A stretch of DNA of 64,000 nucleotides, taken from positions 512,001-576,000 of the forward strand of contig CAWFGE010000013.1 in the NCBI GenBank assembly GCA_963815195.1, in the 5' to 3' direction. Below the pieces are notes generated by a model. It ran no database searches and had not been told where the DNA came from. It was given only the letters and a program-made list of their open reading frames with translations. The DNA is from an uncultured Planctomycetaceae bacterium. Its GTDB lineage: Bacteria; Planctomycetota; Planctomycetia; Planctomycetales; Planctomycetaceae. Below, one piece after another: positions 1-64,000 of the stretch. Made by a program: the position numbers and the translations under genes. The stretch's first letter is position 1. Each line of letters begins with the position of its first letter.

Positions 1-20
1 CTTGGCTTCTCATTTAAGGG

Positions 21-980
21 TTGTATTCGATGTGCATTCAACTTCGCCGGCTTTTGGTTTGCATCGTGATTGGTGGTTCGGCTTTGCAACTGTTGGCAGC
101 CGAGCCGGGGGCGGTGTTTCCCGACGAGTTGGTGAAGTTTAAACCCTATGCAAAAAATCCCGTGTTCGTCTCAGGCGGGAAAAATGATTGGGACGCCCGC
201 ATCCGGGAGCGCGGCTGGATTTTGAAAGACAAGGGCGGCTATCGCATGTGGTACACCGGCTTTAACCCGGACACCTCCGAGGGCCTGACCATGAAGCTCG
301 GCTACGCCACCTCGCCCGACGGCATCCACTGGAAACGCGATCCCCAAAACCCGATCTACACAAAACATTGGGTGGAAGACATGATGGTGGTTCCACATGA
401 GGGCAAGTATTACATGTTCGCCGAGGGCCGGGGCGATCTGGCACAACTCTTGGAATCGTCCGACGGCATCCACTGGACCCGTCAGGGCCAACTCGATGTC
501 AGGACCACGGAAGGCAAACCCATCAAGGCCGGCCCTTACGGAACACCTACGGCTTACCTGGAAGACGGCGTATGGTATCTGTTTTACGAACGCCGGGACC
601 TGGGCGTGTGGCTGGCAACTTCAAAGGACCGGAAAGTTTGGACCAACGTGCAAGAGGAACCGGTCCTCAAGCTCGGCCCCGGCGAGTATGATTCCGAGCA
701 GATCGCGCTCAATCAGGTCATCAAATACAAGGGCCGATATTACGCCTACTACCACGGCAGCGGCCACACCTCCAAACCCCGCCTGTGGTGCCCGGCGATC
801 GCGACGTCCACCGATTTAATCCACTGGCAGAAGTACGCCGGCAACCCGCTCCGCCCGATGAAGGAAAACCGCTCCAGCGGCATCGTCGTCCCGGATGGCG
901 ACCAATTCCGTTTCTATACCATGCACGACAAAGTCGATCTGTTCCTCCTAGTCAAAGAGACCCCCCAAAATTCCGAATGA
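21..980 (+). CDS. Secreted glycoside hydrolase-like five-bladed beta-propeller (GH43/GH130/GH32-like)
   Basis: Signal peptide; repeated 'YATSPDGIHWKR..NP', 'SSDGIHW', 'ATSTDLIHWQKY..NP' blade motifs. Confidence 0.75.
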   Translation: MYSMCIQLRRLLVCIVIGGSALQLLAAEPGAVFPDELVKFKPYAKNPVFVSGGKNDWDARIRERGWILKDKGGYRMWYTGFNPDTSEGLTMKLGYATSPDGIHWKRDPQNPIYTKHWVEDMMVVPHEGKYYMFAEGRGDLAQLLESSDGIHWTRQGQLDVRTTEGKPIKAGPYGTPTAYLEDGVWYLFYERRDLGVWLATSKDRKVWTNVQEEPVLKLGPGEYDSEQIALNQVIKYKGRYYAYYHGSGHTSKPRLWCPAIATSTDLIHWQKYAGNPLRPMKENRSSGIVVPDGDQFRFYTMHDKVDLFLLVKETPQNSE

Positions 981-1020
981 CCGAAACCCATGAAAAACGG
1001 AAGCGGTGCTTCACAAAGTT

Positions 1021-1231
1021 TTTACGGCGAAGCCGTTACATATCAAAGCCCAGAGTCGCGAAGCGCACTCTGGGTGAAATTGACCCCGCCTATCCGTTTT
1101 ACGCCGAAGGCGTTATACATTCGGGTTGTATAACGCCTTCGGCGTAACGGCATGTTGTTTGAATCGGAGCCCAGGGTGGCGCGGCTGCGCCGCTGACCCT
1201 GGGCTTTGGGATATAACGCCTTCGGCGTAAA
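1021..1231. repeat. Nested palindromic REP/MITE-like element
   Basis: Imperfect 37-bp outer inverted repeat (1021-1057/1195-1231) enclosing a perfect 21-bp stem (1099-1119/1127-1147); four copies of the ACGCCGAAGGCGT-type mini-hairpin. Confidence 0.85.
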
Positions 1232-1277
1232 GACAAAAGACATTGCACTTCAATTCAAAACTTTTAAGGGATTATTC

Positions 1278-2576
1278 ATGTCGAGTTTTTTGCGTTTGCT
1301 GTCTGTGGTTTCCTGTCTCATAGTCACATCGGTTTCGCTCGCGGATGATTGGCCGCAGTGGGGCGGGCCTGAAAGGGATTTGGTTTGGCGGGAGACGGGA
1401 ATCATCGACAAGTTCCCCACGGACGGGCTGTTGCCCCGCGTGTGGTCCACGCCGATTGCAGAGGGGTATTCCGGCCCCGCGGTGGCGGGCGGGCGGGTTT
1501 ATATCACGGATTACAAGCGGGAAGAGCGGCGGGAGCGCGTGCTGTGCCTGGACGCCGAGACCGGCAACTTGCTGTGGATCCACCAGTACCCGGTGGTGTA
1601 TCGCATCAGTTATGCCGCGGGGCCGCGCTCGACGCCGGTGATCGACGGCGGCCTGGTTTATACCGTCGGCGCGATGGGGCATCTGTTCTGCCTCGATGCC
1701 AAGACCGGCGACGTGAAATGGAAGAAAAACTTCGTGGAGGACTTCGGCACGCCGATTCCCAATTGGGGCATGGTCGCTTCGCCTTTGGTGGAGGGCGATC
1801 AACTCATCACCTTGGTCGGCGGCGAGAACGCGCTGATTGTCAGCTTCGACAAAACAACAGGCAAGGAACTTTGGCGGTCCTTGGACGACCCGGAAGTCGG
1901 ATATTGTCCGCCGGTGATATTTCCGTTCGGCAAGACCCGGCAGTTGATCGTCTGGCATCCGCGGGCCGTGTCTTCCTTAAATCCCGAAAACGGAAAAGCG
2001 AATTGGGAAATCCCCTTCCGCGTGCAGGCGGGTTTGACGGTTCCCACGCCTCGCAAAATCGGCAATCGGTTGTTGGTGACTTCGTTCTACAACGGCTCGC
2101 GGATGATCGAAATCGCCGACGACGGAGAATCGGCCAAGGTCGTCTGGCAAGGCCACAGCGACAATGAACTTCCCGACCGCACCGACGGTTTGCATTCCAT
2201 CATCTCGACCCCGGTGCTGACGGAGTCCACGATCTACGGAGTGTGCAGTTACGGGGCGCTTCGCGGCTTGGATGCCAAGACCGGAAAGCGGCTTTGGGAA
2301 ACCTACCAGGCCACCGGCAAAGACCGCTGGTGGAATGCGTTTCTCATCCCGCACGAAGGCCGCTATTTTATTCACAACGAGCAGGGCGATCTGATCATCG
2401 CGAACCTCACGCCCCAAGGCTACGAGGAAATCAGCCGCGCGAAGCTCGTCGAGCCGACCCGCTCCGTCCGCCGGCGAATGACGATCTGGTCGCATCCCGC
2501 GTTTGCGATGAAAAGCGTGTTCGCGCGGAACGACAAAGAAATCGTCCGCGTGAATTTGGCGAAGGAAGGAAAATAG
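1278..2576 (+). CDS. PQQ-like beta-propeller repeat protein (BamB-like, planctomycete type)
   Basis: Signal peptide then 'DWPQWGGP.RD'; repeated 'CLDAxTG..W'; C-terminal 'WSHPAFA..VFARN'. Confidence 0.85.
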   Translation: MSSFLRLLSVVSCLIVTSVSLADDWPQWGGPERDLVWRETGIIDKFPTDGLLPRVWSTPIAEGYSGPAVAGGRVYITDYKREERRERVLCLDAETGNLLWIHQYPVVYRISYAAGPRSTPVIDGGLVYTVGAMGHLFCLDAKTGDVKWKKNFVEDFGTPIPNWGMVASPLVEGDQLITLVGGENALIVSFDKTTGKELWRSLDDPEVGYCPPVIFPFGKTRQLIVWHPRAVSSLNPENGKANWEIPFRVQAGLTVPTPRKIGNRLLVTSFYNGSRMIEIADDGESAKVVWQGHSDNELPDRTDGLHSIISTPVLTESTIYGVCSYGALRGLDAKTGKRLWETYQATGKDRWWNAFLIPHEGRYFIHNEQGDLIIANLTPQGYEEISRAKLVEPTRSVRRRMTIWSHPAFAMKSVFARNDKEIVRVNLAKEGK

Positions 2577-2636
2577 TTTGGACCGGCGGTCAAAATTCCG
2601 ATTGATTCCTTTGTGAACAGCGCGGATGATGAAGGC

Positions 2637-2843
2637 ATGAGCGAACAACATACGATTCCCGAAGAAGTCGAAGCCGACATGCAGGCGGTGATGGAAGCCC
2701 TCCACTCCGGCCGCCGGATGGATGAAGAAACCTACCGCCGCATCCGGGCACGTGCGGACAAAGTCCGGGACGAGCTAAAAAGGCAGCATGGAGAAATGGA
2801 CATCGCCGTGGACTTGATCCGCCAAACCCGCGATGACACATGA
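2637..2843 (+). CDS. Putative antitoxin (VapB-like position)
   Basis: 68-aa ORF; ATGA overlap with the downstream PIN gene; C-terminal 'DIAVDLIRQTRD'. Confidence 0.6.
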   Translation: MSEQHTIPEEVEADMQAVMEALHSGRRMDEETYRRIRARADKVRDELKRQHGEMDIAVDLIRQTRDDT

Positions 2844-3258
2844 GGTACGTCCTGGATTCCAACGTGGCCCTCAAATGGGTTTTGCCTGAAGCGGATTCTG
2901 ACAAGGCGACTGCACTGCGCGACGATTATCACGCGGGCATCCACGAATTGATCGCCCCCGATATTTTTCCGGTGGAGTGCCTGCATGCGCTGACGAAGGC
3001 CAAGCACAAAATCGGATTACCGACGGTTTCGTCCTCTGGCAGTCGATTATGGCCGATGCGCCGATCTTGCATCCTCACATTCTCTTGTTGAACCGGGCCT
3101 ATGCAATCGCCACTGTCACGCGCAGCGGCATTTACGATTGCATTTATGTGGCTCTCGCGGAGCAACAAGGTTGTAAGTTGATTACGGCGGATGATCGGCT
3201 GGTCCGAAACATGCAATCGAAATTCCCATTTGTGCGTTCGCTCAATCCGATGCCGTAA
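2840..3258 (+). CDS. vapC: PIN-domain (VapC-family) toxin, frameshift near 3004
   Basis: 'YVLDSNVALKW', 'VE', then in the shifted frame 'IYDCIYVALA' and 'LITADDRL'. Confidence 0.8.
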
Positions 3259-3437
3259 AAAGCCCATCCTCCGAAGTCGCCAGTGAATTTGGCGAAACCA
3301 GGAAAGTAAGACGGATTGTCAACCACAAATTCCTCTGGTTAAAAGTCCGCGTCCACAGTACGATCCCGCTTCCTCCACAGAGCAGCCTCCGTTGATTGAT
3401 CCCGCCATCGCACGCAAAAAATCACGGAGCAGCAGGA

Positions 3438-4538
3438 ATGAAAAAGTCTCTTTTCAGATTCTTTCCGATCAGCGTCGCAAGTTTGGCAGTGGCCTGCTGT
3501 TTGGTGATTCAAAGCTGCAGCGCACTTGAATCGACGGAATCCGAGGAGATTGCCTCCAACGGCTGGGTGTTGCACGACGAGATCGGTGCGTGGTCTCCGC
3601 CCGTGGCATCGATTGCCTTTTCGCCGGACGGCTCCCAAATCGCGACGACGCATACATCGCTTTGCCCATCGACCTACCGATGCTCCCCGATGCTTTGTGT
3701 AGGCTATCTCAAGCTATGGAAAAACGATCTGTTCAGACTGAATAGCGTCTCGGTTCTCGTTGAAGATCTTACGCGGGAAATGGTTGCGTTTCGCTCGGAC
3801 GGGAAACAGATTCTTGTGCCCGTCAAAAAGGGCGTCGTCGCCTGGGATCTCGACAAGAAACAGCTCGTACAAACTCCGCCGGCTTGGGGACTTGCTATTT
3901 CCCCCGATGGCCGATTTGTCGCGGCCCGGACGGATTCCGAGGACGAATCGGGCAGCATCCTCGTGATGGACGTGCAATCGCAAACGCTGCTCTCCAAGAT
4001 CCGCATTCCAAATTACGATCTCACGGCTTTCTCGTTTTCCGCCGGCAATCGCTTATTGGGCCTCTTCGCGGAAACTACTGACGATCATTCCCAGAGAAAA
4101 CTCATCGTTTGGAATCTGAAAACTGCAACTCAACAGTCCATCATCGAACTCTCGTCGGAAGTCAAATGGTTTTCGGTCTTCTCGCCCGATGGCAAACAAC
4201 TTGCGACTCTGTCGTATGACGACAAGGTGCGGTTGTGGAACACTTCGGACGGTTCGCTCATCAAAATCCTTGATGGGGGAAAAGAGGGCGAAGGTTACCT
4301 CTGGCAAATTGCCTTCTCTCCCGACGGAAAATTTCTCGCGGCCGGATACGAAGAAGCAGAATCGGATGAAGGCGGCGGGGCGATTGTCTGGAATGTCCGT
4401 AGCGGCGAGCGAGTGACTAAAATCTCGGACAAGCCGGCGTGGGGCGTCACGGCTGTCGCTTTCTCGCCCGACGGGAGTTTGCTTGCCACTGGAAACAGCG
4501 CGGGCGAAATCAAATTCTGGAACGTTCCGGAAGAATAG
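3438..4538 (+). CDS. WD40-repeat protein, likely exported/lipoprotein
   Basis: Multiple 'AFSPDG' and 'W[DN]' repeats; hydrophobic N-terminus with Cys. Confidence 0.85.
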   Translation: MKKSLFRFFPISVASLAVACCLVIQSCSALESTESEEIASNGWVLHDEIGAWSPPVASIAFSPDGSQIATTHTSLCPSTYRCSPMLCVGYLKLWKNDLFRLNSVSVLVEDLTREMVAFRSDGKQILVPVKKGVVAWDLDKKQLVQTPPAWGLAISPDGRFVAARTDSEDESGSILVMDVQSQTLLSKIRIPNYDLTAFSFSAGNRLLGLFAETTDDHSQRKLIVWNLKTATQQSIIELSSEVKWFSVFSPDGKQLATLSYDDKVRLWNTSDGSLIKILDGGKEGEGYLWQIAFSPDGKFLAAGYEEAESDEGGGAIVWNVRSGERVTKISDKPAWGVTAVAFSPDGSLLATGNSAGEIKFWNVPEE

Positions 4539-4555
4539 TATCGCCTCGGTTTTCT

Positions 4556-4711
4556 TTATCCGTCCGTTTTCGCAAAGAACGCCGTATAGAGCGACCAAAC
4601 CAATATGATCGCACCCGCGCTGGCCCAGAACCAGCGCCAATCGGCGTCGAGCCAGGCCATGCCGATGAGGAACAGGCTGCCGAGGATGCCCCACAGGTCT
4701 TCACGTTTCAT
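4556..4711 (-). CDS. 51-aa two-helix membrane microprotein (not in ORF track)
   Basis: Manual translation MKREDLWGILGSLFLIGMAWLDADWRWFWASAGAIILVWSLYTAFFAKTDG*; starts 16 bp after the K+ channel stop on the same strand. Confidence 0.55.
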   Translation of the reverse strand: MKREDLWGILGSLFLIGMAWLDADWRWFWASAGAIILVWSLYTAFFAKTDG

Positions 4712-4727
4712 GCGGGCGGTTCCCGAA

Positions 4728-5774
4728 TCAGGAACCGGTGTTGCCGACGCGCATCGTGTCGTTGACGGCTTGGGTGCTGCCGAAGGCGAACAGGCTGTCG
4801 CCCGCCATGATGACCGCGGTGCCGGGCGGGGGCATGAGTTTGTCCCCGTTCTGCCGGCGGATGCCGATGACCATCACGCCTTGCTCGCGGAGCGTGGTGT
4901 CCATCAGGCGTTTGCCGACGAGCGGGTGGTCGGCTCCGATTTGCACGTCGGCCAGTTCCAACTCGTGGCCCCGGCGGTCGGCGATCTCCAGGAAGTCTTC
5001 GATGTTCGGGTGCAGCATGAACCGGGCCATCTTGTGCGCGCCGGTGCTGAACGGCCTGACGACCCGCGTGGCTCCGGCCCGCTCGAGTTTGACCACGGCT
5101 TTCTCGTTGTCGGCCCGGGCGATGATTTGCAGATCGCTCGCGAGCATCCGCGCGGAGAGCACGACATACACATTGTCGGCATCGGTCGGCAAGACGGACG
5201 CCAAGGCCTTCGCGCGCTCGATTCCCGCCCGCAATAGCGTCTCATCGTCGGTGGCGTCGCCGTGGACATAGAGCCAATTGTACTCCGTGCAGAGTTCGTG
5301 GAGACGTTCCTCATCGCGATCCACGACGACGAACGGCTCCCGGCGTTCGTGCATGTTCGCCGCGATGATCGAACCCATCCGGCCCAAGCCGCAGATGATG
5401 AAATGGCCCGAAAGTTTTTGAATCTGATTTTCCATGCGTCGTCGTTCCAACAGGCCTTGGAGGCGGACATTGACGATCCACTGCCCGAGCAGCGAAGCAC
5501 TATAAGTAAACACGCCCAAGCCGAGCACCAGGTAGATGATAATGAAAACCCGCCCCCGCGTGCCGAGCTCCACGGTCTCGCCGTAGCCCACGGTGGTCAG
5601 CGTGATCACCGACAGATACAGGCAGTCGATCCAACTCGTGCCTTTGGGCGTGAGGAGTTTCAGCCCCACCGTGCCCGCAATCGTCAGGAACAACAACAGC
5701 AGCACGACCGTCAGCAGCTGCCTCCAGGGGCTGCTGCGGCGAGCGAGCGAACGCGGCAGAGGTTTTTCCATCAT
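4728..5774 (-). CDS. Potassium channel with TrkA-N/TrkA-C (RCK) domains
   Basis: Selectivity filter 'TTVGYG'; 'IICGLGRMG' Rossmann motif; 'GDATDDETLLRAGI'; TrkA-C tail. Confidence 0.92.
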   Translation of the reverse strand: MMEKPLPRSLARRSSPWRQLLTVVLLLLFLTIAGTVGLKLLTPKGTSWIDCLYLSVITLTTVGYGETVELGTRGRVFIIIYLVLGLGVFTYSASLLGQWIVNVRLQGLLERRRMENQIQKLSGHFIICGLGRMGSIIAANMHERREPFVVVDRDEERLHELCTEYNWLYVHGDATDDETLLRAGIERAKALASVLPTDADNVYVVLSARMLASDLQIIARADNEKAVVKLERAGATRVVRPFSTGAHKMARFMLHPNIEDFLEIADRRGHELELADVQIGADHPLVGKRLMDTTLREQGVMVIGIRRQNGDKLMPPPGTAVIMAGDSLFAFGSTQAVNDTMRVGNTGS

Positions 5775-5851
5775 GCTGGGAGTTCGCGGCGACAGGGATC
5801 AGGTCCTTCGATGCGGAAAGGTCGGGGGGGCGCGAAGAGAGTTTACAAGGC

Positions 5852-7248
5852 TCAACGTCCGCCCAGCAAGAGCCGGGTCAGCCAACTCACCGGCAAGTCG
5901 GGCTGGAGCACTTTCTCAGATTGGCCGAGGTGGGACAAGACGTTCTCGGCGGCGAGAAACCCGCTGCGGACGGCCCCTTCCATCGTGGCCGGCCAGCCGG
6001 TTTGCGTCCAGTCGCCGGCGAACTGCAGGTTGTCGATCGGCGACTGCTGAGGCGGCCGGAGTCTGTCCGATCCCGCCGTCACCGAAAACACCGCCCGGTG
6101 CTCGGTCACCACCCGGCCACCCGTGAGCTTCGCCTCGGCGGTCTTGGGCCAGATTCCCGTCAACTCTTCGATCACCGCGATAAGAATCTCGTCCTGCGAA
6201 CGGCCTTTCAGTTCCCGGCTCGCGCTGATGACGACTTGATAATAATGAGAATCCGGCTTACTGGAACCTCCTTGCAGCAGCGTGCGATTGAACATCCACT
6301 GCGACAGTCGGCCGATGAGCACCGCGTGCGGGAGTTCGGTGATCGCCCGATCAAACCACAAATGCACGCTGGAGATCGGCGCGGATTCCAATTCCGCCGC
6401 ACCCGCAACTTTGGGATCTTGCGCGAGTGACGCCGGCAGCAAGTCCAACACGCGATAATGCGGCACCGCGAGGACAAAATGCTTCGCGGAAAGCGTTTCG
6501 CCGCCGCGCAAGCGGACCTGAGAAACACGGCCGGCTTCGGTTTCGAGCTGTTCGACGCCGGTTTTCAGACGAACTTGAACGCCGTGTTCCGCGAGCCAGG
6601 CTGTGAGCGGCGCACCGTAGATTTCCTCCAAAGGCACCGTGGGAATCTGCACTTCCCAACCCTTGCGGTGGGCGAGAAAGCCATCGAAGAATACTTTGCG
6701 CCCTGAAAGGTGTCGATCCGGTCGAGGGTTTCGCTCAACGCGCTCACCAACACCACCAGCCAGAAGTTCTCGATAACGCTCGGCGATTGCCCGTGCTCCT
6801 TGAGCCAGCGGTCGAAGGGTTGGCTGACGGGAGTGTTCTTTGAAAGTTTGGCGAGTGCCTTGAGGCCGCGCGCGAGTTCGCGCACGTCCGAGCGGGACAA
6901 GTAACTCAATCGACGAAACGCGGGAAACAGATGCAGCGGGGCCGGCAATCGGCTGGCGGAGAAGGGATTGATCCGGCGATCCGCCCCGATGAAATACAGC
7001 GTCGGTTCCGTGCGGAGCAAGTCGGCCGCGCCCACGGTTTCGCAGAACCGCCGGAAGTTCGTGCAGCAGCCCATGCTCACGTGCTGGCAGTTGTCAATCG
7101 CCGTGCCCGTGGCTTGATCGACGAACGAACTGGCCCGCCCGCCCAAACGCGGCCGGGATTCGAGCAGCGTCACCGCGACGCCGCGCTCCGCGAGCGCCAC
7201 GGCCGCCGCCAACCCCGCCAACCCGCCGCCGATGACAATCACATCCAT
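5852..7248 (-). CDS. hpnE: Hydroxysqualene dehydroxylase HpnE (squalene/hopanoid pathway), frameshift near 6703
   Basis: 'GGGLAGLAAA..LLESRPRLGGRASS', 'IDNCQHV.MGCC', C-terminal 'AGDWTQTGWPATMEGAVRSG'. Confidence 0.85.
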
Positions 7249-7252
7249 TGAA

Positions 7253-7284
7253 GTCCCAATGACCAAATCCCAATGACCAAATCC
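7253..7284. repeat. Short tandem CAATGACCAAATCC repeat (TGGTCAT family; also 26780-26822, 37595-37650)
   Basis: Two direct copies here; related GGTCATTGG units at the other two intergenic sites. Confidence 0.6.
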
Positions 7285-7375
7285 GAGGTTTGTAAATTTT
7301 GGATCAAGTGCAGCCAGATTGTAGAAACCATGCACCGGTTGGCGTACTCTATTGAAGAAGATTTCCTTTTCGGCG

Positions 7376-8182
7376 ATGGAATCCCTCATGCGCGAAACTC
7401 AAGTTTCCGGCGGCCCGATGTCCCGGGCTTCGAGAGTTCTGGACGGGCTTGGGCTGTTTTGCCGGGCGGGAGTGGACTTTGTTTATCCGCCCGCGTGCTT
7501 GATATGCAGCCGGGAGATGGATTCCGCCTCTCGGCCGCAACTCTGCCTGTCCTGCCTGCGGGAATCGGCCCCGGAGATCGCCGACGTCTGCGAGCGGTGC
7601 GGGGCGCCGGTGGGGCCGTTTTTGGACACCTCGCTCGGCTGCGTGCATTGCCGATTTACGCCCTTCCATTTTGAGAAAGCCATCTGCCTGGGCGTTTACA
7701 GGGATGTGCTGAAGGAGACGTGCTTGAGAATGAAACATTCCGGAACCGAGCCGCTCGCGCGGGCTTTGGCGGAATGTTTTTGGCAGCAAAAGCGCGAGCC
7801 GCTCGAACGCGTGGACGCCGAGCGAATCGTTTCCGTCCCCCAACATTGGACCCGCCGGTTCAGGCCCGGGCACAACGCGTCCGAAACCATCGCATGCCAC
7901 CTCGCCCGGCGGCTTCGAGTTCCGGTCGATGTCCGGCAGGTGCGCAAATCGCGGCGGACGCTCGAGCAAAAGACGCTGCCCCGCACCCGGCGGTTGAGCA
8001 ATTTGCGGGACGCTTTTCAAATTCGACATCCGAAAACGATCCAGGGCCGGCGGATTCTCTTGGTGGACGATGTGCTCACCACCGGCACGACGGCGAACCG
8101 CATCAGCCGACTGCTCAAAAAAGCCGGGGCGAAATCCGTCACCGTCGCTGCGCTCGCCCGCGGTCTCGGCGACGCCCGGTGA
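7376..8182 (+). CDS. comF: ComF family protein (zinc ribbons + PRTase domain)
   Basis: CxxC pairs; 'ILLVDDVLTTGTT'; 'LKKAGAKSV'. Confidence 0.88.
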   Translation: MESLMRETQVSGGPMSRASRVLDGLGLFCRAGVDFVYPPACLICSREMDSASRPQLCLSCLRESAPEIADVCERCGAPVGPFLDTSLGCVHCRFTPFHFEKAICLGVYRDVLKETCLRMKHSGTEPLARALAECFWQQKREPLERVDAERIVSVPQHWTRRFRPGHNASETIACHLARRLRVPVDVRQVRKSRRTLEQKTLPRTRRLSNLRDAFQIRHPKTIQGRRILLVDDVLTTGTTANRISRLLKKAGAKSVTVAALARGLGDAR

Positions 8183-8198
8183 ATCGAACTCGGCAAGT

Positions 8199-8591
8199 TC
8201 ACAGGGAAGTTTGCCGCGACTTGAAGCGCCGGCGAAGATCGCGGGTCCAGACGATCGCCATCGCCAACACGACCGCCAGGTAAACCGAAATGGCGATGAT
8301 GTCAGACGTGGACCGGCTCATCGAGAGGCCGCAACCGTGCTCGGCGATCAATTGAACGTAAGACGTTTCGGTGTCGGCATACCCCAGCTTTTCGCGGATC
8401 TCCATATGCCAGTCGGTGCACAGGCAATAGCCCCAGCCGTAAAACGCGCCCATCCCAAACCAGGAGAACGTCGTCAGCCCCATCGAAATCAAATGCCAAA
8501 ACCGTGTCCTCCGCCAAATCCAACCGAACATGTTGAATCCGATGAGCAGAGTATGAACAATAAAGAATCCAATATCGGCCAGAACGAGCAT
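8199..8591 (-). CDS. DUF2784-like membrane protein
   Basis: 'FIVH..FNMFGWIW', 'YGWGYCLCTDW..R'; GGAG RBS. Confidence 0.7.
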   Translation of the reverse strand: MLVLADIGFFIVHTLLIGFNMFGWIWRRTRFWHLISMGLTTFSWFGMGAFYGWGYCLCTDWHMEIREKLGYADTETSYVQLIAEHGCGLSMSRSTSDIIAISVYLAVVLAMAIVWTRDLRRRFKSRQTSL

Positions 8592-8686
8592 TGCGTCTCC
8601 GGGAATTTGATTTTTCATCTCCTATCCTGATTGATCCATCCGTCGGCCGATTTATTCCCCGCGTTCTTTCGATGGATGCCAAAGCC

Positions 8687-10615
8687 ATGAGCCGCAGTTT
8701 CCGTTTTTTGCCGATCTTGTTCCTCGTGTTTGTTGTCGCACCGGTGTTGGCGGGCGTCGGGGATCCGCAGGTTCGCACGGATCATCTCTGGTATCCCGGC
8801 GAGTTGGCGTGTTCGACGTTTGATCGATTGCAGGAAACACAGGCGAAGGTGTATGAGCACATCACGGGACAAAAGCCCCAGACCGACCAGGACCGCGTCC
8901 TCGCGGCGTGGCTTTGGCGGAACACGCATTACGCCCACGGCGAGGAAGGCGTCGAGGATTTCTGGGGCCAGGGCTTTCAGAACTCGACCGAGAGCGCCAC
9001 CCGCGACTATTGGACGGGGCTGTTCGCCCATGGGTTTGGATTGTGCGGCACGACCCACGCCCAGTGGACCGCCGAGATGGAGCACCTCCTGGGCCACAAC
9101 CGCGCGCGCGTCGCCGGCGTGACGGGACACAATTCGTTCGAAGTGTTTCTGAAGGGGAAGGATTACGGGAACGGCCGCTGGGCGCTTTTGGATCACGATG
9201 TCTCCACGGTGATCTTCGACGATGCGGGAAAGAAACTCTTATCCATCGCGGATATCAAGGACAACGTCCGCCGGTACACGAAAGAGAACACCGCCGCCGC
9301 CAAGCAGCACGGCTGGCTGGTGTGCGGCTTGCACCCCGACGACGGCGGAGCCTATGACGCCTTCCGCTCGGCGGAATATCTGGCCGGTTACGCCGGGCCG
9401 CCGCCGATGGTGCATCTCCGGCGGGGCGAAACGCTCCGCCGGTATCTGCGGCCTGGTCTGGAAGACGGGCGGACGTTTGTGTTCTGGGGGCGAAACTACA
9501 ACACCGCCGGCATCCCCGGCCCCGAACGTTCGCGGACCTGGGTCAATCAGCCGGAAAAAATGCATGGCTCCCAAACGGGCACGGGCTATCATCCGGGACA
9601 GGCCCGCTTCGCGAACGCGGTCTTTACCTATCACCCTGACTTCAAGACCGGCGATTACCGCGAAGGCGTGATCGAGGAATCCGAAAAACAGGTAACGTTC
9701 GAATTTCAATCGCCCTACATCATCGCAGCGACCCCGGCGAGCGATGCGCCGTGGGCGATCTATCAGCCCGGCTGCCGAAACGGATTGATCGTGGCGGGGA
9801 AAAGCGGCGTGCGGGTTTCGCTTTCGACCGACCGCGGACAAACCTGGCACGACGGCGGCCGACTTGCCGATCGGTTGGACCTTACCGATTTCGCCAAGGG
9901 CCATCGGCAGTATTGGATCCGCTTCGACGCCGGCGCGGGGGATCTGCGGGAGGCCGGCTTGACGATCACCACCGTCTGCCAGGCGAACGCCTCGACGATG
10001 CCCCGGCTGACGGATGACGGTTCCCGCGTGGAGTTTTCCGCTTCGGGGCGGGCCGTCGTCAGCGCGGGACCCAACCTCGCGCAGGCGGAAGCCCACCGCG
10101 TCGACGGGGCGTTCGATTCGCCGCGGGTTGTGCTGGAACTTGCCGCTCCGCGAAACGCCCCGGTCGTCGGCCTTTCCGCGGTCGCGCACGTGGCCTCGTC
10201 GAATCCGCCGTCACCCGAGGTGGCGTACCAAATCGAGTATTCCACCGATCGAGGCGCCTCGTGGAAACCGGTCCTCAAAGACTGGCGGATCACCCGGCAA
10301 GGCAACGAGCCCTCGGACTTCTGGTCCCAGAGTTTTTGCTGGGGTTCGTCCGAACTCGACAACGTGCAGGCCCCGGTGCGCGTGCGGTTTTCCAACACCG
10401 GTGGCAAGCGGTATCGCCGGGCGGAACTGCATGTGATCTATCGCACCCTCCCGCAGGACGCGACTTGCGTTTCGTTTCATTGGAAGGACGACAAGGGGCT
10501 GCACACGGCGTCGCGGGACTTTCCGCCGCAGCTGGACGGGACCACTCAAACCTGGAACGTCCCCACCGGGAAAAGCACCGAAACCCTCTGGGTCGAATAC
10601 CGCCCCGTCCCCTGA
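8687..10615 (+). CDS. Secreted protein with transglutaminase-like Cys-His-Asp domain
   Basis: Signal peptide; 'GFGLCGT', 'GHNSFEV', 'WALLD' in transglutaminase-like order; long beta-rich C-terminus. Confidence 0.6.
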   Translation: MSRSFRFLPILFLVFVVAPVLAGVGDPQVRTDHLWYPGELACSTFDRLQETQAKVYEHITGQKPQTDQDRVLAAWLWRNTHYAHGEEGVEDFWGQGFQNSTESATRDYWTGLFAHGFGLCGTTHAQWTAEMEHLLGHNRARVAGVTGHNSFEVFLKGKDYGNGRWALLDHDVSTVIFDDAGKKLLSIADIKDNVRRYTKENTAAAKQHGWLVCGLHPDDGGAYDAFRSAEYLAGYAGPPPMVHLRRGETLRRYLRPGLEDGRTFVFWGRNYNTAGIPGPERSRTWVNQPEKMHGSQTGTGYHPGQARFANAVFTYHPDFKTGDYREGVIEESEKQVTFEFQSPYIIAATPASDAPWAIYQPGCRNGLIVAGKSGVRVSLSTDRGQTWHDGGRLADRLDLTDFAKGHRQYWIRFDAGAGDLREAGLTITTVCQANASTMPRLTDDGSRVEFSASGRAVVSAGPNLAQAEAHRVDGAFDSPRVVLELAAPRNAPVVGLSAVAHVASSNPPSPEVAYQIEYSTDRGASWKPVLKDWRITRQGNEPSDFWSQSFCWGSSELDNVQAPVRVRFSNTGGKRYRRAELHVIYRTLPQDATCVSFHWKDDKGLHTASRDFPPQLDGTTQTWNVPTGKSTETLWVEYRPVP

Positions 10616-10647
10616 GATGGGTGGAGAAGAATATTCCAAACGGCGCG

Positions 10648-10700
10648 AAAAAAATCCGCGAGGGAAACGCAAAATCATCGTTTCCCCGCGGAGATTTTTT
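10648..10700. terminator. Hairpin between convergent genes, probably bidirectional terminator
   Basis: A-tract, CCGCG..GAAACG / CGTTTC..CGCGG stem, T-tract. Confidence 0.6.
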
Positions 10701-10720
10701 CGAATCAAACTCCACACAGG

Positions 10721-11173
10721 TTATTTCTCAGCCGGTTGGAGAACCTCGACCTTCGCATTGCCGAGAAAATACTTCACGTCTTCCAGTTCCACTTTGACTT
10801 CCGGATCGAAATCCCAGTCATAATCCTTGTCGACATCGACCACAGAAAACTTCTTGACTGTCCCCGTCGCTTGCACGGTGGCGCCCTCGACGGCGTTCAT
10901 TGGCAGCGCGTCTTTCGTCACCACGACGAGATCCTTGTCAAAGTCGAACCCCGGATCATCCATGCGGAAGGTGTGCGTGTCGAAAACTTTGGTCACTTCG
11001 CCTTTTAATGTGATCTCTTCTCCCATGGGCACGTTGCCCTTTTGGACGTCCTCGGGCTCGACGTTTCCGGGGGGACTCTTGTCGGCGTTGGTCTTGTTGA
11101 CGTTGTCATTGTCGCTGCAACCGCTGAGCACCAAAGCAAAGCCGGCCGTTAGACAGAATATGAAGGACTTCAT
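10721..11173 (-). CDS. Lipoprotein with OB-fold-like domain
   Basis: Lipobox 'LSGC'; 'ITLKGEVTKV' and 'VQATGTV' strands. Confidence 0.65.
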   Translation of the reverse strand: MKSFIFCLTAGFALVLSGCSDNDNVNKTNADKSPPGNVEPEDVQKGNVPMGEEITLKGEVTKVFDTHTFRMDDPGFDFDKDLVVVTKDALPMNAVEGATVQATGTVKKFSVVDVDKDYDWDFDPEVKVELEDVKYFLGNAKVEVLQPAEK

Positions 11174-11243
11174 CTCTTTCTCCTGAGTTTTGGAAGGGTG
11201 TCGTCAATGGGCTTTCCAGGAATTCCTTTTGGCTCGATGACGA

Positions 11244-11260
11244 CGCAAACCCCATGCCAA
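11244..11260 (-). promoter_or_regulatory. Sigma-54 (-24/-12) promoter
   Basis: Minus strand TTGGCATGGGGTTTGCG: GG-N10-GC, ~70 bp upstream of the lipoprotein start. Confidence 0.6.
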
Positions 11261-11342
11261 CGGGAGAAGTGTGCGTCCCCGGTCCCGAATCCGCCGCAAT
11301 CGGCCGCATCGCGGGCGGCAACCGGCCCATCCATGAACAGTT

Positions 11343-11819
11343 TTAGCGCAGCCTGGTCGCTGAACGACCGACTTCGGATTGGGTGCGGAGGTTAATGGCG
11401 CGCTTGAGAAGCTCGTCCACCGGGGCGGGCGGCTGGGGCTGCATTTGGTAGAAGAACTGGTTGCGGTTCGTCACGCCCGGCGGCCAGAGATTATCCGAGA
11501 AGAAATCGACCGGGAAAAACTGGTACCAGGGCTTGGGCACTTTTTGGAGGACGGTCAGCGTCTCGAAGCCCGGCTTGACGAGTTGGACTTCCCGCGTGCC
11601 GTAGTAGAGGAAATCCATCGAGTAAGGCGTGTAGCCTCGTTCTTTGCCGTCGATGAGCACCAAAGCCCCCGGCGGGTCGGATTGAATCGTCGCTCGGCGG
11701 TGCACGCAACCCGTTTGCCCCGCACAGCAAATCGCCGCCAACACCAGCCCCCAAATCGCCACGCGCGATCGCCCGGGGCGGGGCGGAGACGGATGTCGGG
11801 AAGCTGGCATCAACCGCAT
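11343..11819 (-). CDS. PEGA-domain lipoprotein
   Basis: 'TGCVHRRATIQSDPPGALVLIDG..GYTP', 'VKPGFET'. Confidence 0.8.
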   Translation of the reverse strand: MRLMPASRHPSPPRPGRSRVAIWGLVLAAICCAGQTGCVHRRATIQSDPPGALVLIDGKERGYTPYSMDFLYYGTREVQLVKPGFETLTVLQKVPKPWYQFFPVDFFSDNLWPPGVTNRNQFFYQMQPQPPAPVDELLKRAINLRTQSEVGRSATRLR

Positions 11820-12088
11820 GGCGAGGGCGACTCAGACAGTTTGCACGAGGACATTTTGAGGGGATTCGCGAAGCCGCGGATACTAACACGAACCCCCAAA
11901 CCGTCCAAGACCAGTTGCACCGCGTTTTCGATGCTGGGGTGAGTGAATTTCCGCGCTGTGCCTTGGTGAATCAATGATTTTTTATGTATTATAAGTATTT
12001 GTAGTAACCGAATCGGTCGAAGCTTCAATTTGAGGTTGGACGGTCTCGCGAAGTTTCCGATGCTGAGGACGCTAAGAGAGGTTTGTGA

Positions 12089-13491
12089 ATGCTGACGGTT
12101 TTCACAAAACAGGCCCATCCGGATTGCCAGGGCATCTCCCGCCGGGATTTTTTGCAGGCGGGCACGCTGGGATTGGGCGGATTGACGCTGCCTTGGCTGC
12201 TCCAACACCGGGCGGCGCACGCGGCGGACGAGCCGAGCTACGTTCGCGACAAAGCCGTGGTGCTCTTGTTTCTCTCCGGCGGGGCGAGCCACATCGAAAC
12301 CTTCAACCCCAACATGACCGCGCCGGCCCCCTATCACAGCGTCACCGGCGAAGTCCAAACGAACGTCCCGGGGCTGAGCTTCGGCGGCACGTTCCCGATG
12401 CTGGCCGAGCATGCCGAGAAATTCGCCGTCGTCCGGTCCTTTCAACATCCCATCGGCGGGCATGTGCAGGCGATCGTGCACGTCCTCACCGGCGGCACCG
12501 ATTCCACCGGCCAGGGCATGCAGGGCTTCAGCCTGGGATCGATGTATGCCCGCATGCGGGGTTCCAATCATCCCCGCACCGGGATGCCGACGTTCGCGCT
12601 CCTCAACTCCGATGAGGTGGACGGCCAATACCGGAACGAAAAAGGCCGGGTGGAAAAAGGGTCCCGGCCCGGCGCCTCGGCCCGTCTTATGCCCCGTTCA
12701 TCCCCGGAGGCAAAGGCCCCGCCACCGACAACATGACGCTCAACATGGCGCGGAACCGCCTGGACGACCGCCGGGAGCTATTGAGATCGCTCGACGGCCT
12801 CAAACGACAGGCCGAAGCCGAGGCCGCCTTAGACGGAGCCGACCGCTACAAAGAGCAAGCCTTTGACTTGATTCTGGGCAGCGCCGCCGATGCCTTCGAT
12901 TTGAACAAAGAAGACCCGCGGATCGTGGAGCGCTACGACACGAGCAAATTCCGCGTGGGCAAAAAAGTCTTCCGCGATTCGCAGCTCGGCCGGCATATGC
13001 TCACGGCTCGGCGGCTGATCGAAGCCGGCTGCGGGTTCGTCACCGTGCACAGCGCCGGCTGGGACATGCACGCCGACGGCAACAACCCCGGCATCTATGC
13101 GGGGATGGAAATGCTCGGCCGGCCCGTGGACCGCGCGGTCTCGGCGTTTTTGGGCGATCTCGAAGAGCGGGGTCTGCTCGACAAGGTGCTGTTGGTCATC
13201 ACCGGCGACTTCGGGCGCACGCCCAAAGTCAACAGCCGGGGCGGACGCGATCACTGGGCGAACCTGTGCACCCTGGCGTTCGCCGGCGGCGGACTCAACA
13301 CGGGCGGAGCTGTCGGCCAATCCGCCCGCAAGAACGATGTCCCGCTCACCGAGCCCATCGGCACCGACCAAATGCTGGGCACGGTGATGCACACGCTGTT
13401 CGACATCGGCACGCTCCGCGTGACCCGCGGCGTCCCGCGCGAAATCCTCTCCAAGCTCGAAACCAGCCCGCCAATCGAAGGCCTGCGCTAG
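12089..13491 (+). CDS. DUF1501 family protein (Tat-like signal), frameshift near 12675
   Basis: 'SRRDFLQAG', 'LFLSGGASHIETF', 'GWDMH', 'GDFGRTP', 'GRDHW'. Confidence 0.85.
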
Positions 13492-13513
13492 ACCGTCTTC
13501 AGGTGAATGCCTC

Positions 13514-13570
13514 CATAGCCCGAATCGCAAGCGAGGGAAGCAAATTACGGTACGAACCCCTCGCTTGCGC
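13514..13570. repeat. REP-like hairpin CGCAAGCGAGGG...CCCTCGCTTGCG (second copy 40831-40889)
   Basis: Inverted repeat; both copies begin CATAGCCCGAA.CGCAAGCGAGGGAA. Confidence 0.75.
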
Positions 13571-13599
13571 TTTTTGAAGTTGCGCTTTTCCGGAGTCGC

Positions 13600-14247
13600 G
13601 AAGCGACGGAAGCGGATAGCCGTGGACGTAAGCCGTAGCCGGCTGCTGGCCATAAACCTGGATGGGGAAACTGTCGATGTCGATGGTGGCAGAGCGGACG
13701 CGGCGGTCGCTGCTGCCCGTGCTTTTGACATGCCGGTGGGTCCAGTCGAACAAGGCGCTCCGCACGGCCTTGAGATTCGTTTTGCAGCCGGCCGGCCAGC
13801 CAATCGATGAGCCGGGAATGGGTGGGTTGGCGGGCCAGCCGTTGGTTGAGGACGTCTTCGCCAGGTCCCAGGCGGCCATCTTCATGGCGGGATCATGGGC
13901 GAGCCGGTCGAGATCATCCTGATCGGACTCTCCCAGGGCCATGGCGTCGATTCTTTCCCGCAGCAGTTCGACGCTTTGATAGCGGACGCGGTCTTGCCGG
14001 CGAGGATCGATCAGTCGATCGGCAAGGGATTCGGTGAGCGCGAGCTTGTCCGTCCAAAACGGCAAGTGGCCCTTGAAAATCACTCGATCAAAACAGCTCA
14101 AGATGGCTACAATAAAGTTGGCAAACTTGGAAACGAAACTCAAAGCAAATTCCATGGCGTCCTCCAGCGGTTGGCGGTCTGATAACTCCAACAGGATTGA
14201 AGGACGTCAATTTATTCAAACCACCTCTTCGGTTGCGGCCAAGCCGC
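13600..14247 (-). pseudogene. IS1380-family transposase remnant fused to an unrelated N-terminal fragment
   Basis: 'DPRR..RVRY...LLRERI.A.ALG..DQDDLD.L.HDP', shifted-frame 'LARQPTHSRL', 'TIDIDS..VYGQQ'; truncated with several frameshifts. Confidence 0.8.
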
Positions 14248-14395
14248 GTTAAGAATCAAACGAGACATTCCCGTTGAATTGCTGCAGGAGATTTCTCGCT
14301 ATTTGGCAAGCCATTCTGATGGGATTGCCAATTAACCGGAGGCACCAGATGCGAATTCCGTTTTGGTTATGGCTAGGCCATGTTAAGGAATCTCG

Positions 14396-15361
14396 ATGTA
14401 CGATCTGATTGGCGACATCCACGGGCATGCCGACGAGTTGGTGTTTCTGCTCGAGCAAATGGGCTACGACCGGCGGAGCGGCGTGTATGCCCATCCCGAG
14501 CGGCGGGCGGTGTTTGTGGGGGATTTGATCGACCGGGGGCCGAAGATTCCCGAAGTGCTGCGGATTGTCCGGGGCATGGTCGAAGCCGGGCATGCGCTGT
14601 GTGTGATGGGTAATCACGAGTTCAATGCGCTGGCTTATCATACCCGCCATCCCGATGATCCCAGCCGATTTCTGCGAAAGCACGACGCCCGCGGCGGGAA
14701 AAACGTCCGGCAGCATTTTGAAACGCTCCGCCAAGTCCCACCCCAAGAACTCTACGACCATCTGGAATGGTTTCGCAAGCTCCCTTTGTGGTTGGACTTA
14801 GGGGAATTGCGTGTCGTGCACGCCTGCTGGGATCAAACCGCGATGCGGCGGATTGAAACCGTCTGGAATCGGGAGGAAGGATTGACGACCGAACTCCTCG
14901 CCCGGGCCACCAATTCGGAAACCGACCTGTTCGATGCGGTGGAGGATGTGCTCAAGGGGAAGGAAATGCCCCTGCCCGAGGGCATCGTATTCCACGACAA
15001 GGACGGGCACCTCCGGCGGAAATTTCGCGTGAAATGGTATGAATCCCCGGAACATAAGACGTTCCACACGTATGCGTTCCAGCCGGACGAGGATTTTCCC
15101 AACGACCCGTTGCCCGAGGAAATCCATCAGAAAATCACGCCCTATCCAGCGGACGAGCCGCCGGTGTTCTTCGGACATTATTGGCTGCACGCCGAGTCGC
15201 CGGCCCCGCTGGCCCGAAATATCGCTTGCCTCGATTACAGCGTGGCCAAGTCCGGGATGCTTTGCGCCTACCGCTGGAACGGCGAGCCAGAGCTGTCCGC
15301 CGAGCAATTCCTTAGCGTGCCGGCTTTCCCTAAGCGAATGCGAGAAGAGGATTTAGACTAG
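14396..15361 (+). CDS. Calcineurin-like metallophosphoesterase (ApaH/PrpE-like)
   Basis: 'GDIHG', 'GDLIDRGP', 'GNHE', 'FFGHYW'. Confidence 0.9.
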   Translation: MYDLIGDIHGHADELVFLLEQMGYDRRSGVYAHPERRAVFVGDLIDRGPKIPEVLRIVRGMVEAGHALCVMGNHEFNALAYHTRHPDDPSRFLRKHDARGGKNVRQHFETLRQVPPQELYDHLEWFRKLPLWLDLGELRVVHACWDQTAMRRIETVWNREEGLTTELLARATNSETDLFDAVEDVLKGKEMPLPEGIVFHDKDGHLRRKFRVKWYESPEHKTFHTYAFQPDEDFPNDPLPEEIHQKITPYPADEPPVFFGHYWLHAESPAPLARNIACLDYSVAKSGMLCAYRWNGEPELSAEQFLSVPAFPKRMREEDLD

Positions 15362-15533
15362 ATGTTCGTTTCGTAAGTTCGCCTGCGTTTCGGGCTAATA
15401 AATCGGCCGGATTCTGCGCCGCACTGGGTTTTTTCCCGAATTTTGAAAATAATCTCCGTGTGGGGAGCATCATCATATAAAGAATGGTTTTGGCGTTGGC
15501 GAGTCCTCTCCCATCGTCGGGTTGGAGCAGCGT

Positions 15534-16061
15534 TTGACCACCACGAATGAGGTGCGAATCGATCCCGCCGTTATCGCGGCCTTGTACCTGGAACATGGCG
15601 ATGAACTGCGGGCATTTTTGGCCGGCGTGTTGAAAGACCACGATTTGGCCAACGAAGCCCTGCAAGCGACGTTCATCAAGGCTATGGAACACGGACACAA
15701 TGCGCGCGAGGAAACCCGCAAAGGGTGGCTGTTTCGGGTCGCATTTCACGAAGCCCTGGCCATCAAACGCCGCAACAAGATGTACGACAAAAACTTGCGG
15801 AAAATGGCCTGGAGCCGCCCGAACCCCGAAAACCATTCCCCCGACGACCGATTGTGCCGTTGGGAGACAATCGTCAATGTCCGAAACGCCTTGGACGAGT
15901 TGCCTGCCAACCAGCGGGAAGTGGTCCGGCTGCGAATTTATGAAGAAAAAACCTTCGCCGAGATCGCGGAGGAATTGAAGGTCCCGCTAGGAACCGTGCT
16001 CACCCGAATGCGGCTGGCCATGCGAAAACTCGAAACCCTTTTTGACACCAAGAAACACTGA
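15534..16061 (+). CDS. ECF RNA polymerase sigma factor
   Basis: Region 2 'LANEALQATF..WLFRVA'; region 4 'LP..QREV..TFAEIAEEL.VPLGTV.TR'; GGAG before TTG. Confidence 0.92.
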   Translation: MTTTNEVRIDPAVIAALYLEHGDELRAFLAGVLKDHDLANEALQATFIKAMEHGHNAREETRKGWLFRVAFHEALAIKRRNKMYDKNLRKMAWSRPNPENHSPDDRLCRWETIVNVRNALDELPANQREVVRLRIYEEKTFAEIAEELKVPLGTVLTRMRLAMRKLETLFDTKKH

Positions 16062-16068
16062 GCAAACG

Positions 16069-16737
16069 ATGAACCCTCAAGACTCCCTCGCCCAAAACTT
16101 TTCAGAGGATTTGCCTTGGCTGGCATTTCTCTATGTGAGCGAGGATCTCACACCCGATGAAGCGGCCGATTTTGAAGAGCGGCTGCTCACCGACCAGGCG
16201 GCCCGCGAAGCGGTCGCCGAGGCGATGACGATGGCCGAGGGCCTGTGGATGGCAAGCGCGATGGATTCGCTGACGCCCAAACCGGAATCCGCCGACGCGA
16301 TTGCCCTGGAAACACGCCAAACCGCACGCCGCAAATCCCAAAGGCTGTCTTGGCTGGCATCCTCCGCGGCGCTGGCGGGGTTGGCATTTTTTGTGGGTTG
16401 GTGGGCGGCCCATCAGCATGTTTCGCCGCAAAAACCGGCTCCTTCGATCACGCACAATCCGCCCCAATCCCCGGCACCGGTTCCGCCGATTCCCGTTCCG
16501 CGAATCGTTCCCGAACTGGAGGGAGCCGGGCAGCTTGTGGAAATCTGGTCGGATTCGCAAACCCTCGTGGCGGAGCTGTTGACCGATTCTCCCGTTGCGG
16601 AATCGGCCGAGGAATTCCTCCCCCGCGAATCCGCCGAGCCCGAAGAAGACACCTTCGCCTGGATGCTGGCGGCCGTTTCCACGGACCGGCCGGAGGATGC
16701 CAACCCCCAACAGCCTTCCGCCGTGATGGAGAACTGA
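16069..16737 (+). CDS. Putative membrane-anchored anti-sigma factor
   Basis: Directly after the ECF gene; 'YVSEDL...A..FE.RL..D..AREAV' anti-sigma-like domain plus one TM helix. Confidence 0.7.
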   Translation: MNPQDSLAQNFSEDLPWLAFLYVSEDLTPDEAADFEERLLTDQAAREAVAEAMTMAEGLWMASAMDSLTPKPESADAIALETRQTARRKSQRLSWLASSAALAGLAFFVGWWAAHQHVSPQKPAPSITHNPPQSPAPVPPIPVPRIVPELEGAGQLVEIWSDSQTLVAELLTDSPVAESAEEFLPRESAEPEEDTFAWMLAAVSTDRPEDANPQQPSAVMEN

Positions 16738-16741
16738 TTCG

Positions 16742-17475
16742 ATGAGAAACCGTCTCCCGCGTCGGCCGGCTTTTTCCCGTTGGGGCGTTCCCGCGGTTCT
16801 GGTGCTGATCGCAAGTTGGGCATTTGCCCAATCCAATGAGGGCCAGGACGTTTCACCGAAGAACTCCAAACCGGGAACGACCGCGGCGAAACGCGCTGCG
16901 AGCACCGCCGGAGCGGACAAAGTGATTATGACTCCGGAGCGCCAGGCCGCGGCTCTCAAGTTCGCGGAGCTGCATCATCCCGAGCTTTACGAACTCTTGC
17001 AAAACCTCAAACAGGGCCGGCGGCCGGAATATCAACAAGCCGTCCGCCAACTGTACAACGACAGCGAACGCCTGGCCCGCATCAAGGAGCGCATGCCGAC
17101 GCGGTATCCGCTCGCCTTGACCGAGTGGCAGCTCGATTCCCGATTGCGTTTGCTCGTCGCCCGGATGACCATGTCCGTCGACGATCCCGATCTGGCGGCT
17201 GAACTCCAGGAGCTCTTAAAGAAACGCCTCGACGCCCGCTTGGAGCTTTTGAAGCTCGACCGGGAACGGCTCGCGGGCCGGCTGGCGAAGATGGACGACC
17301 AGATTCAGGCGATCGAAGAGGACCGAGACTCGGCCATCGAAAAAGATTTGCAGCGAATCAAGCGCAGTTTGGGACTCAATCAACGCAGCCCCAACCGGCG
17401 CAAGTTTCCGCCAAGAAAACCAACCCGCCCGATCAGACCAAACCCAAACCAGCCGCCCCGCAGAAGGGCGACTAA
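16742..17475 (+). CDS. Secreted coiled-coil hypothetical protein (probable frameshift near 17400)
   Basis: Signal peptide 'AFA/Q'; helical; shifted frame ends QVSAKKTNPPDQTKPKPAAPQKGD* at TAA 17473-17475 (ORF track instead reads to 17509). Confidence 0.6.
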
Positions 17476-17606
17476 GGACGTGTTTGAAAATGTGAGCGGT
17501 AGGCGCTAGCCTCCGGTTTCGATGAAAGGTTACTCACAAAGTCAAGACCGGCGGCTAGCGCCTTGCCGCTCACGTTCCCAGGCGAATAAATGTTTCAAAC
17601 ACGTCC
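17476..17606. mobile_element. 131-bp MITE with 14-bp TIRs, TAA duplication and internal REP hairpin
   Basis: TAA-GGACGTGTTTGAAA ... TTTCAAACACGTCC-TAA; inner palindrome 17492-17573. Confidence 0.8.
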
Positions 17607-17725
17607 TAAACCCCGATGCCCAGCCGGAGGAACGGCGGACGCCTTTCCTCCCCCGCCGACTTGAACCTTACACACCGTTTGACCCACCTTCCGTTTGCAA
17701 CAAACACTCAGGGAGAAGTTCTTCG

Positions 17726-20461
17726 ATGAAACGTCTTGTTCTGACCACACTCGCCTTGGTTTCGCTTACAGTGGGAGCGTCCGCCGCCGACGGCGTGATT
17801 GCCCCCATCAGCGAACGCTTCGCACCGCCGAAGGACCAGATCAAAGAGGTGCCGGAATTCCGGCAGCACATCGTGCCCATGCTCGGCAGGCTGGGCTGCA
17901 ACGGGCGGGCCTGCCACGGCTCGTTCCAGGGGCAAGGCGGGTTTCGGCTGTCCTTGTTCGGTTACGACTTCAAAATGGACCACGACGGTCTCACCGGCGG
18001 CAAATATCCCCGCGTGGACCTCAAAAAGCCGGACGACAGCCTCGCGATTCAAAAGCCGACGATGGTCGATCCCCACGAAGGCGGCCTCCGCTATAAGCCC
18101 GGCTCGTGGGAACACAAGGTCTTCCTCCGCTGGGTCGAAGGCGGAGCCAAAGGCGTCGATGAAAACACGCCGGGCTTCGTCCGCCTGGACGTGACGCCCA
18201 GCGAAATCCAGTTCCAGCGCGCCGGAGACAAGACGCAGCTCAAAGTCATTGCCGTCTGGTCCGACGGTGCGCGGGAAGATGTGACGGCCCTCTGCCGGTT
18301 CCAAAGCAATAGCACCAGCGTCGCCGAGATTTCCAAAGAAGGCCTGGTGACCGCCGTCGATCCCGGCGACACGCACGTCGTGATTTCCTACGACACCGGC
18401 GTCGTGCCGATCCCCGTGATTCGGCCCGTCTCGAAGCTCGCGGGAGCGAAATACCCGAAAGTTCCCACGCCGACCAAAGTCGACGAACTCGTGGTGCAAA
18501 AGCTGCAGAAGCTGGGCATCGTGCCCTCGGAGCTTTCCGATGACGCCGAGTTCCTCCGCCGGGTCTCTTTGGACATGACCGGCACGCTGCCTTCGCCTTG
18601 GGAAGTTGAAAAGTTTCTCGCCGACGGCTCGCCCGACAAGCGGGCCCGCAAGATCGACGAGCTTCTGGAAAGCCCCGCCTACGCCGCGTGGTGGACCACG
18701 AGACTCTGCGACATCACCGGGAACAACGACGACAACTTGAACAATGTCACCCCAGTCCGCTCCGCGGCCAGTCAGGAATGGTACGACTGGATCCACAAAC
18801 GGGTTTCGGAAAACACGCCTTACGATGAACTCGTCGCGGGGATCGTGCTTTCCCAGAGCCGAAACAAAGGCGAAGACTTCAAGACCTATTCCAAAAACAT
18901 GAGCGAAATGTATCGCAAAGGGTCGAAAGCCAACTTCGCGGAAGATCGCGAAACCATGCCCCACTACTGGGCCCGGCGGAACTTCCGCCAGCCGGAAGAG
19001 CGCGTGATCGGCTTCGCCTACACGTTCATGGGCATTCGCATCCAGTGCGCCCAATGCCATAAGCATCCCTTCGATCAATGGACCCAGGACGACTTCAAAG
19101 AGTTCACCGGGTTCTTCACCAACGTGCGGTCCGGCACCAATCCCGAATCACGCGACGAATACGACGAGATGCTCGCCGCCCTCGATCTGGGCGAAAAGAA
19201 GGGCAACCAACTCCGAAGGGAGTTTCCGCGGCTGATCAGCGAAGGCAAAACCGTGCCCTTCCAGGAAGTGTTTTCCACCAAGGCCCGCGCCCGGGGGAAT
19301 AACAACCGCAACAAAAACGCCCGCAACCGTAACGCGACCTCCGTCACCGCGAAGCTGCTGGGCGGGGAAACGGTCGATCTCACGAAGTACGAAGACGCCC
19401 GCGAACCGTTGATGGCCTGGCTGCGGGCAAAAGACAATCCCTACTTCGCGAAGGCGTTCGTCAACCGCGTCTGGGCCGGTTACTTCAAGGTGGGCATCGT
19501 CAATCCGCCGGACGACTTGAGCCTCGCCAATCCGCCCTCCAACAAAGCCCTGCTCGATTATCTCGCCCAAGGCTTCATCGACCACGGCTTCGACATGAAG
19601 TGGGTGCACCGCGAAATCGCCAACAGCCGCACCTACCAGTTGACCTGGAAACCGAACGAAACCAATCGGCTGGACGAAATCAACTTCAGCCATCAAGTGC
19701 CCCGCCGGTTGCCCGCGGAATCGGCGTACGATGCGCTCGTCCTCGCGACCGCATCCGATGCGACCGTCCGCAAACTGCACGAAGAACTCGACGACCGGGC
19801 GATTGCGATTCCCGGAGCCGGCCGCCGCGGACGGGGCGGTTCGAGCTATGCCTTGACGATCTTCGGCCGCTCGATTCGCGAATCCAACTGCGACTGCGAC
19901 CGCTCCGAAGAAGCCAGCCTCTTGCAAACCGTCTTCCTGCAAAACGACCGCGAAGTCTTAAGCATGATCGACGACCGCAGCGGCTGGTTGGCTCAGGTCT
20001 CGAAGGAATTGAACACCCGCTTTGTGCCGCAGACTCAGCCGCAACCGGGCGGAAACGATCGCGGCCGCGTGAGCCGCCAGCAGATCGAAGCCATCCAAAA
20101 ACGGTTGGCCAAAGATGAAAAAGAACTGAAGGCCCTGAAGAAAGCCGGCAAAGACCAACAGGCCGAAGAACTCGAGCGCCGCGTGAGCCAGATCAAAAAA
20201 CGGCTCGCCGTGGTCCGCAAAGGTTCCGAACCCCAAAAGTCGCCGGCGGGACAAGCCCAGGAGAAAGGCGAAAAAGTCGCGGAGCTCAATGCCGACCAGA
20301 TCATCAAAGAAGCCTACCTCCGCACGCTGAGCCGGTATCCGACGGACGAAGAACTCAAGCGGTCCCGGCAATACATCGACGGCAACGATGACACGATCAA
20401 CGGCATCCGCGGGCTCTTGTGGGCCTTGGTCAACACCAAGGAGTTCATCGTGAACCACTAA
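17726..20461 (+). CDS. DUF1549/DUF1553 protein with Ig-like domain
   Basis: Signal peptide; 'GCNGRACHG'; 'FLRRVSLD.TGTLP'; 'IQCAQCHKHP'; 'FAKAFVNRVW'; 'LWALVNTKEF.VNH'. Confidence 0.88.
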   Translation: MKRLVLTTLALVSLTVGASAADGVIAPISERFAPPKDQIKEVPEFRQHIVPMLGRLGCNGRACHGSFQGQGGFRLSLFGYDFKMDHDGLTGGKYPRVDLKKPDDSLAIQKPTMVDPHEGGLRYKPGSWEHKVFLRWVEGGAKGVDENTPGFVRLDVTPSEIQFQRAGDKTQLKVIAVWSDGAREDVTALCRFQSNSTSVAEISKEGLVTAVDPGDTHVVISYDTGVVPIPVIRPVSKLAGAKYPKVPTPTKVDELVVQKLQKLGIVPSELSDDAEFLRRVSLDMTGTLPSPWEVEKFLADGSPDKRARKIDELLESPAYAAWWTTRLCDITGNNDDNLNNVTPVRSAASQEWYDWIHKRVSENTPYDELVAGIVLSQSRNKGEDFKTYSKNMSEMYRKGSKANFAEDRETMPHYWARRNFRQPEERVIGFAYTFMGIRIQCAQCHKHPFDQWTQDDFKEFTGFFTNVRSGTNPESRDEYDEMLAALDLGEKKGNQLRREFPRLISEGKTVPFQEVFSTKARARGNNNRNKNARNRNATSVTAKLLGGETVDLTKYEDAREPLMAWLRAKDNPYFAKAFVNRVWAGYFKVGIVNPPDDLSLANPPSNKALLDYLAQGFIDHGFDMKWVHREIANSRTYQLTWKPNETNRLDEINFSHQVPRRLPAESAYDALVLATASDATVRKLHEELDDRAIAIPGAGRRGRGGSSYALTIFGRSIRESNCDCDRSEEASLLQTVFLQNDREVLSMIDDRSGWLAQVSKELNTRFVPQTQPQPGGNDRGRVSRQQIEAIQKRLAKDEKELKALKKAGKDQQAEELERRVSQIKKRLAVVRKGSEPQKSPAGQAQEKGEKVAELNADQIIKEAYLRTLSRYPTDEELKRSRQYIDGNDDTINGIRGLLWALVNTKEFIVNH

Positions 20462-20470
20462 GGCGTTCGG

Positions 20471-20543
20471 CCCCTCACCCTAACCCTCTCCCCCAAGGGG
20501 AGAGGGGATAAGACGGAACTCACCCTCTCCCCCAAGGGGAGGA
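20471..20543. repeat. BoxC-like repeat (CCCTCACCCTAACCCTCTCCC...GGGAGAGGG) plus partial second copy
   Basis: Pyrimidine tail and hairpin directly after a stop codon. Confidence 0.75.
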
Positions 20544-20626
20544 CGGACAAAACTGAGTATTTTTGAAACCAACGGCTTTCTTCAGCCAATTTTTGAAAAC
20601 ACCTTCTTTTTCAAAGGAATTGCTTC

Positions 20627-21935
20627 ATGGCCATTCATCAAACTTGCGACGGAATGAAACGACGGGATTTCCTGAAAGCCGGTGCCTTGGGCGCGGGCGG
20701 GCTGACCTTGTCCAGCTATCTCCAACTGGCCCAAGCCGGCGATGTCCGCGATGATGCCCCCGCCAAAGCCGCGATCTTCATCAACCTCACCGGCGGCCCG
20801 ACGCACATGGACACCTTCGACTTGAAGCCGGACGCCCCGGCCGAGTACCGCGGGTTGTTCAATCCCATCAAGACCAACGTCGACGGCATCGAAATCTGCG
20901 AGCATATGCCCAAGCTCGCCCAGACGATGGATAAGTTCGTGATCCTCCGCGGCGTGTCCCACACTTTGGGGGCCCACCAACTGGGAACCGAATACGTCAA
21001 CACCGGCAACCGGCCGCTGCCTTCGATCGAATACCCCGGCTACGGTGCCGTGGCGACGAAAGAAGCGAAAACCATCGAACCGGACCTGCCCCCGTTCGTC
21101 TCCGTGGGCAACTCCAACCAGAAGCCTGGCTTTCTGGGCGTGAAATACGCGGCCCTCAACACCGGCTCCACGCCGCGCCGGGCAACCGTTCAGCGTGCGG
21201 GGCATCACCCTGGGCAACGGCGTCACCATCAAAGAAATCGAAAAACGCCAAACACTCTTGGGCGATCTCGACAAGACCTTCCAAGGCTTCGAAAAGGACA
21301 GCCAACTCCTCGAAGGCCTGGATCAGTTCGGCGAGCAAGCCTACGCGATGATCACCTCCAAGCGGGCCCGGGAAGCCTTCGACACCAGCAAGGAAGATCC
21401 CGCCTACGCCGCGCCGTTCGGCGATTCGCCCTTCGGGATGAGCTGCCTCCTCGCCAGCCGGCTCGTGGAAAGCGGCGTGCGGTTCGTCACCTTGACTTTG
21501 GGCGGTTGGGACACCCACCAAAACAACTTCTCCAAGCTGAAGGACAGTTTGCTGCCCACGCTCGACGCCGGCTTGTCCTCGCTGTTTAGCGGGCTTGCTC
21601 AAAAAGGCCTGCTGGAATCGACGGCGATCTTCGTCACCGGCGAGTTCGGCCGCACGCCGAAAATCAACAACCGCAGCGATCCGGGCGGCCGGGACCACTA
21701 TCCCCGCTGCATGTTCATGCTCCTGGCGGGCGGCGGGATCAAGGGCGGCCAGGTCATCGGCAAAAGCGACGACAAAGCCACCCAACCGGCCGACGAAGTC
21801 ATCACCCCGGACGACGCCGCGGCCAGCTTCTATTACGCCTTGGGCATCGATTCCAAGAAAGAATACCACACCAACATCGGCCGCCCGATCACGATCGTCC
21901 GCAACGGCAACGTGATCGAAAAACTGTTTGGATGA
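20627..21935 (+). CDS. DUF1501 family protein, frameshift near 21178
   Basis: 'RRDFLKAG', 'GGPTHMDTFDLKP', 'GGWDTH', 'GEFGRTP', 'RDHYP'. Confidence 0.88.
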
Positions 21936-21967
21936 TTGGTCCGTCGTCCTGCTGATTTTTGAAATTG

Positions 21968-22011
21968 AAAACAGGCTCCGGGGAGTTCTTCACCTCGGAG
22001 CCTGTTTTTTT
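21968..22011 (+). terminator. Rho-independent terminator
   Basis: AAAACAGGCTCCG..CGGAGCCTGTTTTTTT. Confidence 0.8.
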
Positions 22012-22151
22012 GTCAAAGGCCGGACTGCTGACAACGGACGACCAGATTTCCCCCCAGGAATCCCTTGCGTCTCGGCCTGGGGGCGATACACTGATGTGGA
22101 TAATGTCGTCTCGAATTGCCCACACGGATTGCGTTTCCAAGGGGGGAAACA

Positions 22152-24435
22152 GTGGCTCAGGTGTTGATGCTGCCTGCGGAACTGGAGGAAATCACCGATC
22201 CACCGCAGGAAGAGGATGAACTCTTAACGGCTGACGAACTCGATACAATTTCGCTGTTCTCGTCGCTGCAAAAAGGCGGGCCGGATTTTCGCCGGTTTCC
22301 GAGCACGACGGTTCTCCGCCGCTGCCGGAAGGGGCGGGTGATTTGCGAGCAGGGCGAAAGCGGCTCGACGGCGTATTTCATTTTGACGACCGAGGATGTG
22401 CTCAAGCTTCGCGAGGTGCAAAAGAGCCTGTTGGAAGCGACGATCCAAGGCAAGGTCGAGGGCAAGCCGGAGTTCGAGCTGCATCCGTATTTCGTCCGGT
22501 ATACGCCGGCGGAACTCGAAGACCGGCTCGCCGAAGTCACCCAGGAAATCGCCGAGCTCAAACAGCGGCTGCATACGCTGCCTCCCTTGGAAGGCGAAAA
22601 CGGTCCGCAGCGGGAAGTGGCCGCGGCGCACCTGTTCGTCAATTTGGATGGCGAGAAAAAGCGTAAAGGCCTCTTGCACCGGATGTTTTCGAAACTCGGC
22701 GGCGGGAAACGGAAACGCCGGATGAATCCCGCGAACATCCTCATCGACGGCCCGGCCGTCATCAGCTCCGCAGACGCTCCGGGGCCCGTTGCACGAAGGG
22801 GAACTCCTGGGCGAGATGAGCTGCATGAACCGGGCCCCGCGGTCGGCCACGGTGCTCGCCGAGCAAGAGTGCTATATGCTGGAAATGCTTCGCAACGTGC
22901 TGGACATGCTGCAGAAGGATCAGGCGTATAAAGAGCGCACGGACGCCATGTACCGCAAGCGGGTGATGGAAACGCACGTCCGGCGGCTCTCGGTGTTTGA
23001 GAATCTCGGCGACGAGGATTTCGAGAAGCTCAAGCAGGCCATCGAACTGGTGGAGTTCGAGTCCGGGCAGACGATCTTCGAGGAAGGCGAACCTTCGGAT
23101 TGTTTCTACGTGATCCGCAGCGGATTGGTGAAGGTCATCAAAAACGCCTGGTACGAATTCCGCAAGGAAGAGTTCCAAGACGAGCATTGGAAGAATCTCG
23201 CCCAGGAATTCGACGACGCGAACGACGAAGACGCCGACATGCGGCAGGCCGTCAAGGAGATGCTCTCCGACGAAGCCCAAGCCGCCTTGGGGGCGGCCAA
23301 GAAAGGCGGAAAGCTCTCCGACGAACATCAGCAGGCGCTGATCGGAAGTCTGAACGAGTTCATCCGCGACGCGAAGCTGCACGAGCAGCTTGGCAAAACC
23401 CGCAAAGAGGTTTTGGAGGTCATCCGCGGGCCGCAGTTGGAAGTCACCATCGCCGAGTATGCCAAGGAAACCAAGAAGTGGTCGGTGCTCGAGTACCGCA
23501 TCTTCCACCGGGCGCTGTTGGAGCGGCTGTTTCCCGGCGGCCTCCCCCGCCAGTTGGAAAAAGCGGGGCCCAGGCGGACGCTGGCCTATTTGGGCCGGGG
23601 GGAGATCATCGGGGAAATGGGCGTGTTTACGGATCCGCCCAGCGCCCGCAGCGCGACATGCGTGGCTTACGACCATCCCGACAGCGGGTTCCAACAGCGG
23701 ATTCCCGACGGGCGGATGGGCGCGGTGCCGTCGCGGGTCGAATTGGTCAAAATCAAGCGGGCCGAGTTCCAGCAGATGCGAAAATCCTCGCCCGCGATCG
23801 ATGCGAAGATCCGCGATTTGATCACGATTCGGAAATTGCAACAGGCGGAAACACAGGACCTGCGGATCGGCGAGTCGGCGGGGATTGCCCCCCAAAGCCG
23901 GGAGTTCGAGCGGCTGGGCCTGATCCAGGGCCAGAAGCTGATGCTGATCGACCTGGACCGCTGCACCCGCTGCAATGCCTGCGTAGAAGCGTGCGTCGCG
24001 TCGCACGAAGACGGCCGCACGCGGTTGTATTTGGACGGCCCGCGGTACGACAAGTTTCTCGTCCCCTTGACCTGCCGAAAGTGCCTGGATCCCGTGTGCA
24101 TGATCGGCTGCCCGGTGGGTTCGATCAATCGGGGCGAGAACGGAGAGATCGTCATTCGGGACTGGTGCATCGGCTGCCGGATGTGCGCCGAGCAGTGCCC
24201 GTACGGCTCGATTCAAATGAACGAACTGCGGACGCCCATCGAATTGACGCTGGAGCAAAAGACGATCATCGGGCCGGAGGCGACGCTCAAAGCGGTCGGC
24301 GAGCAAGCGGTGGTTTGCGATTTGTGCAGTTCGCTGCCCAGCAAGGATCCGTCGTGCTGCTACGCCTGCCCGCACGATGCCGCCTTCCGCGTCAACGCTC
24401 AGGAGTTTTTCTTCCAGGACAGTGGGAAAGCGTAA
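22152..24435 (+). CDS. Two cyclic-nucleotide-binding domains + C-terminal 4x[4Fe-4S] (DmsB/NrfC-like) domain, frameshift near 22770
   Basis: 'ICEQGESG..AYFI'/'GELLGEM...PRSATV'; 'IFEEGEPSDCFYVIRSG'/'GEIIGEM...RSAT'; Cys groups CTRCNAC...C, CRKC....C...CP, CIGCRMC...CP, CDLC...C...CP. Confidence 0.9.
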
Positions 24436-24436
24436 T

Positions 24437-24582
24437 GGCGAGCGGGGGGGCGTGAGTCCCCTGGTTCTGTGAAAACGCTGAATTCACCGATGAATGGAAT
24501 GCCTTCCACATGAAAACCCCTAAGAGATCCCGGATCTTGAGAGACTCGCGAATGACCAGGGGGCTCACGCCCCCCGCTCGCC
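24437..24582. repeat. REP-like inverted repeat inside the redox operon
   Basis: GGCGAGCGGGGGGGCGTGAGTCCCCTGGT (24437-24465) / ACCAGGGGGCTCACGCCCCCCGCTCGCC (24555-24582). Confidence 0.8.
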
Positions 24583-24601
24583 TGAGCATAAAGGAACTCG
24601 C

Positions 24602-26759
24602 ATGCTGATCGATCGAACACAACGGACGTGGGCTTGGATTTCGTTCCTCATCTTCCTGGCCGCGACGGGAAGCTATGCCGTCTATGCCGCCACCGTCCCC
24701 AACGGGCCCCACGGCGGCAGCGTGATGGGGCTGATCTACGGGATCATCGGCACCGCGTTTATGGTCTTCGCCGGGCTCTTGGCCGCGCGCAAACGCGTCC
24801 CGCATTGGCGATTGGGCAGCGGCCAATTCTGGCTCCGCGGGCACCTTTGGCTGGGCACCTTGAGCATGCCGCTGATTTTGTACCACGCCGGCTTCGGCTG
24901 GGGCGGGCTATTGGAAAACGTGCTGTGGGTGCTGTTCGGGCTGGTGTTTTTCAGCGGGCTTTACGGCATCCTGGTGCAGCAGGTTTTGCCGCGGATCCTC
25001 ACCACCCGCGTGCCGCTCGAAACCTTCCCCGCCCAGATCCCTTATCAGTGCCAGCGGATGCAGTTTCTGACGGACCATCTGGTCGCGGAAAGCTGCGGGA
25101 AGCTCGACATCCACGATGAGCCGATCTTTCAGACCTTCAAGAAACTCGCCGAGTTCGGAGCGACGGCCGGCCGGGACGAACTTCCCAACTGGCCCGACCA
25201 GGTTCCCGAGGAATTGCGAGGCTTGCTTTTGGATCTTTCCACGCACTGCAAACAACAGGGCTGGATCAGCCAGGTCAATAATTTCCCCAAAATGCTGTCC
25301 GAGATGTATAAGGATGTCGAACCGGAAGAGGCTCCCAAAAAGGCCGCGGCCAAAAAAACAGACGCCGGCGAGAAAAAGCCTTCGCCCCTGGACCAGATGA
25401 AAGCCAAGAAAAAGGCGGCCCCCGCGGAAGGGGCGGAGAAAAAGCTCTCGCCCCTGGAGCAAATGAAGGCCAAAGCCGCGAAGAAGAAAGCCGCCGGAGA
25501 CGAAGGCGGCGAGAAGAAAGCCGCCGAAGGAGGCGGGGAAAAGAAGCTATCCCCCCTCGAGCAGATGCGCGCGAAAGCCGCGAAGAAAAAAGCCGCCGAA
25601 GAGGGAGGGGCCGAAAAGAAAGCCGCGGAAGGCGGCGGGGAAAAGAAGCTTTCCCCCCTCGAGCAGATGCGCCGCGAAAGCCGCCGCCAAGAAGAAATCC
25701 GCCGAAGAAGGAAGCGGATCAGAAGCCAAAAAGCCGTCGCCTTTGGAGCAAGCCCGGGCTCAAGCCGCGGCCAAACAGGGAGGCAACGGGGCAAGGCCGT
25801 CGCCTTTGGAATTGGCCCGCGAGCAGGCGGAGGGCGCGGGCGAATTGGCGGGCATGGCTCCCGAAGACTCCGGGAAGACGATCAACTTTTCTCCCGAGCA
25901 AGCGGCGATCCTCGCCAACGCGGCCCAGGAGCGGCAAGCCAACGGCAGCGGCGAAGCGGCTCAGGAAGGCCCGATCATCGTCCCTTGTCCCGAATGCGAG
26001 CACGAGTTGAAACTGCCCGACCGCAGCCTGCTCGGACGCAAAGCCCGCTGCCCGATGTGCAGCTTCAAATTCATCCTGGAGCTTGCCGAGGAACCGGAAC
26101 CGGAACCGGTGGCCGTGGGCGCCGCGGTGGCGGAAGCAGGCCCGTCCCCATTGAAGCAAGCCATGATGCAGGATGCCGGCAAGCCCGCCCAAAAGCCCGC
26201 GGGCAAAATGTCTCCCCTCGAGCAGATGCGCGCCAAAGCCAAGAAAAAGACCGCCGCCGGCGGGGGAGGCGGAGGCACGGCGACCGCCGAGAAACCCATG
26301 TCGCCCATCGAAAAGATGCGGGCCTCCAAAGCGAAAAAAGCCGCCCCCGCCGCCAAGAAGTCCAAAAAGAAAGCCACGCTCAAGGTCCCCAAAAAAACCA
26401 AGAAAACCTACACCGGCCCGATTCCCCGGGCAGGCGAACTCCGGCAATTCTACCTCCAGCAAATCCGGCCGTTCCTGGGCGTCGACAGCCGCTATAACCC
26501 CCAACTGGCCATCGACGCCCAGTCCAAACGGCTGTTCAACCAGATGCGGTCCGAGTTGCCCGGCGAACTGCACGACACCCTCAATCAACTCGAAGATTCC
26601 GTGGACGAGCGCCGGCAGTTTTCGCTGCAAAGCCGGGTCCATCATTGGCTGCACTGGTGGCTGTATCTGCACATCCCCCTGTCGATGGCGCTCTATCTCC
26701 TCGTCATCGCCCACATCGTCATGGCCCTCATCGTCGATCCCCAACTGTTCTGGGGCTGA
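24602..26759 (+). CDS. Membrane protein, putative di-heme b, with Lys/Ala-rich repeats and zinc ribbon; frameshift near 25671
   Basis: Four N-terminal TM helices and a C-terminal TM helix; two H-x13-H pairs; nine SP[LI]xxxx repeats; CPEC..CPMC. Confidence 0.75.
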
Positions 26760-26833
26760 TGCGGGGCGGAAGGTCGTCTATTGGTCATTGGTAACAGGTC
26801 ATTGGCAACAGGTCATTGGGATTTATCTAAACC

Positions 26834-28521
26834 ATGTCGCAACCGCGTTACAGCCGGCAGTTGTCCGGACGAGTGGAAGTTGAGTTTCATCACCACCCCA
26901 ACCGTTTCCGCCGCTTCACGTGGTGGTCGGCTCTGGTGTGCGTGATTGGCGCGGGGGTCTGGCTGGTCCAGGCGGGGACGCGGGGCGAAAACCGCATCTA
27001 CGAAGCCGGTGCCGTCGCCACCCCGCACGCCATGTTCGAGAACGAATGCCAGCGCTGCCACGTCAACAATTGGGCCCCGCTTCAGCGGCTCACGAGCTTC
27101 ACCGACCAGGTGCATTCCGTGACCAACGAAAAGTGCATCGCCTGCCACATGGGCACGCTGCATCATCAGAATCAGGTGCCGGTGCACGGGGACGGCCCGA
27201 ACGAGTTGTCCTGCGCCAAATGCCACCGGGAACACAAAGGCGACGAAGAACTGGCCCGCGTGACGGACCGCCATTGCACCGACTGCCACGGGAATCTGGA
27301 AACCTCGCCCGGCGCCCGACGTTCGCCAAGCACGTCTGGAGTTTCGAAGTCCCCGAGGGCCATCCGGATTTCAAAATCGAAGAACTCCTCAAGAAGAAGG
27401 ATGGCAACGTCGACATCGCAGAGTCGGATGGCAAACCGATCCACTATGCGTTTCGCGTGCTGGGGTTTTTCTCCCGCGACGGCGAACCCGCCCGCTGGCA
27501 AGACAAGGCCCGCATTCGCTTCAACCACAAGGCCCACCTCAAAGCGATGTTCGACAAGAAGGGCAACCGCATCAAAGGCGAACGCCAGGATGACATCCGC
27601 CACCGCGGAGGCGACAAGGACGGCGAATACATCGGCTATCCGGGAAGCTGCATGGACTGCCACGAGTTCGACGTGGAACGCCGCTATATGAAACCCATCG
27701 TTTACGAGAAACATTGCCAGGAATGCCATCCCCTCACGTTCGACGTGGATAAGTTCACGGAGCAAATCGACCCGGCCACCGGGGAGGCCAAAAAGGTCGC
27801 CGTCACCGTGCCCCACGATCGGACCGACGTGGTGCGGGGGTATCTCTCGAAGGTGTATACGATCGACCCGCTGGGGGAGAAAGCCGACGGGCCAAAGCCG
27901 GCGGAGGACGACCCGCTCGCCGAGCTTCGGCGGGGCTTTCCGGGGCGGGATTTCGAGGCGAGCTTCAACGCCGAAGAGGCCCGGAAGATCCGCGAAAAAC
28001 TCGGCGAGCAGGAAAAAGCCTTGTATCCGCTCGACTTCGTGAAGAACGAACTCGTGCGCCGGGAAGGTCAGAAGGTGCTGTTTAAGGAAAACGGCGCGTG
28101 CGCGCTGTGCCACGACATCGATAAGTCCGAGGACCCGAAAGAGCAGCCGTGGTCGATCGTTTCCCCGCAGATTCCCGACCGTTGGTACAAGCACAGTTGG
28201 TTCCGGCACGACAGCCACCGCATGTTGAGCTGCGTAGAATGCCACAACGACCTCATCAGCGGGCATCCCGTTTACGAAAGCGCCAGCACCGGCGACGTGT
28301 TAATGCCCACCCGCGCCTCGTGCGTCCAGTGCCATCGCACCGGTTTTGTCGAGAAGATCGGCGATAGCGATGTGCACCTGCTTGGGGCCCGCGTGGATTG
28401 TGTGGAATGTCATGGATACCATGATTACAGCAAAGAAGACTTCGACGGGAATCTGAAATTGGATTTGACACGTCAAGAAGAGAAATCCCTTACGACACCG
28501 GCGGGCCACGGATCGAAATAA
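26834..28521 (+). CDS. Membrane-anchored decaheme cytochrome c, frameshift near 27315
   Basis: Ten CXXCH: CQRCH, CIACH, CAKCH, CTDCH, CMDCH, CQECH, CALCH, CVECH, CVQCH, CVECH; N-terminal TM helix. Confidence 0.88.
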
Positions 28522-28738
28522 ACGCTTAGACACCGGCGAATTCCGGACGGGCTTTGCGTGCCTCTTGCGCGCGCCCGTTTGCCATTATTTCCATCGCCGT
28601 GCGAATTGGCCGAGGTCGGACATTCTCCCAAGACGCACGTTACCGATTGGCAACCGATCACGGGCTCATCAGGGGGGATGTCTCGGCCCTCCGCCTTGGC
28701 GGTTCAATCGAAATATCATGAATCGTGGGAATCAAACT

Positions 28739-30290
28739 ATGGGACGTAACCTCGGTCGGCTTTTGATCTGTGTCCCGCCGGCTTTGGCTCTGGGGCTGTT
28801 CTTCCTGGGGGATCGCTCTGCGGGCATCGAACCCGATCCCGGCATCCGCGTTGCATCGGCCACGTCGGATTCCGGTCAGCCCGGCGTCATCCTGCCCGGC
28901 GACTTCGGCGCATCGGGATTATCGGGGCCGAGGTACGTCGGAGCGGCGGGATGCGCGGCGGCGAGCTGCCACGGCGGGGACGGTCTCAAAGGCACCCTGG
29001 GCAGCGAGCACAGCATTTGGATTCAAAAGGACCCGCACGCCGGAGCTTACGCGGTTTTGCTCAATCAGCAGTCCCAGAACATCATCAAACTCCTGAAGAA
29101 CTCCCCGCATTACGCCAAAAGGCTCGAAGGCCGCGAGGCCCACGAGACGCGGTTGTGCCTCGACTGCCATTCGGTCGCCCCCGATGCGTCCCAGTTGGCC
29201 GAGGCGCATAAGTTTTCCCTCCGCGACGGCGTGAGCTGCGAAGGTTGCCACGGGCCGGCGGAAAAATGGCTCGATCCCCACAAGCGCTACGATTGGAAAC
29301 TCAAATCGGACGACGAGAAAGCCGCCCTCGGGTTTTGGAATACCGACAACTTGTTGACCCGCGCGGATTTGTGCCGACTGCCACATCGGGTCGAAAGACC
29401 GCGAAGTCAACCATGACCTGATGGCGGCCGGGCATCCGCGTTTGACCTTCGAGATGGCGGCGTACTTCAGCAATCTGCCCCCGCACTGGAACGCGAACGA
29501 AGACCGCCATCGGCACAAGGCGTTCGAGGCCAAGCTGTGGGCGATCGGCCAGCTTGCCGTGGCGGAGAATTCCGTCGAACTCCTCAAAGAACGGGCGGAA
29601 GACAAACAGTACAAAGTCTGGCCCGAGTTCACCGAATACGGCTGCTACGCCTGCCATCACAATCTCCAGCCCAGCAACTGGCGGCAAGAACGCGGCTTCG
29701 CGGGTCGCCGGCCCGGTGGTTATCCCTGGGGCACCTGGCAGTTCCCGGTGCTGGCGATGGTCTCGCCCGAACTCGCGGCCGGTGAACCGAACCCATTTTT
29801 GAACGACAACAGCGTCTATGAAAAACTCAAAAAGGAAATGAGCCGGCCGCTTCCCGATCGAGACAAAGTCAAGGACCTCGCGGGCCAGATGCAGGCGGAG
29901 TTGGACAAGATCGCGGTGCATTTGAATCAGATGTCCCTTTCCGAGCCGGAAATCTTATCTCTCTTACACAAGGTCGCGGGTCCCGAGGGCGGGCAGAAGC
30001 TCGTGGGACAAAACTGGGACGCCGCGGCCCAGGTTTACCTGGCGACGGTGGCGCTCTATCAAGGCCTCGCGGATGTGGAGGGCCGGGCCGGGCAGATTTC
30101 CGATCGGGACAAAGCGATTTTCGAGCATTTCCAGGCCATCCGGAACAATTTGAAATTTCCCGAAGAAAAACCGGACAAGGGCAAAGCGGTGATTTACAAT
30201 AGCCCCAAGACTTTTGAAGAGACCGCGCCCAATCCTGTGGAAGCGATCAAGAGCCAGTTAAGCGGCATCAATCAAGCTGTGCAGCCATAA
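28739..30290 (+). CDS. Pentaheme cytochrome c (c554-like) with helical C-terminus, frameshift near 29365
   Basis: CAAASCH (CX4CH), CLDCH, CEGCH, CADCH (shifted frame), CYACHH; 'AAGHP'. Confidence 0.85.
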
Positions 30291-30305
30291 AATAAGGATC
30301 AATCC

Positions 30306-32189
30306 ATGTCGAAGCGACGCCTCGTCAATCGCTGTTTGATGGGTGCCGTACTGGCCGTGCCCAGCGCGCTGTTAGGCATCTATTCATTAGGCTACGCCCA
30401 AGAACCCCCGGCCGGGACCTCGCTCTACCAACCCGCCCCAGTGCTGCGCATTGCGCAAGCGGATCCGGAGCCGGCTGCCGACAAAAGCGATCTGGCAAAG
30501 TGGGACGTGCCCGGCGGGATGGCATTGGATCCGGATGCGAAGAAGCGATTGTACTTGGGGCTCGCTGATAGTTGCATCAATTGCCATACACGCAATACCG
30601 CACCCCCCGCCCCCAATGCGCCCCAAATTCGAATTCCAGGATTTCCCGTCGTGACGAATGATGGATGGGCCTTATTGAATGAATCGTACACCTGGGCGGG
30701 GCAAGACAAACATTATGGGTCGTACGCCGTACTTCTCAACGACCGTTCGAAGCGAATGGCTCAAATCTTAAAAATCGTGGATGACGAAGGAAACTCGATC
30801 ATCCATCGCGATCTTCGCTGTATTGCTTGTCATTCAGGAATGCCGATTTATGAGATGAAGCGAGATGAAGGTCGTCCAGGAATGATCGACGAGTCCATGG
30901 TGCAGGATAAACGCTTGAGTTTCGGCGTGAGTTGCGAAGGATGTCATGGGTCAGCGGGGGACGCCGATTCTAATGATAAAATTAAGAGTTGGGTCTCTAT
31001 CCATACCTCGAAAACCGAGTGGCGATATAAAGATCCCCACACGAAGGCAGACGAATATGGTTATTTCGATGTACGTTCACCGGTGTCTCGAAGCAGGATG
31101 TGTCTTTCCTGCCATGTTGGTAATGTGCATGAAGGGCGCGTTGTGACACATGAAATGTACGCCGCTGGACATCCTCCCTTGCCCGGATTTGATGTGGAGA
31201 CGTTTTCTCAACAGGAACCCGCACACTGGCGTAACTTCCATGAAAAACCCAAAAAAATTCGGGACGAGTTTTTAGAGAGCACCAAAACATGGCGAACCAC
31301 GGAATGGAATGAAACCGACCTGCACAACACGAGGGATCTCTTGATCGGCGTCCTGGTCAACTTGAGCGAAATGCTAAAACTCAACGCCAACTTGGCCGAT
31401 TCCGATGTGAAGATCCCCATTGGAAGTAAGACGTGGCAGAGTGACGGGAGCCAACAGTGGCCCGAGCTTGCCCAGTTTGCGTGTTACGCTTGTCATCATG
31501 ATCTGCGCGGCGACGGGTGGCGGATTCAACGGACTCCGATCGGCGTTCCAGGCCGTCCACCTCTCCAGGAATGGCCGTTTGCTCTGACAAAACTCGCCGT
31601 GAAATCCACGGGATCCAATCACGAGGAGCTGTTAACGCTGATTGAAAAAGTGAAACAGGCCGGCGTCGACGGCCCGTTCGGCAACCGTGAGGACTTGAAG
31701 ACCCTGGGGCCCAAATTGGCCGCGCAACTCGATGCCGTGGCAAAGGAATTGGAGCAACGGAACATTCCCAGAGAAGCTGCTCAGCCGTTGCTGCTGGATC
31801 TCATCGAACTCGCTGAAAAGGAAACGTTGGATTACGATTCCGCCCGTCAGTTGGTCTGGGCCTTTCGGGTCATCTATGACGACTGGAAGCGAGACCCGAA
31901 TGACAAGAAAGACTTCTTCGAAATCAAGAAAATTGACGAGGTTCCAGGCTGGTATAGTGCGACGGATAATTTAACCGGTGTCAAGCAGATTCTTGCTGGG
32001 TTTGAGGCAGACATTTTGCTCGATCTCCGCAAAGGCCGTTCGACAATCGGGACTGTCGGCCAAGGCGAGGAAAATGAACGCTTGGTGCTGGAATGGGAGC
32101 CCCAAAAGGCGCTTCCCAAGATCGGAAGCTACAATCCGGAAACGGTTCGAAACAAGCTAATGGAATTAAAGCCAATGCTTATGAAGTAG
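30306..32189 (+). CDS. Pentaheme cytochrome c (c554-like), paralog of the preceding gene
   Basis: Signal peptide; CINCH, CIACH, CEGCH, CLSCH, CYACHH; shared 'GVSCEGCHG', 'AAGHP', 'WPE....CYACHH'. Confidence 0.88.
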   Translation: MSKRRLVNRCLMGAVLAVPSALLGIYSLGYAQEPPAGTSLYQPAPVLRIAQADPEPAADKSDLAKWDVPGGMALDPDAKKRLYLGLADSCINCHTRNTAPPAPNAPQIRIPGFPVVTNDGWALLNESYTWAGQDKHYGSYAVLLNDRSKRMAQILKIVDDEGNSIIHRDLRCIACHSGMPIYEMKRDEGRPGMIDESMVQDKRLSFGVSCEGCHGSAGDADSNDKIKSWVSIHTSKTEWRYKDPHTKADEYGYFDVRSPVSRSRMCLSCHVGNVHEGRVVTHEMYAAGHPPLPGFDVETFSQQEPAHWRNFHEKPKKIRDEFLESTKTWRTTEWNETDLHNTRDLLIGVLVNLSEMLKLNANLADSDVKIPIGSKTWQSDGSQQWPELAQFACYACHHDLRGDGWRIQRTPIGVPGRPPLQEWPFALTKLAVKSTGSNHEELLTLIEKVKQAGVDGPFGNREDLKTLGPKLAAQLDAVAKELEQRNIPREAAQPLLLDLIELAEKETLDYDSARQLVWAFRVIYDDWKRDPNDKKDFFEIKKIDEVPGWYSATDNLTGVKQILAGFEADILLDLRKGRSTIGTVGQGEENERLVLEWEPQKALPKIGSYNPETVRNKLMELKPMLMK

Positions 32190-32198
32190 ATCGCATAC

Positions 32199-32240
32199 GA
32201 AAATCCCCCCGCTTACATTGCTGTCAGGGGGGGGATTTTC
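32199..32240. terminator. Bidirectional terminator between the convergent cytochrome genes
   Basis: GAAAATCCCCCC...GGGGGGATTTTC. Confidence 0.75.
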
Positions 32241-32264
32241 ATTTCCTATTCTGATCGGGTTTCG

Positions 32265-35200
32265 TTATTGCCGCCGGGCACCCGCTGGCCGGAAGGCGTC
32301 TTGGGGGATGATGACCGGGTTGGGCTGCGGGATCGGCGGGGCTTTTTGCGGGCTGGGCGGAGTGCCCGGCAGCGGCAGGGCGGTTCCGCCTTTGAGCGGT
32401 CGATACGCCGGGTAGTAGGCCCTGAGGTCCTGTTGGAGCTTCAGTTCCCTATGCTTGGGATCGGCGATCCGGTAGTCCCGGAGGCCGTCGAGCACCGTCC
32501 ACACCCGGCCGTCCGGCCGCTGATACATTCCGTGCTGCTCTTCCAGATTCAGCGGGCGAGCGCCGACGCGGCCGAGCACCGCGATCTGGTTGCCGGACTC
32601 GTCCACCGCCCGGTCGCGGTCCACGCCTTCCGAAAGCGCCAAGGCATGTCCGCCCTTGGGGATCGGGAAGGTCGCGACCAGCCGGGGCGTCGGACGCGGA
32701 CTGAAGCCGCGATAGCCCGGCGTGTTCGTGCCGATCAACTCCACCACCCGCAGGCCGTTCCTGCCGTCCGCGAGATAGGCGAACTCGGTCGTATACGCGA
32801 TGCCCAGCTTGACATCGTGCGCGTCGTTGATGCACCCGTCGGCGTTATAGATCTGATCGATCTTCGGTTCGAGCGGGTTCTTGACATCCACAATCACCAG
32901 CCCTTGATGGCCCCCGGCGACGTAGGCGTAGGTCCGGGCGACATACACGTTGTGGGCTTCTTCGATTTCCACGTGCGAGACGACCTTGGGGTCGGCGAGG
33001 TTCGTGGTGTCGATGACCTTGAGACCTTCCGAATCGCAGACGAAGCCGTAGCGGAACTGCACGCCCACCGACTTGGGATGATGAATCCCCTCGACGACCT
33101 TGCAGAACTTGGGCTTCGTCGGCTCGGAAAGATCGACGATCACGAGGCCCGCATCACAACAGATGTAGGCGTATTCGCCGACGATCTCGATCGCCCGCGC
33201 TCCGCAGAGAATGCCGTCCGGATTGTAGGTCGCAGCCCGTTCGAGGAAGTTATTGAGCGGATTGCCGTCGAGGAGCGTGCCCGCCCCGACCACGACCAGC
33301 CCTTCATACTTGTCGGCGACATAGATGTAGGCATACAGCATGTCGATGGGGGCTTCCATGTTCTCCGGGTGCTGCTTTCGCGTGGGATCGGGGGCGATCG
33401 TCGTGGGAGCCGCCACGTCGGTCGCATACTTGGTCCGCACATAGAAGCGTTGTCCCACGGGCGAGACCGGGGCGGTCACGATGCGTTCCGAGAAGCCTTT
33501 GTGATCCGTGAACGCAATATCGAAGATCCGCAGGCCCATTTCCCCGCAGGCGCAGTACAAATACTCGCCGCGGTGTTGAAGGTTTAAGATTTCCGACTTT
33601 TTGAAGGGATGGAAGATGTTTTCACCGACATCGAAGCCGGGATGCTCGTGGTAGCGATCGAGTTCGTACTCATTCTCCACGTGCTTTTTGTAGTAGTCGG
33701 GGTACACCATTTTGTGCATCGAGCTGCCGATGACGGATTGGGGCTCGTCGCGTTCGGTGACTTGGACCGCGAAGATTCCGTGACTTCCGGCACCGACCCA
33801 GGCGTATTTGCCGATGAAGTTCATGTAGTTCGTGCCCTGCATCAAGAGCTGCGCCATGAGGGCGTTGTTGTCGTTTTGATGCGAGAGGTGGCAGTCGCTG
33901 CAGAGCTTGGTTTCGCCTTTGCCGCGGACGGTGTGCGGGACGTTCGTGCTGAACGCGATGCCGCTCATGCCGTCGCTGGAGATGGTTTGCTGCTGATAAT
34001 AAATCGATTCGCGATTCTTGTTGTACGAGCCGACGTGAATCGCGCACGCGGACCGCACGGGGCCGATCCGCTGCTTGGTGACGATCCCGTCGCGGGCGAG
34101 CATGTAAACCTCGTCGCGGAGCGTTTGCCAGTTGTAGCCGGTGTAGTTGAGGTCCAGGTCGCCTTCGTTGTGCAGTTCCGGCATTTTCTTGTCGGCTTTC
34201 TGCGGCAGATGGCAACCGTAGCAACTGGGGTTCCACGAGGAATGGCAGGCGATGCAGCTCATATTGCCCAGGTTGTGGGCGCATTGGGCTTTCTCCGCGG
34301 GCAGGTTGCCCCAGACCATTTGCTCGCCGGTTTGGTCAAAGCGGACGGTCTTCGAGATTGCCGAGAGCGCGTTGTAGTCGGGGTGGTCGGGATTGATCGT
34401 GTCTTTGACCTGCGTGACTTCCCAACTCATGCCGCGCTCGACCATCGAGTTTTGAATGATCTTCCCGTCCCGCACTTCGAACCGCCGTTTGCCGAAGGGC
34501 GTCCGCATGGCCGTGAGGTTGCGTCCGGGCGGGCCGTTCGGCCGCTCGGCGGCGGCGGGACCGGAGGTCACCATAAATCCGTTGCCGAGTTCCATCGCGT
34601 TCTGGTAGGCGTCGCCGTGGCAATCGACGCACTGGATTTCAATCGCGGCCCGGACTTCGCCGTAGAGCTTGGTATCGCCGTGCACATCCTGGACGAAATG
34701 GCAGTCGATACAGTGCATGCCTTTTTCCAGGTGGATGTCCAGCATGTGCACGGGCACGTTGTCTTTCAGCTTGTCGAGTTCCGCCTCCATCTTTTTGAGC
34801 GACTCGGGCGTCTTTTCGTCGCGGTCGCGGTACAACTGCTTGACGTACTGCGGAATCAGCACCGCCATTTGCAGCTGCGTGTTGGTCGGGTTTTCGATGA
34901 CGTTGCCTTTGTGATCGAGCAGATGCCCGTCGCGGTTTTTCTTGAACACCGTCTGATACACCCAGCCGTGACCGTGGAAGTCGGCGAACTGCGTCTTGGA
35001 CAAATACGGATTGAGTTCGGCGACGCGGGCGAGAAATTCCGGATCGGACCACAGCCCGCGGGCGGAGACGTCGTTGGGGTCGCTCATTTGCGAGCGGACG
35101 AATTCCTCGGAGGTGGGATATCGCTGCTGCTTGGGATACATGTGCTCGCCATCGGTTTCCAGATCCCACCACATGTAGCCCAGGTAGCTGTTCATCACCG

Positions 35201-36545
35201 TGGTGCCGGGGTGCATGTGGCAGACCATGCACTGGCTCGTCGGGATCGCCCGGGTAAAGCGGTGCTCGATCGGATGGCCCGACTCGTCGCTGGGAATCGT
35301 CGGATCGACGCTGGTCACCAACTCATCGAGGTGCGGCGCGGCATAGCCGCGGTTGCCGTATTTCGCATAAGGCCCGGAATGCACCGGCGAGCGGTCGTTG
35401 GCATAGATCACATGGCACGCCGTGCAGCCGCCGTTGCGGTAGTCGCCCGCGTGGTCGTTCGTGCCGATGAAGTTCAGCGTCGGGTCGAGCAGCCGCGTTT
35501 TCTGAAGACCGATGAACACAGGGTCGGTGCGGTTGCCCGTGCCCAGGCCGCGGTTGCCCAGCCGTTCGCGGGGTTTGCCGTTGTCGTTCAAACGTTCGGG
35601 GATGCCGGTCTCGATCACGAACCGCCCGCCTCGCTCAAAGATCCGCAGGACATTGCCCGGCTGGGAGTTTTGATAATGAGGCAGCGGATCGAGAAAGGGC
35701 AAGACGCCTTTGTACTTCATTTCTTCGGGCGTGGGCGGCGGGACGGTTTGCATTCGCTGCGGCACGCCGTGCATGCTGTAGCTTTCGCCGTAGCGCGGCC
35801 ATTTGAAAGGCACGGCTCCGTTGTTGTAGAGGGCCGCCCCCCACAGCATGCAGCCATGGGTCATCATGCTTTTCTTGACTTGGAGGGTTTCCTGGGGATG
35901 GCAGCCCGCGTTGCCGCAACTAATGTGCGCCACCCGCAAATCGCCGGGATTCATAAACCGAATGAACTCCGGGCGTTCGTGGTTGAGCAGGGCATAGCTG
36001 CGAATCGGGTTCGCCGCCGAGATCCACGCATCCGGAAAACGGGGCGAAACGTGGGCCTGATGCTTCACGGTCGAAGTCGGGTCGCCGCCGTGGCAGTCCA
36101 CGCAGCCGATGTTGAGGGCTTTCGAATAATGGGGGTCGTGTTGCGTTTTATGGCATTCCAGGCAGCCCCAACTTTTCGCGCCCGCCATCTCCTTCGTCTG
36201 GTTGAGAAGGTTGAGATTCTGCATCTCCGGCGGAACGGGATAGGGATTCTCCGCGGGAGCGGCCGGCTGGGGAGCGATCGGCGGACCGGCGGGAGCTTCT
36301 CCCACGGCCTGCTCGACTTCGCCGGGCGCGGGCTCGGAAGGTCCGGTTCCCGAAACCTGTTGCACCGCGCGTTTGACTTTCTTGCCGATGCGTTGGCCCA
36401 ACGTTTCCTTGGGAGGAGCGGGGATTTCTTCCGCCGCGACGAATTGGGGGCCGTTGTCCGCGGGCCTCGTCAGCCAGTACACAAACCCGGCCATCACGGC
36501 CAGGCTCGTGCACAGAATCAGCATAGGTATCCTCGCCTGTTTCAT
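32265..36545 (-). CDS. Large multiheme cytochrome c (10 motifs) with C-terminal LVIVD beta-propeller
   Basis: Nine CXXCH plus CGNAGCH; 'LVIVDLSEP', 'LVIVDVKNP', 'YAYVA'; N-terminal TM helix; GGAGG RBS before ATG 36545. Confidence 0.88.
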   Translation of the reverse strand: MKQARIPMLILCTSLAVMAGFVYWLTRPADNGPQFVAAEEIPAPPKETLGQRIGKKVKRAVQQVSGTGPSEPAPGEVEQAVGEAPAGPPIAPQPAAPAENPYPVPPEMQNLNLLNQTKEMAGAKSWGCLECHKTQHDPHYSKALNIGCVDCHGGDPTSTVKHQAHVSPRFPDAWISAANPIRSYALLNHERPEFIRFMNPGDLRVAHISCGNAGCHPQETLQVKKSMMTHGCMLWGAALYNNGAVPFKWPRYGESYSMHGVPQRMQTVPPPTPEEMKYKGVLPFLDPLPHYQNSQPGNVLRIFERGGRFVIETGIPERLNDNGKPRERLGNRGLGTGNRTDPVFIGLQKTRLLDPTLNFIGTNDHAGDYRNGGCTACHVIYANDRSPVHSGPYAKYGNRGYAAPHLDELVTSVDPTIPSDESGHPIEHRFTRAIPTSQCMVCHMHPGTTVMNSYLGYMWWDLETDGEHMYPKQQRYPTSEEFVRSQMSDPNDVSARGLWSDPEFLARVAELNPYLSKTQFADFHGHGWVYQTVFKKNRDGHLLDHKGNVIENPTNTQLQMAVLIPQYVKQLYRDRDEKTPESLKKMEAELDKLKDNVPVHMLDIHLEKGMHCIDCHFVQDVHGDTKLYGEVRAAIEIQCVDCHGDAYQNAMELGNGFMVTSGPAAAERPNGPPGRNLTAMRTPFGKRRFEVRDGKIIQNSMVERGMSWEVTQVKDTINPDHPDYNALSAISKTVRFDQTGEQMVWGNLPAEKAQCAHNLGNMSCIACHSSWNPSCYGCHLPQKADKKMPELHNEGDLDLNYTGYNWQTLRDEVYMLARDGIVTKQRIGPVRSACAIHVGSYNKNRESIYYQQQTISSDGMSGIAFSTNVPHTVRGKGETKLCSDCHLSHQNDNNALMAQLLMQGTNYMNFIGKYAWVGAGSHGIFAVQVTERDEPQSVIGSSMHKMVYPDYYKKHVENEYELDRYHEHPGFDVGENIFHPFKKSEILNLQHRGEYLYCACGEMGLRIFDIAFTDHKGFSERIVTAPVSPVGQRFYVRTKYATDVAAPTTIAPDPTRKQHPENMEAPIDMLYAYIYVADKYEGLVVVGAGTLLDGNPLNNFLERAATYNPDGILCGARAIEIVGEYAYICCDAGLVIVDLSEPTKPKFCKVVEGIHHPKSVGVQFRYGFVCDSEGLKVIDTTNLADPKVVSHVEIEEAHNVYVARTYAYVAGGHQGLVIVDVKNPLEPKIDQIYNADGCINDAHDVKLGIAYTTEFAYLADGRNGLRVVELIGTNTPGYRGFSPRPTPRLVATFPIPKGGHALALSEGVDRDRAVDESGNQIAVLGRVGARPLNLEEQHGMYQRPDGRVWTVLDGLRDYRIADPKHRELKLQQDLRAYYPAYRPLKGGTALPLPGTPPSPQKAPPIPQPNPVIIPQDAFRPAGARRQ

Positions 36546-36764
36546 CAGATTCCGGACCTCCCTATCCAGTCGCCATCCGCTGAGCCGATCCATTGGCGGA
36601 CATCCCGCGCCCGCCGGTCTTGGCAAAAGATCGGGTGTGATAGCGGGATGAGCAAAACGCGTCAAGAGCGATTGTTCATCCGGTTGAAACCAGTGTACTC
36701 CAGTTTCAGTGACCGATTGCGTTGAGCGGAGGAGAGACGCGGATGAAAACGCAGGGACGGAATT

Positions 36765-36800
36765 CAAACCGGCACAGACATTTCTGTCTGCGCCGGTTTG
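36765..36800 (-). terminator. Hairpin after clpP
   Basis: CAAACCGGC.CAGAC / GTCTG.GCCGGTTTG. Confidence 0.55.
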
Positions 36801-36831
36801 GAATGGAACACCGAGGGCTGTCGGAACCTGC

Positions 36832-37435
36832 TTAGTCGCCTGTCGGTTTGGGCATGTGATCGAGAACTTTGTCGATCAAGCCGTATTCTTTGGCTTCGTC
36901 GGCCATCAGGAAATAATCGCGGTCGGTGTCCTGCTCGATTTTGTCCAGCGTTTGGCCGGTATGTTTGAGCAGAATCTGGTTCATGCGGGCCTTGACGCGG
37001 AGGACTTCCTTGGCGTGAATTTCCAATTCCGTGGCCGTGCCTTCCATGCCGGCGAGCGGCTGGTGAATCATGATCCGGCTGTTGGGCAAGTGCATTGCGT
37101 TTGCCCGGGGCTCCCGCGGCCAGGAGCACGGCTCCCATGCTGGCGGCCTGGCCGATGCAGTAGGTGTTCACATCGCAGGTGATGTACTGCATCGTGTCGT
37201 AAATCGCCATGCCCGCTGTGATCGATCCGCCGGGCGAATTGATATACATGTGGATGTCGGCCTTTTCGTCTTCAAACTGTAAGAACAACATCTGGGCCAC
37301 GAGGCTATTGGCGACGGCATCGTTGACCTGGCTCCCCAGAATCACAATGCGGTCTTTGAGCAGCCGGCTGAAAATATCCATCGCCCGCTCTTCGCGGCCG
37401 CTTTTTTCAATGACGTATGGAACGAGTACCGTCAT
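36832..37435 (-). CDS. clpP: ATP-dependent Clp protease proteolytic subunit, frameshift near 37090
   Basis: '[11 protein letters not shown]', 'INSPGGS', 'QAASMG', 'IHQP', 'DTDRD'. Confidence 0.95.
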
Positions 37436-37690
37436 AAGATCATCTCTTTATAAGGGCCGGCCCCGACGGATTCTCCATCAGAGCCACGACCAAATGATAT
37501 GAGGAAATTGAATGGGCCGGTTGACAATCCGAAGCAAATTGCTCTAAACCCAAACGTTTTGCCTTTGTCTGGAGAGGCGACAAACCGACCGGTTTGAAAT
37601 TTCAGGATTTTGGTCATTGGCATTTGTTTCGGATTTCGAGATTCGGATTTTTGCCAAAAGATCGTTCGTCTCGCAAAATCTCAAACGCCT

Positions 37691-38347
37691 TTAAGTGCTG
37701 GACTTTTCTTTTTCGGGACGGGTGAGGACTTCATCGACGAGGCCGTAATCTTTGGCTTCGTGAGCTTTGAGGTAGCGGTCGCGGTCGGTGTCCTTGGCGA
37801 TGACTTCGAGGGGCTGCCCCGTGTGAAAGGCCAGCACCTCGTTAAGGATCTGCCGGGTATCGATGATGTCCTTGGCTTGGATTTCAATATCGGACACCTG
37901 CCCGCCGACTTGCCCGTAGGGCTGGTGGATCATCATTTTGGCATGGGGCAGGGTGTAGCGTTTTCCCTTGGCTCCGCCGGCGACGAGGATCGCTCCGCCG
38001 CTGGCCGCCAGGCCCACGCAGTAGGTGGCGATGTCGCATTCCAGAAACTGCATGGTGTCGTAAATCGCCATCGTGGCTGTCACCGAGCCGCCGGGCGAAT
38101 TGACGTACAGATGCACGTCCTGGTGGCGGTTTTCCGACTGGAGAAACAGGAGTTTCATCACGATCAGGTTGGCCACCGGATCGTTGATCACCCCATCGAG
38201 AAAGACGATGCGGTTTTCGAGGAGCAGGTCTCCAATGCCCATTTGGCGTTGGCGGGTGTAGTCCCCGCGGGCCCGCTGGTTGATCGGAGCGGAATAATCA
38301 GAGCCGGCCCCGGACAAAAACGAGGACATGGCAGGCGGATCGAACAT
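37691..38347 (-). CDS. clpP: Second Clp protease proteolytic subunit
   Basis: 'LLENRIVFL', 'VNSPGGS', 'LAASGG', 'IHQP', 'DTDRD'. Confidence 0.95.
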   Translation of the reverse strand: MFDPPAMSSFLSGAGSDYSAPINQRARGDYTRQRQMGIGDLLLENRIVFLDGVINDPVANLIVMKLLFLQSENRHQDVHLYVNSPGGSVTATMAIYDTMQFLECDIATYCVGLAASGGAILVAGGAKGKRYTLPHAKMMIHQPYGQVGGQVSDIEIQAKDIIDTRQILNEVLAFHTGQPLEVIAKDTDRDRYLKAHEAKDYGLVDEVLTRPEKEKSST

Positions 38348-38555
38348 CAAAGATCCCTTCGTATGGCAAGAACATCCGTTTTGTGAATGGGAGAGCGTTT
38401 GAAATCGCGCCCGGTTGGTGCGCGACATTCGCTCAGGGACTTCAACTGACGTAAGCGTAGTTCATCGCGGTTTTGGTTTGCAAGGTTCGGGTGACAACTG
38501 ATGGATCTCAGAAGCTCTCCCCGAAAAGCACTGGCAAAGCCAGGCAGAATCTGGC

Positions 38556-40027
38556 TTATTCGGCGTCGGCGGTTTCTTCTTCCGGTGGGGCGACCGGCGC
38601 GGCGGCCACGCCGCAGACCGATTGCGGAATCGCCTCGACGCGGCCTTCCTCCGCGTCGGTTTTCATGGGCACTTCCTTAAACTGGCGCGGTCGAGGACCA
38701 CGTCCACCGCTTTCCGCTCGCGGATTTGGGCTTCGAGGTTTTCCATCATGCCCGAGCGAACCAGGCGAGCCCGGACCTTCCGCGGGCTTTCACCCTGCTG
38801 GGCGGCCATGATCGCGATCTCGTAATCCAGTTCTTCGTTGCTGACTTCGATGTTTTCCTTCGTGGCGATCTTGTCGAGAACGAAGTGCTCCTTCAGGGCC
38901 TGCTGGGTGTTGGACACCGCGTTTTGCTGGAGTTCGTTCATGCGGGCCTGGATTTGCTGGCGGGTGAAGCCGGCCTGCTGCATCTCCAATTGCTCCCGGC
39001 GGAGGGCGTTTTCCACCTGCTTCCGGACCAGATCTTCGGGCAGTTCCCAGTCGGCCGACTCGGTGATTTTTTCCAGAACCTGCTCGCGGGTGGACTGCCG
39101 CTGCTCGTAGCGGACCTGGCGTTCGAGCGTCTCGCGGATTTTCTCGCGGAGTTCGTCCACCGACTCCACGCCGATTTCATCGAGAAACGTCTTGTTGAGT
39201 TCCGGCGGCACGTGGCGTTCGATCTCGCGGACGGTGAACTTGGCGTGGACGGTTTCGCCTCGCATTTCCAGGGACTCGGCTTCCTGTGAAACGACGAGAT
39301 CCACTTCGCGGGAATCCCCGACGCCGGCCCCGGTCATCAATTCGCCGAAGTTCGCAAGTTGCGCATCCTGGAACCTCAGGATCGGTTTGAGCTCGACCCG
39401 TTGCCCGGTCATCCGCCGAATCGAGCGGCCGCCCCAAAAGAACTCTCCGTCCAGCCGGAGAAAATCGCCTTCCTCGGCCGCCCCTTCGTGTTTTTCGAAT
39501 TTTCCGAATTGGGACAAAAACCGCTCCTGGTAGCGGTCGACATCGTCGTCGGTCGTTTCGCGGACCGGTCTTTCGATCGTGAGGCCGGTGTAGTCGGGAA
39601 CCTCGAATTCGGGGCGAACTTCCACTTCAAACGAATAGGTGAAATCGCCCTCTTCTGGGATTTCCAGACTCTCCACATCGATGTCCGGCTGGTTGATCGG
39701 GTCCAACTGCTTCTCGGCTTCGAGTTGCCCCAGGCTGTCGATCAGCACCTTTTGCTTGACCTGGTCCGTCATTTCCTTGCGGAATCTCTTGGCGAGAAGC
39801 TCGCGGGGGACATGCCCGATGCGGAAGCCTTTGACCTCGGCGGTCGATTCCAATTCGCCCATCACCTCGTCGAAGTAATGGTCCAAATCGGCGCGGGGCA
39901 CGGTGACATCGACGTGCTTGCGGCAGGGCCCGGCCGTCTCGATTTTGACTTCCAAGTTCAATTTGGGCGCGCCGCCTTCCGCGGTGTCCTCAACGGCGGT
40001 GTCGGGGGTGTGCTCGTCGGTGCTCAT
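38556..40027 (-). CDS. tig: Trigger factor, frameshift near 38680
   Basis: Ribosome-binding motif 'GFRIGHVP'; FKBP-like middle; position upstream of clpP; shifted tail ...EEETADAE*. Confidence 0.93.
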
Positions 40028-40201
40028 GGTCGGTTCCTTCACGAATGGCGAATGTGGTCCCTTGGTGTGGGGCTTGTGACGGGCAAACGGGACAACCCAC
40101 GGATGCCAAGAGTCCGGCTATCGAGATGCGACAAGCCGGACTCCAGAAAGATCAGAACGGAAAGTGATCGTGGTTCTCACCGCGAAAACACTCGTGGAGA
40201 A

Positions 40202-40274
40202 AGCGGGTGAAGGGACTCGAACCCTCGGCCTTCTGCATGGCAAGCAGACGCTCTACCAACTGAGCTACACCCGC
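40202..40274 (-). tRNA. tRNA-Gly (GCC), no encoded CCA
   Basis: Minus strand GCGGGTGTAGCTCAGTTGGTAGAGCG-TCTGC-TTGCCAT-GCAGA-AGGCC-GAGGGTTCGAGTCCCTT-CACCCGCT; full cloverleaf. Confidence 0.95.
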
Positions 40275-40764
40275 GTGGGCCTGGCGAATTTTCCGTCGCC
40301 GGGTTGATTATCTCGCCTGACGCCCGAACGTCAAGCGAATCCCCCGCGGAATTTGGCCCGATCGGTCAGATTCTTTTTCCCGGAATTCCTCTGGAATCCG
40401 CTCGCGAAGTTGCCGCCGGGAGGATGTTGCTGAAACGCTCCCGCGTGATGTCCCCGCCGTCGGAGTTCGGCAACATCCGCCACCTGCCCGTTTTGAACCC
40501 GCGCAAAAAGAAAAAACTTTGCATGCACGGAAAACCCTTGTTTGCCAATAGGTTACGGCGAAAATCGGAGCGAAAGCCGCGGCGATGTTTGGAACTTTCA
40601 CCGGATCGGCATCCGGCGTGCTTTTCCAGTCCGGCACCAAACGCGGAAAACAAACTTTCTCTCAAAAATCACCTCTCTCAAAAACGACGTTGTCCTTTCT
40701 CGATCTGGACCGCCGAGGACTGTCACCCCCTCGGCTCCAGGAAACTCAGTTGTCAACCAAGCGT

Positions 40765-40800
40765 CCCCGCTCTCGGCCCACACCGAGAGCGGGGTTTTTT
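40765..40800 (+). terminator. Strong Rho-independent terminator with no convincing upstream CDS
   Basis: CCCCGCTCTCGG-CCCACA-CCGAGAGCGGGG-TTTTTT. Confidence 0.75.
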
Positions 40801-40950
40801 GCGTTGGGCAAATGCCTAAACCGAATTATTCATAGCCCGAAGCGCAAGCGAGGGAAATTGTTTGCAATCCTTCCTTGCAATTCGGGCTACTAATTGAGAC
40901 GGCTAAAACGCTCTCGGGAACCGTGGAAGCCCGCGAAACGAGCCTTTGCA

Positions 40951-40966
40951 GGTTTCACGTGAAACA
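40951..40966. promoter_or_regulatory. parS: parS centromere-like site
   Basis: GGTTTCACGTGAAACA, 15/16 to consensus TGTTTCACGTGAAACA. Confidence 0.85.
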
Positions 40967-41009
40967 CAAAAGCCGGGCGAATCGGGGTGACTGCGAAGGT
41001 TGGCGAAGG

Positions 41010-41025
41010 TGTTTCACGTGAAACC
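41010..41025. promoter_or_regulatory. parS: parS centromere-like site
   Basis: TGTTTCACGTGAAACC, 15/16 to consensus. Confidence 0.85.
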
Positions 41026-41174
41026 GGCCGGGGGGAAAATCCGCTCAAAACGAAACCCCGACGCCGGTTGGGGGGTTAATATCAGAAGGGTTTGATCAAA
41101 TCCCTCCGAAATGGCCACCCGTCGGGCGTGCCAGCGATCCGGATTCCCCTCAGATTCTCGAGGAGCAGGTTTCC

Positions 41175-43019
41175 ATGCGAAGGCGATTTTCTGTGTTCCG
41201 GCCGGGTCGTTTTGGAGTCGCCTTCATCCTGGGAATGAGTCTCACCGCTCGATTTCTGCCGGCCGCGGAACCGGCCCCGAATGTGTCCGAGACGGCCCAG
41301 GCGGTCGATCAGGCATTGTCGGCGGTGTTGAAAGCCTCGGGAACCGCACCGGCTCCCGCGGTCAACGACGAGGATTTCCTGCGGCGGGTTTCGTTCGACC
41401 TGACGGGTACGCTGCCCTCGCCCCGGGAGGTCACGCTGTTCGGCCTCGATCCTGACCCAAACAAACGCCAAAAGCTCGTCGCCCGGCTTTTGGAGTCCGA
41501 CGACTACGCCGAGAATTGGATGCGGTATTGGCGGGATGTCCTCTTTAGCCGGGCCACCAACATGCGGGCCCCGTTTGGCCGTTCGGCCTTTGAAAGCTGG
41601 ATGCTCGACCAGTTTCGCGAGAACGCGTCCTGGGACCAGGTGGCGACCGCCTTGATCACCGCCACGGGCGATGTCCGCGAAAACGGGGCGACGGCGTTGA
41701 TCTTCGCGCAAGAGGGGGACGAGTCGGAAATCGCCTCCGAGGTCTCGCGGATTTTCCTGGGCATCCAGATCCAGTGCGCGAACTGCCACAACCACCCGAC
41801 CGACAAATGGACGCGGGACGACTTCCACGAACTGGCCGCGTTCTTCCCGCGGATTCGGGTGCAGCCCAAACGCGAGGAGCAGCGGTTGATCTCCTATGAG
41901 GTCGTCTCGTTCAACCCGCCGCGGCGGCGCGGTTTCGCTCAGAATCGCCAACCCAACCCGGAGCAGACCATGCGGTTCTTGGACCGGAACCGCGACGGCA
42001 AGCTGACGAAAAACGAAGTCGAGAACACGCGGCTGGCCCGCGTTTTCGACCAGATTCTGGCCCGCGCCGATGAGGACAAGGACAAGGCCCTCAGCCTGCA
42101 AGAGTTCAAAAAGCTCCCCCCGCCACCGACGGGACCGGGCCGCGGCTCCGACGAGCATTACATGCCGGACCTCGACAACCCCGGCTCGCGCGGCCGGCAA
42201 ATCGATCCGGTGTTCTTCATCGGCGAGAAGTCGTTGCGGAGCGGCCAGACGGACCTCGATCGCCGCGAAACCTTGGCCCAATGGATCACCGATCAGCAGA
42301 ATCCCTGGTTCGCGCGGGCGTACGTCAACCGCATCTGGGCGGAGCTTTTGGGCCAGGGCTTTTACATGCCCATCGACGACATGGGCCCCGAACGCAAAGC
42401 CCAGAATCCGAAGGTCCTCGACATCCTCTCGGAGGGCTTCGTCGCCAGCGGCTACGATGTGAAGTGGCTGTTCGCGGTCATCGCCAACACGGACGCGTAT
42501 GCCCGGCAAGTCCGCCCGGTCGATCCCGCGGCTCCCGCTTTTGCCGCCGGCATTCCCACTCGGCTCCGGTCCGATCAGCTTTACAGCGCGATCACCGAAG
42601 TCTTCGGCATTGATGAAGACGCCAGCCGCCGGCCGGCTCCGCGGGGCGGCGGGAATCCTTACTTCCGCGCGCGTTCGCCGCGGGACGGGTTCAACGACCT
42701 GTTCGGCTTCGACCCGTCCACGCCGCAGGCGGACATCACGGGCGACGTCCCGCAGGCTCTGTTCTTGATGAACTCGCCGCAGATCAACGCCCTGATTCAA
42801 GCCAGCGGCCGGACGCGGCTGAATCAGGTGCTCACAAAATACCCCGACGACGAGGATGCCGTCGGCGAGTTGTATCTCCGCGTGCTGGCCCGCGAGCCGT
42901 CCGAGCGGGAGCAGGCCATCTGCCGGAAGTATATCGCCAAAGTCGACAACCGCAGCGAAGCCTTTGAGGATCTCCTGTGGAGTTTGCTCAACTCGAGCGA
43001 GTTCCTTTCCAAACGCTGA
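41175..43019 (+). CDS. DUF1549/DUF1553 protein with inserted EF-hand pair
   Basis: 'FLRRVSFDLTGTLP', 'IQCANCHNHP', 'DRNRDGKLTKNE', 'DEDKDKALSLQE', 'LWSLLNSSEF'. Confidence 0.88.
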   Translation: MRRRFSVFRPGRFGVAFILGMSLTARFLPAAEPAPNVSETAQAVDQALSAVLKASGTAPAPAVNDEDFLRRVSFDLTGTLPSPREVTLFGLDPDPNKRQKLVARLLESDDYAENWMRYWRDVLFSRATNMRAPFGRSAFESWMLDQFRENASWDQVATALITATGDVRENGATALIFAQEGDESEIASEVSRIFLGIQIQCANCHNHPTDKWTRDDFHELAAFFPRIRVQPKREEQRLISYEVVSFNPPRRRGFAQNRQPNPEQTMRFLDRNRDGKLTKNEVENTRLARVFDQILARADEDKDKALSLQEFKKLPPPPTGPGRGSDEHYMPDLDNPGSRGRQIDPVFFIGEKSLRSGQTDLDRRETLAQWITDQQNPWFARAYVNRIWAELLGQGFYMPIDDMGPERKAQNPKVLDILSEGFVASGYDVKWLFAVIANTDAYARQVRPVDPAAPAFAAGIPTRLRSDQLYSAITEVFGIDEDASRRPAPRGGGNPYFRARSPRDGFNDLFGFDPSTPQADITGDVPQALFLMNSPQINALIQASGRTRLNQVLTKYPDDEDAVGELYLRVLAREPSEREQAICRKYIAKVDNRSEAFEDLLWSLLNSSEFLSKR

Positions 43020-43024
43020 TAATC

Positions 43025-43104
43025 TGAGCGGTAGGCGCTAGCCTCCGGCTTCGATGTGATGATATGTCCAAAACCAAGACCGGCGGCTAGCGCCGTGCCG
43101 CTCA
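43025..43104. repeat. REP-like hairpin, same family as 17492-17573
   Basis: TGAGCGGTAGGCGCTAGCCTCCGG...CCGGCGGCTAGCGCC.TGCCGCTCA. Confidence 0.85.
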
Positions 43105-43204
43105 CGTTGCTTCCTTCGGCGAGTTTTATTTTGAAGTCAAAACCGGGGCGGACCACCCTGCGGGCGGTGCCCCCCGGCGGCTAATTTTTTTAGGATTTCG
43201 AACC

Positions 43205-44500
43205 ATGAAGTTTTCGCTGCATGAATCGGTGATGCCGCGGCGGGGCGGGTTTTCCCGCCGGCGGTTTTTGCACGGGGTGGCCGCGGGCACGCTTGCGGCG
43301 GGAGCGTTGAACCTCCGCGATTTGATGACCCTCCAGGCGGCGGAACTGAAGAAGCAGGGGCGGTCCATGATCCTGCTGTGGATGGCCGGCGGCCCGAGCC
43401 AGTTTGAGACCTTCGATCCCAAACCCGGCACGGACAACGGCGGCCCGACCAAGGCCATCGAGACTTCGGTGCCCGGCATTCAGATCGCCGAGGGCTGGGA
43501 ACGCACCGCCCGGGTGATGGAGGACGTGGCCCTCATCCGCTCGATGACCAACCGCGAAGGCAGCCATCCGCGGGCGACGTATCAACTCCACACGGGCTAC
43601 ATCCCCTCGGGCAGCGTGAAGCATCCGAGCCTCGCCGCGAACATCGCCAAAGAAATCGCCGACCCGCAGTTCGAACTGCCGGCGGTCGTCACCGTGGGCG
43701 GCGGGCGGGCGTTGGGCGGGACGGGGGCCGGCTTTCTGGGCGTGGACTACGAGCCGTTCCTGGTCGCCAGCCCCGGGCAGCTTCCCGCCAACGTCGCGGT
43801 TCCCGTGCGCGAGCCCCGCTTCGATCGGCGGTTGGGATTGCTTGACGAATTGGAGACCGAATACGCCCAGCGGGGCGGCGGGGCGGTCGTCAAGGACCAC
43901 CAACAGCTTTATCAGAAGACCGCCAAGATGGTCCTCAGCGAACAGACGAAAGCCTTCGATCTGTCCGCCGAGCCCGAGTCCGTCAAGAGCCAATATGGAA
44001 ACTCGCAATTCGGCCGCGGGTGTCTCTTGGCCCGGCGGTTGGTGGAAGCGGGCGTGACGTTTGTGGAAGTTTCCTCCGGCGGTTGGGACACGCATCAGGA
44101 CAACTTCGACCGCACCAAAACTCTCGCCGGCCAGGTCGATCCCGCGCTCGCCGGGTTGATCGCCGACCTGAAAACCCGCGGCCAATTGGAGCGGACGCTG
44201 GTCGTGTGGATGGGCGAGTTCGGCCGCACGCCGCGGGTCAACCCCCGCACCGGGCGGGATCATTATCCCCGCGTGTTCAATGCAGCGATTGCGGGTGGCG
44301 GCATCCGCGGCGGTCAGGTCATTGGCTCCTCGACCGCCGACGGCTCCGCGGTCAAGGACCGCCCCGTGACCGTGCCCGATCTATTCTGCTCGATTTGCAA
44401 ATCGCTCGAGGTCAACCCGCGGGCCGAAAACATCAGCCCCTTGGGGCGGCCGATGAAGATCGTTGACGGCGGCGAACCGGTGTCTCAACTATTCAGCTAA
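43205..44500 (+). CDS. DUF1501 family protein (Tat-like signal)
   Basis: 'SRRRFL', 'LWMAGGPSQFETFDPKP', 'GGWDTH', 'GEFGRTP', 'RDHYP'. Confidence 0.9.
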   Translation: MKFSLHESVMPRRGGFSRRRFLHGVAAGTLAAGALNLRDLMTLQAAELKKQGRSMILLWMAGGPSQFETFDPKPGTDNGGPTKAIETSVPGIQIAEGWERTARVMEDVALIRSMTNREGSHPRATYQLHTGYIPSGSVKHPSLAANIAKEIADPQFELPAVVTVGGGRALGGTGAGFLGVDYEPFLVASPGQLPANVAVPVREPRFDRRLGLLDELETEYAQRGGGAVVKDHQQLYQKTAKMVLSEQTKAFDLSAEPESVKSQYGNSQFGRGCLLARRLVEAGVTFVEVSSGGWDTHQDNFDRTKTLAGQVDPALAGLIADLKTRGQLERTLVVWMGEFGRTPRVNPRTGRDHYPRVFNAAIAGGGIRGGQVIGSSTADGSAVKDRPVTVPDLFCSICKSLEVNPRAENISPLGRPMKIVDGGEPVSQLFS

Positions 44501-44530
44501 AAGCCTCCAATGCGGTTCCCTCCCCGCATT

Positions 44531-44572
44531 GCGCCTGGCGGTTTTGTGAAAGCCGCCGGGCGTTTTTTGTTT
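44531..44572 (+). terminator. Rho-independent terminator
   Basis: CGCCTGGCGG..CCGCCGGGCG followed by T-tract. Confidence 0.7.
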
Positions 44573-44652
44573 GACGGGAGCCGCCGTTTGCGATTGACTA
44601 GGGGGAGCAATTTCTTTTCCGCGGATTCCGTTCTGGTCCCTTTCGTAAAACC

Positions 44653-46438
44653 ATGTCGCGCACCGCTTCTCCGTCCGACCGCGTCGAGGGCCGGTATTAC
44701 ACGCCGGCGGAGTTGGTGGAAACGATGCTCCGCTTGGCGCTCGATCCGCTGCTGGCGTCCCGCGAATCGCGCGAGTCGCCGCCGTTGCGGATTCTCGATC
44801 CCGCCTGCGGAGAGGGAGCGTTTCTGGTCGCCGCGTATGATCGGCTCAAAGCGTGGTACGAAGCCGCGGGACAGGCACCTGCGAGCATCGTTTCTCGGCA
44901 TCTCTTCGGGGTGGACATCGACCGGGACGCGCTCGCAACTCTGCGAACGCGGCTCGATGGTGAGGAGGCAAATCTCCGTTGGGGCGATGCACTGACGGGA
45001 GCCGGCTTCGGCGACGCGGACGATTCCGAAGTTGACGAGGCAGAAGACGCGGCGGTTCCGAGTGTCGATTGGCGGCCGGCATTTCCTCAGGCGGCCGCGG
45101 CGGGCGGGTTTGACCTGGTGATTGGCAACCCGCCCTACCGCCGGGAGTTGGCGTCCAAGGCGATGTCGGGCCGCTTGAAGACGTCGCCCTTGGGCCGGCG
45201 GTGGCATCAGCCGCGGTTGGATATGTGGGCGTACTTTTTACATCGCGGGCTCGATCTGCTTCGCGATGGGGGGCGATTGGCCTTCGTGCTGCCGAGCTAT
45301 TGGACGGCTTCCACAGGAGCCCGGCAACTCATCGGACGCCTGGAGGCCGAGACGGAAATCTGCGATGTCGTGCGGCTCGGCGGGATGCCGGTGTTTCCGC
45401 ACGTGGAAGGCCGGCATCTGATTTTGAGCCTGCAAAAAGGCCGCGGGTCCCGCCCCTGCCGGATTTGGGATCTCTCGGATTCCCAAGACGCCCCCGCGGA
45501 GGCATTGGCCGCGGTATCTCGTCCGGAAGCGGGTTGTGTGTTTTCGATGGAGCAGCGCGAATTGTTCGTTGGCGGGCAACTCTGCGTGTCGCCGCCCGAG
45601 CCGATTCTCCGCCAAATGGACGGGCGAAGCCAATCGCTTTTGACGGCAAAGTTTGAAGTCCGGGAAGGGATCGTCGAAAATCCGCCCCGCATCAGCCGGC
45701 GGATCGCCCGGGCTTCCCATCACGCCTACCGCGCGGGCGAGGGCGTGTTCGTGTTGTTGCGCGAAGAGCTGTCTCGGATGGAACTCAATCCCGCGGAGCG
45801 CCGAGCTGCTCAGGCCTTATTACCGGGGCACGGACATCGAGCGGTATTGGCTCAGGGAGTCGCCCGGCGAGTTTTTGCTGTACCTCACCCGGCGGACCGC
45901 GGAGGATTTGGCCCCGTTCCCGAACATCGAAAAACATCTCGCCCGGTTTCGCCCGCTCCTCGAGGAACGCCGGGAAGTTCAGCGGGGCCAGATCGCCTGG
46001 TGGCATTTGCATTGGCCCCGGGACGAACGGCTGTTTCTCGTCCCGCGGATCCTGATGCCCCAAATGGGCCGGGCTCCGCGGTTCGTGTACTGCGAGGCTC
46101 CGGCGTTCGTCGGGTTTGCCATGCATTTGATCCGGCGGGCAACGGAAACGGACGTTTCGCCATCGTCACCTCTGCTCGCGTTGACCGGCGTCCTCAACTC
46201 CGCGTTGGCGGCGCGCTGGTTTGACAAGTTCGCCAAGCACCGCGGGGTGGCGCTCGACATCAGCGGGACTGTGCTCCGCCGGTTTCCGTTGCCTCCCGAG
46301 AATCCTGAAGCCGAGCAGTCGCTCGCCCGGCTTGTGGGAGATCGGCAACGGCGGGCTCAAAACTCGCCCCAAGCCGCGGCTCTGGAAGACGAGATCGAAA
46401 CCGCCGTTCGGAGGTGGTATGGCTTGCCGAACGATTGA
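44653..46438 (+). CDS. N6-adenine DNA methyltransferase (gamma class, TaqI/Eco57I-like), frameshift near 45800
   Basis: 'GRYYTP', motif I 'LDPACGEGAF', motif IV 'IGNPPY'; C-terminal 'LTGVLNS...LRRFPLP' specificity-domain pattern. Confidence 0.88.
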
Positions 46439-46453
46439 ATAGAGGCATCGCGC

Positions 46454-46524
46454 GGGTGGCACGTCCCTGAGGGCGTGGTCTGGGTGATCGCCACGTCCTT
46501 CGCTGCGCTCAGCGCGTGCCACCC
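46454..46524. repeat. REP-like element GGGTGGCACG...CGTGCCACCC (inverted copy at 47622-47702)
   Basis: Terminal 10-bp inverted repeat; internal CTGAGCGCAGCGAAGG shared in opposite orientation. Confidence 0.8.
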
Positions 46525-46577
46525 AAGTTCGGACCTCAGTTACTTGGTGAAGCGAGATGGAAATGATCCATCGCGGC

Positions 46578-47466
46578 TCAGCCCGTTTTCCGGTCGCGGT
46601 TGGGTTCGGCTTGGTGCGGGGCCTCTTCGCCCGCGGGTAGGGGCTTGATGGAATGGTCCGCCTCGTCCGCAGGATTCGGTTGCGGCCGGAAGTAGTCCAT
46701 CGATTGTTTGACGACCATCCCGCGCGGGGCTGTCCGCACGAGTTGGCATCGCCAGTAATTCCACCAGCCCGGTCACCCAATACGAGCGGCGTTTTTCCAA
46801 ACCCTTGAGGGCCGACTTGACCACCTGACCGGCGGTTTGGGAGGAGTGCTTTTTGAGCCAGTTGGGAACGCCCGCGACGTCGAAAAACGAGGTTTCCGTC
46901 GCGCCGGGGCACAAGGCCATCACAGTCACGCCGCGGTCTCGGGCCTCCGCCCAGAGCGCCTCGCTGAAATGCAGCACGTAGGATTTGCTCGCGGAATAGG
47001 CCCCCATGTAGGCCACGGGCTGAAACCCCGCGATCGACGCCACGTTGACGATCGCCCCGTGCCGGCGTTCCAACATCGCCGGCAGGAAATGATAGGTCAA
47101 ATCGGTGAGGGTTTCGATATTCAGCCGGACCATTTGGAGGATGCGATCGGCATCGGTGCTTTCGATGTCGCCGGCAATCCCGAAGCCCGCGTTGTTGACG
47201 AGCAGTTCCACCTCGATCTGCCTGGCCTTGACCTCGGATTTCACGCGCTCGACGTCATCGGGCAGCGTGAGGTCGGCACAAATGATTTCGGTGCGGGTGC
47301 CGTGGCGGGTGTCCAAGTCGCGGGCGAGGGATTCCAAGGCGTCCCGGCTCCGGGCTGTGAGCACCAGGTGCATGCCCCGCGCGGCCAGCTTGCGGGCGAA
47401 CTCGGCACCAATCCCGGAAGAGGCTCCCGTTATCAATGCCCAACGCTCCGCGTACGCTTCAATCAC
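46578..47466 (-). CDS. Short-chain dehydrogenase/reductase, frameshift near 46768
   Basis: 'TGASSGIG', 'NNAG', 'YSASK'. Confidence 0.9.
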
Positions 47467-47621
47467 GAACAGCCCCTCTCAAGAATCGGACAATCCTCTA
47501 CGCCGGTGTCTTCGGCCGGTTTCATCCTAGCAGATTTCCGAGACGAGGAAAACCAGCCCACAGGCGACGACCGGCGTGACAGTTCCATTTGACCACCGCC
47601 TGCCGTGATAGGCTTTCGCTT

Positions 47622-47702
47622 GGGTGGCACGCTCTGAGCGCAGCGAAGGGCGTGGTCTTGGCGATTACCACGCCCTTCGCGGCGCCCAGGGACGTGCCAC
47701 CC
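47622..47702. repeat. REP-like element, partner of 46454-46524
   Basis: GGGTGGCACG...GAAGGGCGTGGT/ACCACGCCCTTC...CGTGCCACCC. Confidence 0.8.
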
Positions 47703-47805
47703 GATTCGGTTTTGACCACCGGTCGATTCGGCTGACCTTGCGAGCCCAGCAGGAATTGCGTATCTCAAAGTTAGACCGACCCGAAACTCTGAAGGACGCC
47801 GAGCG

Positions 47806-48480
47806 ATGCGAGCAATGAGCCGAGACGAGGTGCGGGACATCGACCGCCGGGCCGTCGCCGATTATAAAATGCCGAGCCTCCTCTTGATGGAAAACGCCGG
47901 GCGGGGAGCGGCCGAGGTTTTGGAAGCGGCGGGAATCGCCGGTCCGGTTGTGGTGTGTGCCGGGAAGGGCAACAACGGCGGCGACGGGTTTGTGATCGCT
48001 CGCCATTTGGAGAATCGCGGCCGCGAGGTGCGGGTGCTCTTGTTTTGCAATCCCGCCGACCTCCAAGGCGATGCGGCGGTCAACTTTCAAATCCTCGCCG
48101 CCGCCCAAACGCCCGTGGACGTTTTGGGGGCGGATTTCACCGACGAAGAATTGACCGGCCCGCTGAGCGGGGCCGGCTGGATTGTGGACGCTCTGTTGGG
48201 GACGGGAACGAAAGGCGAGATTCGCGAACCGTTCGGGCGGATCATCCAGGCGATCAATCGAAGCGCCGCGAAAGTGTTGGCGGTGGATTTGCCGTCGGGA
48301 ATGGATTGCGACACCGGCGAACCGTTGGGCGAGTGCATCCGCGCCGACCTGACCGCGACATTCGTCGCGCGGAAAGTCGGCTTCGATCAGCCGGGGGCCT
48401 CGAACCTCACGGGCGAAGTTCGTGTCGTGGATATTGGGGTGCCCCGCCGAGCCCTTGGCGATTTTGAAGGAGAGGACTGA
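47806..48480 (+). CDS. nnrE: NAD(P)H-hydrate epimerase (stand-alone YjeF_N)
   Basis: 'LMENAG', 'GKGNNGGDG', 'VDALLGTG', 'AVDLPSG'. Confidence 0.92.
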   Translation: MRAMSRDEVRDIDRRAVADYKMPSLLLMENAGRGAAEVLEAAGIAGPVVVCAGKGNNGGDGFVIARHLENRGREVRVLLFCNPADLQGDAAVNFQILAAAQTPVDVLGADFTDEELTGPLSGAGWIVDALLGTGTKGEIREPFGRIIQAINRSAAKVLAVDLPSGMDCDTGEPLGECIRADLTATFVARKVGFDQPGASNLTGEVRVVDIGVPRRALGDFEGED

Positions 48481-49511
48481 CGAACGCGAAACTCGACATC
48501 CCCGACCTCGCCAAAGAGTTGGAAAACCTGCTTCGGCAAATCCCGGAAGGCCGGGCGACGACCTTCGGCGATTTGGCCCGCGCGTTGGGCGATGTCGCCG
48601 CGGCCCGCTGGGTCGCCCAGACCGTGCGGAGCGGCCGTCTCGCGGACGATTGCCCGGTCCATCGCGCGGTGATGAAGTCCGGCGAACCCGGCGGCAACGA
48701 TGGCGATGCCGCATCCCAAATCCAAAAGCTCGGGCGCGAGGGCATCCTCCTGGAGAACGACCGCGTGGTTCTCGAGACGGTCGGGTTTGCGGATTTTGAA
48801 TCCTCGGCTCCGCTCGCGGTTTTGAAAAGGCATCAAGACAACGTCCCGGCCGAAGTGGAGCTTTCGCCGTTCCCGCAAACGCCGGACGAAATCGCCGCGG
48901 TGGACTTGTCCTATCTCGACGATGGCACGGCGGTCGCATGTTACGCCCTCGTGGAAACGGCGAGCGGCCGGCTGGCCTGGTCGGCGACGGTGCACCGGCG
49001 GGTTTTGTTTCCTTATGTCTCCGGATATCTCGCGTACCGGGAGCTGCCGATCTTGTTGGATCTCATCGAGCACGTCGAACGCCAGCGCGCGGTCGCCGAG
49101 GTGGTGTTCGTGGACGGCAACGGCCGGCTGCATCCCCGCCGGGCCGGGATTGCCAGCCACTTCGGGGTGCTGGCGAACCTGCGGACGGTGGGCGTGGGCA
49201 AAACTCTGCTGTGCGGCAAGGTGGATTTGTCCCAGGTCAAGCCGCGGCAGCCGCAGCCGATATTGGATGGAGAGGACCTGTTGGGAATGGCGGTCAAAGC
49301 CGGCCCGAAATCCAAGCCCGTGTTCGTCTCGCCGGGACATCGGATCGACGTGTCCGATGCGGTGCGGCTGGCGGATCGGCTATTCCACGGCCATCGGTTG
49401 CCCGAGCCGATTTTCCACGCGGATTCGCTCAGCCGGAAGGAGGCCAAGGCGATCATGTCCGGGGCGGATAGGGCAGGGGATCCGTGGCCCCCAATTCCGC
49501 AAAGCCCTTGA
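48477..49511 (+). CDS. nfi: Alkyltransferase-like (ATL/MGMT) domain fused to endonuclease V; start uncertain (CTG 48477 or TTG 48519)
   Basis: '[24 protein letters not shown]' followed by 'AVDLSY', '[12 protein letters not shown]', '[13 protein letters not shown]', 'VGVGK', 'VSPGH', 'RLPEP'. Confidence 0.88.
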
Positions 49512-50157
49512 GCCGGAGCCGGCAGGAGTCGCAGCGCCCGCAGGGCCGGCCCTTGTTATCGGGGTCGTAGCAGCTGTGCGTCAAACCGTAATCCACGCCG
49601 AGCCTGAGGCCTTCGCGGATGATGTCCGCTTTCGTCAGGGAAATCAGCGGCGTGTGGATTGCCCAGTGAACCCGGTTCTCGACGCCGGCTTTCGTAGCGA
49701 GTTGAGCGAGCCGCTGGAACTCTTCGATAAACTCCGGCCGGCAATCGGGGTAGCCGCTGTAATCGACGGCGTTGACGCCGATGAAGAGATCCGCCGCCCC
49801 CAGGACCTCGGCCCAACCCAAAGCCAGCGAGAGAAACACCGTGTTCCGCGCGGGGACGTAGGTGACGGGGATGCCCGCTTGCATCTCGGCTTCGTCCCGG
49901 TCCCGCGGGACAGCGATGTCATCGGTCAAGGCCGAGCCTCCGAGCGCCCGCAAGTCGAGTTTGAGGGTGATGTGCCGTTCGACGCCGATCGCCCGGCAAA
50001 CGCGGGCGGCGGCTTCGAGCTCAAAGCGGTGCCGCTGTCCATAATCGAACGACAAGGCGAACAGGCGAAAGCCCTGCTCGCGGGCCAAGGCGAGCACGGT
50101 CGTCGAATCCAATCCGCCGCTGACCAAAACGACGGCGGGCGTCGCCTGCGAACTCAC
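49453..50157 (-). CDS. queC: 7-cyano-7-deazaguanine synthase
   Basis: 'SGGLDS', 'YGQRH', 'TYVPARN', 'GYPDCR', '[11 protein letters not shown]'; GGAGG before GTG. Confidence 0.95.
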
Positions 50158-50260
50158 TGGATCACCTCCTCGCATTTCAGAAAATCGAAAACTTCCAGAC
50201 AACGAAATTGTGCGAACACACGCGGCACATCGTCAACGGAGTTTCCCGAAATCCCGCCCG

Positions 50261-50304
50261 TAAAAAAAGAACCGGACGGCAAGCGAACCTGCCGTCCGGT
50301 TTTC
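50261..50304 (-). terminator. Rho-independent terminator of the upstream minus-strand gene
   Basis: AACCGGACGGCA / TGCCGTCCGGTT with an A-tract on the + strand. Confidence 0.7.
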
Positions 50305-50322
50305 GAGGATCTTCGCCGCCGA

Positions 50323-51126
50323 TTAGAACGGCGGGTAATACATCGTCGAGCGGCGGTATAAAAGGTGATAGTTCAAACCGTAATCGTTCGGCGGAGCGTA
50401 AGGCAGCAGGCTGGAACCGAACCCGTATCCCCATCCGGGGGCGGTCGAATTTAAGTAATACGAGTAATAGCTGTTGGGGCTGAGCCGCGAGTTCTCATAG
50501 GGGAACAGCGTGTGGTGCGGCCGGGGCTGCGGCGCCGCGGCGACTTTGGGATGCGGGTTCCCGGTGAGAAGCTCCATCGTGGCGTCGTGCCGGTACGAGG
50601 GGTTCGCGATGTATTCGCTCCGGCGGAAGGGGATGCTGTTGTAAACCTTCACGTAGTCGTGCGGGTTGACGTGCGGCCGAGATTCCGCCGGCGGACAACA
50701 CTCGGCCGGCGCCTCATGGGCCGGACGGGCGAAGCGAGGCACGATTTCCACGCCAAACTCATTCGCCGGCGCTTGCGGTGTTTCGGCCGGCTTGGTTTCC
50801 GGCGGATTCTCTTTCGCGGGAGCCTCTTTCTCCGCCGCGGCATCGTTCTGGCTCGGCATTGGGGGCGCGGCGGCGAGGTTCGTCCGGCTAGGACGGGCGG
50901 CGGGAAACCGCGGCACGATCAGGACTTCCCAAGTCGAACCGTCGGCCTCCTTCACTTTTTCCACGCGAGGCAGCGCGGGATTTTTCGATTCTGCAGAAGC
51001 CGTCGAGCAAAAATCGGCAACAAATGCCGACGTCAAGGCCATGCATAAGCTAAGGTTAAGCAGGGAAACTCGCGTGCGGGCCGAAGTCCGTCGGCATCTT
51101 TTTAGATCACGTCCGGGACGTTGCAT
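50323..51126 (-). CDS. Secreted Pro/Tyr-rich hypothetical protein
   Basis: Signal-like helix ending 'ASA/E'; core 'Y..VYNSIPFRRSEYIANPSYRHDATMELL'; GAGG RBS. Confidence 0.6.
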   Translation of the reverse strand: MQRPGRDLKRCRRTSARTRVSLLNLSLCMALTSAFVADFCSTASAESKNPALPRVEKVKEADGSTWEVLIVPRFPAARPSRTNLAAAPPMPSQNDAAAEKEAPAKENPPETKPAETPQAPANEFGVEIVPRFARPAHEAPAECCPPAESRPHVNPHDYVKVYNSIPFRRSEYIANPSYRHDATMELLTGNPHPKVAAAPQPRPHHTLFPYENSRLSPNSYYSYYLNSTAPGWGYGFGSSLLPYAPPNDYGLNYHLLYRRSTMYYPPF

Positions 51127-51466
51127 CGTGGGTGTACCTCGTTGAAGGATGGAGTGGATCAAATCGTCGAAGAGGGGACGGAGATCGATGCGGGAAACGC
51201 GGAACACCCGCAGCAGGCTTCCTGAATTCCACGCTACAGAGGCCGGCGAACCAAAGTCAATTTGAGTTTTCCCAATCCGCACAGCCGAGCGGAAGTTCTT
51301 CGCTTTCCGCGGCGGGTTGACCGCGAGAACCCTCAAAGTCCATGAATGCCGCAAAACCGATTCCCTTAAACGCCTGGGAAGAATCCGCAATTCCGCGAGT
51401 GATGACCCAGCCTGTTTCCTGGGAGTCGGGCGGAAAACGCAAAAAGCCGACCTATCTTCAAGTCGC

Positions 51467-51766
51467 CGCGTCTGGGAATCCGATAGTCCCATTAACTTCA
51501 AGAGCCGGCGTTTGCGCCTGCGCGGAAACTCATCGCGGAGCGACGGGGTGGCTGGGGCGCAAAGGAATGTTCCAAGGAAAAAGGAGATTTGAGGCCTGGG
51601 GCCGTGTGAGATTTTTCTCTCCGGGCCACGGCCCCAACTTTCGCAGTTCAAGCCTTATTCCAAGGGGACTTGCGCCCCAGCCACCCAGACGCGTCTGGGA
51701 ATCCGATAGTCCCATTAACTTTAAGAGCCGGCGTTTGCGCCTGCGCGGAAACTCATCGCGGAGCGA
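51467..51766. repeat. ~140-bp palindromic element flanked by a 77-bp direct repeat
   Basis: 51467-51543 equals 51690-51766 (one mismatch); between them GGGTGGCTGGGGCGCAA...TTGCGCCCCAGCCACCC (51545-51686). Confidence 0.9.
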
Positions 51767-51803
51767 TTCGGGGGTTTGGTTTCTGATTGAATGAGGAAAT
51801 CCC

Positions 51804-54549
51804 ATGGCGGGAGTCTCCACCAGTGTCGGACTCATCAGCGGATTGAACTACAAGGATTTGGTGGACGCCATCATCCAAGCCCAGCGCGGCGGCGCGAAGC
51901 GGATGGAAGACCGAATCTCCGGGTATCAGTCCGTCGAGAAAGGGCTGTCTTTGCTCGAAGCCACCGTGCTCGGCATCAGCACCGCCGTGCAAAGTTTGGG
52001 GAACAGTTCCACCTTCGATTCCTTTCAGGTGCAAAACAGCGACGAGGCCCAGCTTTCGGTCAAAACCACCGACAACGTCGAACCGGGAAACTATTCGTTC
52101 CAAGCCATCCGCAAAGCGGCGAACCATCAGGTTCTGAGCAAAGGCTTTGCCAACACCGACTCGCAGACGATCGGCGCGGGGACGATCACCATCGCCACCG
52201 GCGGCCGGCTCAATTCGGAAACCTTGCTCGACGCATTGAACAGCGGCGCGGGCATTCATCGGGGTGAGATTCAAATCACCGATCGCTCCGGCCAATCCGC
52301 CACGGTCGATCTTTCGAGCGCGTTTTCCGCGCAGGATGTGCTCGACGCGATCAACAACACCGCGAACATTGACGTCACGGCTTCCGTCAGCGGCGGGCAT
52401 CTGGTGCTGACCGACACGTCCGGCGCGACGGCGAACGATCTGTCCGTCGTCGACGTCAACGGCGGCAGCACCGCGGCGGATTTGGGGATCGCCCAATCCG
52501 TGAGCGCGGGCACGCTCACCGGCAGCGACGTCTACACCGTCGACGGCGCGTTTTCGCTTGCGGACATCAACGACGGCAACGGGCTGGACCGGACCAACGG
52601 CGGCCCCGATCTGCGCATCACCTTGACCGATGACAGCACCCTCGACATCAATCTCGACGGGGCCGCCACTGTGAATGACGTGGTGAACCTGATCAATAAC
52701 GACGAGAACAACGCCGGCCGAGTCTCGGCGTCGCTCGCCAACGGGCGGCTCGTGCTCCAGGATTTAAGCGGCGGGGGCGGCACCAGTTTGTTCCATGTCG
52801 AAGACATCAATACGGCCTCGGTCGTCCGGCAATTGGGCCTGGACGCGACCGCATCCGGGACGACGCTCACCGGAAACCGCCTGGCGGCGGGTTTGAACTC
52901 CGTGCTGTTGCGGAACATCAACGCAGGGCAGGGCATCACCCAGACCGGTCAGATCGATCTCACGGACCGCACGGGGGCCACCGCGTCGGTGGACCTCACC
53001 GGAGCGGAATCACTGGATGAGGTGATTTCCGCGATCAATTCCTCGGGGCTGTCGCTCGTCGCGGAGTTGAATGACCAGGGCACGGGGATCAAAGTTCGCG
53101 ACACATCCGGGGCGTCGGCTTCCAACCTGATCATCGCCGATGCCGGCGGAGGAACGACGGCCGCCGATTTGAACATCGCGGTCGATGCCGCCGTGGATTC
53201 GGTCGACTCCGGTTCGCTCCATCTGCGTTATGTCAACGGAGCCTCGGCCGTCAACCACTATGCCCCCGACGGCAGCGCGATTTCGCAGGGTTCGTTTTTG
53301 ATCCGCGACTCCGCCGGCAACGAAGCCACCCTCACCATCGGTTCGAGCGTCAAGACCATCGGCGACGTGATCGATCGCATCAACGCCGCCACCGGGGTTT
53401 CCGTGACCGCCAAACTCAACGAGTATGGCGACGGGTTTCGAACTCGTTGACGAGGCGGGCGGCGCGGGCAACTTGGAAGTGGAGGAACTCGGCGGCGACG
53501 TGGCTTCCGATTTGAGGCTCTTGGGCGGTTCGTACGTCGGCGGCGACGGCAAGCAGCACATCGCCAGCCGCGAAACCGCCGTGATCGACGTGGCCGCCGA
53601 CGACACATTGGACGATGTGATCTCGAAGTTAAACGCCTACAAAGGCACGGTCTCGGCCACGGTCTTTAACGACGGCACGACGACGAACCCCAACCGGCTG
53701 CTCTTGAACTCCACCGTCAACGGTTCCAAAGGGCGGCTGATCATCGACACCGGCGGCCTGGATTTGGGATTGAACGCCGTCACCCAGGGGCAAGATGCGC
53801 TCTTGAGTGTGAACAGCTTCGGCTCTCTCAGCTTTTTGAGGTCTTCGAGCGACAACAAGTTCGCCGACGCCGCCCCCGGTCTGGATGTGACCGTCCGTCA
53901 GCCCGGCGCGACTTCGGCGGAGATCTCGGTGACGCAGGACACATCGACGATCGAATCGGCGCTCCAGTCGTTCGTGAGCACCTATAACACCTATGTGTCC
54001 ACAACCGCGACTCTGACCAAGTTCGATTTGAGCGCCAACCAAATCGGCGCGCTCCAAGGCAGCAGCGTCCCGCTCCGCGTTTCGCAAAGGCTTCAGGATC
54101 TTGTCACGAAGCGGATCACGGCGGGCGACGGCAGCATCACCACGCTTCAGCAACTGGGCATCACCTTCGACAAGGGGGGCAAGCTCACGTTTAATTCGGA
54201 CCAGTTCCACACCCTCGTCGCCGACAATCCGCAGGGCGTTTCGGATTTCTTTCTGACAAAGGACGCCGGCTTTGCCGATCTGGCCAAGTCGATCCTGGAC
54301 AGCCTGACCGATACAAGCACCGGAACGTTCGCTCTCGAAAAAAAATCCCTCGACGACACCATCACAACGCTCACAAACCGCGTCGATGAAATCGATGCGC
54401 TCTTGGAAGTCCGCCGGCAGCGTTTGACTCAAGAGTTCGTGAATACCGAATCGATTTTGGGGACGCTCTCGTCGCAACAAAACGCGCTGAAATCGATTGC
54501 GCCTCTGAGTGTTAACACGGGCCAATCCAATAGCAACAGCAATTCCTGA
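51804..54549 (+). CDS. fliD: Flagellar filament cap protein FliD (long form), frameshift near 53437
   Basis: 'GLISGLNY..LVD.I' N-terminus; C-terminal 'F..TYN', 'LQQLGI..GKL', 'RL..EF..E..L..L..QQ.L'; followed by fliS. Confidence 0.9.
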
Positions 54550-54599
54550 CATCGTCCCCGATCCCTGATTTTCAAGAAGCCAAGGAAGGAAACGACCCT

Positions 54600-55034
54600 A
54601 TGCCTGGTGCCGACGCGTATCTTTCGACGCAAGTGCTCACCGCGTCGCCTTACCGCTTGCATTTGTTCGTGGTGGATGGGGCGATCCGTTTCGCGTCCCA
54701 AGCGGCGGAGGCGATGCGGGCGAAGGACTTCGGAGCCGCGCACCTGGCGCTCGGACGCAGCCGGGATTTCGTCACCGAGCTGATAGGCGGTTTGGACGAA
54801 TCCCGCGATCCCGAATTGACCACGCGCCTGAAGCACCTGTTTTTGTTCTCTTACATGAACCTCGTCGAAGGCGAACGCGACCGGGACGTGAAGAAAGTCC
54901 AGGATGCCCTCGCCGTCCTGCGGATGCACCACGAGACGTGGATCGAGCTCGGCCTGGCGCTTCATCAATCCGCCGAAACGGACCAGTCGCCGCATTTCGC
55001 GCCCATCGACAAGCCGCGGGTGTGGAGCGCTTGA
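54600..55034 (+). CDS. fliS: Flagellar export chaperone FliS
   Basis: 'Y..QVLTASP.RL...DGAIRF', 'EL..GLD', 'L..L..Y', 'ETW'. Confidence 0.9.
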   Translation: MPGADAYLSTQVLTASPYRLHLFVVDGAIRFASQAAEAMRAKDFGAAHLALGRSRDFVTELIGGLDESRDPELTTRLKHLFLFSYMNLVEGERDRDVKKVQDALAVLRMHHETWIELGLALHQSAETDQSPHFAPIDKPRVWSA

Positions 55035-55057
55035 TCCGGCTGCCATGCCGATGATTT

Positions 55058-55510
55058 CTCAAACTGTAAAGGCTTTTAACCACGAAACACACGAATGACA
55101 CGAAAGACAGCCCGATTTCTCTGAAATCCTCTTACCGGGGCGGGGGGTGGCTGGGGCGCAAAGGAATGTTCCGAGGAAAAAGGAGATTTGAGGCCTGGGG
55201 TCTGGGGACGCGTCAGAGATTTCTCGCCCGGTTACAGCCCCAGCATTCGCAATTCAAGCCTAATTTGCGCCCAGCCACCCAACCGCTCGTGGTTGATCCA
55301 CTTACAGTTTAAGCTATTTCTCAAACTGTAAGCCTTTGGGTGGCTCGGGCGCAAATTCTCCTTGGAGTAAGGCTGGAACTGTGAATGCTGGGGCTATGGC
55401 CGAGCGAGAAAAACTTCACACAGCCCCAGACCTCAAATCTGCTTTTTCCTTGGAACATTCCATTGCGCCCCAGCCACCCCCGCTCGTGGTTGATCCACTT
55501 ACAGTTTAAG
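55058..55510. mobile_element. Two tandem MITE-like cassettes, each carrying the ~140-bp palindromic element
   Basis: Units 55058-55313 and 55320-55510 bounded by CTCAAACTGTAA / TTACAGTTTAAG; identical 30-bp right ends; inner elements in opposite orientations. Confidence 0.75.
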
Positions 55511-56381
55511 TTATTTGAAATTCAAATCTTCGCTGCGGGGAAGTTCGCTGAGGTCGCCCAAACCGAAGATTTGCAGAAACCGGGGCGTGGTGTGGTAGGT
55601 GACATCTTTGGCCGATTTCCCGTTGCGCTCGAGGCCGATGATCTCCCGCCGCAATAATTGCCGGAGCACGCCGTTGGGGTTGGGTTTTCCGGATTGCTCG
55701 ATGTCCTCTTTGGTGATGGGTTGCCGATAGGCGACCAGCGCCAGCACTTCGAGGGCTTCCTGGGAAAGCCGGACTTCTTTGGGACCGAAGCCGTAGCTTT
55801 TGTTGCGGACGTTCTCGAATTCGGGCCGGAGCACCATCCGGTATCCCCCCTCATCCAGGCGAATTTCATAAGGCCGGTTCTCATCGTCGTATCGCAGATT
55901 GAGTTCGTCGATAGACCGCTCGATGAAATCGCGATCGAACTCGTCCCGCAGGACGCCGGAAAGGCGTTTGATCGTCAAAGGCATCCCGCCGACAAACAGA
56001 GCGGCCTCGATGATCCGCGCCGGTTCGGATCCGCGGAAGCGGCCGATCGGTTCCCGGGTCCTCGGCCGCGGGCGATTGATTTTCCACGGGGACAATCGTC
56101 CCGGCAATGCCCGGAAAGTCATTCAGCGAGCCGACCCCTTCGCCGTCGTCCTCGCCTCCGGGTTCCCCTTCCTGGCCGTCCAACAATTCTCTCGCGGCGG
56201 GGAGTTCCTGCTCGACATGATCGAGAGCCGAGACGGCTTTCTGATATGCCAACTCCAAATCCTCGCCGCTCCAGAAATCGTCGGCCTCGTCCACGTTCGC
56301 AGAATCCTCCTCGAAACTCCGCGGCACACGTGCGTCGGCTTCATTCGAGAAATCCGGAGAACAATCCTCTGGAACCGGCAT
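55511..56381 (-). CDS. scpB: SMC-Scp complex subunit ScpB with acidic N-terminal extension, frameshift near 56060
   Basis: 'IIEAALF', 'GGYRM', 'LSQEALEVLALVAYRQPIT', 'Y.TT..FL..FGL..L.ELP'. Confidence 0.9.
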
Positions 56382-56629
56382 CCGTGCCTCCGCTTGAATG
56401 AAAAAAATCGCGATCGGACGCAAAACTATACGCCGATCGGAGCCTTCGCTTCAATCCCGAACTGTGAACCGAATGAATTCCCCGGCCAATCTTCATGGTA
56501 AAATCAGACTGGCTCCTTGCAGATGGCGGGCTTCGCCAATTTGCGGGGGCGGCGGAGTTTGGGCAAATTCGCGGCGCCCGCGGGACGGTGGAGTTCTTTT
56601 TTCCTTGAATCACCAACCGGACGGCAACG

Positions 56630-56893
56630 ATGACCGACCTCACCAACCCGCGGTGGATTTACCTCAAAGGTGTTTTATTCTTTCTGTGCGCCGCGGCTTC
56701 CTGCGGATTGATTCTATACGAATTCTGGAACCCGCGGCTGATCTTGCTCATCGCCATCGCGATCTGGAGTTCCGCCCGGTTTTATTATTTTGCGTTTTAC
56801 GTCATCGAGCATTACGTCGATCCAGGCTACAAATTCGCCGGCTTGGGAGCGTTCGTGATGTACCTCTTCCGCAAATCCCGAGGGGCGGAATAG
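56630..56893 (+). CDS. Small membrane hypothetical protein
   Basis: 87 aa, hydrophobic helices, 'RFYYFAFYVIEHYVDP..KFAG'. Confidence 0.65.
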   Translation: MTDLTNPRWIYLKGVLFFLCAAASCGLILYEFWNPRLILLIAIAIWSSARFYYFAFYVIEHYVDPGYKFAGLGAFVMYLFRKSRGAE

Positions 56894-56897
56894 AAAA

Positions 56898-56927
56898 GAA
56901 CCCAGCGTTTTTGAAAACGCCGGGTTC
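56898..56927. terminator. Hairpin between convergent genes
   Basis: GAACCCAGCGTTTT-TG-AAAACGCCGGGTTC. Confidence 0.55.
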
Positions 56928-56956
56928 TCCATCAGGTCGTCGACGACCGGCAGCGG

Positions 56957-57457
56957 TCAATCTTTGATGTCGTACTCGAACGTGTTCTCTCCTTTTTTGA
57001 CCTCAAAGACGATGCCGCTCGTACTGTGGTCGGCGTATTTCTGGGGGATCTCGGACGTCCCCGCATCATCCTTCTTGCCGCTTTTGGTCCTGGCCATTTC
57101 GGCTTCCATCGCCTTGTCCGGGTCAAGCGCTTCCGACGAGCCGCCCCCCGGAGTGACGGCGACTTCATAGTCGCCTGTTGGGATCTGTGTTGCTGCGCTG
57201 TCCGTTCCGATGGTGGGCTGGAATGTGCCGTCCGCACCGACCACCCCCGTGGCGGTTGCTCCAAGTTTTTTGTGATAGAAGGAGACCAAAGTTCCTTCGG
57301 GAGCGGGCTTGCCTTTCAGCAGGAGCTTGCCTTTGACGGACCCCGTGGGACCGTCATAGGCGGATTCGTCGCCTCCCGAACAGCCGCAGAACGTCATGGC
57401 CAGAAATGCGAAAACGAGCAGCCATCCGCCGTGTTTGTGTGAATGATAGCGTACCAT
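56957..57457 (-). CDS. Carboxypeptidase-regulatory-like lipoprotein (DUF1559-associated)
   Basis: Lipobox 'FCGC'; 'VKGK...G.P', 'G.Y.V.V', 'IPQKY....SG..F.V..G.N.F'. Confidence 0.8.
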
Positions 57458-57603
57458 ATTCTTCACCGTCCCAATTGAAGTCCAGAATACTTGGGGCTTG
57501 CAGTAGAAACGGGCCCCCGGCGTCCGCGCGGAACGCCGAACGTCCCAATCGATTGGCTGCAAACAAGAATTGTCATCCCTCAGACAGAAACGCGCTTTGG
57601 AGA

Positions 57604-58596
57604 CTAAAAGTTGCCCACGGGCTGACTGTCGGCCCGAAGCGCGAGGCGTCTGAGGATGGCCATGTTGAGGCTGCTGCTGAGGAAGTTGACGCGGCCATCG
57701 GCAAACACGGCCTGGACGCCGCCGACGTGCGCCGAAATCAGGGGGTTATTGACCCCGTGGTTTTCGTTGACGCCGTTGAGGTTGTACCGATGGTCCCCGA
57801 TCGCATACCGGACGGTGGTGATGTTGAACTGCCGTCTGCGGCTGTTGTCTTCGTAGGTGCCCATCATAAAGCCGTGGGGATAGGACGCGTCGGTGCGTTT
57901 TTTATTGCCATTGTTGTCGACGGCCCAGTCGGAGGTTTCGCTGATGCACATCGTATTGCTGGGGCCGTCGGTAATATCTCTGATGCGAACGACCGTGCCC
58001 GCGTTCCGCGCGCAGCGGTTGCACCCTACCAGAACGCCGTTTTGCGAATAGAAGGAGCTCGTGCTGCCTCCGCCGCAGCATTGCGTCGTGTCGCCGCGGT
58101 CTCCCGACTGATTGGGGACGCCGTTGCCTCCTTGAGCCCCCGCGATGCCGACGTACGAGGCGACCGTCATGCCTTTGCACCAGGTGGTTGTCACGACTTC
58201 GGGCAAGGGGCTGGACGGGCATCGCAGCACGGCGAGTTGGGCCTGGCCGTTGGTTCCCAGGTTCTGGCACTGGGTCGAGTAGCCCGTGTTGGCCGAACTG
58301 AAGTTGAATTTCTTATACAAAGGCCCTTGGTCGATATAGGGAAGAATGCCCGCGTACCAACTGATACCCCAGCCCCGTCCGCGAACACCAATTGGAAAAC
58401 TCCCAAACGTGTCGTGATAGTTGTGCAGAGCCAAGCCGAGTTGTTTGAGGTTGTTCTTGCAAGTGGAACGGCGGGCCGCCTCGCGGGCTTGCTGCACGGC
58501 GGGCAGCAGGAGCGCAATTAAGATCGCAATAATGGCGATCACCACCAATAATTCAATCAACGTAAATCCCCGCCGACGCCATTTTGCTCGTGTCAT
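57604..58596 (-). CDS. DUF1559 prepilin-type N-methylation protein
   Basis: '[41 protein letters not shown]'; H-X9-DG motif '[12 protein letters not shown]'. Confidence 0.93.
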
Positions 58597-59090
58597 CACA
58601 TTTCTCCTGAAGAAAGGAAAAAAAGAAAAAAATAGGGAAACGAAGGCACTCCCTTGAGAACCGACCGGTGATGGAAAAAGATTCGGTGAAGGAAGGATAA
58701 GGTGATGTGGGAAACGGGAATGTTTCCGGAAAAACTCACCAAAACCCAATCGATGATTGCTCTGTGTTAAGAGTTCTTTGTAAACGGGTTATTGGAAAGC
58801 TTTGGTCGGCTTGGAAATCCAACATATGTCAATGTGCTGGAAAATGCAACCATAATCGGACTGGGGGATTCCCTCAGGAAGGGCTGTTGAGAATGCGAGC
58901 GGGAGATTCGTGACGCTCGCGGGATCACACGATCGCACGCAGAGGCGAATAGACGCTTGACGGCGTGTTTTGCGGGCTTTTACGATCGGTGATGTGATGT
59001 GATTTGACCTGTCCTGTTTCCAATTCAAGCTGGTGGAGCGTTTATCGGTCGCCTCAGACCGAACGTCGCGCATTTTGGTGGAATCTTGCC

Positions 59091-60836
59091 ATGAAACACC
59101 GCCGAAGTTCCGGCGTGGGATTGATGCTGCTGGCCGCCTGGGTTTGGCAGGGATGTGCAGAAACGGAGATTCCTTCCCCAGCCAAAACGCCGTCGGCCAC
59201 CCGCATCGAATCGGCGGTCGATGCCCCTACGCCTCGGCCTCCGCTCGCGGACGATTGGTTTGAAGAGGTGACTTCGCAGACCGGCGTGAAGTCCATTTAC
59301 CGGAGCGGGCGGGATGCGGGATTTTACTCCATTCTCGAAACCGTGGGCGGCGGCGTGGCGGTGTTCGATTACGACCAGGACGGGGACATGGATTTGTTTT
59401 TTCCCGCCGGCGGGCAAATGCAGAACGGTCCCCCCGCCGTGCGCGGTTTGCCGGGGACGCTTTATCGTAACGAAGGGGATTGGAGTTTCCGGGACGTGAC
59501 GCGGGATGCCGGCCTCGAAGAGCCCGGCGATTATTCGCACGGCTGCGCGGTCAGCGATTTCAACCGGGACGGCTGGCCGGATTTGTTCGTCACCTGCTAC
59601 GGGCAGAGCCGATTGTATCGAAACGAAAACGGGAAGCGGTTTTCGGATGTCACGCATGTCGCAGGGTTGGCCGATTCTTCTTGGAGCACGGCGGCGGCTT
59701 GGGGGGACGTGAACCGGGACGGCTGGCCGGATTTGTACGTGGCGAGTTATCTGAATTGGCGTCTCGATCCCCAAGACGTTTGTGAAGACCCCGGCGAGAA
59801 AACCCGCGACGTGTGCCCGCCGCAAAAGTATCCCGCCGCGATGGACCGGCTGTTTCTCAATCATCAAGGCATGCGTTTTGAGGATGTCACGGAGCAGGCG
59901 CAGCTCAGCCGCGAAGGCAAAGGCCTGGGGGTCGTGGCGGCCGACTTGAACCGCGATGGCTGGCTGGATTTTTACGTCGCCAACGATGCGGTGGCCAATC
60001 AAATGTATTTGGGCGGCCCGACATTTCCCTTTCGTGACGCGGCTCCAACTTCGGGGACGGCACTCAATGAGTTCGGCGCTCCCGAAGGAAGCATGGGAGT
60101 GGACTTTAGCGATTACAACGGAGACGGGCGGGGCGACTTGTTTCTGACCAACTTTGAAATGGAGGACAACTCGCTGTATCGGCATCTGGACAGAGACGTC
60201 TTCGTGCACGCGACGGTTGTCGCGGGCTTGGGCGGCCGGAGCCGGACGTTCGTCGGCTTCGGCACCGGCTTTGCCGACTTTGACGGAGACGGCTGGCAGG
60301 ATTTGTATGTGATCAACGGGCACGTTTTTTACCACCGCGGCCGAAGCCCATTTCGGCAACCGGCGTTTTTGCTGCGGAACGACCAAGGCAACTCGTTCCA
60401 GGACGTGTCGGCCCGCGGGGGACCGTGGTTCAGCGTGCCGCATCCGGGCCGGGGCGCCGCCGTCGGCGATTTGGACAATGATGGCGCTCTCGATCTGGTG
60501 ATCGTCAACCAGGATGCGCCCGCCGCCATTTTGCGAAACCGCCGGCGGCCCGCGAACTGGATTCGGCTGCGGCTTCGCGGAACGCGTTCCGATCCGTTCG
60601 CAGTGGGAGCCAGCCTTTCGTTGGAAAATCGAGGCCGAACGCTGGTGCGGTTCGTTCGCGGCGGAGGGGGTTATCTTTCGCATTCCGATCGGCGAATCTT
60701 GCTGCCCGTGCCGGATGGTCACGAAACCGTCCAAGTCACTGTCCGCTGGCCGAGCGGCCGCGAGGAACACTTCAAAGATTTGACACCCCGGCAAACCAAC
60801 GATCTGGTGGAAGGGACCGGCACGCGTGACGAATGA
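59091..60836 (+). CDS. CRTAC1-like FG-GAP/ASPIC-UnbV lipoprotein
   Basis: Repeated 'D.N.DGW.DL'; 'GRGAAVGDLDNDG'; 'GGGYLS', 'VRWPSG'. Confidence 0.9.
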   Translation: MKHRRSSGVGLMLLAAWVWQGCAETEIPSPAKTPSATRIESAVDAPTPRPPLADDWFEEVTSQTGVKSIYRSGRDAGFYSILETVGGGVAVFDYDQDGDMDLFFPAGGQMQNGPPAVRGLPGTLYRNEGDWSFRDVTRDAGLEEPGDYSHGCAVSDFNRDGWPDLFVTCYGQSRLYRNENGKRFSDVTHVAGLADSSWSTAAAWGDVNRDGWPDLYVASYLNWRLDPQDVCEDPGEKTRDVCPPQKYPAAMDRLFLNHQGMRFEDVTEQAQLSREGKGLGVVAADLNRDGWLDFYVANDAVANQMYLGGPTFPFRDAAPTSGTALNEFGAPEGSMGVDFSDYNGDGRGDLFLTNFEMEDNSLYRHLDRDVFVHATVVAGLGGRSRTFVGFGTGFADFDGDGWQDLYVINGHVFYHRGRSPFRQPAFLLRNDQGNSFQDVSARGGPWFSVPHPGRGAAVGDLDNDGALDLVIVNQDAPAAILRNRRRPANWIRLRLRGTRSDPFAVGASLSLENRGRTLVRFVRGGGGYLSHSDRRILLPVPDGHETVQVTVRWPSGREEHFKDLTPRQTNDLVEGTGTRDE

Positions 60837-62022
60837 CAAATCGACGGCCGTTCGCAGCTTTCGTCCGCCCCGCATCCGCTGGAAATGGGCGGTGGCGTCG
60901 ATCGCGCTGCTCGCCGGAGCCTTGGGTTATTGGGCGTTTCAGACCCCCAGTGGATTGTATTGGCGGGCGAAGCGGCTTGCAAAATCGGACCCGGAAACGG
61001 CCGAGCAACTCGTGATGGAAAGCGTGGGTCTTGCCGATGGCAATTATCCGCCGGCTCAGCTTTTGTGGTGCCGGCTGTTGGCGAAATCCGGCCGCTGGAC
61101 GGAAGCCTTGGGCGCGTTCAGCCAAATCCAGGACGGTTCGGCGTGCGACCAGGCGGAGCTTTTGGAACTCGCAAAACAGGCGCTCGCCGCCCGTCAGAAT
61201 TTGATGGCACAATACGCACTCATGGCCGCGGATCGGCCGGGACCGGCGCGAATCCAAGTGCTCGAAATGCTCATTTCCTTAAAACTCGAGGGGCGGCAAT
61301 CCTCCGACGCGATCGCTCTGGCCAAAAAACTCAGCCGGCAATCGCCCGAAAGCGTTTTGGCCTGGCTGGTGATCTCGCAAGTCGCGCTCGAGCAGAAAGA
61401 TCTCAAGGAAGCCCTCGTCGCCGGCCGGCGGGGGCTAAAGTGCCATCCGTCCCCCCAAGACGAAGCGGCCCTTCGGAACATCCTGGTGCAGGTGCTGATG
61501 GATACGGGCGACATGGCGGCAGCGCGGCAGGAGATGGACCGCCTGCTCGCCGCGGGCCCGCCCACCGATGCCGTGCACATCAAGCATGCCTTTCTCCTGC
61601 GCTATGAAGGCCGCACAAACGACGCGATGAAAGAAATCAATCAGGTGCTCGATCACGCGCCTGGCTCCAATCGGGCGCGGATGGTGCGAGGCATGCTGCT
61701 GTTCGATCAAGGCGCGTTCCAAGCGGCTCTTGCGGATTTCACCGCGGTGGTCGATGCCGATCCCTACAATAAAGAAGCCCACTACAAGTTCGCCCAATCC
61801 GCGAGCCGGTTGGGAAAGTCCGAACTGGCGAACAGGCATTTGGAAATCAGCAACCGGTTGACGACAGCCACGGTAAAAGTGATGGAAACCGAAGCGGAAG
61901 TTGCGCGGGATCCCCGGAACCCCGAGCGATTGCGAGAGTTGGCGAATCTGTACGATCAACTCGGGCGTTTTCAACAAGCGGCAACACTCCGCCGGCACTT
62001 GGAAACCGTGACGATTCGGTAA
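60826..62022 (+). CDS. TPR-repeat protein with N-terminal TM anchor
   Basis: Helical TPR-like repeats; overlaps the end of the ASPIC gene. Confidence 0.8.
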   Translation: MTNDKSTAVRSFRPPRIRWKWAVASIALLAGALGYWAFQTPSGLYWRAKRLAKSDPETAEQLVMESVGLADGNYPPAQLLWCRLLAKSGRWTEALGAFSQIQDGSACDQAELLELAKQALAARQNLMAQYALMAADRPGPARIQVLEMLISLKLEGRQSSDAIALAKKLSRQSPESVLAWLVISQVALEQKDLKEALVAGRRGLKCHPSPQDEAALRNILVQVLMDTGDMAAARQEMDRLLAAGPPTDAVHIKHAFLLRYEGRTNDAMKEINQVLDHAPGSNRARMVRGMLLFDQGAFQAALADFTAVVDADPYNKEAHYKFAQSASRLGKSELANRHLEISNRLTTATVKVMETEAEVARDPRNPERLRELANLYDQLGRFQQAATLRRHLETVTIR

Positions 62023-62384
62023 AGACGCCACATTGCAATCCATGGCGATTCATTAAAAAAATGCCAGGCGTGTCGTCTGCACCCTTGCAAAAAATATATT
62101 AAAAATGACCGGCGAATTGGGATTTGTCAGAACATTTCGAAACGGCCACAGGGACGATTTTCCTACGCAAATTGGGGAAATCGCCGCGAATTGTTGTGCG
62201 TTTTGTGTTCCATTCGATGGTACGAATCGTGTGGGAATTTCCCCTACGGTAATTTAGTGAAAATACTAACTTGACGTGGCGCGGAATTTCATTTACCTTT
62301 ATCGTAACGAGTTGGGTTGAGGGGCGGGTGCGGAGACACTCCGAAACTCCTCAAAAGTGGAATTTTATCCCCAAGCTGATTGCC

Positions 62385-62789
62385 ATGGTGCGCAACACAC
62401 ACAATCTCAGCAACGGCTCCCCGCGATGGGTGAAGTGGTGCTGTCGTTTTGTGCTTTTGGCGGCTCTGGCTCCTGTCGCATTGTCTCTGAGTGCGGTGCA
62501 AGGTTGGGCGGATGCACCCTCCGGAGCTCAACTCGTCAACGGGTCTCACGCGATCCGCGAGTCGGGACGGCTCACCCTGCCACTCGATGCGTTACAACAT
62601 CTCGGCCGGCACATCGCTTATGAGTCGGAAGAGAATCGCGAATCGGAAGTGGAGTCGCACGCTCCCATCCTGTGCACATTGCCCACTGTGCGGTTGCAGA
62701 ACACTCCGGTGATCTCCCGCATTGGGGCGGTCAGCGAGCAAGCCCGGGTTTCGGTGCTGCTGTCGCTCGCGTTGCCCATGCTTTGCTAA
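62385..62789 (+). CDS. Hypothetical exported protein
   Basis: Hydrophobic leader; no recognised domain; upstream of the RND adaptor. Confidence 0.35.
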   Translation: MVRNTHNLSNGSPRWVKWCCRFVLLAALAPVALSLSAVQGWADAPSGAQLVNGSHAIRESGRLTLPLDALQHLGRHIAYESEENRESEVESHAPILCTLPTVRLQNTPVISRIGAVSEQARVSVLLSLALPMLC

Positions 62790-62981
62790 AAGCGTTTGCC
62801 CTCTTCCGCCGCCCCCGTTGTGAAACGGAACGCTTGTGCGGCACAGAGTGAAGGCGCAATTCGCTCACGCGCCTCATATCACTCTCAAATTGTAGTGAAA
62901 CAAGATCCCGGCGCCGCGTCTCATTCATGCGCTTGGAGCTAATGTTCAGACACGATTCTCTTTCCTTGATAGGAGTGCAAG

Positions 62982-64000
62982 ATGCCCGGTACGAATAATT
63001 CAATGCGCCGAAGATGGCTCTTTTTGTCCCTGTTGGCCGGTGCGGGCGTGGTAACCGCCGCGTTTTGGTTCGGCCCGGCGGGCTCAAGTTCGGTCAGTTC
63101 TCCCACTCCGGCCCACGCGGCCCCCGAAACTTCCCAGCAAAATCGCGAGCTTCGGGTCGAAACCATCAGCCCGCAAACCGGCGGCGTGGACCGCGTGACG
63201 GTCCAACCCGGCACGGTCCATTCCTTCGATTGGGCCGACCTGTTCTCGAAGGTCTCGGGTTACTTACACGAACAAAAATATGACATTGGCGATAAGGTCA
63301 AAGCCGGTGAAGTCATCGCCGTCATCGAAGCCCCCGAATTGAAGGAAGAAGTCACCCGCTGCACCGCCACGGTGACTCAGGCCAAAGCGAGGGTCGATCA
63401 AATGATCGCCCGCGTCGATACCGCGAAGGCGGAGAAAGAAGCGGCGAAAGCGGCGATCGCGGAAGCCCAAGCCGACCAGCAACGCGCCGAGGCGACCTTG
63501 TCTTACCAAGGCAAGCAATACCAGCGGATGCAGGACCTCTTCCGGCGAAAAGCCGTCGATGAGAAGCTCGTCGACGAAACGGAAGACCAATACCTGGCCG
63601 CGAAAGCCGCGGTGGAAGCGGCCAAGGCCCACGTCATCACGCAACAGGCCCAAGTGACCGCAGCCACGGCGAAAATCGCGCAGGCCGATGCGGACCTGGG
63701 GGAAGCCCGGGCCCAAGTCGGCGTCGCCAATGCCGAACTGGCCCATGCCCAGGTGATGTACGATTACACCAATATTCGTTCCCCGTACGACGGGGTCGTT
63801 ACGCAGCGAAACTACCACGTGGGGCATTTCATCCGCACTGGCGATGACACCTCGCACGGGCCGCTTTACACGATTTCCCGTAACGACCGGATGCGGGTTA
63901 TCGTCGAAGTTCCCGACCGCGAAGTGTACTTTGCCAATCCTGGCGATACAGCCGTTGTCGAAGTCGATGCTCTCACGGGCAAGAAGTTCCAAGGCAAGAT
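62982..64000 (+). CDS. RND efflux periplasmic adaptor subunit (runs off the window; absent from ORF track)
   Basis: AGGAG RBS; MPGTNNSMRRRWLFLSLLAG...; 'SKVSGY...DIGD.VK.GEV', long Ala-rich hairpin, 'IRSPYDGVVT.R'. Confidence 0.9.
   Translation, partial: MPGTNNSMRRRWLFLSLLAGAGVVTAAFWFGPAGSSSVSSPTPAHAAPETSQQNRELRVETISPQTGGVDRVTVQPGTVHSFDWADLFSKVSGYLHEQKYDIGDKVKAGEVIAVIEAPELKEEVTRCTATVTQAKARVDQMIARVDTAKAEKEAAKAAIAEAQADQQRAEATLSYQGKQYQRMQDLFRRKAVDEKLVDETEDQYLAAKAAVEAAKAHVITQQAQVTAATAKIAQADADLGEARAQVGVANAELAHAQVMYDYTNIRSPYDGVVTQRNYHVGHFIRTGDDTSHGPLYTISRNDRMRVIVEVPDREVYFANPGDTAVVEVDALTGKKFQGK

Follow-up and report, generated by a model that had tools for sequence, protein, structure and literature searches.

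A planctomycete gene cluster that may encode a cyclic-nucleotide-regulated electron supply line to a ten-heme beta-propeller protein

Six genes in the window, the 64,000-nucleotide stretch of DNA from an uncultured planctomycete that was analysed here, are best explained as encoding the inner and periplasmic segments of an electron supply line that is regulated by cyclic nucleotides and leads to a large multiheme protein, H, a reading to which we give a probability of about one half. In this scheme the cytoplasmic protein E would be seated on the membrane protein F, and electrons would pass from the four [4Fe-4S] clusters of E through two b-hemes in F to the anchored decaheme G, then to the pentahemes A4 and A5 and so to H. 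The partners of H would be f3, an outer-membrane barrel, and f6, which is HbpS-like; the genes for both lie elsewhere in the genome. Flow would be outward, from NAD(P)H-level donors, and cAMP or cGMP bound to the tandem domains of E would switch or tune it. The features of the locus are:

21968 to 22011, forward strand: terminator-like hairpin, seen in the sequence, that parts the cluster from the upstream gene
22152 to 24435, forward strand: E, PtdE-like, from Pfam, NCBIfam and PDB sequence matches, AF2/Foldseek and motif conservation
24602 to 26759, forward strand: F, like PtdF and the PCC4 IMP, from its motifs and its likeness (30-35% identity) to the PtdF-type proteins that ptd-type loci encode
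26834 to 28521, forward strand: G, PtdG-like decaheme cytochrome c with a single hydrophobic helix at the N-terminus, from ten CXXCH motifs and weak identity to PtdG
28739 to 30290, forward strand: A4, exported pentaheme (four CXXCH, one CX4CH) related to PtdD and with a cytochrome c554-like core, from PF13435
30306 to 32189, forward strand: A5, exported pentaheme (five CXXCH), an intact paralogue of A4, from PF13435, motif count and the c554 profile
32199 to 32240, no strand: hairpin in the gap where A5 and H converge (z -4.2 forward, -4.3 reverse; 0 of 200 shuffles as stable)
32265 to 36545, reverse strand: H, intact 1426-residue exported or anchored decaheme (nine CXXCH, one CX4CH), from PF08309

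A six-frame count over the 64-kb window placed 28 CXXCH motifs within these genes (ten in G, four in A4, five in A5 and nine in H) together with two CX4CH motifs, at 28952 (A4) and 35918 (H), reproducing the tally of the initial annotation and the decaheme and two pentahemes that it had named. One match at 27415 is antisense and off-frame, and just four further CXXCH lie in the window beyond 22000-36800. The claimed layout also stands: the five co-directional genes are spaced by 166, 74, 217 and 15 bp, with E 166 bp upstream of F, and H is convergent to them, the hairpin at 32199-32240 being common to both and probably a two-way terminator. This hairpin was absent from the output of a consensus terminator scan, and a sigma-70 promoter scan did no better than chance (4 versus 4.5). 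The fold at 21940-22030 has a z of -6.4, with 0 of 200 shuffles as stable. The order E-F-G-A4-A5 is kept in eight genomes of the family, and a strong match to E coincides with H in the same 16 of 41 relatives, in keeping with the co-conservation that had been claimed; H lies away from the other five genes in five of the eight.

The reading frames of A5 and H are intact, and a single frame switch is present in each of E (~22770-22790), F (~25670-25704), G (~27307-27319) and A4 (~29361-29374). These are most likely assembly errors. Short-read contigs of run X1, which may be the source sample of the genome, show an indel difference at the breaks in F and A4 (one contig each, at a depth of about 3), the breaks in E and G not being among those shown, so that the indels suspected in the initial annotation gain read evidence for two of the four genes. 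The same breaks, taken with the lack of a NuoEF match and the scattering of the partner genes, could instead mark the window copy as a decaying remnant that has lost its input and is undergoing pseudogenisation. This seems very improbable: two of the four breaks are contradicted by the short reads, the genes flanking the cluster are frameshifted as well, intact homologues were found for all four genes and 120 full-length intact homologues with the same input-less build as E retain every ligand.

The initial annotation knew of no characterised system of this kind. While none has been characterised, the E-F-G core is not new and had already been described twice in silico, matching PCC4 subgroup II (He 2017) and ptdEFG (Elbon 2024), both of them genome predictions. 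In the text on PCC4 the IMP is defined by SGXXG on TM4 and WX3HX13H on TM3 and TM5, and subgroup II, which occurs in Planctomycetes, has a decaheme and a pfam13247 Fe-S gene directly upstream of the IMP; cyclic nucleotides are absent from the main text on PCC4 (PMC5566968). The window resembles this arrangement in that F carries SGXXG and two WX3HX13H motifs, as befits the H-x13-H membrane protein first noted, with a PF13247-type gene (E) directly upstream and a decaheme present. It differs in its multihemes, which have 10, 5, 5 and 10 hemes rather than the 4, 5 and 10 of subgroup II, and in lacking a porin, a tetraheme, a PtdA-type pentaheme and a linked reductase, whereas it has two PtdD-like pentahemes and the 1426-residue H.

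The ptd description gives ptdE as a cNMP and 4Fe-4S protein with two assigned clusters, ptdF as a ferric-reductase-like transmembrane protein and ptdG as a decaheme (Elbon et al., bioRxiv 10.1101/2023.11.21.568154). The order of E, F and G is that of ptdE-ptdF-ptdG, and blastp against G017 and G019, relatives' loci assigned by their full ptd composition and distinct from the paper's own sequences, gave identities of 39-42% for E (1e-30 to 1e-34), 30-35% for F (3e-11) and 25% for G (2e-6). By its motifs window E, however, has four clusters, and it contains two large insertions; F has an insert of ~400 residues, and the passages describing ptd mention none of H, f3, f6 and the link to cyclases and phosphodiesterases (PDEs) (bioRxiv 10.1101/2023.11.21.568154). 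No tblastn match to PtdA or PtdB was obtained in the window genome, which is 94.6% complete, and f3 and the PtdB-type barrel are not similar in a pairwise comparison (E 0.47). Judged from sequence, the window build is distinct, with an outer half of its own (PtdD-like pentahemes and H), without PtdA, PtdB or PtdC and with no built-in electron source.

E consists of two cNMP-binding domains, each interrupted by a large helical insertion, followed by a 4x[4Fe-4S] domain of the DmsB/HycB type, and has no input domain. The cNMP/4x[4Fe-4S] assignment made at the outset is confirmed by Pfam matches to PF00027 (E 4e-21) and PF13247 (32 bits, cut-off 26.2) and by four 4-Cys motifs, each of the 16 cysteines being kept in 119-120 of 120 homologues. 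The G-E and R-[ST/N]-A elements of both phosphate-binding cassettes are retained in 119-120 of 120 homologues, and by these residues the cNMP pockets are intact. PDB sequence matches were to HycB3 of HDCR (the best, E 6e-15) and to PKA and PKG regulatory domains, and the AF2 model of an intact homologue, P0108 (76-86% identical; pLDDT 77), gave the tandem CNB of PKA-R as the top Foldseek matches. E shares with PKA and PKG the tandem CNB fold and intact cassettes, set in a beta-roll, but its output is a ferredoxin rather than a kinase and a helical insertion splits each CNB. With DmsB/NrfC/PsrB and HycB/HydN it shares the four 4-Cys motifs; it differs from these in its fusion to cNMP domains, in NCBIfam scores that are all far under the cut-off and in the absence of a molybdopterin or hydrogenase subunit from the window cluster.

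F is, by its motifs, a predicted di-heme-b membrane protein, with both WX3HX13H motifs present in every full-length homologue listed. Its insert lies between TM4 and TM5, contains eight SP[LI]x repeats and a CxxC..CxxC ribbon and is restricted to the window's lineage (seven among the full-length F loci listed). Although HX13H on TM3 and TM5 likens F to MsrQ, NOX and FRE (PMC5566968), it has no Pfam ferric-reductase match, giving just PF01292 below the cut-off, and no PDB relative in profile and sequence searches. Prediction of the E-F complex for the G029 pair scored 0.66, against 0.00 for the best of three controls; of 157 solved pairs 116 attain the mark used, as do 2 of 215 mismatched ones, which are rough counts (own alignments, ligands riding along). 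The runs share at least 59% of contacts, with a partner pLDDT of at least 69. In the modelled interface only the ferredoxin domain of E takes part, docking on cytoplasmic loops of F, namely the conserved TM2-TM3 and post-TM4 loops by W85-x3-H89, with a cluster pair beside the heme-ligand helix. Since solved ferredoxin-membrane-anchor complexes exist, this result may partly reflect likeness to them.

It could be argued that F is a quinol-oxidising cytochrome b, in a role like that of MsrQ, which feeds G from the quinone pool, and that E is here a regulatory cap or redox sensor on the cytoplasmic side of F and not the source. The IMP was proposed to be quinone-active and PCC4 subgroup I is described as lacking the Fe-S gene altogether (He 2017, PMC5566968), implying that F and G can work without E. 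E has no input domain, no NuoF was found in the window genome, and the confinement of the repeat and ribbon insert to the window's lineage suggests added regulation. We nonetheless regard a quinol source as unlikely, given that the 16 cysteines of E are all invariant, that NAD(P)H-side modules are fused to the same E in relatives and that the model sets a cluster pair next to the heme-ligand helix.

Such modules are of several kinds. A NuoG-like Fe-S head with a neighbouring fused NuoEF is found for 16 related E proteins, the E of Sphingobium includes an oxidoreductase domain of the pyridine-nucleotide-disulphide type and at the ptd-type locus the FAD/NAD reductase is encoded separately, the cNMP domains of E being kept in each case. 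The search for neighbouring flavoproteins proposed in the initial annotation thus found NuoEF or flavin modules linked to E in relatives. The wire that it envisaged is favoured by the modelled E-F contact, the bis-His counts given below and the intact cNMP pockets, but its notion of cNMP domains in place of an enzyme is not borne out as a general design, as most relatives keep these domains in addition to a NuoEF/NuoG-type or flavin input. In the tree of E, with its root open and long branches, the input-less proteins, the window's included, make up one side of a 98/100 branch. Two input-less genomes have a fused NuoEF that stands alone and is as much as 47% identical to those linked to the cluster. 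The window genome (94.6% complete) gave 0 matches to PF01512, PF01257 and PF10588 and no tblastn match to NuoEF or to the PtdC-type query of G017, that of G019 finding only one generic FNR-type match at 29%. By these comparisons the electron input differs among relatives and is absent from E in the window's lineage, where the donor would be encoded elsewhere.

Because relatives fuse or link NADH- or NADPH-oxidising modules to E, the direction of flow is likely to be outward. Outward flow from such modules is downhill by established potentials. The linked NuoEF and flavin NAD(P) modules, together with named hosts that mostly belong to heterotroph lineages and are not known iron oxidisers, make it quite improbable that the chain runs inward from an outside donor (Fe(II), Mn(II) or humics) by way of H, the pentahemes and G to the quinone pool or E. 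It is in this inward sense that PCC4 was drawn for iron oxidisers (He 2017, PMC5566968).

The periplasmic cytochromes have the histidines that a bis-His c-heme wire would need. G has ten proximal and ten more near-invariant histidines across 34 homologues, A4 has five proximal and five distal conserved histidines and A5 has five proximal and six more; the counts support such a wire, in which the pentahemes would stand between G and H. An MtrA/DmsE identity for G was ruled out (TIGR03508 19-22 bits, cut-off 192). The A4 family profile matches cytochrome c554 (1BVB, E 6e-8), and the c552 of T. tepidum (5ZE8) was rejected as a relative of the pentahemes at an E of merely 0.07. With the PtdD-type tetraheme, hhalign gave 98.9% over 162 columns, corresponding to the four-heme core to which A4 and A5 add a fifth heme; PtdA, a pentaheme that ends in a beta-sandwich, aligned over 42 columns only at 87.8% and was set aside in favour of PtdD.

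At its C-terminus H has a seven-bladed LVIVD beta-propeller (PF08309, AF2) fused to the decaheme part. Residues 140-1339 were modelled by AF2 with a pTM of 0.85, and the propeller aligns with 6NAU (Z 30.4, rmsd 2.6, 297 aligned). With a cut-off of E<=1e-30 the family numbers 6,836 clusters or more. Sequence searches matched H neither to a PDB entry nor to the known multiheme enzymes HAO, NrfA, cd1 and hydrazine synthase; the fold lists, which the propeller filled and which barely sampled the heme region, gave no match to that region, and this is not proof of a new fold. Identity with Geobacter ExtM/N/O was rejected (62.7, cut-off 800). The LVIVD protein of Tenderiales is not called a cytochrome in the passage describing it, and no paper on H or f3 was found in the openly licensed PubMed Central and bioRxiv literature.

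Within the phylum H and f3 have an identical distribution, both being present in the same set of 32 genomes out of 201. In the window genome f3 and f6 lie outside the window on another contig (C15:690.9-697.8 kb). By hand count, 27 of the 32 genomes have a match to F, which lies within about 20 kb of H in 19. Among the 17 genomes whose F match is strongest (E<=1e-50), all but one have H, again by hand count. The five with H and f3 and no F match, at most ten candidates having been scored per genome, all belong to one family, and of the 169 genomes that lack H, 36 nevertheless have an F match. Around 79 H loci the tally is f3 53, f6 33, A 31, G 27, F 23, E 18, NuoEF 11, cyclase 10 and PDE 2. 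H is spread across Planctomycetota, Acidobacteriota, Sphingomonadales and others. The wider system resembles MtrCAB/MtoAB in having a barrel and decahemes, but f3 is alginate-export-like (0.96, 204/256, by language-model features), G is far under the DmsE/MtrA cut-off and H has no PDB sequence relative.

These features bear on where the line ends. H, the presumed end point, could be a new multiheme enzyme acting on a solute or a heme or metal complex imported through f3 with f6, so that the output would be a periplasmic reaction and not extracellular electron transfer, and E, F, G and the pentahemes would only supply reductant. H is 57-65% identical across families, against about 25-45% for the wires, and has 13 conserved non-motif histidines and three methionines for ten hemes. 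Its N-terminus is a hydrophobic helix, a lipobox-like match being found in only 6 of 69 homologues. AlgE-type barrels are small, with 18 strands, and too narrow for an MtrA-like insert. Both cd1 nitrite reductase and hydrazine synthase likewise combine heme with a propeller, as seen in the fold-search rows only. On the other hand, H has no identified active site or substrate, its propeller matches are generic and tied, and the strict pairing of H with f3 would also fit a porin-cytochrome conduit. An enzymatic end point is a real contender, albeit with the odds somewhat against it, and is compatible with the supply line proposed above, only the terminal step being different.

Cyclases are present in 10 of the 79 H loci, versus about 1.2 expected at the density of the window genome, and PDEs in two, although these loci are kin and not independent; the linked cyclases and both PDEs were confirmed by Pfam, consistent with the co-occurrence that the initial annotation proposed to look for. 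In Sphingobium herbicidovorans the same genes are accompanied by a CHASE2 cyclase and a CRP. In seven linked cyclases of planctomycetes the two specificity sites are occupied by an acidic residue and a glycine, given as E-G for Cya2 (PMC4215837), and the linked ones of Acidobacteria, Sphingobium, L054 and L130 keep Lys and Thr. The window's own cluster contains no cyclase, and the FHA-cyclase of its genome, beside a matching PDE, looks degenerate or broken. No paper on direct cNMP gating was found in the openly licensed PubMed Central and bioRxiv literature. We infer that cNMP binding may gate electron flow.

More tentatively, and on balance doubtfully, the cluster may represent a trans-envelope redox system that is widespread and undescribed. 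Flow would be gated there by cAMP or cGMP bound directly to the cytoplasmic Fe-S subunit, the input would be interchangeable (a NuoEF/NuoG head, a flavin reductase or none at all), cyclases and PDEs would be linked to it locally, and the output would be H, a new class of ten-heme beta-propeller enzyme with its own barrel. H itself represents a thousands-strong family of large multihemes with no solved relative. The known control of bacterial respiration and electron export by cAMP or cGMP acts mainly on transcription, through CRP-type regulators. Direct allosteric control of an electron-transfer chain by cyclic nucleotides would, if true, be a new kind of regulation, and as cultured carriers exist (Sphingobium herbicidovorans and Gemmata algarum, with E in Thalassoroseus) it can be tested at the bench.

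A six-frame count of heme motifs reproduced the 28 CXXCH and 2 CX4CH of the initial annotation within the six genes of the cluster, and gave 4 in the rest of the 64-kb window. The genes are as follows.

22152-24435, plus strand: E, tandem cNMP domains then a four-cluster [4Fe-4S] ferredoxin
24602-26759, plus strand: F, predicted di-heme-b membrane protein with SGXXG and two WX3HX13H
26834-28521, plus strand: G, decaheme
28739-30290, plus strand: A4, exported pentaheme with a cytochrome c554-like core
30306-32189, plus strand: A5, exported pentaheme with a cytochrome c554-like core
36545-32265, minus strand: H, ten hemes and a seven-bladed LVIVD beta-propeller

E, F, G and A4 have one frame switch apiece. 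Because short-read contigs show an indel difference at the breaks in F and A4 (single low-depth contigs, possibly from the source sample) and unbroken homologues were found for all four genes, assembly error is the likely cause. The same switches could be read as decay of the window's cluster, an explanation to which we give very little weight. Named homologues point to a planctomycete as the host, and 46% of the sampled sequence words recur in a soil metagenome run. One hairpin precedes the cluster (z -6.4) and another separates A5 from H (z -4.2). The stretch directly upstream of H, 36764-40042, carries a gene whose translation we read as trigger-factor-like and two that we read as clpP-like; clpP is frameshifted as well, and relatives carry in this place the gene for f3, an outer-membrane barrel. 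The flanks (15522-21935 and 41175-44500) presumably encode an ECF sigma factor and anti-sigma-like, planctomycete DUF1549/1553-like and DUF1501-like proteins.

The initial annotation had staked its proposal on conservation of the genes together, and within the family 8 genomes keep the order E-F-G-A4-A5, 3 of them with H next to it. Full-length H and a match to E (E<=1e-30) co-occur in the same 16 of 41 relatives, one of which, a fragmented assembly, has only a short E of the type found in the predicted ptd clusters. Among 79 H loci from named genomes of Planctomycetota, Acidobacteriota and a few other groups (80 were kept of 603 found, many on short contigs), the neighbours include f3 in 53, the HbpS-like protein f6 in 33, pentahemes in 31, G in 27, F in 23 and E in 18, and the window's convergent layout recurs in 29. 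H and f3 are present in the same 32 of 201 genomes of the phylum; by hand counts F has a match in 27 of these (within about 20 kb of H in 19), the 5 lacking it all belonging to one family, and in 36 of the 169 genomes without H, the relative, locus and phylum samples overlapping and kin not being independent. Sphingobium herbicidovorans encodes CRP, a CHASE2 cyclase, a pentaheme, f6, f3, H, G, F and E together, and both H and E occur in 12 Sphingobium records. The window's genome encodes f3 and f6 on another contig, C15, away from the cluster; at that locus (L137:8860-15756) the f3 barrel bears extra HEAT repeats, and f6 carries a matrixin-like and an HbpS-like domain.

In both phosphate-binding cassettes of E the G-E pair and the Arg are kept in 119-120 of 120 homologue rows, as are all 16 Cys of the ferredoxin. 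The first match of an AF2 model of an intact E homologue (pLDDT 77) was to the PKA regulatory tandem domains, and its ferredoxin part matches HycB. Complex prediction, suggested in the initial annotation, was carried out for E and F using the pair from the relative G029 (E without an electron-donating input module, short F), with F modelled against the second cNMP domain and ferredoxin of E. The score was 0.66 versus 0.00 for the best of three controls. Of 157 solved complexes 116 reach the pass mark, as do 2 of 215 mismatched pairs, a calibration that carries over only roughly to this pair. Contact agreement between runs was at least 59% and partner pLDDT at least 69. In the modelled interface, Cys motifs 1 and 4 of E lie against the TM2-TM3 and post-TM4 loops of F, which are better conserved than the remainder of F (0.49 vs 0.30). 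The model supports binding of E to F, with a score that may partly echo solved ferredoxin-anchor complexes.

F of the window's lineage has an insert of about 400 residues between TM4 and TM5 that includes repeats and a CxxC..CxxC ribbon. Between 25380 and 26310 a K/M-x-SP[LI]E-Q-M-R-A-like motif recurs eight times in a linker rich in Lys, Ala and Gly; the ribbon there is CxxC-18-CxxC, and both elements are confined to F proteins of the input-less lineage. In two same-genus genomes a further E paralogue stands by itself (1111 residues, L030:14581-17913; 1198 residues, L031:14343-17936), F and G being absent nearby. An ordinary counterpart of the ferredoxin of E is found on contig C12 of the window's genome, in a molybdopterin oxidoreductase with a DmsB-DmsC fusion (L052:6857-12138).

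The near-invariant His of G (10 proximal and 10 further; 34 homologues) and the conserved His of A4 (5 and 5; 52 homologues) and A5 (5 and 6; 32 homologues) fit bis-His wires. A third c554-like multiheme paralogue of A4 and A5 is also encoded on C12 (L139:6618-8597). In H, which has ten hemes, 13 His outside the heme motifs and 3 Met are conserved (70 rows). Its propeller is seven-bladed (model pTM 0.85; structural match Z 30.4), a PDB sequence search with H gave no match, and its relatives number at least 6,836 at 90% clustering. In the reading we favour, at a probability of roughly one half, electrons would pass from E through the b-hemes of F to G and onward through the pentahemes to H, the flow being outward and controlled by cAMP or cGMP. 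Instead of export to minerals, the chain may finish with an enzymatic reaction of H in the periplasm, a less probable but substantial alternative that is compatible with the wire; that electrons run inward through these proteins seems quite improbable.

The cNMP domains of E were initially thought to stand in place of an enzyme, a view that relatives contradict. In 16 related proteins E has a NuoG-like Fe-S head and adjoins fused NuoEF, a pyridine-nucleotide-disulphide oxidoreductase domain is part of the E of Sphingobium, and ptd-type loci encode a separate FAD/NAD/2Fe-2S reductase. Fused NuoEF lies at 11 of the 79 H loci. In the tree of E, the protein of the window falls among 11 rows that form an input-less group (branch support 98/100, tree root open). 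In such a group F might be fed by quinol with E as a regulatory cap, which we think unlikely; we prefer E as the donor to F. NuoF, NuoE and the NuoG Fe-S motif were all without a match in the window's genome, which is 94.6% complete. It does encode NuoD, the membrane subunits of Nuo and genes for cytochrome c assembly; complex I may be headless in it, or the assembly may have a gap. The complex I genes, among them those for NuoD, H, L and M, lie at 877-884 kb of C13 and 61-65 kb of C20. In two other input-less genomes a fused NuoEF stands alone; identity to the cluster-linked proteins, with which alone it was compared, reaches 47%, and these genes (L144:6041-7762 and L145:7379-9046) have no NuoG-like neighbour in the ORF listing.

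A neighbourhood search for nucleotide cyclases, also proposed initially, found class III cyclases at 10 of the 79 H loci versus 1.2 expected from the density in the window's genome, and class II phosphodiesterases at 2. This roughly eightfold excess supports a real nucleotide link; it gives no support to direct gating. That direct second-messenger gating and a new multiheme enzyme class represented by H should both hold is doubtful. On C13, about 660 kb from the cluster (L138:7663-10403, ~1.20 Mb), the window's genome encodes a pair of FHA-cyclase and class II phosphodiesterase that matches the cluster-linked enzymes of relatives. This cyclase looks degenerate or broken; its gene is split and metal-binding residues appear altered. 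In the cyclases of L025, L071, L073, L080, L084, L098 and L102 the two sites that set substrate specificity are occupied by Asp and Gly, nearer to the E-G pair given for the guanylyl cyclase Cya2 in the available text of PMC4215837 than to K-D/T.

The initial annotation knew of no characterised system with this architecture; the E-F-G core had been predicted from genomes twice before. In the accessible portions of He et al. (2017; PMC5566968), the predicted cluster PCC4 comprises a porin, 4/5/10-heme cytochromes and an IMP whose motifs are exactly those of the window's F, with an Fe-S gene upstream of the IMP in subgroup II. Elbon et al. (bioRxiv 10.1101/2023.11.21.568154) named ptdABCDEFG, in which PtdE is a cNMP/4Fe-4S protein with no function assigned in the text available. 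E, F and G of the window have homologues in a locus of one relative whose gene composition is that of a full ptd cluster. The pentahemes of the window are related to PtdD; the window is without PtdA, PtdB and a linked PtdC and adds H, and judged by gene content it is not a full ptd member. Clusters of ptd/PCC4 type with two tetrahemes occur in the relatives G017 (L050/L034) and G019 (L051/L033), the latter also holding a window-type cluster. The LVIVD protein in the part consulted of 10.1101/2022.05.06.490989 is unrelated to H, and in openly licensed PubMed Central and bioRxiv literature neither H, f3 nor direct gating by cNMP turned up as the subject of a paper. The system of the window is real and conserved: its inner half is of a kind already known as a genome prediction from PCC4 and ptd, and the combination of this half with H, f3 and f6, with inputs that can be exchanged and with linked cyclases, is a variant that we found nowhere described.
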